Translations under genes and position numbers: made by a program
Notes under the pieces: generated by a model
The model's input: only the letters and a program-made list of their open reading frames with translations
Databases searched by the model: none
Told to the model about the DNA's origin: nothing
IMG/VR virus record: IMGVR_UViG_3300037311_000073
Location: 1 to 50,850 of that record
Reading direction: 5' to 3' (one strand)
Length of the DNA: 50,850 bases
DNA from: a virus
Taxonomy: Duplodnaviria > Caudoviricetes
Part shown: one piece after another, positions 1-50,850 of the stretch
Numbering within the stretch: the stretch's first letter is position 1
Layout: each line of letters opens with the position of its first letter

Positions 1-128
1 GAGCCGTTCAAGCGCCTCGGGGCTACGCTGCGCGAGCGCTTCGACGCCGTGGTGCGCGGCATGCTCGATCACCGCAGCAACGCCTTCGTCGAGTCCATGA
101 ACGGCCTGATGCAACAGGCCAAGCGCTG
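1..128 (+). pseudogene. C-terminal fragment of an ISL3-family transposase, truncated
   Basis: Frame 1 reads EPFKRLGATLRERFDAVVRGMLDHRSNAFVESMNGLMQQAKR, matching the ISL3 'SNAxxExxNxxxQxxKR' segment. The expected 'AARGFRT..NFIAIAYL' continuation is absent and unrelated sequence follows. Confidence 0.75.
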
Positions 129-372
129 CGGCTGGCGCTTTGAATCGAGCCTTGGCTGGGCGGCGGCGTGGAAGGACACGCGCGGCTCCAAAGACCACGG
201 CTACAACGCAACGGTGGCGATCTCAATGCGTGGCGCATTCGTCGCCAAAACGCACCCAGAGAATCGGCCCTTCCCACCTATGATGACAGGCGTCTGAACT
301 ACTACTCAGACCCGGGTGTCGCCAGATACGACCCGTCATAGTCGCCGCCTCTCGTCCACCTCCGAGTACGGC

Positions 373-1248
373 ATGACGGCGCGCAAGAGCGGGCCGACCA
401 AGCAGACATCCAAGACGCCACGACGCCCCAAGCAGACACCGGCAGCCCCACACGCCCGCTCCGACGGGAAGGACAAGCCAGCCGGGCCCGCCCACCGCGC
501 CACAGCCTCTCGGACGTCTGCTCGACCCGCCGCCAAGAAGGCACCAAAGACGACGACCGCCGCCGCATCGCCAAGCGCGACCGGCGGCGCTGCTGCATCC
601 AGCCTGTCGCCAAACGAAGAGTTGTTCATCACCGAGTACCTGCGGAACGGCATGAATGGCACGGCTGCGTGGATCGCAGTCAACCCCGGAACGCCTCCAG
701 CACTCGCGGGCCACTACGCCTATCGCCTGGTCAAAAAAGGTCACGTCGCCAGCCGAATCGCTGCTGAGCGCGAACGTATCGCCAAGCGCCACGAGATCAC
801 CCGCGACCAACTGCTGGCCGAATTCCTGGCGATCGCATCGGCCGATCCGAACGAGCTGATGCAGATGCGCGCCGTGGCTTGCGCATCCTGCTGGGGTGGC
901 CAGGAGCGGTCGCGACAGTGGACCGAGCCCGATCCCGAGTGCCAGTCCTGCCACGGCGAAGGCAACGCCCGGCTGTGGATCGCCGACACCCGCAAGCTCT
1001 CGCCAGCCGGCCGCGCGCTGTACGCCGGCATCCACCAGACCAAGGGCGGCATCAAGGTGCTGATGCACGACAAGGTCGCGGCTCTGGTGAACGCCGGCAA
1101 GATCATCGGCGCGTTCGAGGCCGACAACAGCCAGAAGAACCTGAGCGCTGTCGACGCCGTGCGGGAATTCCTGGGTGCGATCCACAACGCTCGCCTGCCC
1201 ATCGTGCGCCAACCGGCGCCGGCCAAGCCCGAAGGCGGCAAGTCGTGA
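373..1248 (+). CDS. Terminase small subunit
   Basis: LSPNEELFITEYLRNGMNGTAAWIA HTH-like TerS segment, CxxC...CxxCxGxG zinc ribbon, 'HDKVAAL' motif; stop overlaps TerL start (GTGA). ATG 373 chosen as start. Confidence 0.9.
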   Translation: MTARKSGPTKQTSKTPRRPKQTPAAPHARSDGKDKPAGPAHRATASRTSARPAAKKAPKTTTAAASPSATGGAAASSLSPNEELFITEYLRNGMNGTAAWIAVNPGTPPALAGHYAYRLVKKGHVASRIAAERERIAKRHEITRDQLLAEFLAIASADPNELMQMRAVACASCWGGQERSRQWTEPDPECQSCHGEGNARLWIADTRKLSPAGRALYAGIHQTKGGIKVLMHDKVAALVNAGKIIGAFEADNSQKNLSAVDAVREFLGAIHNARLPIVRQPAPAKPEGGKS

Positions 1249-2921
1249 GCGACATCTCCGACGTCAGGACAGTGGCCGACATGGCGGCGGCGGCCGACGC
1301 CGGCATCGATCGGTGGTCGGATCTGGAGTGGAGGCTCGACAACGTCTACTGGATCGTCGACAAGGCGGCCAAGGCCGTGCCGTTCCGCCTCAACGGCGCC
1401 CAAAGGCGGTTCATCCGCAACCTATGGCACCGCAACCTGATCCTGAAGTGCCGCCAGCGAGGTTTCAGCACGCTGATGCAGGTGCTGCAGCTCGACCAGG
1501 CCCTCTTCAACACGAACCACACGGGCGTGGTGATCGCGGACACGCTGCTCAACGCCAGCAAGCTGTTCGGCAAGATCGAGTTCGCCTACGGACGCCTGCC
1601 CGACCTGCTGCGCCAGACCTACGAGATCGAGCGCCGCGAGTCCGGCTCCCTGCTGTCGATCAAGCACGAGACCGACACAGGCGAGCCGGCGCACAGCACC
1701 ATCAGCGTCAGCGTGAGCAGCCGAGGCGGCACGGTCCAGCTGCTGCACGTGTCCGAACTCGGCAAAATCAGTTTGAAGTTCCCGCAGCGGGCCGAGGAGA
1801 TCCGCACCGGTGCCATCCCATCGGTGCCCACGGGCGCGGATCCAGGCTGCACCGTCATCGAGAGCACCGCCGAAGGCGCTTTTGGGCTGTTCTGGGAACT
1901 CTGCGAACCAGCGATGAAGCGCTGGCATGCCAAGGAGCCCGAGACCAGCCTGGACTGGCGCCTGCACTTCTTCCCTTGGTACGAGGCCAAGGAATACGCG
2001 CTCTCCGACGAGGACACGGCCATCGTCCAGGTGCCGCCGAAGCTCAGCGCCTACTTCCGCAAGCTCGAAGCCGGGCTCCGCATCACCCTCTCGCCCAACC
2101 AGCGCGCCTGGTACGTCAAGGAGAGCGAAAGCCTCAAGGGCAAGATGAAGCAGGAGTACCCGAGCACTCCTGAGGAGGCGTTCGAGCAGGCCATCGACGG
2201 CGCCGTGCTGGGCGAGCAGATGACCTGGCTGCGAGAGAACGAACGCCTCGGCGTGGTGCCACTGGATCCAACGTACCCGGTCAACACCTTCTGGGACTTC
2301 GGCACCGGCGCGACCAACGCGATTTGGTTTCACCAGCGCATCGGCCTTCAGAACAGATGGTTCTTCTACATCAGCGGCGACATGGTCGATGGCATCAAGG
2401 GCCTGCGCTACTGGTGGCACGACGTGCTTGAGGTCCACCGCCACAAGTACCGCTACCGCTGGGGCCTGCACGTCCTGCCGCACGACGCGGACGCCGAGAT
2501 CCTGGGCGAGGTGCCGACCACCAAACGCCGCATCCTCGAGTCCCTGGGCATGGGAGCGGGCGAGGGCGGCCGAATCATCGTCGTCGCGCGGGTGCAGGAG
2601 ATCCACCAGGGCATCGAGATCATGCGCACGGCCCTGGTGCGAGGCAACCACTGGTTCGACAAGCGCCGGCCAGACACCACCAAAGGCGAGGACATGGGTG
2701 CCGGGCACGGCATCGCCTCGCTCGACGGCTATCAGTTCACATGGGACGACAGAGCCGGCGTCTGGAGCCGCGTGCCTTACCACAACTGGGCCAGCCATGG
2801 CTCGGACGCCTGGCGCCAGTACGCCCAGGCCGAGGCCGCCAACCAACTCAACTTCGCAGCAGCCGACGGCGCGCCGTCGCAGTTCGCAAAGTTCGCCAAC
2901 CGTCCACGCAGGGGCATCTGA
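1245..2921 (+). CDS. Terminase large subunit
   Basis: ILKCRQRGFST Walker A variant, LHVSELG Walker B, IESTAEG motif III, nuclease motifs WDFG and HNWASHGSDAWR; GTG start at 1245. Confidence 0.93.
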   Translation: MSDISDVRTVADMAAAADAGIDRWSDLEWRLDNVYWIVDKAAKAVPFRLNGAQRRFIRNLWHRNLILKCRQRGFSTLMQVLQLDQALFNTNHTGVVIADTLLNASKLFGKIEFAYGRLPDLLRQTYEIERRESGSLLSIKHETDTGEPAHSTISVSVSSRGGTVQLLHVSELGKISLKFPQRAEEIRTGAIPSVPTGADPGCTVIESTAEGAFGLFWELCEPAMKRWHAKEPETSLDWRLHFFPWYEAKEYALSDEDTAIVQVPPKLSAYFRKLEAGLRITLSPNQRAWYVKESESLKGKMKQEYPSTPEEAFEQAIDGAVLGEQMTWLRENERLGVVPLDPTYPVNTFWDFGTGATNAIWFHQRIGLQNRWFFYISGDMVDGIKGLRYWWHDVLEVHRHKYRYRWGLHVLPHDADAEILGEVPTTKRRILESLGMGAGEGGRIIVVARVQEIHQGIEIMRTALVRGNHWFDKRRPDTTKGEDMGAGHGIASLDGYQFTWDDRAGVWSRVPYHNWASHGSDAWRQYAQAEAANQLNFAAADGAPSQFAKFANRPRRGI

Positions 2922-3430
2922 TGCACCGATCACCAATCGCCGACTTCCACGGCCGGCCGGTCTACGTCGCCGGCGGCCGTCACGCCTTCAAGACCCAGGA
3001 GCACCGAGGCTTCGTCGTAAGCCTGGAGTGGGTCATCAGCGACACCAGGCGCAGGCAGCCGCCGTGCATGGTCATCTGGCCGGCCGGCAACGTTTTCGCA
3101 CCCAGCTCCAGCGAAAACGGCATGTGGCTCATCGGTCGACGCGCCATCAGCGAGTTCGTCGAGTTCACCAAGGACGGCAAGTGCACAGGCGGCGCGAGCG
3201 AGCACTGCGTGCGAGAGGCGCGCGAGGCGCTCCCGATTCTGGGGAAGGACATCAACGACAAGGCCGCCCTGCTCGCGCTGGTGGACTGCGTCGTGAAGTT
3301 CGCGCCCGACCTCGTGCTGATGCCTGTCACACCGCGGTGGCTCCAAGCCGCGGACGCCACGAAGCCAATGTGGGACGTGACGGCCAAGAACAAAGGCACT
3401 GGCAAGGTCATCAGCGAGGCGGAGGTCTGA
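2921..3430 (+). CDS. Hypothetical phage protein between TerL and portal
   Basis: ATG overlaps TerL stop (TGATG); fills the gap to the portal; host-like codon usage. Confidence 0.75.
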   Translation: MHRSPIADFHGRPVYVAGGRHAFKTQEHRGFVVSLEWVISDTRRRQPPCMVIWPAGNVFAPSSSENGMWLIGRRAISEFVEFTKDGKCTGGASEHCVREAREALPILGKDINDKAALLALVDCVVKFAPDLVLMPVTPRWLQAADATKPMWDVTAKNKGTGKVISEAEV

Positions 3431-3431
3431 C

Positions 3432-5762
3432 ATGGCCAAGAAGATCGAGGCGCGCGACGCCAAGTCAGCCTACGACAAGGGCCAGCGCGACAGCGGCCGA
3501 AAGAAGCCCAAGGCCGCCAACATCGCCGAATCGGGCGAGGTGCGCCGGCTGGGCGCTCCATCTGCCATGCAGCTCGCAGCATCGGCCGCGCTCGACGCCG
3601 GTCCGGAAACCAACCGCGCGAGCCGGGCCCTGGATGGCCTGATGTCCGACCAAGATCGCCACGAACAGCGCAAGGGCTGGTTCCTCACAGAAGCCCATCG
3701 CCAATCACTCAACCGCGCCCGGATGGCCAAGTGCGAGTCGTTCTACGACTCCGAGCAGTGGGCCTACGACAAGGCAGAGGAGCTGCGTGGCCGTGGGCAA
3801 CCCGTGGTCACCGTCAACGAAGTCAAGCCGGCGATCGACTGGCTGCTGGGCACCGAGCGCCGCATGCGCGTGGACTTCACCGTCGTGCCAGACCTCTCGC
3901 ACCAGGACGACAGCTACGAAGCAGCCGAAGACGACGCCCAGGTCAAGACCAAGCTGCTCAAGTACCTCGACGACACCAACAAGAGCACGTTCGAGAGATC
4001 GTGGGCGTCCGAAGACCAGCTCAAGGCCGGCATCGGCTGGATCGAGGTGGCCCTGCGCGGTGACCGCACGGGCGTGCCCATCTACGTCGGCTGCGAATCG
4101 TGGCGCAACATCCTGTGGGATTCTCAGGCCCAGAAGCGCGACCTCAGCGACGCACGCTACCTGTTCCGCATCAAGGTCGTAGACCTGGACGTGGCGCTTG
4201 CCTGCTTCCCGGACAAGGCCGCTCAGATCGAGCGCTGCGTACAGACCGGCGATCAGCTCACGGTCTTCAGCGAGTGGATGGGTGGCATGGGAGCCAGCAT
4301 CCAGGGCCTGGACGCCTTTGCCGGGCTCGAAGACCCGCTGGACTACGTCACCAACAAGCCGGTGGACCTGTTCAACAGCCGCAAGCGCGTGCTGCTGCTG
4401 GAGTGCTGGAGTCGCGAACCGGTGCAACGCAGGCCGGCCGTCATCGGCCTGGCGGACCCGGTGCAGTTCCGGATCCGGCTGTCGATCATGACCGAGCACG
4501 ACACGCTGCTGGAGGGCTGGAGCCCTTACCGGCACGACCGCCTCCCCTTCATCCCGATCTGGGGCTACCGGAACCGCCGAACCGGCCTGCCGTACAGCCC
4601 AATCTGGCCGCTGATCGGTGCGCAGGAGCTGCTGAACACCCGCATGAGCCGGGCAGCTTTCGAGGCCGCCAGCAACCAGATCGAGCTTGAGGTGGGCGCC
4701 GTGGACGAAACGGCGATGGACATCGACCAGATCCGCGCCGAGTACAACGACCCGAACGGGATGCCGGTCTTCGCGCACGGTGCCCTGTCGGCCGGCAAGG
4801 TCCGCCGTCAGACGGACCAGCAAGCCCGGATGACTGAGCAACTGCTGCTGGCCGACCGAGAAAGCACGTTTCTCCGGTCCATGTCCGGCGTCAACGCCGA
4901 CAACCGCGGTGAGCGCAGCAACGTCACCAGCGGGCGCGCGGTGCTGGCCAAGCAGGAACAGGGCTCGCTGCTGACCGCTGAACTCTTCGACAACCAGTTC
5001 TTCGGTCGAGCGTTGGAAGGCGAGATCACGCTCAGCCTCGTCGAACAGGCCATGCTGGCGCCGCGGGCATTCAAGGAACCGGGGGCACCGGCCGGCGAGG
5101 TCACGCGCATCAACGTGCCGCAGGAAGACGGTTCGTACCTCAACGACATCAGCGCGCGTCGGGCCAAGTTCGCTCTCGGCGAGCAGGCGTGGAAGCAGAC
5201 CTACGCCGAAGCCGCCTTCGAGTCGCTGTTCGAAGTGCTCACGCAGCTCGCAAGCGCCGCTCCACAGGTCGTGGTGAACCTCCTCGACCTCGTTTTCGAC
5301 ATGCATCCCAACCTGCCGCGCAAGCGGGCCGTGGTGAACCGGATGCGCCAGCTCAACAAGCAGACCGATCCGGACGGCAAGATCACGCCCGAGCAGCAGG
5401 CCGAGCAGGAGCAGGCGAAGAAGGTCGCTCAGCAGCAGTTCGAGCTCCAGATGGCCCAACTGATCGCCCAAGTTGAGGAGGCGCGGGCCAAGGGAACCAA
5501 GCTCAACACCGAGGCCATGGCCAACCGCCTGAAGGCTGTGCGAGACGCGGCCGAAGCTGCGTCGATGCTGGCGTCGGTCCCTGAGCTCGCTCCGATCACC
5601 GATTCGCTGCTGAAGAGCAGCGGATTCGACGACCAGGAACTCGCCGCGCAACAGGCCGCTGCTGCGGCCACGCCAGCGCCCGTAGGCGCCGACCCGATGC
5701 CGACGCAACCTGAGCCAATTCCACAGGCGCCCACCGGCGCCGACACCATCGCCGCGGTGTGA
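3432..5762 (+). CDS. Portal protein (P22/Bcep22-like)
   Basis: 776 aa; FYDSEQW...LRGRGQP...NEVKPAIDW, GIGWIEV, PFIPIWGYR, SGRAVLAKQEQG motifs and a Q-rich C-terminal coiled coil. Confidence 0.92.
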   Translation: MAKKIEARDAKSAYDKGQRDSGRKKPKAANIAESGEVRRLGAPSAMQLAASAALDAGPETNRASRALDGLMSDQDRHEQRKGWFLTEAHRQSLNRARMAKCESFYDSEQWAYDKAEELRGRGQPVVTVNEVKPAIDWLLGTERRMRVDFTVVPDLSHQDDSYEAAEDDAQVKTKLLKYLDDTNKSTFERSWASEDQLKAGIGWIEVALRGDRTGVPIYVGCESWRNILWDSQAQKRDLSDARYLFRIKVVDLDVALACFPDKAAQIERCVQTGDQLTVFSEWMGGMGASIQGLDAFAGLEDPLDYVTNKPVDLFNSRKRVLLLECWSREPVQRRPAVIGLADPVQFRIRLSIMTEHDTLLEGWSPYRHDRLPFIPIWGYRNRRTGLPYSPIWPLIGAQELLNTRMSRAAFEAASNQIELEVGAVDETAMDIDQIRAEYNDPNGMPVFAHGALSAGKVRRQTDQQARMTEQLLLADRESTFLRSMSGVNADNRGERSNVTSGRAVLAKQEQGSLLTAELFDNQFFGRALEGEITLSLVEQAMLAPRAFKEPGAPAGEVTRINVPQEDGSYLNDISARRAKFALGEQAWKQTYAEAAFESLFEVLTQLASAAPQVVVNLLDLVFDMHPNLPRKRAVVNRMRQLNKQTDPDGKITPEQQAEQEQAKKVAQQQFELQMAQLIAQVEEARAKGTKLNTEAMANRLKAVRDAAEAASMLASVPELAPITDSLLKSSGFDDQELAAQQAAAAATPAPVGADPMPTQPEPIPQAPTGADTIAAV

Positions 5763-5792
5763 CGCGGCATCGCCTTGCAGGAGCAAGACAGC

Positions 5793-6809
5793 ATGAAGGC
5801 ACGAAACGAATCCACAGCCGGACAACCTGCCATCACCGGCAGCTTCGAGAATGCGGCCGACCGCGCCGTTCTGGACCAGATTGCGGCGGCCCAGGCCGCT
5901 GGCCAGGATCCTTTCGGCGACGGCGACGGCGACGGCGACAACGACAACGATGACGGCGCCGGCGGCGCCGAACTGATCGGCGAAGGCTCTGGCACCACCT
6001 CGGAAGGTGGCAACCAGAACGGCGGCGCCGAAGAAGGTGGCGATGGCGTCGACGAACTCAAGGACGGCGGCGGCGGCGAGGCGGGCCCGCCAGCGACCGC
6101 CGCTCCGGCCGTGCAGGGCGAAGCACCGGCCGCACCCGCGCCACAGCCCCCCGCACAGCCTGTCCAGGCCGTGCAGCCGCTCCAGTTCCGCACGCGCTCG
6201 CTCAACGATCTCGAGGCTGCGCAAACCACGGTGGCCACCAAGCGCGCCGAAGCCTGGAAGGCGTACAGCGAAGGCACGATGACGCCCGAGGAGTACGCCG
6301 CGATCGACACGTCGACGCTCGCCGAGCTCATGAACATCAGCAGCGAGCGCACGCTGCTGCAAGCCAGCATTCAGTCGGCCCAGAATGCGGCTCAGTCCGC
6401 GCTCGATGCCGTGAAGATCGACGCCAAGAAGCCCGAGAACGGCGGCATCGACTACGACGCCGACCCGACCGCAGCAAGCGAGTTCGACGCAGCCGTCGAC
6501 CTGCTGGTGAAGTCTCCGAAGTGGGCCAAGCAGCCCGACTCTGCCATCTACGCTCACGCCCACAAGACCGTTCTGTTCGCCCGCGGCATCACGCCCACCC
6601 AAACGGCCAACGAAAGCGGCAACGGCGGAAAGCCGAAGGCTCGGGAAGACCTCACCGGGCCGATCACGTTGCGGACGCTGCCGTCGGCATCGAATGCCAA
6701 CGCCAACGGCGGCATCAACGACCAACTGTCGCGCCTAAAGGGCCAAGACTTTCAGGAAGCGATCGGCAACATGCCGCGCGCGCAACGAGACGCCTACCTC
6801 GACTCGTGA
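5793..6809 (+). CDS. Probable scaffolding protein
   Basis: Acidic low-complexity N-terminus with helical core; lies between portal and capsid; AGGAG RBS at 5779-5783. Confidence 0.65.
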   Translation: MKARNESTAGQPAITGSFENAADRAVLDQIAAAQAAGQDPFGDGDGDGDNDNDDGAGGAELIGEGSGTTSEGGNQNGGAEEGGDGVDELKDGGGGEAGPPATAAPAVQGEAPAAPAPQPPAQPVQAVQPLQFRTRSLNDLEAAQTTVATKRAEAWKAYSEGTMTPEEYAAIDTSTLAELMNISSERTLLQASIQSAQNAAQSALDAVKIDAKKPENGGIDYDADPTAASEFDAAVDLLVKSPKWAKQPDSAIYAHAHKTVLFARGITPTQTANESGNGGKPKAREDLTGPITLRTLPSASNANANGGINDQLSRLKGQDFQEAIGNMPRAQRDAYLDS

Positions 6810-7033
6810 CCACCCGCGAGCGCATCGACGTGCAGGCCGCCCTGGCGGCGGCATCGGCGCCTCCGCCCGACCGTCGTCGGCGCATGGCGGTGAACCTGCA
6901 CGTCGGTGAGGCAGTCGTCATGACCGCGTCTGGAACCGTCATCAGCGTGCAGTTCGAACGGCGCCACGGAGCTGCGGCCAGGCTCATCGTTCGCGCCGGC
7001 GACGAGGTGGCCATCACGCTCCCGGAGCGCTAA
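6806..7033 (+). CDS. CsrA/RsmA-like small protein
   Basis: GTGA-coupled 75-aa ORF; RMAVNLHVGEAVVM..ISVQFERRHGAAARLIVRAGDEVAI follows the CsrA pattern [36 protein letters not shown]. Confidence 0.6.
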   Translation: MTTRERIDVQAALAAASAPPPDRRRRMAVNLHVGEAVVMTASGTVISVQFERRHGAAARLIVRAGDEVAITLPER

Positions 7034-7166
7034 ACAGGGCGTTTCCTGCGCCGAGTGCGCATCGGTTTCTCGGTTCGAAACTGCCTCCATACAGTCGCTG
7101 CGTCCGATACCTGGGTTTTCACCCGCTGGCGCAAGAGTGCCTTGATCAACTCCACCTGGAGCAGTC

Positions 7167-8279
7167 ATGGCACGCACCACGATCCTTCCGAACGACCCCA
7201 ACAAGCGCCGCGCCTGGTCGGCGGCCGTTGCCGAGGACTCGGTCAAGGAGATGTATTTCAGCCGTCTGATCGGCCCCGAGGGCTCGGCCAGCGCGATCAT
7301 CAAGAAGACCGACACCGAGAAGGGCGTCGCCGACGAGGTGACGACCGCGCTCGTGGCCAAGTTCCGCGGCGCTCCGGTGATCGAGGGCCAGAAGCTGGCC
7401 GGCTCGGAGTTCCGCCTCCAGCACTCCTCGCACACGATGCGCATCAACGAGTTCCGCCAGGGCGTGAACGTCGGTGCGCGCATCGAGCAGTCCCGGGTCG
7501 GCTTCAACCTGAAGCGCCAGGGCCGCGAGAAGCTCACCGAGTACCTGAAGGAGATGCAGGAAGAAGTCATCTGCATGGCCGTGAGCGGTGCGCGCGGCAC
7601 GGGCGACGAGATCCAGCACTTCCCGACCACCTACGCAGGCTACCCGAACGCGCTGCGCGCTCCCGACGCCCAGCACAGCTTCATCGGCCCGGAGAACCAG
7701 CGCGCCAAGAACACGCTGCTCACCACCGACCTGGCCACGCTCAAGACGATCAACCGTCTGCGCACGAAGGCCAAGAAGATGCTGGGCGGCGTGCCCGACA
7801 AGGCCGTGAAGATGACCCCGCTGCGCAAGGGCGGCCGGGCGATCTTCTGCTTCTCGGTTGCGCCCGAGGTGATGCAGGACATCCGCGACGACAGCGGTGC
7901 CCAGGGGTGGTTCGAAGCGCAGAAGGCACTGACGACCGCCATCGGTCGCGAATCCGAGCTCTTCAAGGGCGGCGCCGGCATGTTCAACGGCGTGCTGGTG
8001 GACGAGATGGAGACGTGCGTCAAGTTTTCCGACTACGGCGCGGGAGCCAACATCCCCGCGGCGCGCTCGCTCTTCATGGGCGCCGACGCGGGGGCCATCG
8101 CCTACGGCACGAAGGGCATGGACGAAGGCATGACGGTGTCCCTCGACGAGGACACCGACGACCGCAAGCACGACCACATCCTGTTCTTCGAGATGATCAT
8201 GGGCGCCGACAAGTGCGCCTTCGCCGGCATGGACTACGGCGTGATCTCGGTCGACACGGCGTTCACGGCCGCGGTGTGA
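7167..8279 (+). CDS. Major capsid protein, N4-gp56 (DUF4043) family
   Basis: 370 aa; ARTTILPNDP..RAWSAAVA, FNLKRQGREKL, ELFKGGAGMFNGVLV, ARSLFMGADAG, DYGVISVDTA. Confidence 0.92.
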   Translation: MARTTILPNDPNKRRAWSAAVAEDSVKEMYFSRLIGPEGSASAIIKKTDTEKGVADEVTTALVAKFRGAPVIEGQKLAGSEFRLQHSSHTMRINEFRQGVNVGARIEQSRVGFNLKRQGREKLTEYLKEMQEEVICMAVSGARGTGDEIQHFPTTYAGYPNALRAPDAQHSFIGPENQRAKNTLLTTDLATLKTINRLRTKAKKMLGGVPDKAVKMTPLRKGGRAIFCFSVAPEVMQDIRDDSGAQGWFEAQKALTTAIGRESELFKGGAGMFNGVLVDEMETCVKFSDYGAGANIPAARSLFMGADAGAIAYGTKGMDEGMTVSLDEDTDDRKHDHILFFEMIMGADKCAFAGMDYGVISVDTAFTAAV

Positions 8280-8307
8280 ACCAAGCAGCAAGCCAAGGAG
8301 AAGCACC

Positions 8308-8811
8308 ATGACCGCACTTCGCAAGGGCATCCAGATCCTCCACCGCGTCCCGGCACTTTCTGCCGATCGCGCCGGCGGCGGCTACACCATCGTCGGCGAC
8401 CACATCACCGTGGCCGGCCAGATGGCGCTGAACAACGTCATCGAACTGTGCGCGCTGCCGGCCGGCATGATCGTGAGCCGCTTCACGCTGGTGGCCGAAG
8501 ACCTGGACAGCAACGTTTCTCCGACCATCACGCTCGACGCCGGCATCCTGGACGGCCAGTACCTCGCCGACCTGAACGACGTGGGCGCGTTGCGCACCTG
8601 TGGCGCGCAGTTCTTGGCTGCTTCCACCGTCGGCCAGGCCGGCGGTGTCGCCGTGTCCGCGGTGGCCGCAGGGCACCTGCTGGCACCGTCGTTCAGCGAT
8701 CGCAGCATCGGCCTGAAGGTCGCGGCGGCACCCGCGACGCTGGTGGTCGGCGCGCGCATCCGCGCCTACGTCGAAGTCGTCCCGGCGCCGCCGGGCGTCG
8801 CGTTCGTCTGA
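8308..8811 (+). CDS. Virion structural protein (capsid decoration-like)
   Basis: Beta-rich 167 aa directly after capsid gene; AAGGAG RBS; 'IELCALPAG...DLDSN..PTITLDAG' pattern. Confidence 0.65.
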   Translation: MTALRKGIQILHRVPALSADRAGGGYTIVGDHITVAGQMALNNVIELCALPAGMIVSRFTLVAEDLDSNVSPTITLDAGILDGQYLADLNDVGALRTCGAQFLAASTVGQAGGVAVSAVAAGHLLAPSFSDRSIGLKVAAAPATLVVGARIRAYVEVVPAPPGVAFV

Positions 8812-8834
8812 CCGGCAAGCCTGGGCACGAGGCA

Positions 8835-9287
8835 ATGGGCACGCGAGGGCCGAAGCCTGGCTGGAAGAAGCAGCGGCAGCAAGGCGCCGCCGCTGCGCCT
8901 TCTGCTGCGCCGCCGGCCGACGCCGACACGCCCGATCCGCAGCAAAAGCCCGAAGCGATCGCAGCGGAGACGCCTGCACAGGCGACCGCCGACGCCATCG
9001 TCAACATGGCGCCGCCGCTTGTGGCGGACACGCCCGTTTCAGATCCGGTCGCCCAGCCGGTGACGACCGAGCAACAGCCGGCGGCCGCCGCCCCAGCACG
9101 CAAGCTCACGGCAGCCGAGGCCGCCAACCCGGCGTACCTGACCGGCGACGACCTCCGGGCCCTGGCTTACCGCCGCGGCATGTCGAAGTCGGAGATGACC
9201 GGCATGTCCGACGAGCGAGTGCGCGAGCAGCTCAAGTACCTGACGTACCGACGGCACGAGGAAGAGCAAGCGCTGGCGGAGGCCTGA
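8835..9287 (+). CDS. Hypothetical protein, Ala/Pro-rich with C-terminal HeH/Rho_N-like helical motif
   Basis: Ends YLTGDDLRALAYRRGMSKSEMTGMSDERVREQL; abuts next gene. Confidence 0.6.
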   Translation: MGTRGPKPGWKKQRQQGAAAAPSAAPPADADTPDPQQKPEAIAAETPAQATADAIVNMAPPLVADTPVSDPVAQPVTTEQQPAAAAPARKLTAAEAANPAYLTGDDLRALAYRRGMSKSEMTGMSDERVREQLKYLTYRRHEEEQALAEA

Positions 9288-10079
9288 ATGCCCGGCACCA
9301 TCCTTGTCCGGGAGGCGCTGCGCAGGGTCTCGGTCCTGCTGATGGACATCGACCCGCAGTTCACGAAGCACCCCGAGTCGGAACTCGTGGACTTCTTGAA
9401 CGACGGTGCGCTCTCGATCATCACGTACCTGCCCACGGCGAACGCCCGTGTCGATTCGCTGCGCCTGCGGCCGGGCGTGCTTCAGGGCCTGGAGTCGGTC
9501 GCCACGACCCATTTGAAGCAGGAGGACGGCTCGGACCCGTCAGAAGCCGTCCGCGGTGTCTCGCTGCAGGCCGTGCTCGCCAACATGGGCGCTGACGGGC
9601 TTACGCCTGGCCGAGCGGTCCGCCTGCTTGACCGCCGCGAGCTGGACACCGCGGAACCGCTGTGGATGGCCGCCACGCCTGCCACGGCGATCAAGGGTTA
9701 CGTCTACGACCCCCTGCGGCCTTTGCACTTCGAAGTCACGCCACCCGTGCACGCTTCCACGCAGGTCTGGGCGCGCATCGCTTGGTCAGCACAGCCGGCG
9801 CGGCTGCCTGCCGGAGCACCTGGATCCGAACTCTACCCAGCCGGTGGAAGCGGCGGCGCCGTGATTCCGCTGCGCGACGAGTTCTGCGAGCCCCTGGTGA
9901 ACTACATCGTTGCTCGAGCGGTGATGAAAGAGTCGGAGTGGGCCGACGCCGAGAAGGCCGCGGTCTTCGGCAACCTGTTCCTGAGCTGGCTCAACGCCAA
10001 GGTCAAGATCACCACCGGCACGAGCCCGAATCTCAAGCGGCTGCCGTTCTCGCCCGAGCCGATCGGAGCTGCATCGTGA
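9288..10079 (+). CDS. Head-tail adaptor-like virion protein (DUF6682-like)
   Basis: ESELVDFLNDG, LDRRELD..EPLW, YVYDPLRP..FEVTPP, LVNYIVARA motifs of podophage adaptors. Confidence 0.75.
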   Translation: MPGTILVREALRRVSVLLMDIDPQFTKHPESELVDFLNDGALSIITYLPTANARVDSLRLRPGVLQGLESVATTHLKQEDGSDPSEAVRGVSLQAVLANMGADGLTPGRAVRLLDRRELDTAEPLWMAATPATAIKGYVYDPLRPLHFEVTPPVHASTQVWARIAWSAQPARLPAGAPGSELYPAGGSGGAVIPLRDEFCEPLVNYIVARAVMKESEWADAEKAAVFGNLFLSWLNAKVKITTGTSPNLKRLPFSPEPIGAAS

Positions 10080-10699
10080 GCACGTTCGAGGACATGCTCA
10101 CGCGCGTTCTGCCCTACGCGAAGACCTGTCCGGATGGCTTGGCCAAGGTCAAACTTATCAACGCAGCGCGCGAGTTCGCCACGCGCACCCGGATCTGGAA
10201 CATCCAAGCCACGGCGATTCCGACCGTCGCCAACCAGGCCACGTACACCGTCACGGCTGGCATTCCGGATGCTGCCGTGATCGCCGAGGTGCTGCACTGC
10301 GAGATCCAGGGCGGCGCCGAGTACCAGACCCAGAAGACCGGCAGTCTCTCCCGCCAACTGCTGCGCCACAAACGCGGCAACTTGTGCGTGTTCTCGCCGC
10401 CGTCGGCCATCACGCTGGAGCCGGCGCCGCCTTTGAACGGTCAGAACCTGATCGTGGACGTGGCGCTGAAGCCGGACGCCGCAGGCGCATCCGGATGGCC
10501 CGACGAGTTCGACGACGAGATTGAGTACCTCGCCGACGGCGCCATCGGGATGCTGTGCGCCATGCCCGACAAGGACTGGTCGAGCGAGAAGGTTGCTGCG
10601 TTCCACATGGGCCGATTCACGCGCCGCATCAACCAACTGCACCTACGTGTGAGCCGCTCGCTCGCTCGCCGGCCCGAAGCCCAAACCGTTTGGATGTGA
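10076..10699 (+). CDS. Phage adaptor/connector protein
   Basis: GTGA-coupled; VLPYAKTCPD...AAREFATRTRIW and LADGAIGMLCAMPDKDWS motifs. Confidence 0.75.
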   Translation: MSTFEDMLTRVLPYAKTCPDGLAKVKLINAAREFATRTRIWNIQATAIPTVANQATYTVTAGIPDAAVIAEVLHCEIQGGAEYQTQKTGSLSRQLLRHKRGNLCVFSPPSAITLEPAPPLNGQNLIVDVALKPDAAGASGWPDEFDDEIEYLADGAIGMLCAMPDKDWSSEKVAAFHMGRFTRRINQLHLRVSRSLARRPEAQTVWM

Positions 10700-10703
10700 C
10701 GCC

Positions 10704-12710
10704 ATGATCCGCTTCATCAGCACTCCGCCGTCTCCGCACAACGCCAACTACGTGACGGGGATGGTCAAGACCCTGTCGCCAGCCGATGAAGCGATGTTCG
10801 TGGCTGCCGGCCATGCGCTTCAGATTGCCGACCCTGTCGTTGCCATCGCATCTACGTTGACCCAGCTGAGCAACGGCGACACGGTGGTTCGCCTTGCAGA
10901 TAGATCGGTGCGCCGAATCACTGGCAACGGGCCGGGCTCGTTCAACTGGCTTCTGGCCGGCGACTCAATGGTCGACCAGACCGAGATGGGGGTGACCGCC
11001 GCGACGGCCGTGTCGTATTCGAGCGCGACCGGCGTGCTGACCTGCACCTCGGCAAACCACTTCCGCGCGTCCGGGGAGATGGCTCGCTTCTGGAACTTCA
11101 ACTACGCAAGCACCCGGGCTGCCAAACGCAGCCCAATCACGCGCGTCGATGTCAACACGTACACGCTGCAACTGAACCCAGCAGAGCACCTGGACCTGCC
11201 AAACGGTCCGCTCCTGCCCACATTGTTCGTGTCCGTTCAGGGGACCACCAGCTACACCCATCCGATGGGCTTGGCGCTGATGAAACTCGGACAGCGCTTC
11301 AACATCGTCTTCAACGGCGCTCAGAACGGCGACACGTCGACCAACTTCCTGGACCGTCTTCCAGCGCTTCTCGCCGCTTGGCCAGAGGCCCGAAACATCT
11401 ACTGGCAGGCGCTCGGCCTGAACGACCAAGCGGGCACGTGGAACATCCCCGAGCGCACGTCCATCGCGGCGAACCGGCAGTCGATCCGCCTGATGGCGCA
11501 GGCGGCCGACCTCTGCATCATCGCTACGACCACGCCCGTCGCTTCAGGAGAGGCCAGGGCCAGCAATGCCGCGATGCAGCGGATCCGGAACATCAACGCC
11601 AGCGTCATCGAAGAGGCCAGCAAGTACCCGAACTGCGTGCCACTGGACTTCTACACGCCGATGGTCGATGTCACGAACGTCGATGGCTACGGCCCGGCCG
11701 CCAACTTCCGCAACGACTTCATCCACTACGGCTACACCGGTGCGGACCGCATCGTCGATTCGCGCCTGGTGCCGGCCCTGAAAGCGCGGGCGGTGCCTTC
11801 GCCGCGGTCGCCACTGGTCTCGAGCGCGGCCGAGTGCCACCTCAACAGTCGCCTCTCAATCTCGTCGGTGACCAGGGCAGCCGACGGCATGACGGTGACC
11901 GTCACAACAACGGCAGCGCACAACTGGCGGCCCACCGACGACTTCCACGTGACTCGCATCAGTGCGGCCGAAAACGGTCGGTTCATGGTGCTGGACACGC
12001 CGTCGTCTTTGCAGATCCGCTACCTTCATCCAGGCGTTCCGGGCGTCATCTCCGCCGGCGGTGCGCACTACACCCGCTGCCGGCAAGCGTTCCAAAACCC
12101 GCTGCTCCTGATCTCCGGTGGCGCTGCGCCCGCAAACGGCCTTTCCGGCACGACAGCCGACGTGGCGCTGGGGCTGCGCGTCTCCAACCAAGCCGGCAAC
12201 ACGGGAACCTTGACCTGCGCCGCATCCCTGGTCGCGGCCGTCGACGGACCGGAGCTTCCTGGCATCGGCAACATGCAGCAGCTCCTGGTGACTGCAGCAG
12301 CAGCCCTCGACCGACCTGCCATCTACAACAACGGGTCTTCGGCTCTCCTCAATGACCTGCTGCCGAACCAGTGGTACCGCTTTGCGGCGCGGGTGCAACT
12401 CGCGCGTGTGGCTGGTGTGTGGAGCGGACTGCCGATCAGCGAGGTCTACGGCATGTTCACTCTGACCTGGAGCACGGGGGAGTTCTACCAGTCGCCGTTC
12501 ATCAGCGGGTGGGATGGCGCAGAGCCAATCACGGTCAAGTCCGATCAGGACTGGGTCGTGCAGACGCCGCCGATCAGCACGCGACCGCCACAACCTGGAA
12601 GCACCATCACGCAGGCTGATTGGGGCTGCTGGCCGCGGATCGCCGGCGCGATCACCGGTGGCAACCACCTGGCTTTCCGGATGGGACAGATCACGCACAC
12701 GATGCTCTGA
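10704..12710 (+). CDS. SGNH/GDSL-hydrolase tail spike-like protein
   Basis: Block I LAGDSM, block II FNGAQNGDTS, block III LGLND, block V DFIHY; beta-rich C-terminus; located in virion module. Confidence 0.75.
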   Translation: MIRFISTPPSPHNANYVTGMVKTLSPADEAMFVAAGHALQIADPVVAIASTLTQLSNGDTVVRLADRSVRRITGNGPGSFNWLLAGDSMVDQTEMGVTAATAVSYSSATGVLTCTSANHFRASGEMARFWNFNYASTRAAKRSPITRVDVNTYTLQLNPAEHLDLPNGPLLPTLFVSVQGTTSYTHPMGLALMKLGQRFNIVFNGAQNGDTSTNFLDRLPALLAAWPEARNIYWQALGLNDQAGTWNIPERTSIAANRQSIRLMAQAADLCIIATTTPVASGEARASNAAMQRIRNINASVIEEASKYPNCVPLDFYTPMVDVTNVDGYGPAANFRNDFIHYGYTGADRIVDSRLVPALKARAVPSPRSPLVSSAAECHLNSRLSISSVTRAADGMTVTVTTTAAHNWRPTDDFHVTRISAAENGRFMVLDTPSSLQIRYLHPGVPGVISAGGAHYTRCRQAFQNPLLLISGGAAPANGLSGTTADVALGLRVSNQAGNTGTLTCAASLVAAVDGPELPGIGNMQQLLVTAAAALDRPAIYNNGSSALLNDLLPNQWYRFAARVQLARVAGVWSGLPISEVYGMFTLTWSTGEFYQSPFISGWDGAEPITVKSDQDWVVQTPPISTRPPQPGSTITQADWGCWPRIAGAITGGNHLAFRMGQITHTML

Positions 12711-12724
12711 CCGGAGCCCATCAG

Positions 12725-13015
12725 GTGAACTTCGAGCCCCTATCCGACCACGCCCCTGGCTTCCTCGGAAGCCTTGTTGCCATGTTCCTTGTGAAAGACA
12801 CGTGGCCGCGGCGACTCGCGTGCATGGTGGCTGGCACAGCCGGAGCGTTTTACGGCTCCGGCGCCGTTGCCGCCTGGATGGGAGTCGACAAAGGCCTGGC
12901 GGGTTTCCTGCTGGGCCTGTTCAGCATGGCCATCGCAGCGAAGGCCATCGAGGTCATCGAAGCCATGAGCCCAAACGACATCATCACCCGGCTGGTCGGC
13001 CGCAAGGACAAGTGA
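12725..13015 (+). CDS. Putative holin
   Basis: 96 aa with 2-3 hydrophobic segments and basic C-terminus, upstream of endolysin. Confidence 0.7.
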   Translation: MNFEPLSDHAPGFLGSLVAMFLVKDTWPRRLACMVAGTAGAFYGSGAVAAWMGVDKGLAGFLLGLFSMAIAAKAIEVIEAMSPNDIITRLVGRKDK

Positions 13016-13016
13016 C

Positions 13017-13310
13017 ATGGACACGCTGATCAACCTCCTGAGCGTCCTGTGCCTGACCGTGGTCGGCCTGCTGTGCATCCTCGGTGTCTTTCACCCTCAG
13101 TACGACGACACGCTGGGAGAGCGGGTCGGCATGAGCGCGATCGGCCTGTGGAGCATTGCCAAGGTCAGCGCGATCCTGAGCGGTGGCGCGGAGGAGTTTC
13201 CAGCGCTGCTGCTGCACGCTGGGTTGGCGAGCTTTGCCTGCGGCATGGCGGCGGCCAAGTGGCGGCATAGGCGAATGCGACCCAGCAGATTCAGCAGGGG
13301 TGTGACATGA
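13017..13310 (+). CDS. Second membrane protein of lysis cassette (holin/antiholin-like)
   Basis: 97 aa, three hydrophobic helices, Arg-rich tail; stop overlaps endolysin start. Confidence 0.65.
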   Translation: MDTLINLLSVLCLTVVGLLCILGVFHPQYDDTLGERVGMSAIGLWSIAKVSAILSGGAEEFPALLLHAGLASFACGMAAAKWRHRRMRPSRFSRGVT

Positions 13311-13933
13311 CCATGCTCATCACCGTGGCCGCGCTGATCGCGGCCGGCATCGGGCCCGCGCAGGCCCGGCAATTCAGCCAGCCCTTAGCCGTGGCATGCC
13401 AGCGGTTCGAGATCAACACGCCGGCGCGCATTGGCGCGTTCATCGGCCAGTGCCGGGTCGAGTCGGCCGGGTTCACGATGCTGGAGGAGAGCCTCTTCTA
13501 CCGGCAGCCGGAGCGGATTCGCGCCATTTTCCCTTCGCGCGTGCCGGACCTGATGACGGCGCAGCTCTACGTGCGGCAGCCCGAGCGGCTGGCGAACCTG
13601 GTGTACGCCAACCGGCTCGGCAACGGCGACACCGCCAGCGGCGACGGCTGGCGCTACCGTGGGCGGGGGCTCAAGCAGCTCACCGGCCGCGACAACTACG
13701 CTGCCGCGCAGGAGGCGCTGGGCGTCCAGTACCTCCAGCGTCCGGAGCTCGTGGCGCTGCCCGGGGATGCGTGCCTCACGGCCGCCTGGTTCTGGCACAC
13801 GAACAAGTGCAACGTCCTGGCCGACTCGGCGCAGTGGGACGCGATCACGCGTGTGGTCAACGGCCCCGGCATGGTGGCGCGGGCCGAGCGCCGGGCCTAC
13901 ACCGAGCAGGCCGTCGAGGCCCTGCTGGCGTGA
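13307..13933 (+). CDS. Endolysin, glycoside hydrolase family 19
   Basis: INTPARIGAFIGQCRVES, ANLVYANRLGNG, DGWRYRGRGLKQLTGRDNY, ITRVVNG. Confidence 0.93.
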   Translation: MTMLITVAALIAAGIGPAQARQFSQPLAVACQRFEINTPARIGAFIGQCRVESAGFTMLEESLFYRQPERIRAIFPSRVPDLMTAQLYVRQPERLANLVYANRLGNGDTASGDGWRYRGRGLKQLTGRDNYAAAQEALGVQYLQRPELVALPGDACLTAAWFWHTNKCNVLADSAQWDAITRVVNGPGMVARAERRAYTEQAVEALLA

Positions 13934-14301
13934 GCGCATGGATCGCGACCGCCGCACTGCTGGCTGCCGTGCTGGCCGGATTCGGCGCCGGCTGGCAGAC
14001 CCAGGGCTGGCGCTGGCGTGCGGCCGATGCCGAGCGGCTGGAGGGCGAGCGTGAGTCAGAGCGCCGCGCCGCCCGCGTCGCCGACGCCGCCGCAACCGGG
14101 CACGAGCAGGCCCGCGAGCGCATCCGCGTCGAGCGCCAGGTCGTCGAGCGCGAGGTTGAGCGCATCGTGGACCGCCCGGTGTACCGCGATGGCGTGTGCC
14201 TGGATGCTGACGGCCTGCGCCTCGTCGCCGCCGCAGCCGGCGCCGCCAGTGCTGCCGGCCAGCCTGCGCCAGCCGTGCCCGCCTCTGACCCCGCCCGCTG
14301 A
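13930..14301 (+). CDS. Inner-membrane spanin (Rz-like)
   Basis: N-terminal TM helix, coiled coil, VERIVDRPVYRDGVCLDADGLRL motif; GTGA-coupled to endolysin. Confidence 0.85.
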   Translation: MSAWIATAALLAAVLAGFGAGWQTQGWRWRAADAERLEGERESERRAARVADAAATGHEQARERIRVERQVVEREVERIVDRPVYRDGVCLDADGLRLVAAAAGAASAAGQPAPAVPASDPAR

Positions 14302-14422
14302 AGGCTCAGGCGCCGCGGTGCTGCGCACGCTGGTGGAGTGGGCCAGCATGTACCGCGAATGCGCGGATCGGCACCAGCGAGTCGTCGAAGCCGCCAGCGG
14401 TCAAGCATCACTTGACGACTGA
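14156..14422 (+). CDS. Outer-membrane spanin lipoprotein (Rz1-like); start uncertain (TTG 14156 or ATG 14189)
   Basis: Overlaps Rz in the +1 frame; lipobox LTAC, Pro-rich region, PCPPL...MYRECADRHQ. Confidence 0.8.
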   Translation: MSASWTARCTAMACAWMLTACASSPPQPAPPVLPASLRQPCPPLTPPAEGSGAAVLRTLVEWASMYRECADRHQRVVEAASGQASLDD

Positions 14423-14423
14423 T

Positions 14424-16058
14424 ATGCCTCGCCCAATCACCGTGGCCGGCTTCACCGGCTCGAACTCTGCCAAGCAGCCCATGGGCCTGCCCGAGACCAT
14501 GGGCGTGCGCATGGAGAACTGCATGCCCGGCCACGGGGACATGCGCCCCCTGAACAACCACAACACAGTCGCCACGGTGCCCACCAGCCCGCAGCGATTG
14601 ACCATCCGACGAATGGGGCGCAGCGCCGTCAACGACGCCTTGTACTGGCTCGGATGGACCACGGTCGTGCACGCGACGCCGATGTTCGGGAACGACGGCG
14701 ACACAGAGCGCACGGCATTCACCGGATCGGGTACACCGAAGTGGACCAACAACGCCTTTGGCTTGGCCGGTGGTCCACCCTACCCGCAGGGCACGCGCGA
14801 ACTCGGTGTTCCGGCACCAACGGCGGCCCCGCAGATCGCTCTCAACGTCAACGGCACAGGCACCGACTACACGGTCTACTACGTCACCACTTTCGTCAAC
14901 GACCTTGGATGGGAATCGGCACCCAGTCCCCCGAGCCTCGGTCTGGTAGTCAAGCCAGGGGCCACCCTCAACATCGGCAACGTCACTCCCCTTGAGGCCC
15001 CTCCAGCGGGCAACTACGGCATCACGAAGCGGCGCATCTACCGAACTCAGGTGGGCACCAGCGGCGCGGCGGAGTTCTTCTTCCTGCGCGAGATCACCGT
15101 CGGCACCACTTCGACAACCGACGACGCTCAAGCACTAGGCGAACTGCTGCCGACCACCGGCTTCTTGATGCCTCCATCCGACGGGTTCGGGCTCATCGCA
15201 CTGTGGGATGGAATGCTGGGCATGCTCTCGGGCAAGGAACTGGCAATCTCCGAGCCTGGCGTTTCGTACGCATGGCCGATCCGCTACCGCAAGCTGCTGA
15301 AAGACACCCCCGTTGCCACCGCACGCTGGGGCGCGCAGAACCTGCTTGTGCTTACCACTGGCACACCGGTGGAGTTCCAGGGGCAAGACCCGCTGAGCAT
15401 TCGCGACCAGCCGCCTCGCCTGTCCCAGCCCTGCGCCTCAGCTCAAAGCGTGGTGAGCTTCTTGCACGGCGTCATCTGGGCCTCGAACGAGGGTCTCGCC
15501 TACTACGGGGACACGTCGCAGCGTTTGCTGACGGAGGACGTGATCACGCCGCAGCAGTGGCGATCGCTGAACCCAGCCAGCATGGTGGCCGGCCGCTGGG
15601 ACCGCTTCTACGTGTGCTCGTACCTGGACGGCTCGACGCGGCGCGCGTTCATGATCGACCCGCTGGCGCCGGAGCGCGGAGTGGTCTGGCTGGCCACAGG
15701 GTTCGACGCATGCGACTACGACGAGGTCGCGAATGCTCTCTACATCCTGGAGGGCGGCGCCGTCCGAAAGTTCGCCGCAGGCGGCACGCTGATGAACAGC
15801 TCGTTCACCAGCAAAGAGTTTCTCCAGACGCACCCGGTGTGCTACAGCCTGGCCAAGGTCATTGCCGAGACGTACCCGCTGAACATTGAGGTCTGGGCCG
15901 ATGGCGTGCTTCGCACGACGAGGACCGTCTCATCCCCGCGTGCCTTCAAGATGAAGGACGGCTTCACGGCCGAGCGCTGGCAGATCAAGCTCTCTGGCGC
16001 AGTGCGAATCGTTGCGGCTCGCCTCGGTCACAGGCCGTCTGACTTCAAGGGCATCTGA
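14424..16058 (+). CDS. Tail/DNA-stabilisation (nozzle-like) protein
   Basis: 544 aa beta-propeller-like; YYVTTFVNDLGWESAPSPPS, RRIYRT, SEPGVSYAWP, VIWASNEGL motifs. Confidence 0.75.
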   Translation: MPRPITVAGFTGSNSAKQPMGLPETMGVRMENCMPGHGDMRPLNNHNTVATVPTSPQRLTIRRMGRSAVNDALYWLGWTTVVHATPMFGNDGDTERTAFTGSGTPKWTNNAFGLAGGPPYPQGTRELGVPAPTAAPQIALNVNGTGTDYTVYYVTTFVNDLGWESAPSPPSLGLVVKPGATLNIGNVTPLEAPPAGNYGITKRRIYRTQVGTSGAAEFFFLREITVGTTSTTDDAQALGELLPTTGFLMPPSDGFGLIALWDGMLGMLSGKELAISEPGVSYAWPIRYRKLLKDTPVATARWGAQNLLVLTTGTPVEFQGQDPLSIRDQPPRLSQPCASAQSVVSFLHGVIWASNEGLAYYGDTSQRLLTEDVITPQQWRSLNPASMVAGRWDRFYVCSYLDGSTRRAFMIDPLAPERGVVWLATGFDACDYDEVANALYILEGGAVRKFAAGGTLMNSSFTSKEFLQTHPVCYSLAKVIAETYPLNIEVWADGVLRTTRTVSSPRAFKMKDGFTAERWQIKLSGAVRIVAARLGHRPSDFKGI

Positions 16059-16061
16059 CCG

Positions 16062-19000
16062 ATGGCGGCCGAAGTGACGCCAATCGCGGAGCGCGGTCTG
16101 GCGCGCGTCTCGAGCGCGGTCGAGAAGGAGGTGCGCGACCCTCTTCAGGGTGTGATCGACGCAGTGCTGGGGCTCCTTGGGCACGGCGACCCGGAAGACG
16201 CTGCGATCACGTTCAAAGACGCGAAGCGCCGGGGTCTCGTCGATACCCTGGGCCGCGCGTTGACCGGGGACGTGACATACGTCAACCAGTTCCCGACGGT
16301 TGGCGGCGCTCCGCCGACCGGACCAGACCTGACGCCACCGCCAGACGTGGCCGGACTGAACGCAGTTGCCGGGTTCACGCAGGTCATCGTCACCTTCAAC
16401 ACGCCGACATACACCCAGGGTCGCGGCAACCTTCGTACTCGCATCTACGCCGTCAAGAAGGCGCCAAGCGACCCGACGCTGCCAACGTTCGACGCCAACA
16501 CGACGCCGGAGGTCGGGTCGGCAGTAGGCGCATCTCCAATCCTGGCGATCCCGAGCGAGCCCAACACGCGCTGGCACATCTGGGCGCGGCACGAGACCAT
16601 GGAAGGCGTGCCTTCGGTCAACGCATCCGGTGGCATCAACGGCCGTACGGTGACGACGGGGCAGGACATCTCGCAACTGCTCGCCATCCTGTCCGGCCAG
16701 ATCACCGAGAGCCAACTGTTCTCAACACTGCAAGCCAGGATCAACTTGATCGACGGACCTGACACGTTGCCGGGTTCCGTGGCGGCCAGGGTCAAGACCG
16801 AAGAGACGACGCGCATTGCTCAAGACAGCGCCCTCGCCAGCCGGATCACTTCGCTGCGCGCAGCCTCAAGGGGTTTTGTCACCGACGACACGGACTTTCA
16901 AGCCGCGACAGAGTTCTGGGAACTCTACGCAGGGCAAGCCTGGACCGTTACATCCGGATCTCAGACAGGACGGAACGCTCTTCGGGGTTCTGGGCCGACC
17001 CACACATGGGTATGGAGCAAGAACAGCTACCCGATCGACACGACCAAGCAGTACCGTGTCCGCGGCCGTTTTCGGCGGGACTCCGCTGCGCCAGTTTCGC
17101 GGCGCATCTATCTTGCCGCTGTGCTTCTCGATCAGGCTGGCATACCAATCGAACAGGACGGATCGTGGTGGTTTTACGCGGCGAACAACCTCACGCCTTC
17201 CACAAACTGGACCGACTATGAGGCGCTGTTCGGGGCATCGACTGGCAGGACGTTCCCGTCCAACGCTCGCTCCATGCGCGCTGGTGCGATCCTGTACTAC
17301 GACACTGGGGGAGCCCAAACCGGAGGATGGCACGAGGTCGAAGCACTCCGCATCGAGGACGCAGATGCAACGCGTCTGGATGCTGCTGTTCAGGTCGAAC
17401 AAAACGCTCGGGTGGATGGTGACGCAGCCAACGCTCAGACCATCACCACGGTGCAAGCCATCGTACGCGCCAAGGCGTTGGGCTTGCCGTTCAACGCATG
17501 GACGTTGAATGGGCACTCTCTTGTCACGATTTCCGACGGCAAAGTCGGTGCACAGACACTGCGACTCGTTGCGCTTCCATCGGGGTATCCGGCACAAGGC
17601 AACTACGTCGCACTGGACACGACGAAGACCTACAGAACGCGATTCTGGGCCAGACCCAGCGCCTCGGCCAACGGTTTCCTCTATTTCTCGCTGCGGCAGT
17701 TTCTGGACACCGCAGGCACCCCTGGCCCGAACAACGGAGGGCGTAGCCCGTACAAGCCGAATTCTGTGAGTCGCGCCGCCCACGAATCGGAGTTCGGCTC
17801 TGGCGCTTGGGGCGAATACTCTTTCCTCTGGTCCGCGGCCGACTGGCAAGCGGGCGTGAAGTTCGTGGTCCCAGAGTTTCTCGACAACTACACCGGCAGT
17901 ACGGGCCACTGGGACATTCAGGACTTTACGTTCGAGGAAGTCACCCGGGTCGAGAACGCCTTCGCGGCCATCTCGCAGGAGTCTTCGGCCCGCGCGTCGC
18001 TGGACGGCTCCGTGCAGGCCCTCTACACGGTGCGTGCCGAGGTGTCGCAGGACGGAAGGACCGTGACTGGCGGCTTTGGCCTTGCCGGCACCGCGACAGC
18101 AGCTCAGGGTCCGCGCATCGACTTCGGCGTGGTGGCCAACCGCTTCTGGGTGGCAGCTCCAGCCGGCACGACTGGCGTGGGTGACGTTCAGCCATTCGTG
18201 ATCCAAACTGGCGAGGAGACGATCAACGGAGTGGTGATCCCTCGCGGTGTCTACATGGACGCTGCCTACATCAAGAACCTGAGCGCGTTGGTCGCTCGGC
18301 TGGGCTCGGTGTGGATCGACAACGCGATGATCGCCAACTGCTCGGTCGCCAAGCTGCTCGGCGGTGTGATGCAGGTCGGCGCGTACATCGAATCCACCAA
18401 CTACACCTCGGGGCCCGGTGGGGCCGGTTTCAGGATCAACGCCGACGGCACGGCCGAGTTGCAGGCGGCCTTCATTCGCGGGCAACTTGTCGCAGGCCAG
18501 ATCAACGCCCGCGGTCTTTCGATCCTGGACGGCAGCGGGAACGTGCTGCTGAACGCTGGCGCTTCGCAGGGATGGTCGGCACTCACCGGCAAGCCTTCGG
18601 ATGCGCAACTGCTCAACTCGAACCAGCAGTGGTCCGACATCAGCGGCCCGGGCACGCCAGAGGCCAACGCGACACGAGGTGCACCTGCGGGCACAAACGT
18701 CGGAGGCACGAGCGCTACGACGGTCGAAGCCAACGCAGCAGCCGGCGCATCCGCCAACGCGGCTGTGAACAACGCGACGACGGGGCTGGATCAAAGGCTG
18801 CGGGCAAACGCTCAGAACATCCTTGCCGGGCCTGGAGGGTTGGCCTCGGGGACGATTGCTTGGGACTCGGCTGGCAACGTGACCGGCGGAGTCGGCATCG
18901 GCATCACGGCCAAGGGCATCGTCGCCAGGAATGCTGGCGGCACGACCTTCACCCTGAACGGCGAAGACGGCACCGCAACCTATGCGGGCTCGCTTGCAGC

Positions 19001-19481
19001 TGCGACCGGCAGTTTCGTAGGCGAGACATCCGTTGGCGGTCGAACATGGGCGTCCGGAAACGGGTTCTGGGCGGGTCTCGATGGCGGGGTGGCGAAGTTC
19101 GTCGCTGGGAACTCGCTTCAGTACATCAGCTGGACCGGATCGGTGCTCGAGATCAAGCTCGACACCATCACGCTTTCGGCGTCACCAACCACCATCAACG
19201 TGAACGTGAGCAACGGCGATGGCAAGGGCTACGGCTCGATCACGGTGACACCAAGCGGGGGTACGGCGCCTTACACCTACTCCTGGACACTGACCGACAC
19301 CAGCGTGGGTGGTGGACGCTGCTACATCAGCGGAGGGTCAAACACAGCCACATGCGGGTTTGCTGGCGATGGCGTGGACACGGTCAATGTGGGAATCGCT
19401 CGGTGCTTTGTGACCGACGCCAACAACCGCTTCGCGACTATCACCGTGTCCATCGTTGCAGAGCACGGTGTGCCCGTATGA
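16062..19481 (+). CDS. Tail fibre/tip protein with DUF1983-like region and two carbohydrate-binding-like modules
   Basis: LSGQITESQL, coiled-coil 'ARVDGD' segments, YTVRAEV..GGFGL..FGVVANRFWV..PFVI..GVYMDAAYIKN. Confidence 0.8.
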   Translation: MAAEVTPIAERGLARVSSAVEKEVRDPLQGVIDAVLGLLGHGDPEDAAITFKDAKRRGLVDTLGRALTGDVTYVNQFPTVGGAPPTGPDLTPPPDVAGLNAVAGFTQVIVTFNTPTYTQGRGNLRTRIYAVKKAPSDPTLPTFDANTTPEVGSAVGASPILAIPSEPNTRWHIWARHETMEGVPSVNASGGINGRTVTTGQDISQLLAILSGQITESQLFSTLQARINLIDGPDTLPGSVAARVKTEETTRIAQDSALASRITSLRAASRGFVTDDTDFQAATEFWELYAGQAWTVTSGSQTGRNALRGSGPTHTWVWSKNSYPIDTTKQYRVRGRFRRDSAAPVSRRIYLAAVLLDQAGIPIEQDGSWWFYAANNLTPSTNWTDYEALFGASTGRTFPSNARSMRAGAILYYDTGGAQTGGWHEVEALRIEDADATRLDAAVQVEQNARVDGDAANAQTITTVQAIVRAKALGLPFNAWTLNGHSLVTISDGKVGAQTLRLVALPSGYPAQGNYVALDTTKTYRTRFWARPSASANGFLYFSLRQFLDTAGTPGPNNGGRSPYKPNSVSRAAHESEFGSGAWGEYSFLWSAADWQAGVKFVVPEFLDNYTGSTGHWDIQDFTFEEVTRVENAFAAISQESSARASLDGSVQALYTVRAEVSQDGRTVTGGFGLAGTATAAQGPRIDFGVVANRFWVAAPAGTTGVGDVQPFVIQTGEETINGVVIPRGVYMDAAYIKNLSALVARLGSVWIDNAMIANCSVAKLLGGVMQVGAYIESTNYTSGPGGAGFRINADGTAELQAAFIRGQLVAGQINARGLSILDGSGNVLLNAGASQGWSALTGKPSDAQLLNSNQQWSDISGPGTPEANATRGAPAGTNVGGTSATTVEANAAAGASANAAVNNATTGLDQRLRANAQNILAGPGGLASGTIAWDSAGNVTGGVGIGITAKGIVARNAGGTTFTLNGEDGTATYAGSLAAATGSFVGETSVGGRTWASGNGFWAGLDGGVAKFVAGNSLQYISWTGSVLEIKLDTITLSASPTTINVNVSNGDGKGYGSITVTPSGGTAPYTYSWTLTDTSVGGGRCYISGGSNTATCGFAGDGVDTVNVGIARCFVTDANNRFATITVSIVAEHGVPV

Positions 19482-19999
19482 GCTGGGTGTTGGTCACCGA
19501 CGCCGATGGCTACGTCCAGCGCTGGTACGCGGTGGGCCAAGCGTGCGATCCGGTTGCTGGAGAAACGCACACAACGGTCGGCGTCGAGCCGGTGTGGGCG
19601 CCCGCCGGGAAACGACTGCGGTATGTATCGGGTTCGTACCAGCACATCGATACGCGAACACTGGCCGAAGCGCGGACGGCCCGGATCGCCGTATTGAAGG
19701 CGGCGCGCGACTCAGCCATCGTCGCCGGGTTCGCCTGGGACGGTGAGACATTCGACAGCGACAACGTTTCTCAGAACCGAATCACGCAAGCCGCGCTGCG
19801 CGCACAAGACCCCGGCTACGACCCGCGGCCGTTCCGAACTCAGGGCAACTCATGGCGCACGTTGAACGCGACCGACGCTCTGGCGCTGCTTGAGGCGCTG
19901 GACGCCCACATCCAGCAGCAGTTCGCCACCTTCAAGACACGCGAGGACTCTGTGCTCGCCGCGGCCAGCAATGCTGCGGTGGATGCCATCGTGTGGTGA
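19478..19999 (+). CDS. DUF4376-like tail fibre-associated protein
   Basis: ATGA-coupled; LKAARDSAIVAGFAWDGETFDSDNVSQNRI...VDAIVW. Confidence 0.75.
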   Translation: MSWVLVTDADGYVQRWYAVGQACDPVAGETHTTVGVEPVWAPAGKRLRYVSGSYQHIDTRTLAEARTARIAVLKAARDSAIVAGFAWDGETFDSDNVSQNRITQAALRAQDPGYDPRPFRTQGNSWRTLNATDALALLEALDAHIQQQFATFKTREDSVLAAASNAAVDAIVW

Positions 20000-20146
20000 C
20001 TGTCCTCAAGTCGCGCATGTAGGCTGAGTGCTGGCCCAGCGTCGCCGCCTATGAAGCAGTTGCGACGGTCAGGCCGGAAGCGGCTTCGGCGACCGGTTTT
20101 CCAGCAAATGAAGCCACTCATTCGACGCAGGAACGCACCCACCAAC

Positions 20147-20698
20147 ATGAACGCGGCGCCGACGACAGAATCCATCCAGGTCGAGCCTTCAAAGCATCCG
20201 TTTCTGGTGGCCGACAACCTCGCGCCATTGGTGCTTGCGCTGGGTGACGACCTCGCGTGTTGGCCAGGTCAGAGAGGTGACTTGATGCGGCACCTCGAGC
20301 AGATCGAGGCCGACATGCTGCGCTACGAGCAGGCCGATATCCCACTTGAGCATCTGCTGCTGCCTGGGCTGTACGCCCGCAAGATCACGATCCCGGCCGA
20401 CTGCCGGCTGATCGGCAAGATCCAACTGCACCCGCATCTGAACGTGCTTCTCGAAGGCGACATCACGTTCATGGTCGACGGCGTGGTGCGCCGCGTGCAG
20501 GCTGGATGGAGCGGCGGGATCGCCGGTGGCACCAAGAAGATCGGCTACGCCCACGCCAAGAGCGTGTGGATGACCGTTCACCCGAACCCGGACCACGAGA
20601 CCGACATCCAGGTTCTGGAGCGCCGGATCGTGGCCGACAACTATGCCCAGTACCTGGAGCGCATGGCCAAGCCGGCGCTGGAAGGAGATCGACCATGA
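20147..20698 (+). CDS. Cupin-like phage protein
   Basis: HLLLPGLYARKITIPA..LIGKI..HPHLNVLLEG..GTKKIGYAH..VWMTVHPN; start uncertain. Confidence 0.75.
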   Translation: MNAAPTTESIQVEPSKHPFLVADNLAPLVLALGDDLACWPGQRGDLMRHLEQIEADMLRYEQADIPLEHLLLPGLYARKITIPADCRLIGKIQLHPHLNVLLEGDITFMVDGVVRRVQAGWSGGIAGGTKKIGYAHAKSVWMTVHPNPDHETDIQVLERRIVADNYAQYLERMAKPALEGDRP

Positions 20699-21870
20699 GT
20701 GTCGTTGCAGCAGCCATCATCGGCACCGCAGCCGTCAGCGCCTATTCGTCCAACCAGGCCGCCAAGAAGGCCCAGCAGGCATCGAACCGGCAGGCCGATG
20801 TGGGCGACGCCAGCGTGCAGCTCGGTCGCGACCAGTTCGACTGGTTCAAGACCGAGTACGAGCGGCAGGCGCCGGAGCGGGAGAAGCAGACCCAGCTCGC
20901 CAACCGCGTGTCCGAGTCGCAGATCGCCGGCATGGACTTCGCGACGGACGAGGCCAAGCGCCTGGCCGAGCGCAACCGCACGGTGTTCCAGCCGGTCGAG
21001 GACCGCATCGTCGCGGATGCTCAGACTTTCGACACCCCGAGCCGGCGCATGCAGGCTTCGGCCGAGGCGGCGGCCGACGTGGAAGCCGCGTTCGGCCGGG
21101 CGCAGCAGGCCAACCAGCGGACGATGCTGCGCATGGGCGTGACGCCTGGCGGCAGCGCGAGCGCGGCGCTGATGCAGGACGCGGCGCTCGAAAAGGCCAA
21201 GGCGGTGGCCGGCGCGTCCACCACGGCCGTGCGCAACGTCGAGCAGCAGGGCTACGCCCGGATGCAGGACGCGGCGGCGCTGGGCAAGGGGATGATCGGC
21301 AACCAGGCCACGCAGCAGCAGATCGCCTCGAACACGGGCGGGCAGGCGGTCAACAGCGGGCAGGCGGCGCTTGCGGCAAACGCCTCTGGTGCCGGGCTGA
21401 TGCAGACCGGGTTCCAAGGTGCCATGAGCGGGCTAAACCAGGGCGCGCAGCTCTACGGCCAGGCCGGCAGGTGGAACGAGGTCGCAGCCGGCCACAAGAA
21501 GGACGGTCTCATGGAGCTCAGCAGCGCGGCGGGCTACTTCATGGGCAGCGACAAGAACACCAAGTCCGACACCGGAAACGTCACCGACGGCAAGGCGGAA
21601 CTCGCCGAAGTCAACGCCACACCAGTCGAAACGAACTGGCAGTACGACCCGGCCAAGGGCGGCCCCAACGAAGGCGGGAAGCGCCGAACCGGACCAATGG
21701 CTCAGTCGGTGCGCAGGACCATGGGCGAGAAAACCGCCCCGGGCGGGCGCGTCATCGACTTGCGCGAGATGGGCGGCAAGCTCATGGCCTCTGTGCAGGC
21801 CCTTTCCGCCCAAGTCGAAGGGCTTGAGCGCCGAGTCGGGCGCATGTCTCATCAAGGAGCCGCAGCATGA
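20695..21870 (+). CDS. DNA-ejection/pilot-like protein with C-terminal S74 chaperone-like domain
   Basis: Hydrophobic N-terminus, A/Q/G-rich helical body, then SDKNTK...WQYD...GPMAQSV...IDL...LMASVQAL. Confidence 0.7.
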   Translation: MSVVAAAIIGTAAVSAYSSNQAAKKAQQASNRQADVGDASVQLGRDQFDWFKTEYERQAPEREKQTQLANRVSESQIAGMDFATDEAKRLAERNRTVFQPVEDRIVADAQTFDTPSRRMQASAEAAADVEAAFGRAQQANQRTMLRMGVTPGGSASAALMQDAALEKAKAVAGASTTAVRNVEQQGYARMQDAAALGKGMIGNQATQQQIASNTGGQAVNSGQAALAANASGAGLMQTGFQGAMSGLNQGAQLYGQAGRWNEVAAGHKKDGLMELSSAAGYFMGSDKNTKSDTGNVTDGKAELAEVNATPVETNWQYDPAKGGPNEGGKRRTGPMAQSVRRTMGEKTAPGGRVIDLREMGGKLMASVQALSAQVEGLERRVGRMSHQGAAA

Positions 21871-23378
21871 GTGTCTTCCGCGCCTTCGTGGGGGGCATGG
21901 AAGCCCGCAAGCAGCAGCAGCGGCAGGTGTTGGCCGACCAGGACGCCGAAGAAGAACGCCGGATCCGCCGAGAGGACCGCGATCACGTTCGTTCCGAGCG
22001 AGATCGTGCGCAGCAGGCGCGCGTTCGAATGGCCGACGCAGCAGCGCCAGTGACCGTACAGCCGGATCTGGCGCGGCCGGCGACCATGGACGACCGCGAT
22101 GTCGGACAGCCGGGTGAAGGCCCGCTCGAGCAGACTGGGTTCCGAGTGGGTGGCCAGCGCTTTGACAAGCGGGCTGCAGCCGACAGTGCTGCTGCGGCCG
22201 AAAACGCCCCGGAACGTCGAACCGCACGCATGGCCGATGCCATGGAACAGGCTGGCGACTGGAAAGGCGCCGCGGACATCCGGCAATCCGCCACGCAGCA
22301 AGCCGCATCGTCGCTGGCGCTGAAGCGTGCCCAGCAGCAGGACGATTTCGAGACCAAGTTCCGCGAGGCTGCCGGGCCGCTGGCGGCGCGGGGGTGGTCG
22401 GCGCTGCCGGAGGTCTACGAACGGTACGACAACGGCTTCAGTGCCCAGGTTCAAGAAGACGGCAAAGGCGGCGCCACGGTCATCACGCTGGACAAGGACG
22501 GCAAGGAGGTCGGGCGCAAGGCGTTCAAGTCGCTGCCGGACTTCGTGGGCGAGATGCAGGCCCGATTCGATCCGACGAAGTGGCTGGGCATGAAGGAGAA
22601 GGAAGCCGAGACCGCCCGGGTCCAAGTCAATGCGGACCGCGACTTCAACCTGCGCCAGAGCACCGAGCAGCGAAACGCCGCGCACCAGGCAGCGACGCTC
22701 AGCGTCCAGCGCGGCCAGCTCGCCATCTCACAGGCGGCCGAGGCGCGTCGCAAGGTCATCGAAGAGAACGAGGCCAAGATCCCGGTCGCTGTGAAGACCC
22801 TTTACGGCACCTACGCCCAGGAACTCAAGAGCATCGGCTCCGCCGTGACCAAGGCGATGGCCGAAGGAACGTGGAACCCGGAGTCGCCGTCAGCGCAGGC
22901 GCTGCTGATGCGCCAGCAACTCCTGACCAAGCAGTCCGGCGACTTGCTCAAGCCGTTTCTGCCGGCCGCGGCCGGCAGCGGCGGCGCTGCGTCGGCCGAC
23001 CCGCTCGGGCTGCTGGGCGGAGCTGGTGCTACCCCAGCAGCGCAGCCGGCCGCGCCAAGTGGCGTGCCTCGGCCACGGATGAGCACGCCAGCTGCAGCGC
23101 CGACCCAGGCACCGGTCGATCCGGCAGCGGTTCAAGGTCTCGTCCAAGCGGCGCAAGCCGCGTCGGCGGTCAGGGTGAAAGCCGAGCAAGCCTACCGCTC
23201 CTACGGGCTGCGCCAGCGGGCGACCGACCCCAAGGGCTTTGCCGAGGCCGAGCGTGCATGGAAAGAGGCCACGGCCGCCGAGGACGCCGCCCAGGCGCAG
23301 GCCACGGCCGCCAAACGCGCCGCCCAGGCGCAAGCGTGGGCAAGCCAGCCTCGCGTGGTTCCGATGGCGCAACCCTGA
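21867..23378 (+). CDS. Internal virion (ejection) protein
   Basis: 503 aa, A/Q/E/R-rich and helical; ATGA-coupled; between pilot-like and giant gene. Confidence 0.65.
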   Translation: MSVFRAFVGGMEARKQQQRQVLADQDAEEERRIRREDRDHVRSERDRAQQARVRMADAAAPVTVQPDLARPATMDDRDVGQPGEGPLEQTGFRVGGQRFDKRAAADSAAAAENAPERRTARMADAMEQAGDWKGAADIRQSATQQAASSLALKRAQQQDDFETKFREAAGPLAARGWSALPEVYERYDNGFSAQVQEDGKGGATVITLDKDGKEVGRKAFKSLPDFVGEMQARFDPTKWLGMKEKEAETARVQVNADRDFNLRQSTEQRNAAHQAATLSVQRGQLAISQAAEARRKVIEENEAKIPVAVKTLYGTYAQELKSIGSAVTKAMAEGTWNPESPSAQALLMRQQLLTKQSGDLLKPFLPAAAGSGGAASADPLGLLGGAGATPAAQPAAPSGVPRPRMSTPAAAPTQAPVDPAAVQGLVQAAQAASAVRVKAEQAYRSYGLRQRATDPKGFAEAERAWKEATAAEDAAQAQATAAKRAAQAQAWASQPRVVPMAQP

Positions 23379-23393
23379 CCCACAGCCAACACC

Positions 23394-26300
23394 ATGCCGA
23401 CGTTGACCGATCTCCGGGCGACGATGCCCGAACTGGCCGGACTGGATGACCAGCACGCGGTCAAGCTGATCCACCAGCTCTACTACCCGCAGCAAGACCC
23501 AGCGCGCATCGCCGGACTGCTTGGCGTGAAGCCGGCCGCGCCGCCGAAGCCCGAGCGCAGCCTGCTGCGCGCCAGCGCCGATGTTGGGCTTTCGGCTCTC
23601 CGCGGCGTCGGCACCGGCGTCCGCATGCTCACCGACGTGGCTGGCGCCGACAACGTGGCTTCGGGAGCGCTGCGGTCGGTGGACGACTACCTTCGCAGCC
23701 TTCAGAGCGCGACGGCCAACGCCAACGAGGCCGAGGTCGCGCGGCTGCTGAAGGAAGCCGAAGGCCAGGGCGTGCTCGACCAGGTGGTGGCTGGTGCAAA
23801 GGCTTTCGCGGTCGATCCGGTGTCGATGCTGGCCAACGCGGTCGGAACCGCCGTACCAACGCTCGCGGCCGGTGCTGTCGGTGCAGCCGCTCGAGTGGGC
23901 GCCGTGGGGGCTGCCGCTGCATCTGGCGGTGTCGGCGCGGCGCAGGGCGTCGGGGCGGTCAAGGGATCGATCTACGACACCGTGAAACAGGAACTGCGCG
24001 CAGCGGGCGCCAGCGAACAGGAAGCGGAGGATCGCGCGGTCCGGGCGCAGGAGTACAGCAGCGCGAACGCCGGACAGATCGCTGTCGGCGGCGCTCTCGG
24101 TGCATTGGCCGGTTCAACCGGTGCTGAGCGCATCGTCGCCAGCATGCGCGGAGCGGCCGGCACCGGTCCGGCGCGTGGCGCCTTGGCGCGCATGGCGACC
24201 GGGGCCGTCACCGAAGCCGTACCGGAGGCGCTGCAGGCCGGCCAAGAAAAGTTCGCGACCAACACGGCTCTCAACAACGAAGGGTTCCAGGTTTCGCCGA
24301 TGTCCGGCGTGGCGGCGAACATGACGGTCGAGGGTCTGGCCGGTGCCGGCGTTGGCGGATCGTTTGGCCTGGCGAACCGCAGTGCAGGCGACGCGATCCG
24401 GGCGACCAAACTGCCGGAGTCAGGGGCGGTTTCCAAGGCGCTGAACGCGGGCACAGAAGAAGCCGCCCAGGTCGCCGATGCCGAAGAGGCTGCTGTCGTT
24501 CAGGCCCACGCCCAGACCCGACGCCAGCAGGCCGCCCCAATGGCCGCCGCCCTTGGTCGCTTGGGCGACGCGGATCGCACCGAGGCATTGAATGCACTGG
24601 CTGTCGCCGACAACATGCAAGCACCGCCAGCAGTGCGGCGGCGCGCTCAGAACAGGCTGGATGTGCTGATGGCGCTGGCCGAGACGCCAGCCGCAGCAGC
24701 GGATGTGGCGCCAGAAGCACCCGACGCCGAGTCCCTCGTGGCGCCGGCGTCTGTTCCAGAAACCGATGTGGCTGCCGCAGCGGAACCGTCGCAGCCCACG
24801 GAAGCGCAAGCGCCGCCGATCACAGGCCAACCGCGGCCCCAGTACCCCGACCCACTTCCAGGCGAGAGGGTCTACAGCAGTATGGACGTGGCGATGCGCG
24901 TCAAGGCGCGCTCGGGCGAAGGTGCGGAGCTGGTGCGGGTGGTGGGCGGCCTGGCGGTGCGCAAGACCGACCACAAGACCGGCGAAGTGACGATTCCGGC
25001 CAGCACCGCCGAACCTGCCGAACTGCCCGGCGTCGAGCCGGCGCCGCCCGCACCTGCCGATCCGCCAGCGCTTCCCGACGACACACTCAACCGCGCCGGC
25101 AACCCATTCACGCACCGGGGCGCCGCGGCCAACCGCATGCGCGAACTCGGCGACGGATGGACCACCGCCAAGGTGCAGGGAGGGTTTGCCGTTCGTCGCC
25201 TGAGTGCCGTGAGTGCCCCGGTCGATGCGTCGGCGCAGCAAGCCGCGACAAGCCCGACCAACGACCTGTTTGAGCCGACCGACGGTCAGAAGAAGGCGGG
25301 GAACTACAAACTCGGGCATCACCGGGTGTCCGGGCTGGATCTGTCGATCGAGAACCCGGCAGGAAGCGTGCGCCGCGGCACCGACCGGGATGGAAAGGCG
25401 TGGGAAAACACCCTTCAGCATCACTACGGCTACATCAAAGGCTCGAGGGGCGCCGACAAGGATCACGTCGACGTATTCGTGAAGCCAGGCACCGCCGACG
25501 AGTGGGCCGGGACGGTGTTTGTGGTGGACCAGGTCCACCCGGACACCGGCAAGTTCGACGAGCACAAAGCCTTGATCGGTTTCGACACCATCGACGAGGC
25601 CAAGGCCGCCTACGCCGCGAACTACGCCAAGGGCTGGAAGGGCCTGAAGGCCATCAGCGCCATGCCGGCGAACGAGTTTCGGACCTGGGCACTGTCGGAC
25701 GCGCCGGCGAGGGGCCCACTGGTCAAGAAGCAACCGACGCTGATGGACAAGATGACCGAGGAGGCGGGTGGGCCGCTTACCTTCGGCGACATCAAGCGCA
25801 TGAATGCCGAAGCAGACCTGGAACCGCCCGCAGCAGCCCCGGTCACGCAGCCGCCTGTGAAGGCAGAGACGGTTGCCACGCCGGTGGCCACCGCACCAAC
25901 GGCACCTCCAGCCAACGACGCCGACAGCGGTGCCGCCGAGCGCGAAGCGGTGTCGTCGTGGGCCAGCGCGCCGGCCGAGCAGCGCCAGCAATGGCTTCTT
26001 GAGGCTGGCTGGAAGAAGGGCAGCCCAGGGTTGGCCGCGATGGAGGACAAGCCGTGGACAGGCATGACGCCAAGCCAGCGTAGCCGCGTCCGGGCAGCGA
26101 TTGAGGCTTCGGAGAAGCGGCGCGTGGAGTCCTGGGGCAAGCCTCAGCGACATCCCGCCGCCGAACCGGAACCCAAGCCCCGCAAGGTGCCGGTGCCGGT
26201 GCAGCGCGCCGCCGCCGAGCGCGAGGCCAAGCGCGCCGCGTACTTCACCTCGGGCAACGTGGTCGAAGGCTACGGCGGCTTCGACGAGGTGCTCGAGTAC

Positions 26301-29300
26301 CGCCCGCCTGGCGAGGACGGCCGCGGGTGGGCCGTCAAGGTGCATGGTGTGGTCAAGGGGCAGGCCAGCGGCCAGTGGGTGCGCGTGGGCAAGCCGCAGG
26401 ACGCGCGCTGGCACTCCACCGAGCCGGAGGCTCGCAACTTCGCCAAGGGCCCGGTCGCACAGCTCACGCACGTGCCAGGCGAACTGGTTTCGTACACCGA
26501 GGGCCGTGTTGACGGCCGGCCGTTCCCGAACGCGCCAGACCGTGGTGTGAAGGCGGCTGAGCCGGTATCACAGCCAAAAGAGGAAGCATCTGCGACTTCC
26601 CAGGCGCTGGTATCACAGCCCAATCCGGCGCCAGCGCCGACCCCCGCCCCGGCGCCAGCGCCGACGCCCAGCGCCAACACCATCTTCACCGACGACGCTG
26701 CCGCCGCAGCCCGCGCCCGCTTGAAGGCCAAGCTCGGCCGCCTGAACAGCGGCATCGACCCCGAGATGCTGATGGACGGCATCACCCTGGCCGGCTACCA
26801 CATCGAGAAGGGCGCACGCACATTCGCGGGCTACGCGAAGGCGATGGTCGCCGATCTGGGCGATGCCGTGAAGCCGTACCTCCAGAGCTGGTACATGGCG
26901 GTTCGCAGCGACCCGCGCGCCGCGGAGTTCAGGGCCGGGATGGACAAGGCCAGCGCAGTCGAAGACATGACAGCGGCCGACATCGACGCCGTTCTGGAAG
27001 AAGCGCAGAATGCGGCTCAGGAGCCCGACGATGGAAATGCAGCGCGCCCACTGGATCGCCCAGGCCAACGAGCATTGGAAGGAGCACCAGCCGACCCGGT
27101 ACAAGCGCCTGACGCAGGCCGGGACGCTGGGCGCAGCCCTGAAGGAAGCAGCAGCGCAGACGGAGGCCGATCTGGAAGCGCTGAAGGGACAGGTGGACCC
27201 GATCGCGGCGTGGGAGATGGTGCGGGAGCGCCACCTGTTCCCGCCCGAGGAGAAAGGCGCAAGCCCCGAGGAGAGTCCAAGCCAAGGGCTGGCCGCAATG
27301 CGCGACCTGACGCAGACCCTGGGCTCTTTGGTGACGGAGCCGGACCCGATCCGCAAGAGCTGACCGCCCCCAACGTGGCGCCGCCGGCCCCGCCGGCCTT
27401 CACGCCCGTAGATTTCGAGATCGCCGACGACCTCGCGCTGGGCGAAGGTGGGCAAAAAGCCAAGTACCGCGGCAATGTCGAGGCCATCCGCCTCCTGCGC
27501 GACCTGGACGCCACCGGCCGCACCGCCACGCAGGCCGAGCAGCGAGTGCTGGCCCGTTACGTCGGCTGGGGTGGCATTGCCCAGGCTTTCGATGCCGGCA
27601 ACCGGGACTGGGCGCGTGAGCACGCTGAACTCAAGGAGTTGCTGACGCCCGAGGAGTGGGCAAAGGCCAACGAGAGCACTCAGTACGCGCACTACACCTC
27701 GCGCGAGGTCATCGGAGGCATCTACGAGGCCCTGGCCCGCATGGGTTTCACTGGCGGCAAGATCCTCGAGCCCGGCAGCGGGGTGGGGAACTTCGTGGGC
27801 CTGATGCCGGCCACTCTGCGCACGTCCAGCCGATTCACGGGCGTGGAGCGCGAAGCCATCGCTGTCGGCATCGCCAAGCACCTGTACCCGCAGCAGAACA
27901 TCCAGCGCGCGGACTTCACGGAGTTCATCGGAAACGATGGGTTCTTCGACCTGGCCATCGGCAACCCGCCTTTCGCGCGCAACCCGCTGACGGACAAGTC
28001 GGGCCGCAAGCACTTGACGGGCCTGTCGGTCCACAACTACTTCTTCGCCAAGGCCGTGGACATGCTGCGCGAGGGCGGCATCTTGGCGCAAGTGGTGTCC
28101 AACTCGTTCTTGGATGCCAAGCGCGACACCGCGCGCCGGTACATCGCCGATCGCACCGAGTTCCTGGGTGCCATCCGCCTGCCCAACAACGCCTTCGCCA
28201 AGAACGCGAACACCGAAGTCACGACCGACATCGTGTTCCTGCGCAAACTGCCCGAGAGCGAGTGGGGCAGCCGCAGCGGCAAAGAGAACCGCGATCGCTG
28301 GCTTGACACCCAGAACATCACCGACCCGAACGGCGGCGACGACATCCCGGTGAACCGCTACTTCGCGGAGAACCCAGAGATGATGCTGGGCCAGATGGGC
28401 CGCTTCGGCACCATGTACGGCCCCGGTCAACCCGCCCTGGTGGCCAAGCCGGGCCAGGACACGGCCGCGCTGCTGAAAGCCGCCATCGCGCGCCTGCCGG
28501 CGGACGTCTACATCGCTCGGGCCGTGGCCAACACCGCCGCCATGGGCGACGCTGCCATCGTGGCGCTGCGCGATCCAAAGGTGCAGGAGGGCGGCTACTA
28601 CGTGGAGGGCGGCAAGCTCTACCAGCGCCAGCAGGACATCGCAGGCGAGGCGCGTGCCGTCGAACTCACGCCGGACAGCCAGTGGACCGAGAAGACCAAG
28701 CTGGGCGAGGAAGGTTTCACGCGAATCAAGTTGCTGGCCGGGCTGCGGCAGACGCTGCGCGACCTGCTGGCCGCCGAACTGGCCGACGCCAAGGACATCG
28801 CGGCGCTGCGCAGTGGCTTGAACGAGGAGTACGACGCCTACGTCGCCAAGCACGGCCTCATCAACGACAAGCCAAGCGCCAGGGTGTTCGATGACGACCC
28901 CGACTACCCGCTGTTGGCGTCGCTGGAGCACGGATTCACGCCGGGCATCACGCTGGCGGCTGCGAAGAAGATGGGCGTCAAGCCGATGCCTGCCACGGCA
29001 AAGAAGGGTCCGATCTTCAGCGCGCGAGTGATCGAGAAGCGCACCGCACCCAGTCGCGCCGAAAGCCCGGCCGACGCGCTGAACATCAGCATGGCCGAGC
29101 GCGGCCGTATCGACGCCAGCTACATCGGCGAGCTGCTGGGACGCGATGGCGACGAGGCTCTGCGCGAGATGAGCCAAGGCGCGAAGCCGCTGCTGTTCAT
29201 GGACCCGGCCAGCAACGAGTACGTGCTGCGGGATGCCTATCTGTCGGGCAACGTGCGCGCGAAGCTCGCGCAGGCTCGCCAGGCCGGCATGATGAACAAC

Positions 29301-32300
29301 GCCCGTGCGCTGGAGGACGTGCAGCCGCCGGACGTGAGCGCGGGCGAAATCTCGGTTCGCGTGGGATCGCCATGGGTGCCTGCTTTCATCTACGAAGACT
29401 TCGCGCGCCACCTGTTCGGAGAAGGCACCAAAGCCACGTTCACTTACGTCAAGGCCAACTCGTCGTACATGGCGACGCTCCGGGCCGGCTCTGACGTGGC
29501 CGACTCCACGACGTGGGGGACGAAGGACTACCCCGGTACGCAGATCCTGACCTCGCTGATGAACAACCGCGAGATCAAGGTGATGTATCTCGACGAGAAC
29601 AAGAGCTTGAAGGTCCACCGCGAAGCCACCGAGGCCGCGAACCAGAAGGCCACCGAGGTCAAGCAGGCGTTCAGCGACTGGGCTTTCTCGGACGCCGACC
29701 GCGCCGACGTTCTGGCTCGCGCCTACAACGAGGCGAACAACAACTACGTGACGCGCGCCTTCGACGGCGGCTACATGCAGTTCCCGGGCAAGGTTCCCGA
29801 CGCGATCATCAAGTTCCGCCGCCACCAACGCAATGCCATCGCGCGCATCGTGCAGGACCGGACTGCGCTGCTGGACCACGTGGTCGGCGCCGGCAAGACG
29901 TTCACGGTGATCTCCGCAGCGATGGAACTCAAGCGCACGGGCCTGTCCAACAAGCCGCTGATCGTGGTCCCCAACCACTTGGTCAAGCAGTGGGCGGCTG
30001 ACTTCTATCGGCTGTACCCGGGCGCCAACATCTTGACCGCCACGAAGAAGGACTTCGAGAAGGTCAATCGCCGCCGGTTCCTGGCCAAGATCGCCACCGG
30101 CAACTGGGACGCCGTGATCATGGCGCACTCGTCGTTCGGCTTCGTCAAGCCGGCGTCGGAGTTCGAGGCGCAGTTCAACGAGAAGCAAGTCGAGAACGTC
30201 CTGGCGACCATCCAGGCCGTGGAGGATGGCGATGGCGACGCCATGGCCAAGAAGCGCACGGTCAAGCAACTGGCCGCGCTGAAGGAGCGCCTGGAGAACC
30301 GCATCGACGCGCTGCGCCAGAAGCCGATCGACGCGCTGTTGGACTTCAAGGAGATCGGCGTCGATCAACTGTTCGTGGACGAGGCGCACCTGTTCAAGAA
30401 CCTGATGTTCACGACCAAGATGCAGAACGTCAGGGGCCTGGGCGACTCGGCCGGCTCGCAGCGCGCCTACGACCTGTTCATCAAGGCCAACCAGCTCTAC
30501 GCGCAGAACGGCCGCGGCCAAGGCGTGGTGTTCGCCACGGGTACTCCGGTATCGAACTCGCTGGCCGAGATGTACCACATGATGCGGTACTTGATGCCGC
30601 AGGCGCTGCAAGACGGCGGGTTCGAGTCGTTCGACGCATGGGCCAACACCTTCGCCTCGGTCGAGCAGGTCTGGATGCAGAAGATTTCGGCGGACGGCTT
30701 CAAGGCCGACAACCGCATGAGCAACTTCGTGAACACCCACGAGCTGCTCAAGATGTTCGACCAGGTTGCGGACACCGTGACCATGGACGACATCAAGCGG
30801 GCCTACACCGACGAGAACAACGGCGCCGAGTTCCCGCTGCCCAAGCTGAAGAACGGCCGCCGGCAGCCGGTGTCGTTGGTCAAGAGCCCTGCGCAGGAAG
30901 CCTACATGGCCGACGTAGCGGCTCGCGCCGCGGCCATCGAAGGCAAGCGCACCAATGAGAAGGGCATGGACAACGCCCTGAAGATCATGGGCGACGCGCG
31001 CAAGGCCGCCATGGACATCCGGCTGGTGGACATGGAGCGCACCGAGCGGGAGAAGGGCGGTCGCATCGACCGCGCCGCCGAAGAGATCGAAGCGCGTTAC
31101 CGCCAGTACGCCGACGTGAAGGGCACGCAACTTGTCTTCTCCGACTTGGGCACTCCGATCAAGCACGCCAAGGCCGAGATGAAGGAGTGGGAGGCGCTCC
31201 AAGAACGCATCGGGAAGGCGGTGGACCCGGAGATCGTGACGGCCGCCAACTTGGGCAACGAAGCTGCCATGAAGGCGGTGGAGGACGCCGAGGACGCCCA
31301 GCGCGAGATGGACGAGAAGGGCGCCGACTGGCTGGATGCGGTCAAGGCCGCGCTGCGCGGCTTCTCGGTGTACGACGACCTCCGCACAGCGTTGGTGGAG
31401 CGAGGAATCCCCGAGTCGGAGATCGCGTTCATCCACGACTACAACACTGACGAGCAGAAACTGAGCCTGTTCCGCAAGGTCAACACAGGCGAGATCCGCG
31501 TGCTGATGGGCTCCACGCCGAAACTCGGCGCTGGCACCAACGTGCAAGAGCGCCTGGTGGCGCTGCATCACCTGGACGTGCCGTGGAAGCCCAGCGACGT
31601 TGAGCAGCGCGAGGGCCGCATCATCCGCCAGGGCAACATGCTGATGAACACGCTGCCCGGCTTCGAGGTGGAGATCCTGGCCTACGTGACGCAGGACACC
31701 CTGGACATGCGGATGTGGCAGGTCCAAGAGACGAAGCTGAAGATGATCAACCAGCTTCGCACGCGTCAGATCGGCCGTGAGATCGACAACGCCTTTGAGG
31801 ACATGGAGATGTCTGCGGGCGAGATGCAGGCCGCGGCCACCGGCAACATGGACCTGCTGAAAGAGATCCAGCTCCGAACCGACGTGAAGAAGTTGGAGCA
31901 GGCCAAGCGCAGCTACGACGCGCAACGCAACGACCTGGCATCGCGCAAGAAGCGGGCTGAGGAAGCTGTCGCCGCTCTCCCGAGAAAGATCGAGAAGGCC
32001 GAGCGGATGGCAGCCGCGTCAAAGGCGTACATCAACGAGCAGCAGGCCCCGGCTGCGGCTTTCAGGGTCGAGATCGACGGCACGACTTACACCGATGCCA
32101 AGAAGGCCGGTGCCGTGCTTCAAGCGGTCGTGGACGCCAAGCAGTACGTCAAGAAGGGCTCGGATCAAGTCCTGACGCCTGAGCAGTACCAGTCGCTGGC
32201 CGAAGAAGAACGCTCCGCCGGCAACGGTTGGACCGAGCGCCCGGTGCCGCTGAAACTGGTGATGGACGGAAAAACCTACACCGCGCGTGCGGCCCTGGGC

Positions 32301-35300
32301 GAAGCGTTTGCCGATCTGCGCGGCGATGCAGTGGACCCGCCGATGCTCAAGGTGGACGGGCAGACGTTCAACCGTCGCACCAAGGCGGCCGCAGCGATCG
32401 CGCAGCGCGTGGCCGACGCGATCGCGGAATCCCGGGCGGTTGAAGTGGGCAAGATCGGCCCGTTCGGTATCACTGTCGAGGGTCAGGGTACGAGCCGCTT
32501 CGACAAGGGCAGCTACGGCATCGAGGTGCTGATCGCTGCGCCCGATGGTGTAGAGGCCAGCACAACACTGAGCGTGAGGGCCATTGCCAGCGAAGACGAC
32601 GCCCGCAAGGCGGCAACGTCGGTCATCAACGCGGCCATCGGACTCGCCAGCGGCGGCGAGATGCAAGCGCGGTGGCTGCGTGAGGAGTTGACCAGCAAGA
32701 AGAAGGTGCTGGCCGACATCGCCGCGACCAAGCCGATGACCGAGTTTCCGCAGCAAGCCAAGCTGGAGCAGGCACGTGCTGCGCACCGCGAGGTTCTGGA
32801 GCGACTGACGGCAAAGGCCAAGGAAACGCCACCAGCGGATGCCGGAGATGCCGACGACGCAGCAGCGCTCAGCCGCGGCACTGGCGCGGTTGGCATGCCG
32901 TTGGAACAAGCCCAGGCCATCGCCGACCGGATTGCTGGTGCAGCAGGCTCCACGGTGCGGGTGCGCGTGGCACGGAACGTCGACGAACTCACAGGCCCAG
33001 CGGCTGCTGCCGTTCAGGCTTTGAGTCCACAAGGCCCGGTGCGTGGCGCGTACCTGCCGGGTCAGGACGAGGTGTGGCTGTTCGCCGACCACGTGTCGAG
33101 CGAGCCCGAAGCGATGTTCGTGGTGCTCCACGAGGCTTTTCACCGCGGGTTCTCGCGGACCGTGACTGGCGGCCGGGCGCTGCTGCAAGACCTGTGGCGA
33201 TCGAACCAGTCGTTGCGCCGGGCGGCGGCCGAGCAGATGCAGCAGCACAAGATCGGGCGCGACGAGGCCATCGAGGAAGCCTTGGCAGACATGGCTGGTC
33301 GCGGCGAGGCATCCACCCTGACCGGTTGGGCGAAGTTCGTGAACGCGGTGCGGGTTTGGCTGGCCAAGGTCGCTTCGGCCATCGGCGTGCCGATGACCTG
33401 GACGGACGACATGGTGCAGGCGTTTGTCGCGCAGACGGCGCGGCAGGGTCTGAGGGCAAAAGGCAGCGTGCTGGAGGCAAGCGGCACGTTCGATCTTGCG
33501 AACTCGGACATTCGCTTCAGTCGCGTGCCGGAGCGAGCGCTGCGCGATGCCGCGACGGGTGGCGCCAAGGCACTGTCGGACCTCAAGTTGGCTGCCGGCT
33601 ACCAGGTCGGCGACTTCTTCACGAGCCACGCCAAACTGTCGTTCTGGGACAAGACCGTCGGCACCCCGTTCAACCTTGCCAAGAGGTTCCCGGACACCTT
33701 CGGTCGGGTCTACGACGCCACGCAGCGTTTCCTCGAAGACGTAAGCGCGACGGCGAACGCCGCAGCGGACCTGGCCCCGCGGATCCTGCCCAAGCTCGAA
33801 CACCTGAAAGACATCTGGAAGAGCCCGCTGAAGCCCGAGGACGAGGCGGCGATCCGCAAACCCATCTTCGAGGGCACGCTGCTGTGGTTGCGCGGGCCGG
33901 ACGGGAAGCTGCAGAAGGCGGCGGACGCGAAGCGCGCGGCGCTGTCGTTGGACGCTGAAAGCAAGGCTCGGGCAATGCTGCGCGCCGGCAAGCTGGACGA
34001 GCGGGTGCTCAAGATGTGGCAGGGCCTGCCGCTGGACCGGTACGAAGCGATGGTGGAGTCGCGCTACGAGTCGCAGATGCTGCGCGCTGGCGTGGTGTTC
34101 ACCGATGCCGAGTTGAAGACCGTATTCAAGCTCACCGCCGACCAAGCCTCTCTCTACCGCGAGTTCCGCAAGGCTGCCGACAAGAGCCTGAACGACTTGG
34201 CGGTGAGCGAGATGATCCGACTCGGCGGTGCGCGCGTGAAGGGCTTGGCGGATGCTGTTCGAGGGCTCAGCGCTGTGGACGCATCGACCAAACTGCGAGA
34301 CGCGTTGTTCGAGCAGTCCGAGGCGGCCAGAGCCGAGGGCGAGAAGGTGCGCGGCGGGGACATCGACGACACGGCCGACCGGATCGTGCAGATCGGGAAC
34401 AAGGTCCGCGACTTGACCGCCAACGGGTACGCGCCGCTGATGCGCTTCGGCCACTACACGGTCGATGTTGTCGATGGCGACGAGCGTGTGTACTTTGGCA
34501 TGTTCGAGAGTCAGGCCGAGGCCAACCGGATGGCGCGGTCGATGCGCGGCAACTTCCCCGATGCCAAGGTCACCCAGGGCACGCAGTCGCAGGAGGCCTA
34601 CAAGCTGTTTGCGGGCGTCAACCCCGAGACGGTCGAGTTGTTCGGCGAGATCCTCGGTCTTGGCCAGGGCGGCGAGAAGCAGGATGCTGCGTTCCAGGAG
34701 TACCTGAAGCGTGCCCAGTCGAACCGCTCGGCGTTGACGCGCCTGATCCACCGCAAGGGCATCAAGGGCTTCGACGAGGAGGTCGGTCGCGTGCTGGCCG
34801 GCTTCATCACCTCGAACGCGCGGCGCACGTCCAGCAACTTGCACACAAAGGACATCCTCGAGGCCGTTGAGCAGATCCCCAAGGAGACCGGCGAGCTGAA
34901 GGACTACGCGGGGCGCATGGCCGAGTACACACGCAACCCCATTGAAGAGGCGCAGGCGTTTCGAGGTCTGCTGTTCGTGCAGTACCTGGGCGGGTCCATC
35001 GCTTCGGCGCTGGTCAACATGACACAGCCGATCACGGTGTCGTTCCCCTTCCTGAGCCAGTTCGGCGGGGCGGGGCGCGCGGCCAAGGCGCTTACCAAGG
35101 CGTATGCCGACATGGCCGGTGGGCGCAATTTCGAGGCTGGTCTCGACGAGGCGCTACGTGCAGCCGAGGACGGCGGCATCGTGGCGCCGCAGGAGCTGTT
35201 CCAGTTGCTGGCCCAGGCGCAGGGCAAGGGGCAGTTGAGAACCGGCGACGGAACCGTCGGTGGCGACGCTGCTGCCGCCGTCCAGAACGCCAAGGCACGG

Positions 35301-36443
35301 GCTCTTCTGGTGTGGGGCAAGATGTTCAGCTTTGCCGAGCTGATCAACCGAAAAGCGACCTTCATCGCCGCCTATCGGATGGCGCAGGCTCGCGGCGAAG
35401 CGGACCCGGCAGCGTTCGCGGCCGACGCGGTCAAGGAAACGCAGTTCACCTACAACAAGGGCAACCGCCCCGAGTGGGCGCGCGGCGCGATCGGCGCAAC
35501 CCTGTTCACGTTCAAGACCTACAGCGTCAGCTACGTCGAGCTGTTGGCCCGGCAGTGGCGCCTGGGCGGCCCGGATGGGCGAAAGGCCATGCTGCTGGGG
35601 ATCGCCACTCTGGCGCTGGTGGCCGGCATGGACGGTCTGCCGTTCATGGAAGATGTCGAGGACGTGATCGACGGCTTCATGCAGCGAGTCATGGGCCGGA
35701 ACTTCGCCACCAGACAGGCCCGAAACGAGTTCCTGTCTTCAGTCATGGGAGAAGACCTTGCTCGGTTCGTTGCCAAGGGCGTTTCCGGGCTGCCAGGTGC
35801 TCCGCTGGACGTGTCCGGTCGCCTCGGCCTGGGCAACTTGATCCCAGGGACCGGGCTGCTGCGGAAAGACGCGAGCGCAGCGAACAGCCTGAAGGAGCTC
35901 GCGGGCCCGGCAGGCGACTTCATCCAGCGCGGCTTCAACGCGACCGGCATGGCTCTACAGGGCGACATCGGCAAGGCCGTGGTCGAGATCTCTCCGGTGG
36001 CTGCGCGCAACGTCGTCAAGGCGGCGGACATGGTCGAGACCGGCATGTACCGCGACACGTCTGGGAAGAAGATCATCGACACCTCGAGCGCAGAGGCGCT
36101 GCTGAAGGGCATCGGCTTCCAGCCGAACTCGGTGGCTCGCGTTCAAGCCGCGTCCAACGACGTGCGGCGGATGGTCGAGCTGAACAAGCGCACCGAGGCC
36201 GAGATTGCCGACCAGTGGGCCCTGGGCATCTTCGAGGGCGATACTGCGAAGGTGGCCGAAGCGATCAAGCGCCGAAACCAGTGGAACGAGGACAACCCGA
36301 AGACCCCGATCCGGATCGAGATGAGCCAAGTGCTGCGGCGTGTCCGTCAAATGCGTATGACCAAAGCCGAGCGCATGGCCAAGACCGCACCCAAGGAGAT
36401 TCGAGAGGCTGCTCGGCGTGAACTCGAAGGGGTTGCGCGATGA
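23394..36443 (+). CDS. Giant DarB-like polyvalent protein: inorganic-pyrophosphatase-like + adenine MTase + SNF2/SF2 helicase + HExxH peptidase-like + PLxRFG domains
   Basis: IENPAGSVRRG..HYGYIKG..GADKDHVDVF (~25350-25480), ILEPGSGVGNF (~27760), IGNPPF (~27960), LDHVVGAGKT (~29870), DEAH (~30380), EQREGRIIRQGN (~31600), HEAFH (~33130), YAPLMRFG (~34430). Confidence 0.92.
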   Translation: MPTLTDLRATMPELAGLDDQHAVKLIHQLYYPQQDPARIAGLLGVKPAAPPKPERSLLRASADVGLSALRGVGTGVRMLTDVAGADNVASGALRSVDDYLRSLQSATANANEAEVARLLKEAEGQGVLDQVVAGAKAFAVDPVSMLANAVGTAVPTLAAGAVGAAARVGAVGAAAASGGVGAAQGVGAVKGSIYDTVKQELRAAGASEQEAEDRAVRAQEYSSANAGQIAVGGALGALAGSTGAERIVASMRGAAGTGPARGALARMATGAVTEAVPEALQAGQEKFATNTALNNEGFQVSPMSGVAANMTVEGLAGAGVGGSFGLANRSAGDAIRATKLPESGAVSKALNAGTEEAAQVADAEEAAVVQAHAQTRRQQAAPMAAALGRLGDADRTEALNALAVADNMQAPPAVRRRAQNRLDVLMALAETPAAAADVAPEAPDAESLVAPASVPETDVAAAAEPSQPTEAQAPPITGQPRPQYPDPLPGERVYSSMDVAMRVKARSGEGAELVRVVGGLAVRKTDHKTGEVTIPASTAEPAELPGVEPAPPAPADPPALPDDTLNRAGNPFTHRGAAANRMRELGDGWTTAKVQGGFAVRRLSAVSAPVDASAQQAATSPTNDLFEPTDGQKKAGNYKLGHHRVSGLDLSIENPAGSVRRGTDRDGKAWENTLQHHYGYIKGSRGADKDHVDVFVKPGTADEWAGTVFVVDQVHPDTGKFDEHKALIGFDTIDEAKAAYAANYAKGWKGLKAISAMPANEFRTWALSDAPARGPLVKKQPTLMDKMTEEAGGPLTFGDIKRMNAEADLEPPAAAPVTQPPVKAETVATPVATAPTAPPANDADSGAAEREAVSSWASAPAEQRQQWLLEAGWKKGSPGLAAMEDKPWTGMTPSQRSRVRAAIEASEKRRVESWGKPQRHPAAEPEPKPRKVPVPVQRAAAEREAKRAAYFTSGNVVEGYGGFDEVLEYRPPGEDGRGWAVKVHGVVKGQASGQWVRVGKPQDARWHSTEPEARNFAKGPVAQLTHVPGELVSYTEGRVDGRPFPNAPDRGVKAAEPVSQPKEEASATSQALVSQPNPAPAPTPAPAPAPTPSANTIFTDDAAAAARARLKAKLGRLNSGIDPEMLMDGITLAGYHIEKGARTFAGYAKAMVADLGDAVKPYLQSWYMAVRSDPRAAEFRAGMDKASAVEDMTAADIDAVLEEAQNAAQEPDDGNAARPLDRPGQRALEGAPADPVQAPDAGRDAGRSPEGSSSADGGRSGSAEGTGGPDRGVGDGAGAPPVPARGERRKPRGESKPRAGRNARPDADPGLFGDGAGPDPQELTAPNVAPPAPPAFTPVDFEIADDLALGEGGQKAKYRGNVEAIRLLRDLDATGRTATQAEQRVLARYVGWGGIAQAFDAGNRDWAREHAELKELLTPEEWAKANESTQYAHYTSREVIGGIYEALARMGFTGGKILEPGSGVGNFVGLMPATLRTSSRFTGVEREAIAVGIAKHLYPQQNIQRADFTEFIGNDGFFDLAIGNPPFARNPLTDKSGRKHLTGLSVHNYFFAKAVDMLREGGILAQVVSNSFLDAKRDTARRYIADRTEFLGAIRLPNNAFAKNANTEVTTDIVFLRKLPESEWGSRSGKENRDRWLDTQNITDPNGGDDIPVNRYFAENPEMMLGQMGRFGTMYGPGQPALVAKPGQDTAALLKAAIARLPADVYIARAVANTAAMGDAAIVALRDPKVQEGGYYVEGGKLYQRQQDIAGEARAVELTPDSQWTEKTKLGEEGFTRIKLLAGLRQTLRDLLAAELADAKDIAALRSGLNEEYDAYVAKHGLINDKPSARVFDDDPDYPLLASLEHGFTPGITLAAAKKMGVKPMPATAKKGPIFSARVIEKRTAPSRAESPADALNISMAERGRIDASYIGELLGRDGDEALREMSQGAKPLLFMDPASNEYVLRDAYLSGNVRAKLAQARQAGMMNNARALEDVQPPDVSAGEISVRVGSPWVPAFIYEDFARHLFGEGTKATFTYVKANSSYMATLRAGSDVADSTTWGTKDYPGTQILTSLMNNREIKVMYLDENKSLKVHREATEAANQKATEVKQAFSDWAFSDADRADVLARAYNEANNNYVTRAFDGGYMQFPGKVPDAIIKFRRHQRNAIARIVQDRTALLDHVVGAGKTFTVISAAMELKRTGLSNKPLIVVPNHLVKQWAADFYRLYPGANILTATKKDFEKVNRRRFLAKIATGNWDAVIMAHSSFGFVKPASEFEAQFNEKQVENVLATIQAVEDGDGDAMAKKRTVKQLAALKERLENRIDALRQKPIDALLDFKEIGVDQLFVDEAHLFKNLMFTTKMQNVRGLGDSAGSQRAYDLFIKANQLYAQNGRGQGVVFATGTPVSNSLAEMYHMMRYLMPQALQDGGFESFDAWANTFASVEQVWMQKISADGFKADNRMSNFVNTHELLKMFDQVADTVTMDDIKRAYTDENNGAEFPLPKLKNGRRQPVSLVKSPAQEAYMADVAARAAAIEGKRTNEKGMDNALKIMGDARKAAMDIRLVDMERTEREKGGRIDRAAEEIEARYRQYADVKGTQLVFSDLGTPIKHAKAEMKEWEALQERIGKAVDPEIVTAANLGNEAAMKAVEDAEDAQREMDEKGADWLDAVKAALRGFSVYDDLRTALVERGIPESEIAFIHDYNTDEQKLSLFRKVNTGEIRVLMGSTPKLGAGTNVQERLVALHHLDVPWKPSDVEQREGRIIRQGNMLMNTLPGFEVEILAYVTQDTLDMRMWQVQETKLKMINQLRTRQIGREIDNAFEDMEMSAGEMQAAATGNMDLLKEIQLRTDVKKLEQAKRSYDAQRNDLASRKKRAEEAVAALPRKIEKAERMAAASKAYINEQQAPAAAFRVEIDGTTYTDAKKAGAVLQAVVDAKQYVKKGSDQVLTPEQYQSLAEEERSAGNGWTERPVPLKLVMDGKTYTARAALGEAFADLRGDAVDPPMLKVDGQTFNRRTKAAAAIAQRVADAIAESRAVEVGKIGPFGITVEGQGTSRFDKGSYGIEVLIAAPDGVEASTTLSVRAIASEDDARKAATSVINAAIGLASGGEMQARWLREELTSKKKVLADIAATKPMTEFPQQAKLEQARAAHREVLERLTAKAKETPPADAGDADDAAALSRGTGAVGMPLEQAQAIADRIAGAAGSTVRVRVARNVDELTGPAAAAVQALSPQGPVRGAYLPGQDEVWLFADHVSSEPEAMFVVLHEAFHRGFSRTVTGGRALLQDLWRSNQSLRRAAAEQMQQHKIGRDEAIEEALADMAGRGEASTLTGWAKFVNAVRVWLAKVASAIGVPMTWTDDMVQAFVAQTARQGLRAKGSVLEASGTFDLANSDIRFSRVPERALRDAATGGAKALSDLKLAAGYQVGDFFTSHAKLSFWDKTVGTPFNLAKRFPDTFGRVYDATQRFLEDVSATANAAADLAPRILPKLEHLKDIWKSPLKPEDEAAIRKPIFEGTLLWLRGPDGKLQKAADAKRAALSLDAESKARAMLRAGKLDERVLKMWQGLPLDRYEAMVESRYESQMLRAGVVFTDAELKTVFKLTADQASLYREFRKAADKSLNDLAVSEMIRLGGARVKGLADAVRGLSAVDASTKLRDALFEQSEAARAEGEKVRGGDIDDTADRIVQIGNKVRDLTANGYAPLMRFGHYTVDVVDGDERVYFGMFESQAEANRMARSMRGNFPDAKVTQGTQSQEAYKLFAGVNPETVELFGEILGLGQGGEKQDAAFQEYLKRAQSNRSALTRLIHRKGIKGFDEEVGRVLAGFITSNARRTSSNLHTKDILEAVEQIPKETGELKDYAGRMAEYTRNPIEEAQAFRGLLFVQYLGGSIASALVNMTQPITVSFPFLSQFGGAGRAAKALTKAYADMAGGRNFEAGLDEALRAAEDGGIVAPQELFQLLAQAQGKGQLRTGDGTVGGDAAAAVQNAKARALLVWGKMFSFAELINRKATFIAAYRMAQARGEADPAAFAADAVKETQFTYNKGNRPEWARGAIGATLFTFKTYSVSYVELLARQWRLGGPDGRKAMLLGIATLALVAGMDGLPFMEDVEDVIDGFMQRVMGRNFATRQARNEFLSSVMGEDLARFVAKGVSGLPGAPLDVSGRLGLGNLIPGTGLLRKDASAANSLKELAGPAGDFIQRGFNATGMALQGDIGKAVVEISPVAARNVVKAADMVETGMYRDTSGKKIIDTSSAEALLKGIGFQPNSVARVQAASNDVRRMVELNKRTEAEIADQWALGIFEGDTAKVAEAIKRRNQWNEDNPKTPIRIEMSQVLRRVRQMRMTKAERMAKTAPKEIREAARRELEGVAR
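27031..27363 (+). CDS. Overprinted TnpV-like protein nested in the +1 frame of the giant gene
   Basis: AGGAG RBS at 27019-27023, 7 nt before ATG; HWKEHQPTRYKRL..G.L...AWEMVRERHLFPPEE resembles TnpV-like proteins; the main frame here is low-complexity G/R/P/A linker. Confidence 0.65.
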   Translation: MEMQRAHWIAQANEHWKEHQPTRYKRLTQAGTLGAALKEAAAQTEADLEALKGQVDPIAAWEMVRERHLFPPEEKGASPEESPSQGLAAMRDLTQTLGSLVTEPDPIRKS

Positions 36444-36559
36444 GTTGGGCAGGCGCATTCGCCGTGCTGGGGCTCGCGGTGATGGCTTTTGCGCTATGGC
36501 CGTGGAGCGCCTTGGGCGTGGCCGCGCTGCTTGTGCTGTCGCCGCTGGTCAAGCGCTGA
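36440..36559 (+). CDS. 39-aa hydrophobic peptide (absent from ORF track)
   Basis: ATGA overlap with giant gene stop; MSWAGAFAVLGLAVMAFALWPWSALGVAALLVLSPLVKR. Confidence 0.5.
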   Translation: MSWAGAFAVLGLAVMAFALWPWSALGVAALLVLSPLVKR

Positions 36560-36626
36560 TCGTCGGCTGTTCTGCTGGCGGTACCAAGTCCACGAGGCTT
36601 TCAAGAGCCGCACGGATGCTTGGTCA

Positions 36627-36648
36627 TCGAATCCCTCCGACTCCGCCA
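36627..36648 (+). other. att core: 3' end of a tRNA, probably tRNA-Ser (attP-like)
   Basis: TCGAATCCCTCCGACTCCGCCA = T-loop, T-stem 3' side, acceptor 3' strand, discriminator G, CCA; no tRNA 5' half upstream; 187 bp before integrase. Confidence 0.85.
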
Positions 36649-36683
36649 GAACTCTTTCCGTGTGAGTCCGCTGAAGGACAGAG

Positions 36684-36718
36684 AAGCCCCGCAAGTCGCT
36701 GATTCGCGGGGCTTTTTT
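36684..36718 (+). terminator. Rho-independent terminator with IHF-like site in the loop
   Basis: AAGCCCCGC-13 nt-GCGGGGCTT followed by TTTT; minus strand across the loop reads AATCAGCGACTTG, one mismatch from WATCAANNNNTTR. Confidence 0.75.
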
Positions 36719-36834
36719 CATCCGCCGTCGTTCGCGATGGTCGCTGTAAGTTCGGATACAGTGCCGTCACCATTGGCGGTACCGGTGGTAGCCCGGCGGT
36801 ACCACGGCGCCAGCAACGAGCAAAGGAGGCATGC

Positions 36835-38046
36835 TTGCCCAGAGAAATCCTGTCGGCGCGATCACTTGAAGGCGCCGTGAAACGCGGGGTCGAGAAGGCA
36901 GCCGAGAAGAACACACGGGTCAAGATCAACGACGGCGACAACCTCATGCTCATCGTCCGGCCGGCGGGTGGGGCGTCTTGGGTGCTTGAGTACCGGCTTG
37001 CGGGCAAGCGCAAGAACTTCACCCTCGGTGTCTGGCCAACGGTTGGGCTGAAGCTGGCGCGCGAGCTGGCCGATCGGGCAAGGGTTCAGGTGGCCACTGG
37101 GCTAGACCCAGTGCGCGAACGGGCCAAGGCGAAGGAAGTCGCGCGCCGGCTGGTGACAGGGTACACGGTCCGAGAACTGATCGACGACTGGTTGGCGACG
37201 CTGCGCGTGAGTCAGGTCTACCGCGGCAACATCGAAGCGGCCATGAGGAAGGATGTTCTTCCTCGGGTCGGTTCCAAGACGCCTGGTGATGTCGCCAGGC
37301 AGGACATCATCGAGATCCTCCGGGTCATGGAAGCACGAGGCGCGCTTGAGATGCTGCGCAGGGTCCGGATGTGGCTGGCGCAGGCGTGGGATGCCGCACT
37401 CGACGCCGGCCGGGTCAAGGGTTCACCGGTTCCGACCGGGCACCTCAAGAGCTTCATGCCGCCGAAGCGCGGTCACTTCCCGGCTATCACCGATGTTGCC
37501 GATGTACCAGCGTTGATGCACGCCATCAAGGTCTACGAGAGCCCCGTGGTTCGCGCTGCGCTGGAGTTGTCGGCATACACCTTCCAGCGGCCGACCGAGG
37601 TGCGCGAGGCGACGTGGTCTGAGTTCGATCTGCAAGCCGGGAAGTGGGTCATCCCAGCGGCGCGGATGAAGGGCCAGCGCGAGCACTGGGTGCCGTTGGC
37701 GCCGCAAGTGGTGAAGCTGCTGGTGCGCCACCGCGGCGTCGTGGGTGGACAAGGCTGGTTGTTCCCGGGCTGGCGCCACGGCAAACCGCTGAGCGAGGCG
37801 GCCTTGGGGCAAGCGCTCGAGGCGATGGGTTACAAGGGCCGGCACAGCCCGCACGGCTTTCGCGCCATGGCGCGCACCATCCTGGAAGAGCACCTCGGCG
37901 TTGATCCGAAGTTCGCGGAGCGCCAGCTTGCGCACGTCGAGGCCGACAAGGTCAAGCGGGCCTACAACCGGGCCGAGTTCTGGGCAGATCGCGTTCGCAT
38001 GATGGAGCAGTGGGCCACTTGGCTTGACCAGAAGACCGGTAGCTGA
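36835..38046 (+). CDS. int: Tyrosine integrase, P4-like with arm-DNA-binding domain
   Basis: DGDNLMLIV..G.ASW..YR..GK..LGVWP.VGL..AR N-terminus; catalytic R (FQRPTEV), HGFR, LAH, Y (AYNR); AAAGGAGG RBS. Confidence 0.95.
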   Translation: MPREILSARSLEGAVKRGVEKAAEKNTRVKINDGDNLMLIVRPAGGASWVLEYRLAGKRKNFTLGVWPTVGLKLARELADRARVQVATGLDPVRERAKAKEVARRLVTGYTVRELIDDWLATLRVSQVYRGNIEAAMRKDVLPRVGSKTPGDVARQDIIEILRVMEARGALEMLRRVRMWLAQAWDAALDAGRVKGSPVPTGHLKSFMPPKRGHFPAITDVADVPALMHAIKVYESPVVRAALELSAYTFQRPTEVREATWSEFDLQAGKWVIPAARMKGQREHWVPLAPQVVKLLVRHRGVVGGQGWLFPGWRHGKPLSEAALGQALEAMGYKGRHSPHGFRAMARTILEEHLGVDPKFAERQLAHVEADKVKRAYNRAEFWADRVRMMEQWATWLDQKTGS

Positions 38047-38062
38047 TCACGCCTCGGACAGA

Positions 38063-38326
38063 TCAGCGAACTGCACTCAGCCGTCGAATCGTTGCCTCGA
38101 TTTCGTCGGACCGCCAAACGCTGGCGCGGCCGATCTTCACCGGTTGCGGAAACTCGTTCTTGGCCACCATGTCGTAGAGCTTCGACTTGCCGATGCCGAT
38201 GCGCTTGAGCAGCTCCGGCAAGCGCAGCAAGGTCGTTGCTGAGGCGTCGTTGGCCGGTTGGCCGCGGCGCAGGAGCGCGGACTGTGGTTCTTGAGGTGCG
38301 TGGCGGAGAGACTTGGCGGTCTTCAT
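38063..38326 (-). CDS. alpA: AlpA-family excisionase/regulator
   Basis: LLRLPELLKRIGIGKSKLYDMVAKNEFPQPVKIGRASVWRSDEI; convergent with integrase. Confidence 0.9.
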   Translation of the reverse strand: MKTAKSLRHAPQEPQSALLRRGQPANDASATTLLRLPELLKRIGIGKSKLYDMVAKNEFPQPVKIGRASVWRSDEIEATIRRLSAVR

Positions 38327-38362
38327 GTAGTGATCCTTCTTCCAGAAGCGATGTCGAACAGG

Positions 38363-38878
38363 TCAGGCTTCTGCGCAGTCGGCCAGCGCGTGTTCGATGG
38401 CAGCGGGGTCGGTGACGACGACGAGGGGCTCGGCTGCGGGACGTGGCTTGCCGGCCTTCGTGGCACCCGCGATCTCGAGCACGCGACGCGCAAAAGCCAG
38501 CACGTCGGCCCGGCCCCGAATGGTGATCTCCAGGGCCTTCGGGTACAGCGTCAATTCATCGGCGGCACGGATGATGTCGTCGTCGTCCACGTCCTCGCGC
38601 AGCGTGGCGCGGCCGGTGAAGATGCAGGTCAGTTTCTCGTTGACGTATGCCACCGAGTACGAAGGCATCGGCAGCTGCGCTCCCGCGTGGGCATTGCAGT
38701 TGGTGAAGTCCACGCTCTTCTTCGCCGCCTCCTCGCAGCACTTGATGTACTCGTTCAGCAGGCCGGCGAATTCGATGAACGGGTGGTTGCCGATCTGCAC
38801 GGCGCTTGCGTAGAACTGCGCGCTCGCGGAACGCATGGCCTCCACGATGGCGCGGAGTTCGGCTTCGGTCTTCTTCAC
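38363..38878 (-). CDS. Hypothetical phage protein
   Basis: GTGA-coupled; FYASAVQIGNHPFIEFAGLLNEYIKCC...YVNEKLTCIF. Confidence 0.7.
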   Translation of the reverse strand: MKKTEAELRAIVEAMRSASAQFYASAVQIGNHPFIEFAGLLNEYIKCCEEAAKKSVDFTNCNAHAGAQLPMPSYSVAYVNEKLTCIFTGRATLREDVDDDDIIRAADELTLYPKALEITIRGRADVLAFARRVLEIAGATKAGKPRPAAEPLVVVTDPAAIEHALADCAEA

Positions 38879-39513
38879 TGCTTGATCCTCTCGAAGGTGA
38901 TGGCCCATAGCCACGGGTTCTCGTCCCATGAGCCGGAACCGTGGATGTGCTCCCAGAGGCGCATGTAGGCGACAGAGGCTGTTGGCCCCATGCACGCTGC
39001 TGGGTTGTCAAGGCCAAACGTGCCGTTGTCGTATCGACCGATGCCTTCAGCCAGTGCGTCAGCCTCGCTGATGTCTTGCAGCCGCTCAACGCGCACGCCT
39101 GTCACTTCGAGCGTGATGCGAGAGGCCCAGCGGGGCATGAACATGCCTGGGCGAGTGCGCGTCCAGTCGCCGCAGGTCGGACAGCCGTCGGCCCAATAGT
39201 GGATCTCATCTGTGCTGTGCCAGTCGCGCGGCGGATGCTTGTCTTGGTAACGCGGCCCGCTGAAACTCTCGCGCACCCACAGCCAGTCGCCTGGTTGGCC
39301 GTAAGGGCACAGCGCCAGCATGACATCGCTAGGACATGACAGGCATTGCCCGTCGCGCATTGGCCACGCCCAGCCGCGTGTCTCGCGCACTGCGCCGTGC
39401 ACGCTGTAGTTTTCGACCGGCTGCGGCTTCACGACGCGCCGCGTCTGCGTCTTGGTCCCGGTGAGGATCGCGCGCACCATCGACGCCGAGAACAGGATGG
39501 GGCGCTCACGCAC
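38875..39513 (-). CDS. ASCH/PUA-like phage protein
   Basis: RERPILFSASMVRAILTGTKTQTRR, CPYGQPGDWLWVRE, MPRWASRITLEVTGVRVERLQDISEADALAEG. Confidence 0.85.
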   Translation of the reverse strand: MRERPILFSASMVRAILTGTKTQTRRVVKPQPVENYSVHGAVRETRGWAWPMRDGQCLSCPSDVMLALCPYGQPGDWLWVRESFSGPRYQDKHPPRDWHSTDEIHYWADGCPTCGDWTRTRPGMFMPRWASRITLEVTGVRVERLQDISEADALAEGIGRYDNGTFGLDNPAACMGPTASVAYMRLWEHIHGSGSWDENPWLWAITFERIKQ

Positions 39514-40456
39514 GGGCCGCCTCCGGGAACTCGCGCACACGCAGGTCTTGGGGCCACTCCAGCGGATCGCCGCCCTTGCGGTCGGTCATCATGACGCAGC
39601 GGCCTGGGCACGGCCGGCCGAACTCGTGGGCTTCGTAGGCGTCGCAGAAGTCGGCGTCCAGGTGGTCACTATCCGAGTCAAGGGCATGCAGCACCGACAC
39701 GCACCAGCCCGATGGCTTCGCGCCGAGCTGCTTCATGAAGAACGGCACGCCGAGCTCGCGGCACTCCAGCATGAGCGCCCGCGCCCACGGGACGTGCATT
39801 GAGCGTGCGCCAGGGCCGCTTTCGCCGCCGCAGATGACCCAGTCCAGCCGCTCGCGCAGGTGCGGCGTGTCGTGGCCGTCCCCGACGGTGAACGGCCGAA
39901 GGCTGACCGTGTCGAGCATGGGCTCGACACTGAGGAAGCGCACCGCGGCCGGCATGCTCAGCAGCTTCGGGATGTCGCGGTCGGCCTCGGTCTGGTTGAC
40001 CACGGTGGCGCCCAGCCAAACGTTCGGCCACGGCCAGGTCGGAACCGCGATGCCGGCGCTCATCAGCGACTGCATGGCCGAGGTGATCATCGGCGCGGCG
40101 TTGCCGATCCTCTTGCTCAGCAGCAGCCAGTCCAGGGCCGGGGTGCGCAGGATCGTGAGGAACAGGTGAGCACGCCACGAGGCATCCACCTCGTTGTCGA
40201 ACGGGTCGCAGAGGCTCGGGAACACACGCAAGCGCTTGCCGGCCGCGGTCGCCTGGCGGTTCCACTGCTCGGGCCGGTTCCAACTGTCCGTTGCGGTCAT
40301 GCGCCGCGGCGCACCGGGGCCCCAGTTCGCGCCGGCGTTGAAGCGTCCGTTGCGCGCGGCGGCGTAGCAGTTGTCGCACCCAGGGGAGACCTTGGTGCAG
40401 CCCTCCCACGGCGACCACGTGCGGTCGCACCATTCGATTGCGGTGGTCTGTGCCAT
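39506..40456 (-). CDS. DUF5131 (phage Gp37/Gp68) family, radical-SAM-like
   Basis: IEWCDRTWSPWEGCTKVSPGCDNCYA, NVWLGATVVNQ, RFLSVEPML, DWVICGGESG, VPFFMKQLG. Confidence 0.92.
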   Translation of the reverse strand: MAQTTAIEWCDRTWSPWEGCTKVSPGCDNCYAAARNGRFNAGANWGPGAPRRMTATDSWNRPEQWNRQATAAGKRLRVFPSLCDPFDNEVDASWRAHLFLTILRTPALDWLLLSKRIGNAAPMITSAMQSLMSAGIAVPTWPWPNVWLGATVVNQTEADRDIPKLLSMPAAVRFLSVEPMLDTVSLRPFTVGDGHDTPHLRERLDWVICGGESGPGARSMHVPWARALMLECRELGVPFFMKQLGAKPSGWCVSVLHALDSDSDHLDADFCDAYEAHEFGRPCPGRCVMMTDRKGGDPLEWPQDLRVREFPEAARA

Positions 40457-40803
40457 CAACGCGGCTCCGACATCAGGTAGGTTTCGATGCGCTGCAGGAC
40501 GCGCAAGCAGTTCGGCTCGGCGCAGTCGGCATCGGCGCAGGCGCCAAGGTCACGCAGCGCTGCTGCTGCGTCGGTCAGCAGGCCAACGGCGGTTTCCGCC
40601 TGCTGGTGAACGGGCATGTGGCGGCACTCCAACCGATAGCTGCCGTCGCGAACGTGAACCGTCACCTCCACGGCACATCCGGGTGCGGGGTGCTGGATCT
40701 CAACCAGATCGAGCAGGTTCATGAGCTCCTGGACTACGGCAGCACGGTCGCCGAGCGGCACACGCAACAGGTCTGTGATCCGCGAGAGCATGATCGGCTT
40801 CAC
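40456..40803 (-). CDS. Hypothetical protein with Cys-rich C-terminus
   Basis: GGAGG RBS, GTG start, coupled to neighbours on both sides. Confidence 0.6.
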   Translation of the reverse strand: MKPIMLSRITDLLRVPLGDRAAVVQELMNLLDLVEIQHPAPGCAVEVTVHVRDGSYRLECRHMPVHQQAETAVGLLTDAAAALRDLGACADADCAEPNCLRVLQRIETYLMSEPR

Positions 40804-41600
40804 GCTGCCTCCGGCTGCTGTTGTTCCAGGTACGGACCGGCCAGCAGCAGCCACGCCACCGCGGCGCACAGAGGCACCTGACCATTGCCCAGCGCCTTCA
40901 AGCGGCCGTCGCCAACCCGTCACCGCTCTGCGGGCTCGCTCCCGCACGGTTGTAGTTGCCGCAAACCGTCGGCGTCGGCCACAGACCGAACTTCGCCATC
41001 GCCCCCAGCGTTGGCCGCAACGAGGCCCCAGCGCTCGCCGATCGGTTGAACATGGAGCCCGTGTCCACCGTGCAAGGCGTCGGCAGCAGCGAGCCAGAAC
41101 CGGTCGCGCTGGTGCGGGGCGCCAACGTCGGCAGCTCCCAGCACTGTCCAGCGACAGTCATACCCGATCGCGGCCAGGTCACCGAGGACTCGCCCAAATC
41201 CCCGAACAAGGAGCGCTGGGCTGTTCTCCACGAACACGTATCGGGGTCGAACGTCGCCAATGATGCGGGCCATGTGGAACCACAGTCCAGACCGTTCGCC
41301 GTCGATGCCGGCGCCCCGGCCGGCGACGCTGATGTCTTGGCAGGGGAAGCCCCCAGAAACCACGTCAACACGGCCTCGCCAAGGTCGCCCGTCAAAGGTG
41401 CGAACGTCATCCCAGATCGGGAAGGGCGCGAGAACTCCGTCGTTCTGTCGGGCGACAAGAACGCTTGCGGCCCACGGGTCGCACTCGACAGCGCAGACCG
41501 TGCGCATGCCCGCAAGCTTGCCGCCGAGGATTCCTCCCCCGGCGCCGGCGAACAGGGCGAGTTCGCGAAGGCTTTCATCAGTTCTCGCGAGATGAGCCAA
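40800..41600 (-). pseudogene. DNA (cytosine-5) methyltransferase, catalytic frame, interrupted
   Basis: LFAGAGG (I), GFPCQDIS (IV), ENS (VI), HQRDRFW (VIII); in-frame TGA at 40922-40920, then the same frame resumes RLKALGNGQVP (motif X) to TGA at 40800. Confidence 0.8.
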
Positions 41601-41605
41601 GACAC
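40898..41605 (-). CDS. Overlapping alternative-frame methyltransferase partner polypeptide (PTP-repeat type), C-terminally truncated
   Basis: GAGGA RBS; SWRTAQRSL, WPRSGM, LLPTP and LWPTP repeats; ends GDGLATAA without the usual LNP..WVEWLMG segment. Confidence 0.6.
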   Translation of the reverse strand: MSWLISRELMKAFANSPCSPAPGEESSAASLRACARSALSSATRGPQAFLSPDRTTEFSRPSRSGMTFAPLTGDLGEAVLTWFLGASPAKTSASPAGAPASTANGLDCGSTWPASLATFDPDTCSWRTAQRSLFGDLGESSVTWPRSGMTVAGQCWELPTLAPRTSATGSGSLLPTPCTVDTGSMFNRSASAGASLRPTLGAMAKFGLWPTPTVCGNYNRAGASPQSGDGLATAA

Positions 41606-41639
41606 GGTGTCCTCGGGGCAGTCGGTGGCGGAGGTGGCG

Positions 41640-41933
41640 TCAGAAGGTCACGGGCTGCTTGACAGCGCGTTCCAGGCACATGAGGCCCTTCTGCAGATCG
41701 GTGCGGCCCTCGCCGAGCCAGCGGCCCGGGCTGGTGACGATGGAGTGCGGCGCGTGGCCGGCCAGCAGCGGCTCGGCGTCGCGGTTGATCACGAACCGCT
41801 CCACCCGGTTGACCAAGTTCCGCAGTTCCGCACCCACCGTTTCGATCTCGTGAAGCAGGGCGCCTTCGGTCTCTCCGTGGGTGGTGTACTGGGGAAGGTT
41901 GGTGGCTCGTTCGATGGCTTGAGATTCGGTCAC
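41640..41933 (-). CDS. acb2: Acb2-family anti-CBASS nucleotide-sponge homologue (divergent)
   Basis: C-terminal PGRWLGEGRTDLQKGLMCLERAVKQPVTF matches the recalled Acb2 [29 protein letters not shown]; similar size. Confidence 0.8.
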   Translation of the reverse strand: MTESQAIERATNLPQYTTHGETEGALLHEIETVGAELRNLVNRVERFVINRDAEPLLAGHAPHSIVTSPGRWLGEGRTDLQKGLMCLERAVKQPVTF

Positions 41934-41962
41934 GATGAGGGCTCCCGGTGAAGGTCAGGCGG

Positions 41963-42133
41963 TCAGGCGGGTTCGGCGCTGGTGTCTTCCATGGCGTCGC
42001 GCACCACTTCGACGGGCAGCCCCAGGGCTTGCGCGGCGGATGCGATGGCGGCTTCCTGGCCCGCCTCCGGATCCAACAGCAGGGCGCGAGCGACTGCCGA
42101 GCGCACGCGATCTCGAGACAGGATCGGGCTCAC
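41963..42133 (-). CDS. Small hypothetical protein (56 aa)
   Basis: GTG start 3 nt after the upstream stop; Ala-rich helical. Confidence 0.55.
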   Translation of the reverse strand: MSPILSRDRVRSAVARALLLDPEAGQEAAIASAAQALGLPVEVVRDAMEDTSAEPA

Positions 42134-42135
42134 GG

Positions 42136-42969
42136 TCAGCGCGTTGCTGCAAACCAACCCGCGATGACCGGCGTGTCGCCGATCGCGCCGCGCACCAGCG
42201 CGCACAGCTCCTGCCCCATCTCTTCGACATGGCGCTCGGCATTGACCACGCGCAGGGTCAGCGCGGGCTTGTCGCCGGTGATCAGGCCGAGCCGGAGCTT
42301 GAAGGTGCGCTCCTTCAGGTCCAGGTGCGGGATGCACTTGAAGGTGATGACGGCCGGCAGCGGTTGGTCCTTGGCGTTGGCCGCGACCTTCTCGAACACG
42401 CTCAGCTCGACGGTGTGCTGGCCGACCGTGCTCTCCTGCTTCTTGGAACTGTCGATGCTGATGCGGCGGATGGCCTGCACGGCCTTCTTGAGGGTCATCG
42501 GTACGGTCTCGCCGTCTTCGCCGTAGGTCTCGGCGCCACAGAAGTCCGACCAGTCCTCCAGGAACTCGGCGAGCTTGAGCTGGGCCATCCCGTAGCCGTT
42601 GGCGACCTGGGTCATCGCCGTGTACGGGGCGGTCTTCGGCGGAGCGTAGATGGCCAGGTGATCGCAGTGCCCGGGCGAAGTAGGGGTGCCGAGATTCAGC
42701 ACGGCGATGGCCCTCATTCCCTCCGCGCTGACGAATACGCTGGTGCCGGTCTCGCGCTGCGCGGCGACGTAGGTGCTGAAGTCGGCCAGCGTCTGCGTGG
42801 TCATCGTCGCGCGCTGCCGGCGCCGCAGCAGGAGAAACGGCTCCAGGTCGTGGATCTTGAAGGTGTCGGGTAGTGCGACGATGGACTCGCTTTCGTTCCC
42901 GACAGCTTCCATTGCTGCGGTGATGGCCTGCGCCTTGGCGAGTTCCTGGATGGCTTCCTTGTTGAACAT
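42136..42969 (-). CDS. DUF2303 (YfdQ-like) protein
   Basis: ALPDTFKIHDLEPF..RRRQRA, AVLNLGT..PGHCDH, QLKLAEFLEDW, FKCIPHLDLKERTFKLRL. Confidence 0.88.
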   Translation of the reverse strand: MFNKEAIQELAKAQAITAAMEAVGNESESIVALPDTFKIHDLEPFLLLRRRQRATMTTQTLADFSTYVAAQRETGTSVFVSAEGMRAIAVLNLGTPTSPGHCDHLAIYAPPKTAPYTAMTQVANGYGMAQLKLAEFLEDWSDFCGAETYGEDGETVPMTLKKAVQAIRRISIDSSKKQESTVGQHTVELSVFEKVAANAKDQPLPAVITFKCIPHLDLKERTFKLRLGLITGDKPALTLRVVNAERHVEEMGQELCALVRGAIGDTPVIAGWFAATR

Positions 42970-43016
42970 GCTGTGCTCTCTCTGGTTGGGTGGTAGTTGG
43001 CTGCTTCGCTTCGGCG

Positions 43017-43394
43017 TCAGCCGCTGATGGCGCTCTGCCTGCCCTTGCCGAACAAGTCGGCCTGGGTGGCGGACAACTTGCCGCGCAGACCGACGAACAT
43101 GACGCTCTCGCTCTTGGAGTTCTCGGTGTAGTCGCCGGTGGCGGTCGGTACCTTGAAGGTGACCAACCCCTTGATCCGCACTTGCCTCGTGCCATCGACG
43201 GGCAGGAAGTCCAGCTTCAGGGTCACCGAGCCGGGCTCTTCCTTCGCGACCACGGCGGCAGCGGTCTTCGTGAGCGCGACGGACAGAAAGGTGTCGATCT
43301 GACCGGCATCCAGGTCGGCGATGAAATCGCCCACGTCGTTGGCGGCCGAACTCTCTTCGGCTTGGGCCGTCGCCTTGTTGGAGTCGTTGTTCAT
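43017..43394 (-). CDS. YfdP-like protein (partner of DUF2303)
   Basis: DVGDFIADLDAG, GSVTLKLD, FKVPTATG, MFVGLRGKLS..QADLF; GAGGA RBS. Confidence 0.8.
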   Translation of the reverse strand: MNNDSNKATAQAEESSAANDVGDFIADLDAGQIDTFLSVALTKTAAAVVAKEEPGSVTLKLDFLPVDGTRQVRIKGLVTFKVPTATGDYTENSKSESVMFVGLRGKLSATQADLFGKGRQSAISG

Positions 43395-43525
43395 CGGAGT
43401 TCCTCTATGCGTTTGAGACGGGGGCGGGAAGAAAAGCGGGCGGCTGGCGGACCCAGCGAGTCGAGGGAGTTCGAAGGGAGGGAGGAGACCAAGTCCTCGG
43501 CTCTGCGCCCGGGAAAACGGTTGCT

Positions 43526-45331
43526 TCAGGCAGCCTCGGCCATCGCCGGCAGGCTCACGCCGTTCGCGATCCAGTGCGCGCCGAAGTGGCTGGGCAGGCC
43601 GGCCGGTGCCGACTTCAGGGTCGCGAACACCAAGGCCGTGTCGATCTCGCCAGCGGTGGCCAGCACGTTCAGCCACTGCACCAGCGACGACCGGCCCGGC
43701 AGGTCCAGCACGTCCATGCGGTCGAGCACCAGCAGGCGCACGCCGGTGAGGTGCCCGACAGCCTCGGCCAGCGCGGCATCGACGCGCCACTGTTCCGATT
43801 CGGACAGCAGCGGGTACGGACGCCCGCCGAAGGTGATGCGCATGTCGCGGCTGATCGCCACGACGGGCCAACCGGTGTCGGCGGCCGTCTGGCGCAGGCG
43901 GTCGTTCAGGGGCTGCAATGCCTCGCCGAGGATCTGGCCGGGCACGCCTTCGGGGCCGAGTGCCTCTTCGAGCGCGACGTATCCGCTCACGTCGGCGTGG
44001 TGGCGCCGAGCCTGCTCGGTCTTGCCGGCTGCGGCGGATGCGGTCGCGGCTGCCGCCTCGAGCTGGGCGAGTCGCGCTGCGGCATCGCGGTGCAGAGCCT
44101 GGGCCGCGGACAGCGCGGCCGTAGCCGCTTCCACCGCGCCGATGTCGTGGCCCAGCGCCACGATGGGGGCGAGTTCGGCGGCCACCGCCTGTTCGTCCCG
44201 AGCGGCCTGCACGGCGGCCGTGGAGTTGCGGACGCTGCGCTGCATCAGTTCGACGGCGCTGCGCAGCTCGGGCAGGCGCTGGCGCGCGTCTTCGTCGCTT
44301 TCGCCGCCTTCGGGGAACGCGCCGTGTGTCGCGGTGTAGGCGTTCAGCGCTGCGAAAGCTCGCTGGGCCATCTCGGAGTTGGCGTCATAGCCGGCGTCGG
44401 TCAGTTCCGACACGAGGTCGCGCACGCTCAGCGCGAGGTCGTGCACCAGGCCGACACGACGCTCTTGGCCGGCAGCCTCGGCAGCCCGCGCCAGGACTTC
44501 AGTGCACCGGGCGAGCTCGGCTGTGTCGTGGTCGAGTTTGGCCTGTGCGCGCGGCAGTGTGTCCGCGTTGGTGCGGGCGCGGCTCAGGCGCTGCGCCTGT
44601 TGGTCGAACTGCGCCGCGGCTGCCCGAGCAGCGCCCATGTTGGCTTGGGCGGTCTGCACGGCCGTCTCGGTTTCGGCCAGCGCGGCGCGGGCCGCGGCAA
44701 TGGCGTCGGCGTCGGGTGCGGTCGGCACCGCGGCACTCCAGCCGGCCGCCTTGACGGCGCCGTACACATCGCCGGTGACGGCCTTCCAAGCGCCGCGGGC
44801 CTGCGCCGCACGATCCTTGGCGACAGCAGCAGCAGCCTCAAACCCGCCTCGCAGGTGGGCGCCGATCTCTCGCACCAGATCGGGCGCGATGCCGCGCTCG
44901 GTCAACCGCTTGTTGATCGTGTCGATGTCGGCCTTGACGCCGAGCAGACCGAACAGTTTGGCCTTGCGCTCGCTCTCGGGCAGGCGGGCCAGCGACTGCG
45001 CGTCCAGCGAGAACTCCACGCGCGGGTCGTTGTCGCGGCCCTTGTGGGAGTCGGTCACCTTGCCGTTGGCCGTGATCGTGACCGAGAACGCGCCATCGGC
45101 CGTGTCCAGGGCCACGCTGCCGGTCTTCGAGCCCTCGGTGACGATGGCCGCGGCGTCCTTCTTCAGCGCCACGCGGCCCAGGCTGCCGGTCAGCGCCAGG
45201 CGGACGGCATCGCGGATCGACGACTTGCCGGCGCCGTTCGGTCCGGCGACGATGTTGATGGGCTGGCTGGTGTCCAGATCGACGTTCTTGGCGCCGAACA
45301 GGCCCTGCACGGAGATGCGGTTGATCTTCAT
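43526..45331 (-). CDS. Rad50/SbcC-like ATPase
   Basis: Walker A GPNGAGKSS, long coiled coil, degenerate signature LSESE, Walker B LLVLDRMD. Confidence 0.88.
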   Translation of the reverse strand: MKINRISVQGLFGAKNVDLDTSQPINIVAGPNGAGKSSIRDAVRLALTGSLGRVALKKDAAAIVTEGSKTGSVALDTADGAFSVTITANGKVTDSHKGRDNDPRVEFSLDAQSLARLPESERKAKLFGLLGVKADIDTINKRLTERGIAPDLVREIGAHLRGGFEAAAAVAKDRAAQARGAWKAVTGDVYGAVKAAGWSAAVPTAPDADAIAAARAALAETETAVQTAQANMGAARAAAAQFDQQAQRLSRARTNADTLPRAQAKLDHDTAELARCTEVLARAAEAAGQERRVGLVHDLALSVRDLVSELTDAGYDANSEMAQRAFAALNAYTATHGAFPEGGESDEDARQRLPELRSAVELMQRSVRNSTAAVQAARDEQAVAAELAPIVALGHDIGAVEAATAALSAAQALHRDAAARLAQLEAAAATASAAAGKTEQARRHHADVSGYVALEEALGPEGVPGQILGEALQPLNDRLRQTAADTGWPVVAISRDMRITFGGRPYPLLSESEQWRVDAALAEAVGHLTGVRLLVLDRMDVLDLPGRSSLVQWLNVLATAGEIDTALVFATLKSAPAGLPSHFGAHWIANGVSLPAMAEAA

Positions 45332-45358
45332 GATGGTGTCCCTCTGTTGGCGGCGTGG

Positions 45359-45586
45359 TCAGGCCGCGCGGGCGCTCATGTAGGCGGCGCGATCCACGAC
45401 TTCGACGCAGGCGGGTCGCGCTGCGTCCTTGTCCTTGACCCCGGCGTTCAAGCGCTGCGCGTCGGACTGCCGGGCGGCGAGGAAGCGCTCCACGTCCCAG
45501 ACCCGGTGCAGCTGGACGTTGGATCGGCCGTTGGTGTCGGTGTGGCGCAGGTACAGGTCGCGCCCGACCAGGGTGGCGGCGCTCAT
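45359..45586 (-). CDS. Hypothetical protein (75 aa)
   Basis: ATGA-coupled to recT; YLRHTDTNGRSNVQLHRVWD. Confidence 0.65.
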   Translation of the reverse strand: MSAATLVGRDLYLRHTDTNGRSNVQLHRVWDVERFLAARQSDAQRLNAGVKDKDAARPACVEVVDRAAYMSARAA

Positions 45587-46881
45587 TCGATGGTCCCTTG
45601 CACGGGCGTGGAGCCACCACGGCGCGCGGCGGGCACGCTGGTGCGTGCCGAGCTGGCGGCCGAGGCGGCAGCGGCCTGCGGGCTCGCTCCGCCCGCGGGC
45701 GTTGGGTTGGCGAGTTCGGCAGACCGGCGCTCGTAGTCGGCGCTGATCAAGCTGGCCACCTCGGGCGGTTGGCCGCGCGCTTCGTCCACCAGCGCGTCCA
45801 GCGTGTCCTGATCGCGGCAGGCGGCGATGCGCTCGCGGAGTGCCTGGAGATCGAAGGCCGGGAGTTCGCGCGCCGATGCGTTGGCCGGCTGTGCGCCCGA
45901 GTGGGCAACCGTCTGCACCATCCCGACAGACTCGACGGCGCGTGCCGTGCTGCCGAAGGCTTCGCCGAACTCCGCGGCGGGCTCGCCGCTCTCGTCGTCG
46001 ATCGCAGGAACGTCCGACAGACCGCCCACCAGCTCCCGGACCGCATCAGGATCGGCCAGCGTCTTCAGGTCGATTCGACCGGCGCCGGTGTCGCTGCGGT
46101 TGTCCAGTTCGGCCGCCACCGCCAGGGCGTCGCCGCTCCCGATCGGCAGGATCTTGGCGTGCTTCTTCGTGGCGGACTTGGCGGCCATGTCGTCCTCCCA
46201 CATGACCCACGGCTGCTCGTCGAACTTGCGCTGCGCCTTGTCGCGTTCCTTCGCATCCTGGGTCGTGGAGATGGCAGCCAGCAGGGATCGGTACGTTTCG
46301 CTCTTGCCGCGGATCTTGTGGACTTCGGACAAGGGCAGCACGCATGCGCTCTCGCCGCCGCTGACCAGGTGAGCATGGGAGAAGGCCCCGATCAGATCGC
46401 CGCGGGCCTCCAGGTTGATCGAGTGGCGCAGGAACGTCTCGCTGCCATCCATGTGTTCCCAGCGGTCGCCCTTGTGGATCGCGCCGTGCGTGAGCGACTT
46501 GATGTAGGGCGACCGGTAGGCGAGCGTGATGAACCCGCGCGCGCCGATCTGGAACTGGCAGTCGTACAGGTCGGTCCACTTGCCCTGGACCATGGCGCGG
46601 CGCTTGTAGGGGATCAGGAACGCCTGCTGCAGAACCGTGTTCGGCTCCAGGCCCAGCGCGGCCGAGGTCATCATCGCCCCCAGCACCGTTTGCGGATTGC
46701 ACTCCGCGAGCTTCGGTGCGCGCTTGACCGCGTTGACGCACAGCCGAAGCATGCGGTCGGGTTCCAGAAACTTGGTGGCGACCGCGGAAATGCCGTCGGC
46801 CACGCGCTTGTCGCTGAGGTAGTCGAAGATGGTCTTCGTGCGCTGGCCTGTGGCCACGGCGCGCAGGGCTTGCGAACTCAT
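45583..46881 (-). CDS. recT: RecT-family single-strand annealing protein
   Basis: PKLAECNPQTVLGAMMTSAALGLEPN, AFLIPY, CQFQIGARGFITLAYRS, PW..WEDDMAAKS. Confidence 0.92.
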   Translation of the reverse strand: MSSQALRAVATGQRTKTIFDYLSDKRVADGISAVATKFLEPDRMLRLCVNAVKRAPKLAECNPQTVLGAMMTSAALGLEPNTVLQQAFLIPYKRRAMVQGKWTDLYDCQFQIGARGFITLAYRSPYIKSLTHGAIHKGDRWEHMDGSETFLRHSINLEARGDLIGAFSHAHLVSGGESACVLPLSEVHKIRGKSETYRSLLAAISTTQDAKERDKAQRKFDEQPWVMWEDDMAAKSATKKHAKILPIGSGDALAVAAELDNRSDTGAGRIDLKTLADPDAVRELVGGLSDVPAIDDESGEPAAEFGEAFGSTARAVESVGMVQTVAHSGAQPANASARELPAFDLQALRERIAACRDQDTLDALVDEARGQPPEVASLISADYERRSAELANPTPAGGASPQAAAASAASSARTSVPAARRGGSTPVQGTIE

Positions 46882-47903
46882 CGGATGGCTCCCTTCTTGG
46901 GCTTGCTGCTGGGCAGGCGCATCACGCGGATGGCCTTCGTGCGTTTGAACTGGGCGAACAGTTCGGGGTGCTCGGCCTCGAATGCGCCTTGGTCGAAGCG
47001 CGTGTCGGACTGGGCTTTCCAGGTGAGCAGGTCGCGGCCTTGATAGGTCAGCCGAGCGTGCGGGCTGATGAAGTCGGCCAGCTCGAACTGAAGGGCCTCA
47101 AGCGAGGTCTCCCAGTCCTTGATCTGGGCCTTGATCTGCCGGTACTGGCCGGCCTTCTCCGCAATCTCATCCGTGGCCTCGACCGACTGCCCGTTGTCCA
47201 GCGGGAACAGGGCCTTGATGTCGTTGAAGTCGAAGAGGTCGGGCTGCTGGCCGCCGACGATGCATTCGTCCCAGAAGCGGATCACCTTGGCCTGCATCGC
47301 GGCGATGGTTTCGTCGTCGCGGACGGTCCAGTAGATGTCCACGTCGTCGAAGCTGCGCAGCGCAGCCACGAGGCAGTAGCGGCGGCCGGTGAGACCCAGG
47401 CCCCAGGCGAACTGCGCGGCGTACTCGATGGGCACGTCCTCGGTGTGCTGTTCGCCCCACTTCAGCCGGGCGAAGCCACTCACGCTCTTGGCATCGGCGT
47501 TGATGTGCTCGCGGTCGAAGGTGACGATCTCGTCGTTGATCAGCACCTCGCCGGTGACGATCAGCTCGAAGTCGATCTCGCAGGTCATCCACGGGTGAGC
47601 GGCACCGTAGTAGCGCGAGTTGCACGACACCAGTTCGACCTTCAGGCCCTCGTCTTCGAGCCGCTGCACCGCCATCTCGCGGATGAACGGCTCCAGCTTC
47701 GTGCCTCGAGCGAACCGGCGCTGCTGCCACTTGTCGGGGACCGGCGCCGGCTTGCGGCCGGTGCGGATCTGCCAGAACTCCAGCGGGGTCAGGTAGGGGC
47801 TGAGGCCGAGGATGGCTGCAACGTCGCTGCCGCCGACGTGGGCGCTGCGGTCATGGGCTTGGTCGCTGGGTGCGAGCAGGCCGTGGGCGATGGGTGCGTT
47901 CAC
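46878..47903 (-). CDS. YqaJ viral recombinase / lambda-exonuclease family protein
   Basis: VGGSDVAAILGLSPYLTPLEFW, GTKLEP, DAKS, WGE..TEDVPIEYAAQ; adjacent to recT. Confidence 0.92.
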   Translation of the reverse strand: MNAPIAHGLLAPSDQAHDRSAHVGGSDVAAILGLSPYLTPLEFWQIRTGRKPAPVPDKWQQRRFARGTKLEPFIREMAVQRLEDEGLKVELVSCNSRYYGAAHPWMTCEIDFELIVTGEVLINDEIVTFDREHINADAKSVSGFARLKWGEQHTEDVPIEYAAQFAWGLGLTGRRYCLVAALRSFDDVDIYWTVRDDETIAAMQAKVIRFWDECIVGGQQPDLFDFNDIKALFPLDNGQSVEATDEIAEKAGQYRQIKAQIKDWETSLEALQFELADFISPHARLTYQGRDLLTWKAQSDTRFDQGAFEAEHPELFAQFKRTKAIRVMRLPSSKPKKGAIR

Positions 47904-47931
47904 TGGGATCTTTGGATGTGTGCCTGGCGGA

Positions 47932-48114
47932 TCAGCCGAGGCAGGAGGCGATGGCAGCGGCCGCAGTAGCGACCACCACCCACGGCAGGACAGCCAAGGC
48001 CACGACGCGCAAGGCTTCGGAGTCCACAAGCGGTTCAGTCGGGCGCTTGCGCTGCTCGCGAGCGCTGGGCAGGGTGCTCGGACCTGCGTCGTCTCCGTCG
48101 TGGCGGTGCGTCAT
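47932..48114 (-). CDS. Small protein with C-terminal hydrophobic segment
   Basis: ATGA-coupled; 60 aa. Confidence 0.55.
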   Translation of the reverse strand: MTHRHDGDDAGPSTLPSAREQRKRPTEPLVDSEALRVVALAVLPWVVVATAAAAIASCLG

Positions 48115-48344
48115 CGGACTTGCCCCCACAGCACTGCGCGCTTGACTCTGTACGTCGCCAACTGAGTCCTGAACTCGCGCAGCGAAAGGCTCTCCTGCAA
48201 GCCGTCGCTGGCTGCTTGCTGAAGGTACGTCTCTGTCTCCCAGATGACGTAGCTCAAGAAGGCAATGCGCATACGCAGCGCGGCGTTGATCATCAGCCGT
48301 CGAGGGCCAGCGACAACGCTCCTTGCAAGACCGTGCGTGTTCAT
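48111..48344 (-). CDS. Hypothetical protein, first gene of leftward operon
   Basis: 77 aa from ATG 48344, just downstream of the predicted promoter. Confidence 0.55.
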   Translation of the reverse strand: MNTHGLARSVVAGPRRLMINAALRMRIAFLSYVIWETETYLQQAASDGLQESLSLREFRTQLATYRVKRAVLWGQVR

Positions 48345-48382
48345 GGTGGTCGTTTGTCGTTCGTGTTTCGCGCTTGATCCGG

Positions 48383-48412
48383 AGGCTAACATGGTGCTAG
48401 ACTCAACGTCAA
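48383..48412 (-). promoter_or_regulatory. Leftward sigma70-type promoter with overlapping operator-like dyad
   Basis: Minus strand TTGACG-18 nt-TAGCCT with TGn extension; imperfect dyad CTAACATGGTGCTAG at 48386-48400. Confidence 0.55.
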
Positions 48413-48459
48413 GCGTGGCGAGTGGTGTTGCGCTATCGCAAACCCTAGGAGTCCTTGGA

Positions 48460-48864
48460 ATGACGCTTGAACCGCACCAACAGCTCGTGGTGGAAGAGAA
48501 GAACAACGTCAGCGAGCGGCTGGCGAAACTGTTGGGCTTCTTTCAGGGGCCGCTTTTCCCAACATTGGACGAGGCCGAGCGCGCTCGCCTGCGCAACCAG
48601 GCGCGCTTCATGGACGGCTACGCGGCAGTCTTGGAGGAGCGCATTGCCGCGTTTAGGGTGCGCGCCGACGAAACCGGCGAAATACAGCACCTCCGCGCGT
48701 CAGTGGCCGAGGCCCGCGACACTTTCCAGAAATACGCCGAGCTGCACCGCGCGAAGGGCACGCCGGAGGGCAACGCCAAGGCCGCGGCCAACGCCGAGCT
48801 GGCGGCGCGGATGGACGCTGCCCTGCGGCACAACGCCAGGTTAAGCGGGAGACAACGGCCGTGA
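48460..48864 (+). CDS. crAss001_48-like domain protein with C-terminal extension that reads into attC1
   Basis: AGGAG RBS; PHQQLVVEEK..ERLAKL..F..LDEAERARLRNQARFMDGYAAVLEERIAAF; stop lies inside attC1. Confidence 0.8.
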   Translation: MTLEPHQQLVVEEKNNVSERLAKLLGFFQGPLFPTLDEAERARLRNQARFMDGYAAVLEERIAAFRVRADETGEIQHLRASVAEARDTFQKYAELHRAKGTPEGNAKAAANAELAARMDAALRHNARLSGRQRP

Positions 48865-48928
48865 CGCTGCCGACGAAGCGCACAGGTGCGGATAGCCGTT
48901 GGCTCTCCGCTTCAACCGACAGTTATGC
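48828..48928 (-). repeat. attC site 1 (101 bp)
   Basis: Minus strand GCATAAC-5 nt-GTT(G)AAGCGG(A)GAG...CTCCCGCTTAAC-5 nt-GTTGTGC. Confidence 0.85.
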
Positions 48929-48950
48929 AGCAACACAAAGGAGCCTGCAA

Positions 48951-49583
48951 GTGAGCGAGTACCACAAGATTCAGAGCATCTACAAGCGCGACATGACCAG
49001 CAAGCGCAAGACGCTGATTGAAGGCGAATGGACGCTGCCCGAGTTTGAATACCTGGCCGGCAACGTGTGGGTCTTCACCGAGAAGGTGGACGGCACGAAC
49101 ATTCGCGTGATCTTCAAGGACGGCGGCATCACGTTCGGCGGGCGCACCGAGGACGCGCAGATTCCCGCGCAACTGGTGGGCCGCCTGAACGAGCGATTCT
49201 TGCCGCTGGCCGCGAAGCTGGGCGAGGTGTTCCCGGACGGTGCGGCGGTACTGTACGGCGAGGGCTACGGCGCCAAGATTCAGAAGGGCGGCGGCAACTA
49301 CCGCGCCGACCAAGACTTCGTGTTGTTCGACGTGCGCGTGGGCCAGTGGTGGCTGCAGCGCGCCGACGTGGGCGACGTGGCACAGAAGCTGGGCCTTGAC
49401 GCGGTGCCCGTGATTGGCGAGGGCACGCTGCACGATGCTGTGGCCTGGGCCAAGCGTGGCATCCGCTCGACCTGGGGCGACTTCGAGGCCGAGGGCATCG
49501 TTGCGAGGCCGAAGACCGAGCTGATGACGCGCAGCGGGCACCGACTGGTGGCCAAGATCAAGTGCCGCGACTTTGCTGCATAA
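48951..49583 (+). CDS. RNA ligase (Rnl2-like nucleotidyltransferase domain only, 210 aa)
   Basis: Motif I TEKVDGTN, III LYGEGYG, IIIa FVLFDV, IV EGIVARP, V AKIK; AAGGAG RBS before GTG 48951. Confidence 0.9.
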   Translation: MSEYHKIQSIYKRDMTSKRKTLIEGEWTLPEFEYLAGNVWVFTEKVDGTNIRVIFKDGGITFGGRTEDAQIPAQLVGRLNERFLPLAAKLGEVFPDGAAVLYGEGYGAKIQKGGGNYRADQDFVLFDVRVGQWWLQRADVGDVAQKLGLDAVPVIGEGTLHDAVAWAKRGIRSTWGDFEAEGIVARPKTELMTRSGHRLVAKIKCRDFAA

Positions 49584-49664
49584 CGTCGGCGTTAACCGGC
49601 GCGCGTGATGAAAGACCCGGAGCGCGGCGCTATGTCGCGCGTCCGGTTGAACAACCAGTTCGGC
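49578..49664 (-). repeat. attC site 2 (87 bp)
   Basis: Minus strand GCCGAAC-5 nt-GTT(C)AACCGG(A)CGCGCG...CGCGCGCCGGTTAAC-6 nt-GTTATGC. Confidence 0.9.
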
Positions 49665-49692
49665 CTCTGGTGCCGGAGCGGAAGGAACTACG

Positions 49693-49836
49693 ATGGAACA
49701 GGTACTGCTGAAACTTGCTGAGAGCGCCGCTGCTGGCGGATGGCCCGCTGCTTTTGCGATTGCCGTGGTGGCGCTTGCGTGCATGGGTGCGGTGTTCGCG
49801 GTGTGCTGGTTTTGGGTTGCGCTGGTGCGCAGCTAG
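49693..49836 (+). CDS. 47-aa membrane peptide cassette gene (absent from ORF track)
   Basis: GAAGGA RBS; MEQVLLKLAESAAAGGWPAAFAIAVVALACMGAVFAVCWFWVALVRS; fills the space between attC2 and attC3. Confidence 0.7.
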   Translation: MEQVLLKLAESAAAGGWPAAFAIAVVALACMGAVFAVCWFWVALVRS

Positions 49837-49838
49837 AG

Positions 49839-49897
49839 GCCGAACGTTGCGGTTGAGCGCGCGGCCGAAGGCCGTCCGCTCGAACCGCTTGTTCGGC
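49839..49897 (-). repeat. attC site 3 (59 bp)
   Basis: Minus strand GCCGAAC-5 nt-GTT(C)GAGCGGACGGCC-TTC-GGCCGCGCGCTCAAC-6 nt-GTTCGGC; classic 59-base-element length. Confidence 0.9.
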
Positions 49898-49913
49898 CCC
49901 TGCGCACGAAAGG

Positions 49914-50738
49914 ATGAGAGTGAAAGACGACCTCGGCGACCGCATGAAGCTGTACGAAGGAATGGAAGCTGGCCGACGCCTGATGCCACTGCTGCCGGCT
50001 CTGGGCCGCATAGATGGCCGGACCTTCCACAGTTTCACGCGCGGCATGGACCGGCCGTTCGACGCGGCGTTCTCGGCCTGCATGGTGGACACAACTGCTG
50101 CCCTGGTGCGCGACACCGGGGCCTGCATGGGCTACACGCAGAGCGACGAAATCACGCTGGCCTGGCACAGCCGCACGACGCAGAGCCAGATTTGGTTCGA
50201 TGGCCGCGTGGCGAAGATGACAAGCCAGCTTGCGGCCCAGGCCACGCTGATTTTCTACCGCTTTGTGCTGGAGCGCATGCCGCAGTACGCGAACCGGCTG
50301 CCGACCTTCGATGCCCGCGTGTGGAACGTGCCGAACCGCGCCGAGGGTGCGAACGTTTTTCTGTGGCGCGAGTGGGACGCCACCAAGAACAGCGTGAGCA
50401 TGGCCGCTTCGGCGTACTACGGCCACAAGGCCCTGATGGGCAAGAACAGCCCGCAGAAGCACGACATGCTGCACGCCAAGGGCGTGAACTGGAACGACTA
50501 CCCAGCGCTTTTCAAGCGCGGCGCCTACGTGCAACGGCGCACCGTGAGTGTGCCGTTCAGCGCAAAAGAACTGGACCGCCTGCCGCCCAAGCACGAAGCG
50601 CGCACGAACCCGGCGCTTGTAGTGGAGCGCAGCGTGTGCAGCGTGTTGGACATGCCGCCGCTGGGTGCGGTGACGAACCGCGAGGCTGTCATCTTTGATG
50701 GCGCGCCGCCAATGTTGGCCGAGGGGCCGAACGCTTGA
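49914..50738 (+). CDS. thg1: Thg1-like protein (tRNA-His guanylyltransferase family 3'-5' polymerase); GTG 49920 is an alternative start
   Basis: LGDRMKLYE, RIDGRTFHSFT, YTQSDEI, FDGRVAK, FDAR, WREWDATKNS, GVNWNDYP..FKRG. Confidence 0.93.
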   Translation: MRVKDDLGDRMKLYEGMEAGRRLMPLLPALGRIDGRTFHSFTRGMDRPFDAAFSACMVDTTAALVRDTGACMGYTQSDEITLAWHSRTTQSQIWFDGRVAKMTSQLAAQATLIFYRFVLERMPQYANRLPTFDARVWNVPNRAEGANVFLWREWDATKNSVSMAASAYYGHKALMGKNSPQKHDMLHAKGVNWNDYPALFKRGAYVQRRTVSVPFSAKELDRLPPKHEARTNPALVVERSVCSVLDMPPLGAVTNREAVIFDGAPPMLAEGPNA

Positions 50739-50789
50739 GCTAAGGGGCTGGCCCGCCAGGGCCAGTCCCGCTTGAGCGAAGTGTTAGAC
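50726..50789 (-). repeat. attC site 4 (64 bp)
   Basis: Minus strand GTCTAAC-5 nt-GCT(C)AAG(C)GGG(A)CTGGCCC-TGGC-GGGCCAGCCCCTTAGC-6 nt-GTTCGGC. Confidence 0.9.
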
Positions 50790-50812
50790 AGCATCTTGGT
50801 GGAGAACTGACC

Positions 50813-50850
50813 ATGCCGATAAAGCCAGAGAACAAAGCCCGCTACCCGAA
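50813..50850 (+). CDS. 5' fragment of next cassette gene (MPIKPENKARYP), probably a phage HNH-like protein
   Basis: GGAG RBS; N-terminus resembles 'MPIRPENKARYP' phage proteins; only 12 codons visible. Confidence 0.55.
   Translation, partial: MPIKPENKARYP

Follow-up and report, generated by a model that had tools for sequence, protein, structure and literature searches.

The right end of a 50,850-nt contig of a caudoviricete phage (IMG/VR record IMGVR_UViG_3300037311_000073; the whole contig is called the window below) probably carries a phage-borne array of integron type whose genes lie on the recombinogenic strand, with an integron integrase (IntI) likely supplied from outside the phage and a phage promoter likely at the left of the array. 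Integrons have been studied as bacterial collectors of resistance and anti-phage genes, in which the polarity of the attC sites keeps genes facing Pc. Clusters of attC sites in phages have already been published; no description of the inversion of the genes, or of phage IntI families, was found in the open-access PMC and bioRxiv literature. An earlier note on this DNA had proposed the polarity, phage origin, and cassette mobility of the array, a reading that the sequence analyses presented here supported.

Four integron-type attC sites were confirmed from the sequence of the contig, all with their top strand on minus: site 1 (48828..48928; 101 bp, 25.3 bits), site 2 (49578..49664; 87 bp, 28.5 bits), site 3 (49839..49897; 59 bp, 37.6 bits), and site 4 (50726..50789; 64 bp, 49.2 bits). 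On minus, each reads R'', 5 nt, an 8-nt L'' with an unpaired 4th base, a VTS, a 7-nt L', 5 or 6 nt, and R', so that the coordinates, boxes, and unpaired base first noted in these palindromes were all reproduced; all four have AAC and GTT in R'' and R', unpaired spacers of 5 to 6 nt, L'' and L' boxes, a variable terminal hairpin, and a length within 57 to 141 bp. A covariance model trained on 39 host (bacterial) attC sites and no phage sites, run on both strands as had been suggested, matched only these four sites, all on minus (rough E values of 1e-10 to 2e-4); the next best match reached 10.9 bits and the best plus-strand score at any site was 9.2. In our own scored attC scan, sites 1 to 4 scored 27, 29, 29, and 23. 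Twelve Markov-shuffled 50,850-nt windows gave 9 matches scoring 23 to 25 and none at 26 or above, so site 4 alone does not rise above chance in that scan. Neither method found additional attC sites in the rest of the window, Rfam gave no match anywhere in the window, and the sole result of a generic repeat search was a weak repeat, in two copies, between sites 2 and 3.

Extrahelical bases opposite the AAC arm, with a 6-bp stem between G and T, are described as marking the bottom strand (Nivina 2016, PMC5027507). In the window, they occupy that place on plus, and both their position and the host-trained model identify plus as the bottom, recombinogenic strand. A canonical G and T had been noted in sites 2 and 4; this held for site 2 but not for site 4, where the two bases are seven apart, and it is site 3 that shares the canonical pair, six bases apart, with site 2. 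In site 1, the T is at its canonical place and a C replaces the extrahelical G, which is retained in related copies of the site upstream of the ligase gene in loci L080 and L082. With our own constraint set, the pfold of the recombinogenic structure was 0.57, 1e-4, 0.86, and 0.18 for sites 1 to 4, which makes this fold improbable for site 2. The lost G of site 1 and the poor folding of site 2 suggest that both are in decay. Viral sites in general fold as host sites do (pfold of >0.1 in 77% of 221 viral and 76% of 189 host sites), and the extrahelical G was kept in 203 of the 221, as judged with a score of our own that favors G.

In each predicted unit, the gene is preceded at its 5' end by the attC of that unit, and the unit closes at the AAC of the next site. 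Cassette A (48834..49583, plus) comprises site 1 and an RNA ligase gene (48951..49583, plus; 210 aa, Pfam PF09414) that takes its stop codon, TAA, from the following R' box. Cassette B (49584..49844, plus) holds site 2 and a 47-aa hydrophobic open reading frame (ORF; 49693-49836, plus) that matches no known family, and no relative of this cassette was present among the fetched loci. Cassette C (49845..50731, plus) consists of site 3 and a Thg1-like gene (PF04446) that starts at 49914 or 49920 and takes its stop, at 50738, from site 4. Only the beginning of cassette D (50732..50850, plus) is present: site 4 and 12 initial codons of a gene for an HNH endonuclease, with its ATG at 50813 and cut by the contig end, matching a complete HNH cassette in locus L200 at 87% over 83 nt. 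To the left, a crAss001_48-domain gene (48460..48864, plus) has its last codons and stop inside site 1; 26 nt before its ATG, GTTGCGC (48427-48433) agrees with 6 of the 7 bases of the expected R'' box, and this gene is possibly the body of a cassette that no longer has its own attC. All array genes are thus on plus, and gene calls and model strand agree that they are antisense to usual cassettes, as had been claimed. By definition, the ORF of a cassette lacks a promoter, lies on the top strand, and ends at the attC that belongs to it; the ORFs here are on the bottom strand and follow their own attC. Among nonredundant viral cassette ORFs, 70 of 127 end at or inside the AAC box of the next site. 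Products of the RNA ligase and Thg1-like genes would plausibly repair RNA cut by host defenses.

The boundaries of these units are marked by the pairing of their core sites. Across each of the three complete cassettes, the R' box is a perfect complement (7/7) of the R'' box of the neighboring site, while the R boxes within sites 1 to 4 match at only 6, 5, 7, and 5 of 7 bases; in viral arrays overall, perfect matches were found for 133 of 168 neighboring pairs versus 57 of 168 pairs within a site. Similarity to other phages ends where the crossover is predicted (G|TT), with breakpoints at AAC in other phages and sequencing runs. Locus L080 shares 48832-49585 at 90% identity between different neighbors, contigs from other runs begin at 48832 or finish at 49583, a 914-nt contig from another run spans 49838-50734, and loci L001 and L002 diverge after 50734. 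In run X1, a contig starts at 50730 with a depth of 76 versus 16, the branch lying exactly on the AAC of site 4. The ligase cassette has different neighbors in other phages, in line with the proposed mobility of accessory genes, and a comparison of cassette order, which the note had called for, showed that gene order is not invariant among phages. Given that these units recur with different neighbors in other phages and in integrons of bacteria, phages likely exchange genes through the integron system.

How such exchange might proceed can be judged from 38 stretches of shared sequence that end near a site. Where 3' ends lay at a site in both partners, 18 of 19 stopped at R' and none entered the next site; ligase-cassette pairs make up 12 of these 18, and the 3' breakpoints are also ORF ends, at which a loss of homology is expected in any case. 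Of 16 5' ends that likewise lay at a site, 10 extended into or through the upstream site and 4 stopped at R''. Even at ORF identities of 85 to 90%, the inner part of the attC on either side was usually not common to the partners, and the idea that each ORF has long retained one attC was rejected on this ground. These unshared inner parts and the four 5' ends stopping at R'' count against strict bottom-strand exchange as a full account. In loci L083 and L086, a deletion has removed the ligase hairpin to within a few bases of R''.

Inversion was widespread in a viral sample of contigs chosen by an ORF-blind attC pattern modeled on the sites of this window. By our own ORF scorer, 131 of 168 viral intersite segments were inverted, 10 normal, and 27 unsure, versus 13 inverted, 88 normal, 46 unsure, and 6 without an ORF among 153 segments beside host intI. 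The inverted ligase cassette is the second from an intI beside recG in one host integron (L137) and sits among normal cassettes in another (L134); host integrons have therefore taken it up. All 41 matches between bodies from phage and host arrays were same-strand, with none of opposite polarity, which leaves the notion of inverted cassettes as flipped host cassettes with no support. The array of phage TJE1 is oriented normally, so inversion is not universal in phages.

No IntI (TIGR02249) match, and hence no intI gene of a complete integron, accompanies the four attC sites within 2 kb on the 50,850-bp contig, nor does the contig contain an exact match to the attI-like motif of phage IntI loci. 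Profile searches agree with the claim that its only recombinase of this kind is a P4-type phage integrase (36835..38046, plus), the single tyrosine recombinase found and not an integron integrase. Such absence is common: 7 of 8 array-bearing viral records that are at least 90% complete lack IntI, and of 50 viral records with an array, just 2 have an IntI over the cutoff, one of them host-type at a provirus end, with a truncated IntI in a third. In other phages, a separate phage IntI family, delineated in a 33-row comparison, is encoded downstream of such arrays. In 41 of 48 inspected viral IntI loci, the top strand was opposite intI at each of the 82 upstream sites, and the cassettes were inverted in 49 cases, normal in 1, and unsure in 5. 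That a host IntI serves the present array is assumed; in one plausible host family, 91 of 201 genomes encode IntI, and a capsid gene match in 1 of 401 genomes, at 46% identity, gave no basis for assignment.

The array might instead be the promoter-proximal part of a complete phage integron, with attI and a phage intI beyond 50850. The attC polarity places attI to the right, the side on which the array breaks off inside a cassette, and the record is 82% complete, leaving about 18% of the genome missing; moreover, phage G002 has an 89%-identical ligase cassette in an array of 14 sites with its own IntI downstream. We consider this unlikely: in G002 and G224, intI directly precedes the phage integrase, which here lies 11 kb from the array on its other side, and both the lack of IntI and the attI-like motif in the contig and the scarcity of IntI among array-bearing viral records speak against it. 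Less likely still is that IntI made the cassettes in the past and that the array arrived as a block, now changing only by RecT-type recombination or slippage between similar hairpin arms. The phage does encode a RecT-family recombinase (45583..46881, minus) together with YqaJ, ORF bodies have been paired anew with other inner attC parts, the hairpin deletions of L083 and L086 and the decay of sites 1 and 2 would fit, and attC sites are absent from 4 of 5 capsid relatives (present in 1). Yet neighbor complementarity is still perfect at three junctions, viral sites fold like host sites and mostly keep the G, and the X1 branch falls exactly at the AAC of site 4.

Two further readings are very improbable. 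The hairpins could be RNA elements of an early transcript (terminators or processing or translation signals) resembling attC by chance, as on the mRNA-like strand they sit just upstream of each ribosome-binding site, 16 to 28 nt before the start codon; but they have no Rfam match, none of the three terminator-like calls in a promoter/terminator scan is an attC site, and RNA elements would not predict complementary R boxes between sites, breakpoints at AAC, or uptake by host integrons. A secondary RNA role of the hairpins may exist. Equally improbable is that the right end is a chromosomal integron of the host that a prophage flank or misassembly has attached to the phage. The contig is linear and incomplete (it has no terminal repeat, and joining its ends gave no open frame), and the array diverges from the RecT operon with no repressor gene between them, unlike loci L106 and L114. 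Against such a join, a 27,269-nt contig of public run X1, possibly built from the same reads or source sample, is identical over 46000-50759; the phage integrase is located in the middle of the contig, flanked by virion genes and early genes, and the right end is therefore no prophage boundary; the GC content of the array bins (63 to 65%) is within the range of the window (61 to 73%); and the cargo is phage-type while host arrays are mostly normal. The X1 contig and the mid-contig integrase accordingly bear out the phage-borne origin claimed earlier.

In the favored reading of a phage-borne array served by an outside IntI, the integrase would cut the folded plus strand between AA and C, and the excised cassette circle would go back in at another attC or an attI. 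Where a phage has its own IntI, intI would stand at the far end of the early operon, in the same direction as the operon, and the canonical intI-attI-attC geometry would set the attC top strand against transcription, so that expression, and with it retention, would be limited to backward-coded cassettes. Phages lacking IntI, such as this one, would tap the cassette pool through the IntI of a host or a coinfecting phage. A consensus scan found no rightward promoter at the left end of the array. Recombination operon and array are separated by a short gap that contains no repressor or cro gene and includes a weak leftward promoter-like element (48383..48412, minus; TTGACG, 18 nt, TAGCCT), read by eye and under the threshold of that scan. 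No RNA data set was listed among the sequencing runs containing the sequence, none of the 5 capsid relatives matched this RecT, and a search of the window returned no tRNA gene. In GenBank, 9 phage records matched cargo or YqaJ genes over short stretches, none of them covering the array.

Phage CALINs, attC clusters without an integrase in which orphan methyltransferases are common cargo, resemble this array in having several attC sites between small genes and no intI (Qi et al. 2023, PMC9892861); there, 5 of 6 phage sites tested recombined with attI1, with the bottom strand preferred. In contrast to the inversion seen here, the orientation described in that paper is typical, and its main text contains none of the words "opposite," "reverse," or "antisense." The MW202573 array, untested there, was inverted by our own scan, on which the text makes no remark; the covariance model found nothing in phage PH101 of that study. 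Sedentary chromosomal integrons of the family to which the Rhodoferax MAG G007 belongs (intI, attI, and attC cassettes) share the attC family, fold statistics, and neighbor R-box complementarity with the phage array. Their genes, however, occupy the top strand and have attC at the 3' end, where the phage array has bottom-strand genes preceded by attC; the contig also shows no intI, attI, or Pc, and its cargo is phage early genes. IntI can insert cassettes in opposite orientation, against a promoter, by top-strand recombination, according to Nivina 2016 (PMC5027507), and inserts at attG sites (GWT) outside integrons (bioRxiv 2022.09.11.507474). Such events offer a possible route for a first attC into a phage operon, but they turn gene and attC together, whereas in this array the gene is reversed with respect to the attC that belongs to it. 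In typical Spirochaetota IntIs, the integrase gene is described as reversed (bioRxiv 2022.02.06.479319); these integrons resemble G002 and G224 in that intI and cassette genes share a direction but differ in which part is turned, since in G002 and G224 intI and attC keep the canonical geometry and it is the genes that are reversed.

More tentatively, temperate phages may possess an integron branch of their own, a proposal about which we remain doubtful: a phage-specific IntI family with an attI of its own and a pool of backward-coded early-gene cassettes, including counterdefense genes, made by IntI joining attC to TAAC-like gene ends and shared with IntI-less phages and host chromosomal integrons. 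If so, phages too would be armed by the machinery with which bacteria build up stocks of anti-phage genes, and the birth of new cassettes would be observable in a phage operon. If reversal in phages is systematic, tied to a separate integrase family, and accompanied by passage of cassettes into host integrons, the integron would be an exchange channel for both sides of the phage-host conflict. Numerous inverted genes stop at or within the following AAC box, which offers a testable route to the first making of cassettes. An IntI-like gene together with attC-like sites, of ambiguous polarity, also occurs in the GenBank virus Rctr41k.

Four sites with the full anatomy of integron attC sites lie at the right end of the window, all with their top strand on the minus strand. 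A strict attC pattern scan of both strands returned them at 48828-48928, 49578-49664, 49839-49897 and 50726-50789 (sites 1 to 4), plus one weak match elsewhere; a scored scan gave them 27, 29, 29 and 23, with none above 25 in 12 shuffled windows. As an independent check, bacterial attC sites lying next to intI were used to build a covariance model (39 of the 42 listed were aligned); it matched exactly the same four, on the minus strand only, at 49.2, 37.6, 28.5 and 25.3 bits, the next match scoring 10.9. Pattern scan and host-built model thus agree with the anatomy and strand that the earlier note had assigned to all four sites. In attC sites, the bottom strand carries extrahelical bases on the arm opposite AAC, usually a G and a conserved T, 6 bp apart (Nivina 2016, PMC5027507); here these lie on plus, which is therefore the bottom strand. 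Canonical G and T had been claimed for sites 2 and 4, which held for site 2 but not for site 4, where seven bases separate T from G; site 3 is canonical as well, and site 1 has C in place of G, although its copies in two comparison loci (L080 and L082) keep the G. The probability of the recombinogenic fold (pfold, a concept from PMC5371416, computed with our own procedure) was 0.57, 1e-4, 0.86 and 0.18 for sites 1 to 4. We conclude that the phage carries a genuine integron-type cassette array, worn in part, in which gene polarity is reversed, making it a variant of the known integron system.

That the array is phage-borne, as first proposed, was upheld. A 27,269-nt contig of the public sequencing run X1 equals positions 46000-50759 with zero differences, a match that tests the assembly and not recurrence because X1 may be the source sample; moreover, the phage integrase sits mid-contig, and the last gene of the window resembles an HNH cassette from another phage's array. 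The linear record (50,850 bp; 82% complete by CheckV) encodes a small terminase, a P22-like portal, a capsid and, in its middle, a P4-type integrase. Its early operon (AlpA, RecT, YqaJ) reads leftward, and the array is divergent from it. No repressor or cro gene was found between the two (48345-48460), where two relatives (L106 and L114) differ; scanning the window revealed no rightward promoter for the array, and no replication genes were recognised in the contig. Other features include a 4,349-aa methylase-helicase protein (23394-36443) that combines an inorganic pyrophosphatase, an Eco57I methylase and an SNF2 helicase domain and is similar to DarB-like anti-restriction proteins; a small early-operon gene (41640-41933) whose match to the Acb2/Tad1 hairpin is weak (24.1 bits, under the cut-off of 27); and an ISL3 transposase fragment (1-126) at the left end of the contig, ahead of the small terminase.

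In all three cassettes, the R box on one side of the gene is the exact complement of that on the other side, whereas the two boxes within each of sites 1 to 4 match at 6, 5, 7 and 5 of 7 bases. This pattern indicates that the cassettes were once circles. Such complementarity is uninformative on polarity; breakpoints do tell it. Locus L080 shares 90% identity with 48832-49585, that is, site 1 plus the RNA ligase gene, and has both a different left neighbor and a different next site, so that cassette order is not invariant. Among the matches listed (32 pieces of sequencing-run contigs), one spans 49838-50734, one starts at 48832 and two end at 49583; also among these, a piece of run X1, the probable source, opens on the AAC triplet of site 4 (position 50730), with a depth of 76 versus 16. 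A comparison of 119 site-bearing loci gave 38 shared stretches with at least one end close to a site. When the 3' ends of both partners lay at a site, the similarity broke off at R' in 18 of 19 cases and never extended into the following site; 12 of these 18 are ligase-cassette pairs and hence non-independent. The 16 corresponding 5' ends fell inside the upstream site (6), at its R' (4), at its R'' (4) or nearby (2). At ORF identities of 85 to 90%, the inner part of attC was mostly unrelated on both sides, which counts against a simple picture; gene bodies and hairpins could have been re-paired by occasional top-strand exchange at R'' or by homologous recombination. In two loci (L083:5990-6000 and L086:1620-1650), deletion of the hairpin has left the ligase gene with no more than the R'' box and some spacer nucleotides, a loss that would pin the gene in place.

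Orientation was called throughout with our own ORF scorer. In viral contigs drawn by an ORF-blind DNA pattern (68 loci, with 2 overlapping ones dropped), inversion was called in 131 of 168 inter-site segments and normal orientation in 10, with 27 unsure; all 10 normal segments come from a single provirus record, at the end of which lies a host-type intI. The 153 host segments (40 regions beside bacterial intI) comprised 88 normal, 13 inverted, 46 unsure and 6 without an ORF; the 13 inverted ORFs (36 to 98 aa) look mostly like miscalls. Two host arrays (L263 and L271) contain many near-copies of a 320- to 430-bp cassette common to both genomes. Phage attC clusters lacking an integrase (CALINs) are already published: Qi et al. 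2023 (PMC9892861) described 17 phage CALINs, with IntI1 recombination shown for 5 of 6 sites tested. By our analysis, their TJE1 array has the normal orientation; their MW202573.1 array (L399:2069-3738) is inverted as in the window, with four model matches on minus amid plus-strand genes, a point that the main text of the paper does not raise. Searches of the open-access literature (PMC and bioRxiv) turned up neither an account of systematic inversion nor one of a phage IntI family.

Relatives of the ligase occurred in 16 bacterial genome loci, three of which (L134, L137 and L138) have a scored attC beside the gene, inverted as in the window. In L137 (91-2558), the ligase is the second cassette counted from an intI that adjoins recG; in L134 (636-5697), its neighbors are cassettes in which the longest ORFs have the normal direction. 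An inverted cassette has therefore entered host integrons, a finding in favor of IntI as the agent. Past the next site, L134 carries a second phage-like ORF on the plus strand.

As the earlier note had stated, no IntI gene was found in the window contig (82% complete), whose integrase is of the P4 type. IntI exceeded the cut-off in 2 of 50 array-bearing viral records and was truncated in 1; seven of the eight such records at least 90% complete were without it. G002, a complete temperate phage (54.9 kb; 100% complete), has its own integron with 14 attC sites and inverted cassettes (C1:47645-54913 and 1-3600; loci L150, L152, L153 and L089), including a ligase cassette 89% identical to that of the window. 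Its IntI lies directly upstream of the phage integrase, with an attI-like crossover ~45 bp ahead of intI, and array, intI and integrase all point one way. A second phage genome, G224, shares this layout; the two IntIs are 73% identical, group on one tree branch (100/100) and share at most 58% identity with their closest match among 33 host IntIs. A search for viral IntI yielded 48 loci (L300-L347), 41 with long matches, of which 27 carry upstream attC sites and none downstream ones. The top strand was opposite to intI at 82 of 82 upstream sites, and cassettes were inverted in 49 cases, normal in 1 and unsure in 5. Just 5' of the start codon, 21 of the 41 loci share a conserved motif (R box, AATTCGACCGC, 7-nt loop, GCGGCGTAACAC), a putative phage attI. 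Because a relaxed form of it is also present at some position in 5 of 30 host intI loci, the motif may not be specific. In G223 (L178:6358-6939), an inverted array has at its downstream end a host-type IntI truncated to the first 116 model positions, which may reflect an independent acquisition of intI by a phage. In the GenBank virus Rctr41k (KX853513.1; L401:6417-9877), an IntI-like gene precedes long attC-like sites whose spacer measures 7 nt and whose polarity is ambiguous.

Beyond the attC anatomy, polarity, unit boundaries, changed neighbors and host-integron presence demonstrated for the window array, we infer that IntI, reaching it in trans, would excise and insert cassettes on the folded plus strand, and that transcription entering on the left would read through the genes. 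The operon of phages that encode IntI is ordered array, attI, intI, int; under canonical integron geometry the attC top strand then opposes transcription, so only backward-coded cassettes would be expressed. In genes oriented outward from the replication origin, the coding strand serves as the template of the lagging strand. On that template attC bottom strands fold and excise best (PMC5371416). If the cassette genes here face outward from the origin, placing the bottom strand there may be a second benefit of inversion.

By analogy with T4 RNA repair and from their family names, the ligase and Thg1-like proteins may repair damage by tRNA-cutting defenses. Pfam names were obtained for 12 of 118 inverted ORFs of at least 60 aa: six N6/N4 methyltransferases, Mom, Acb2/Tad1 hairpin, Vut_1, HTH_17, Phage_gp49_66 and AAA_33.
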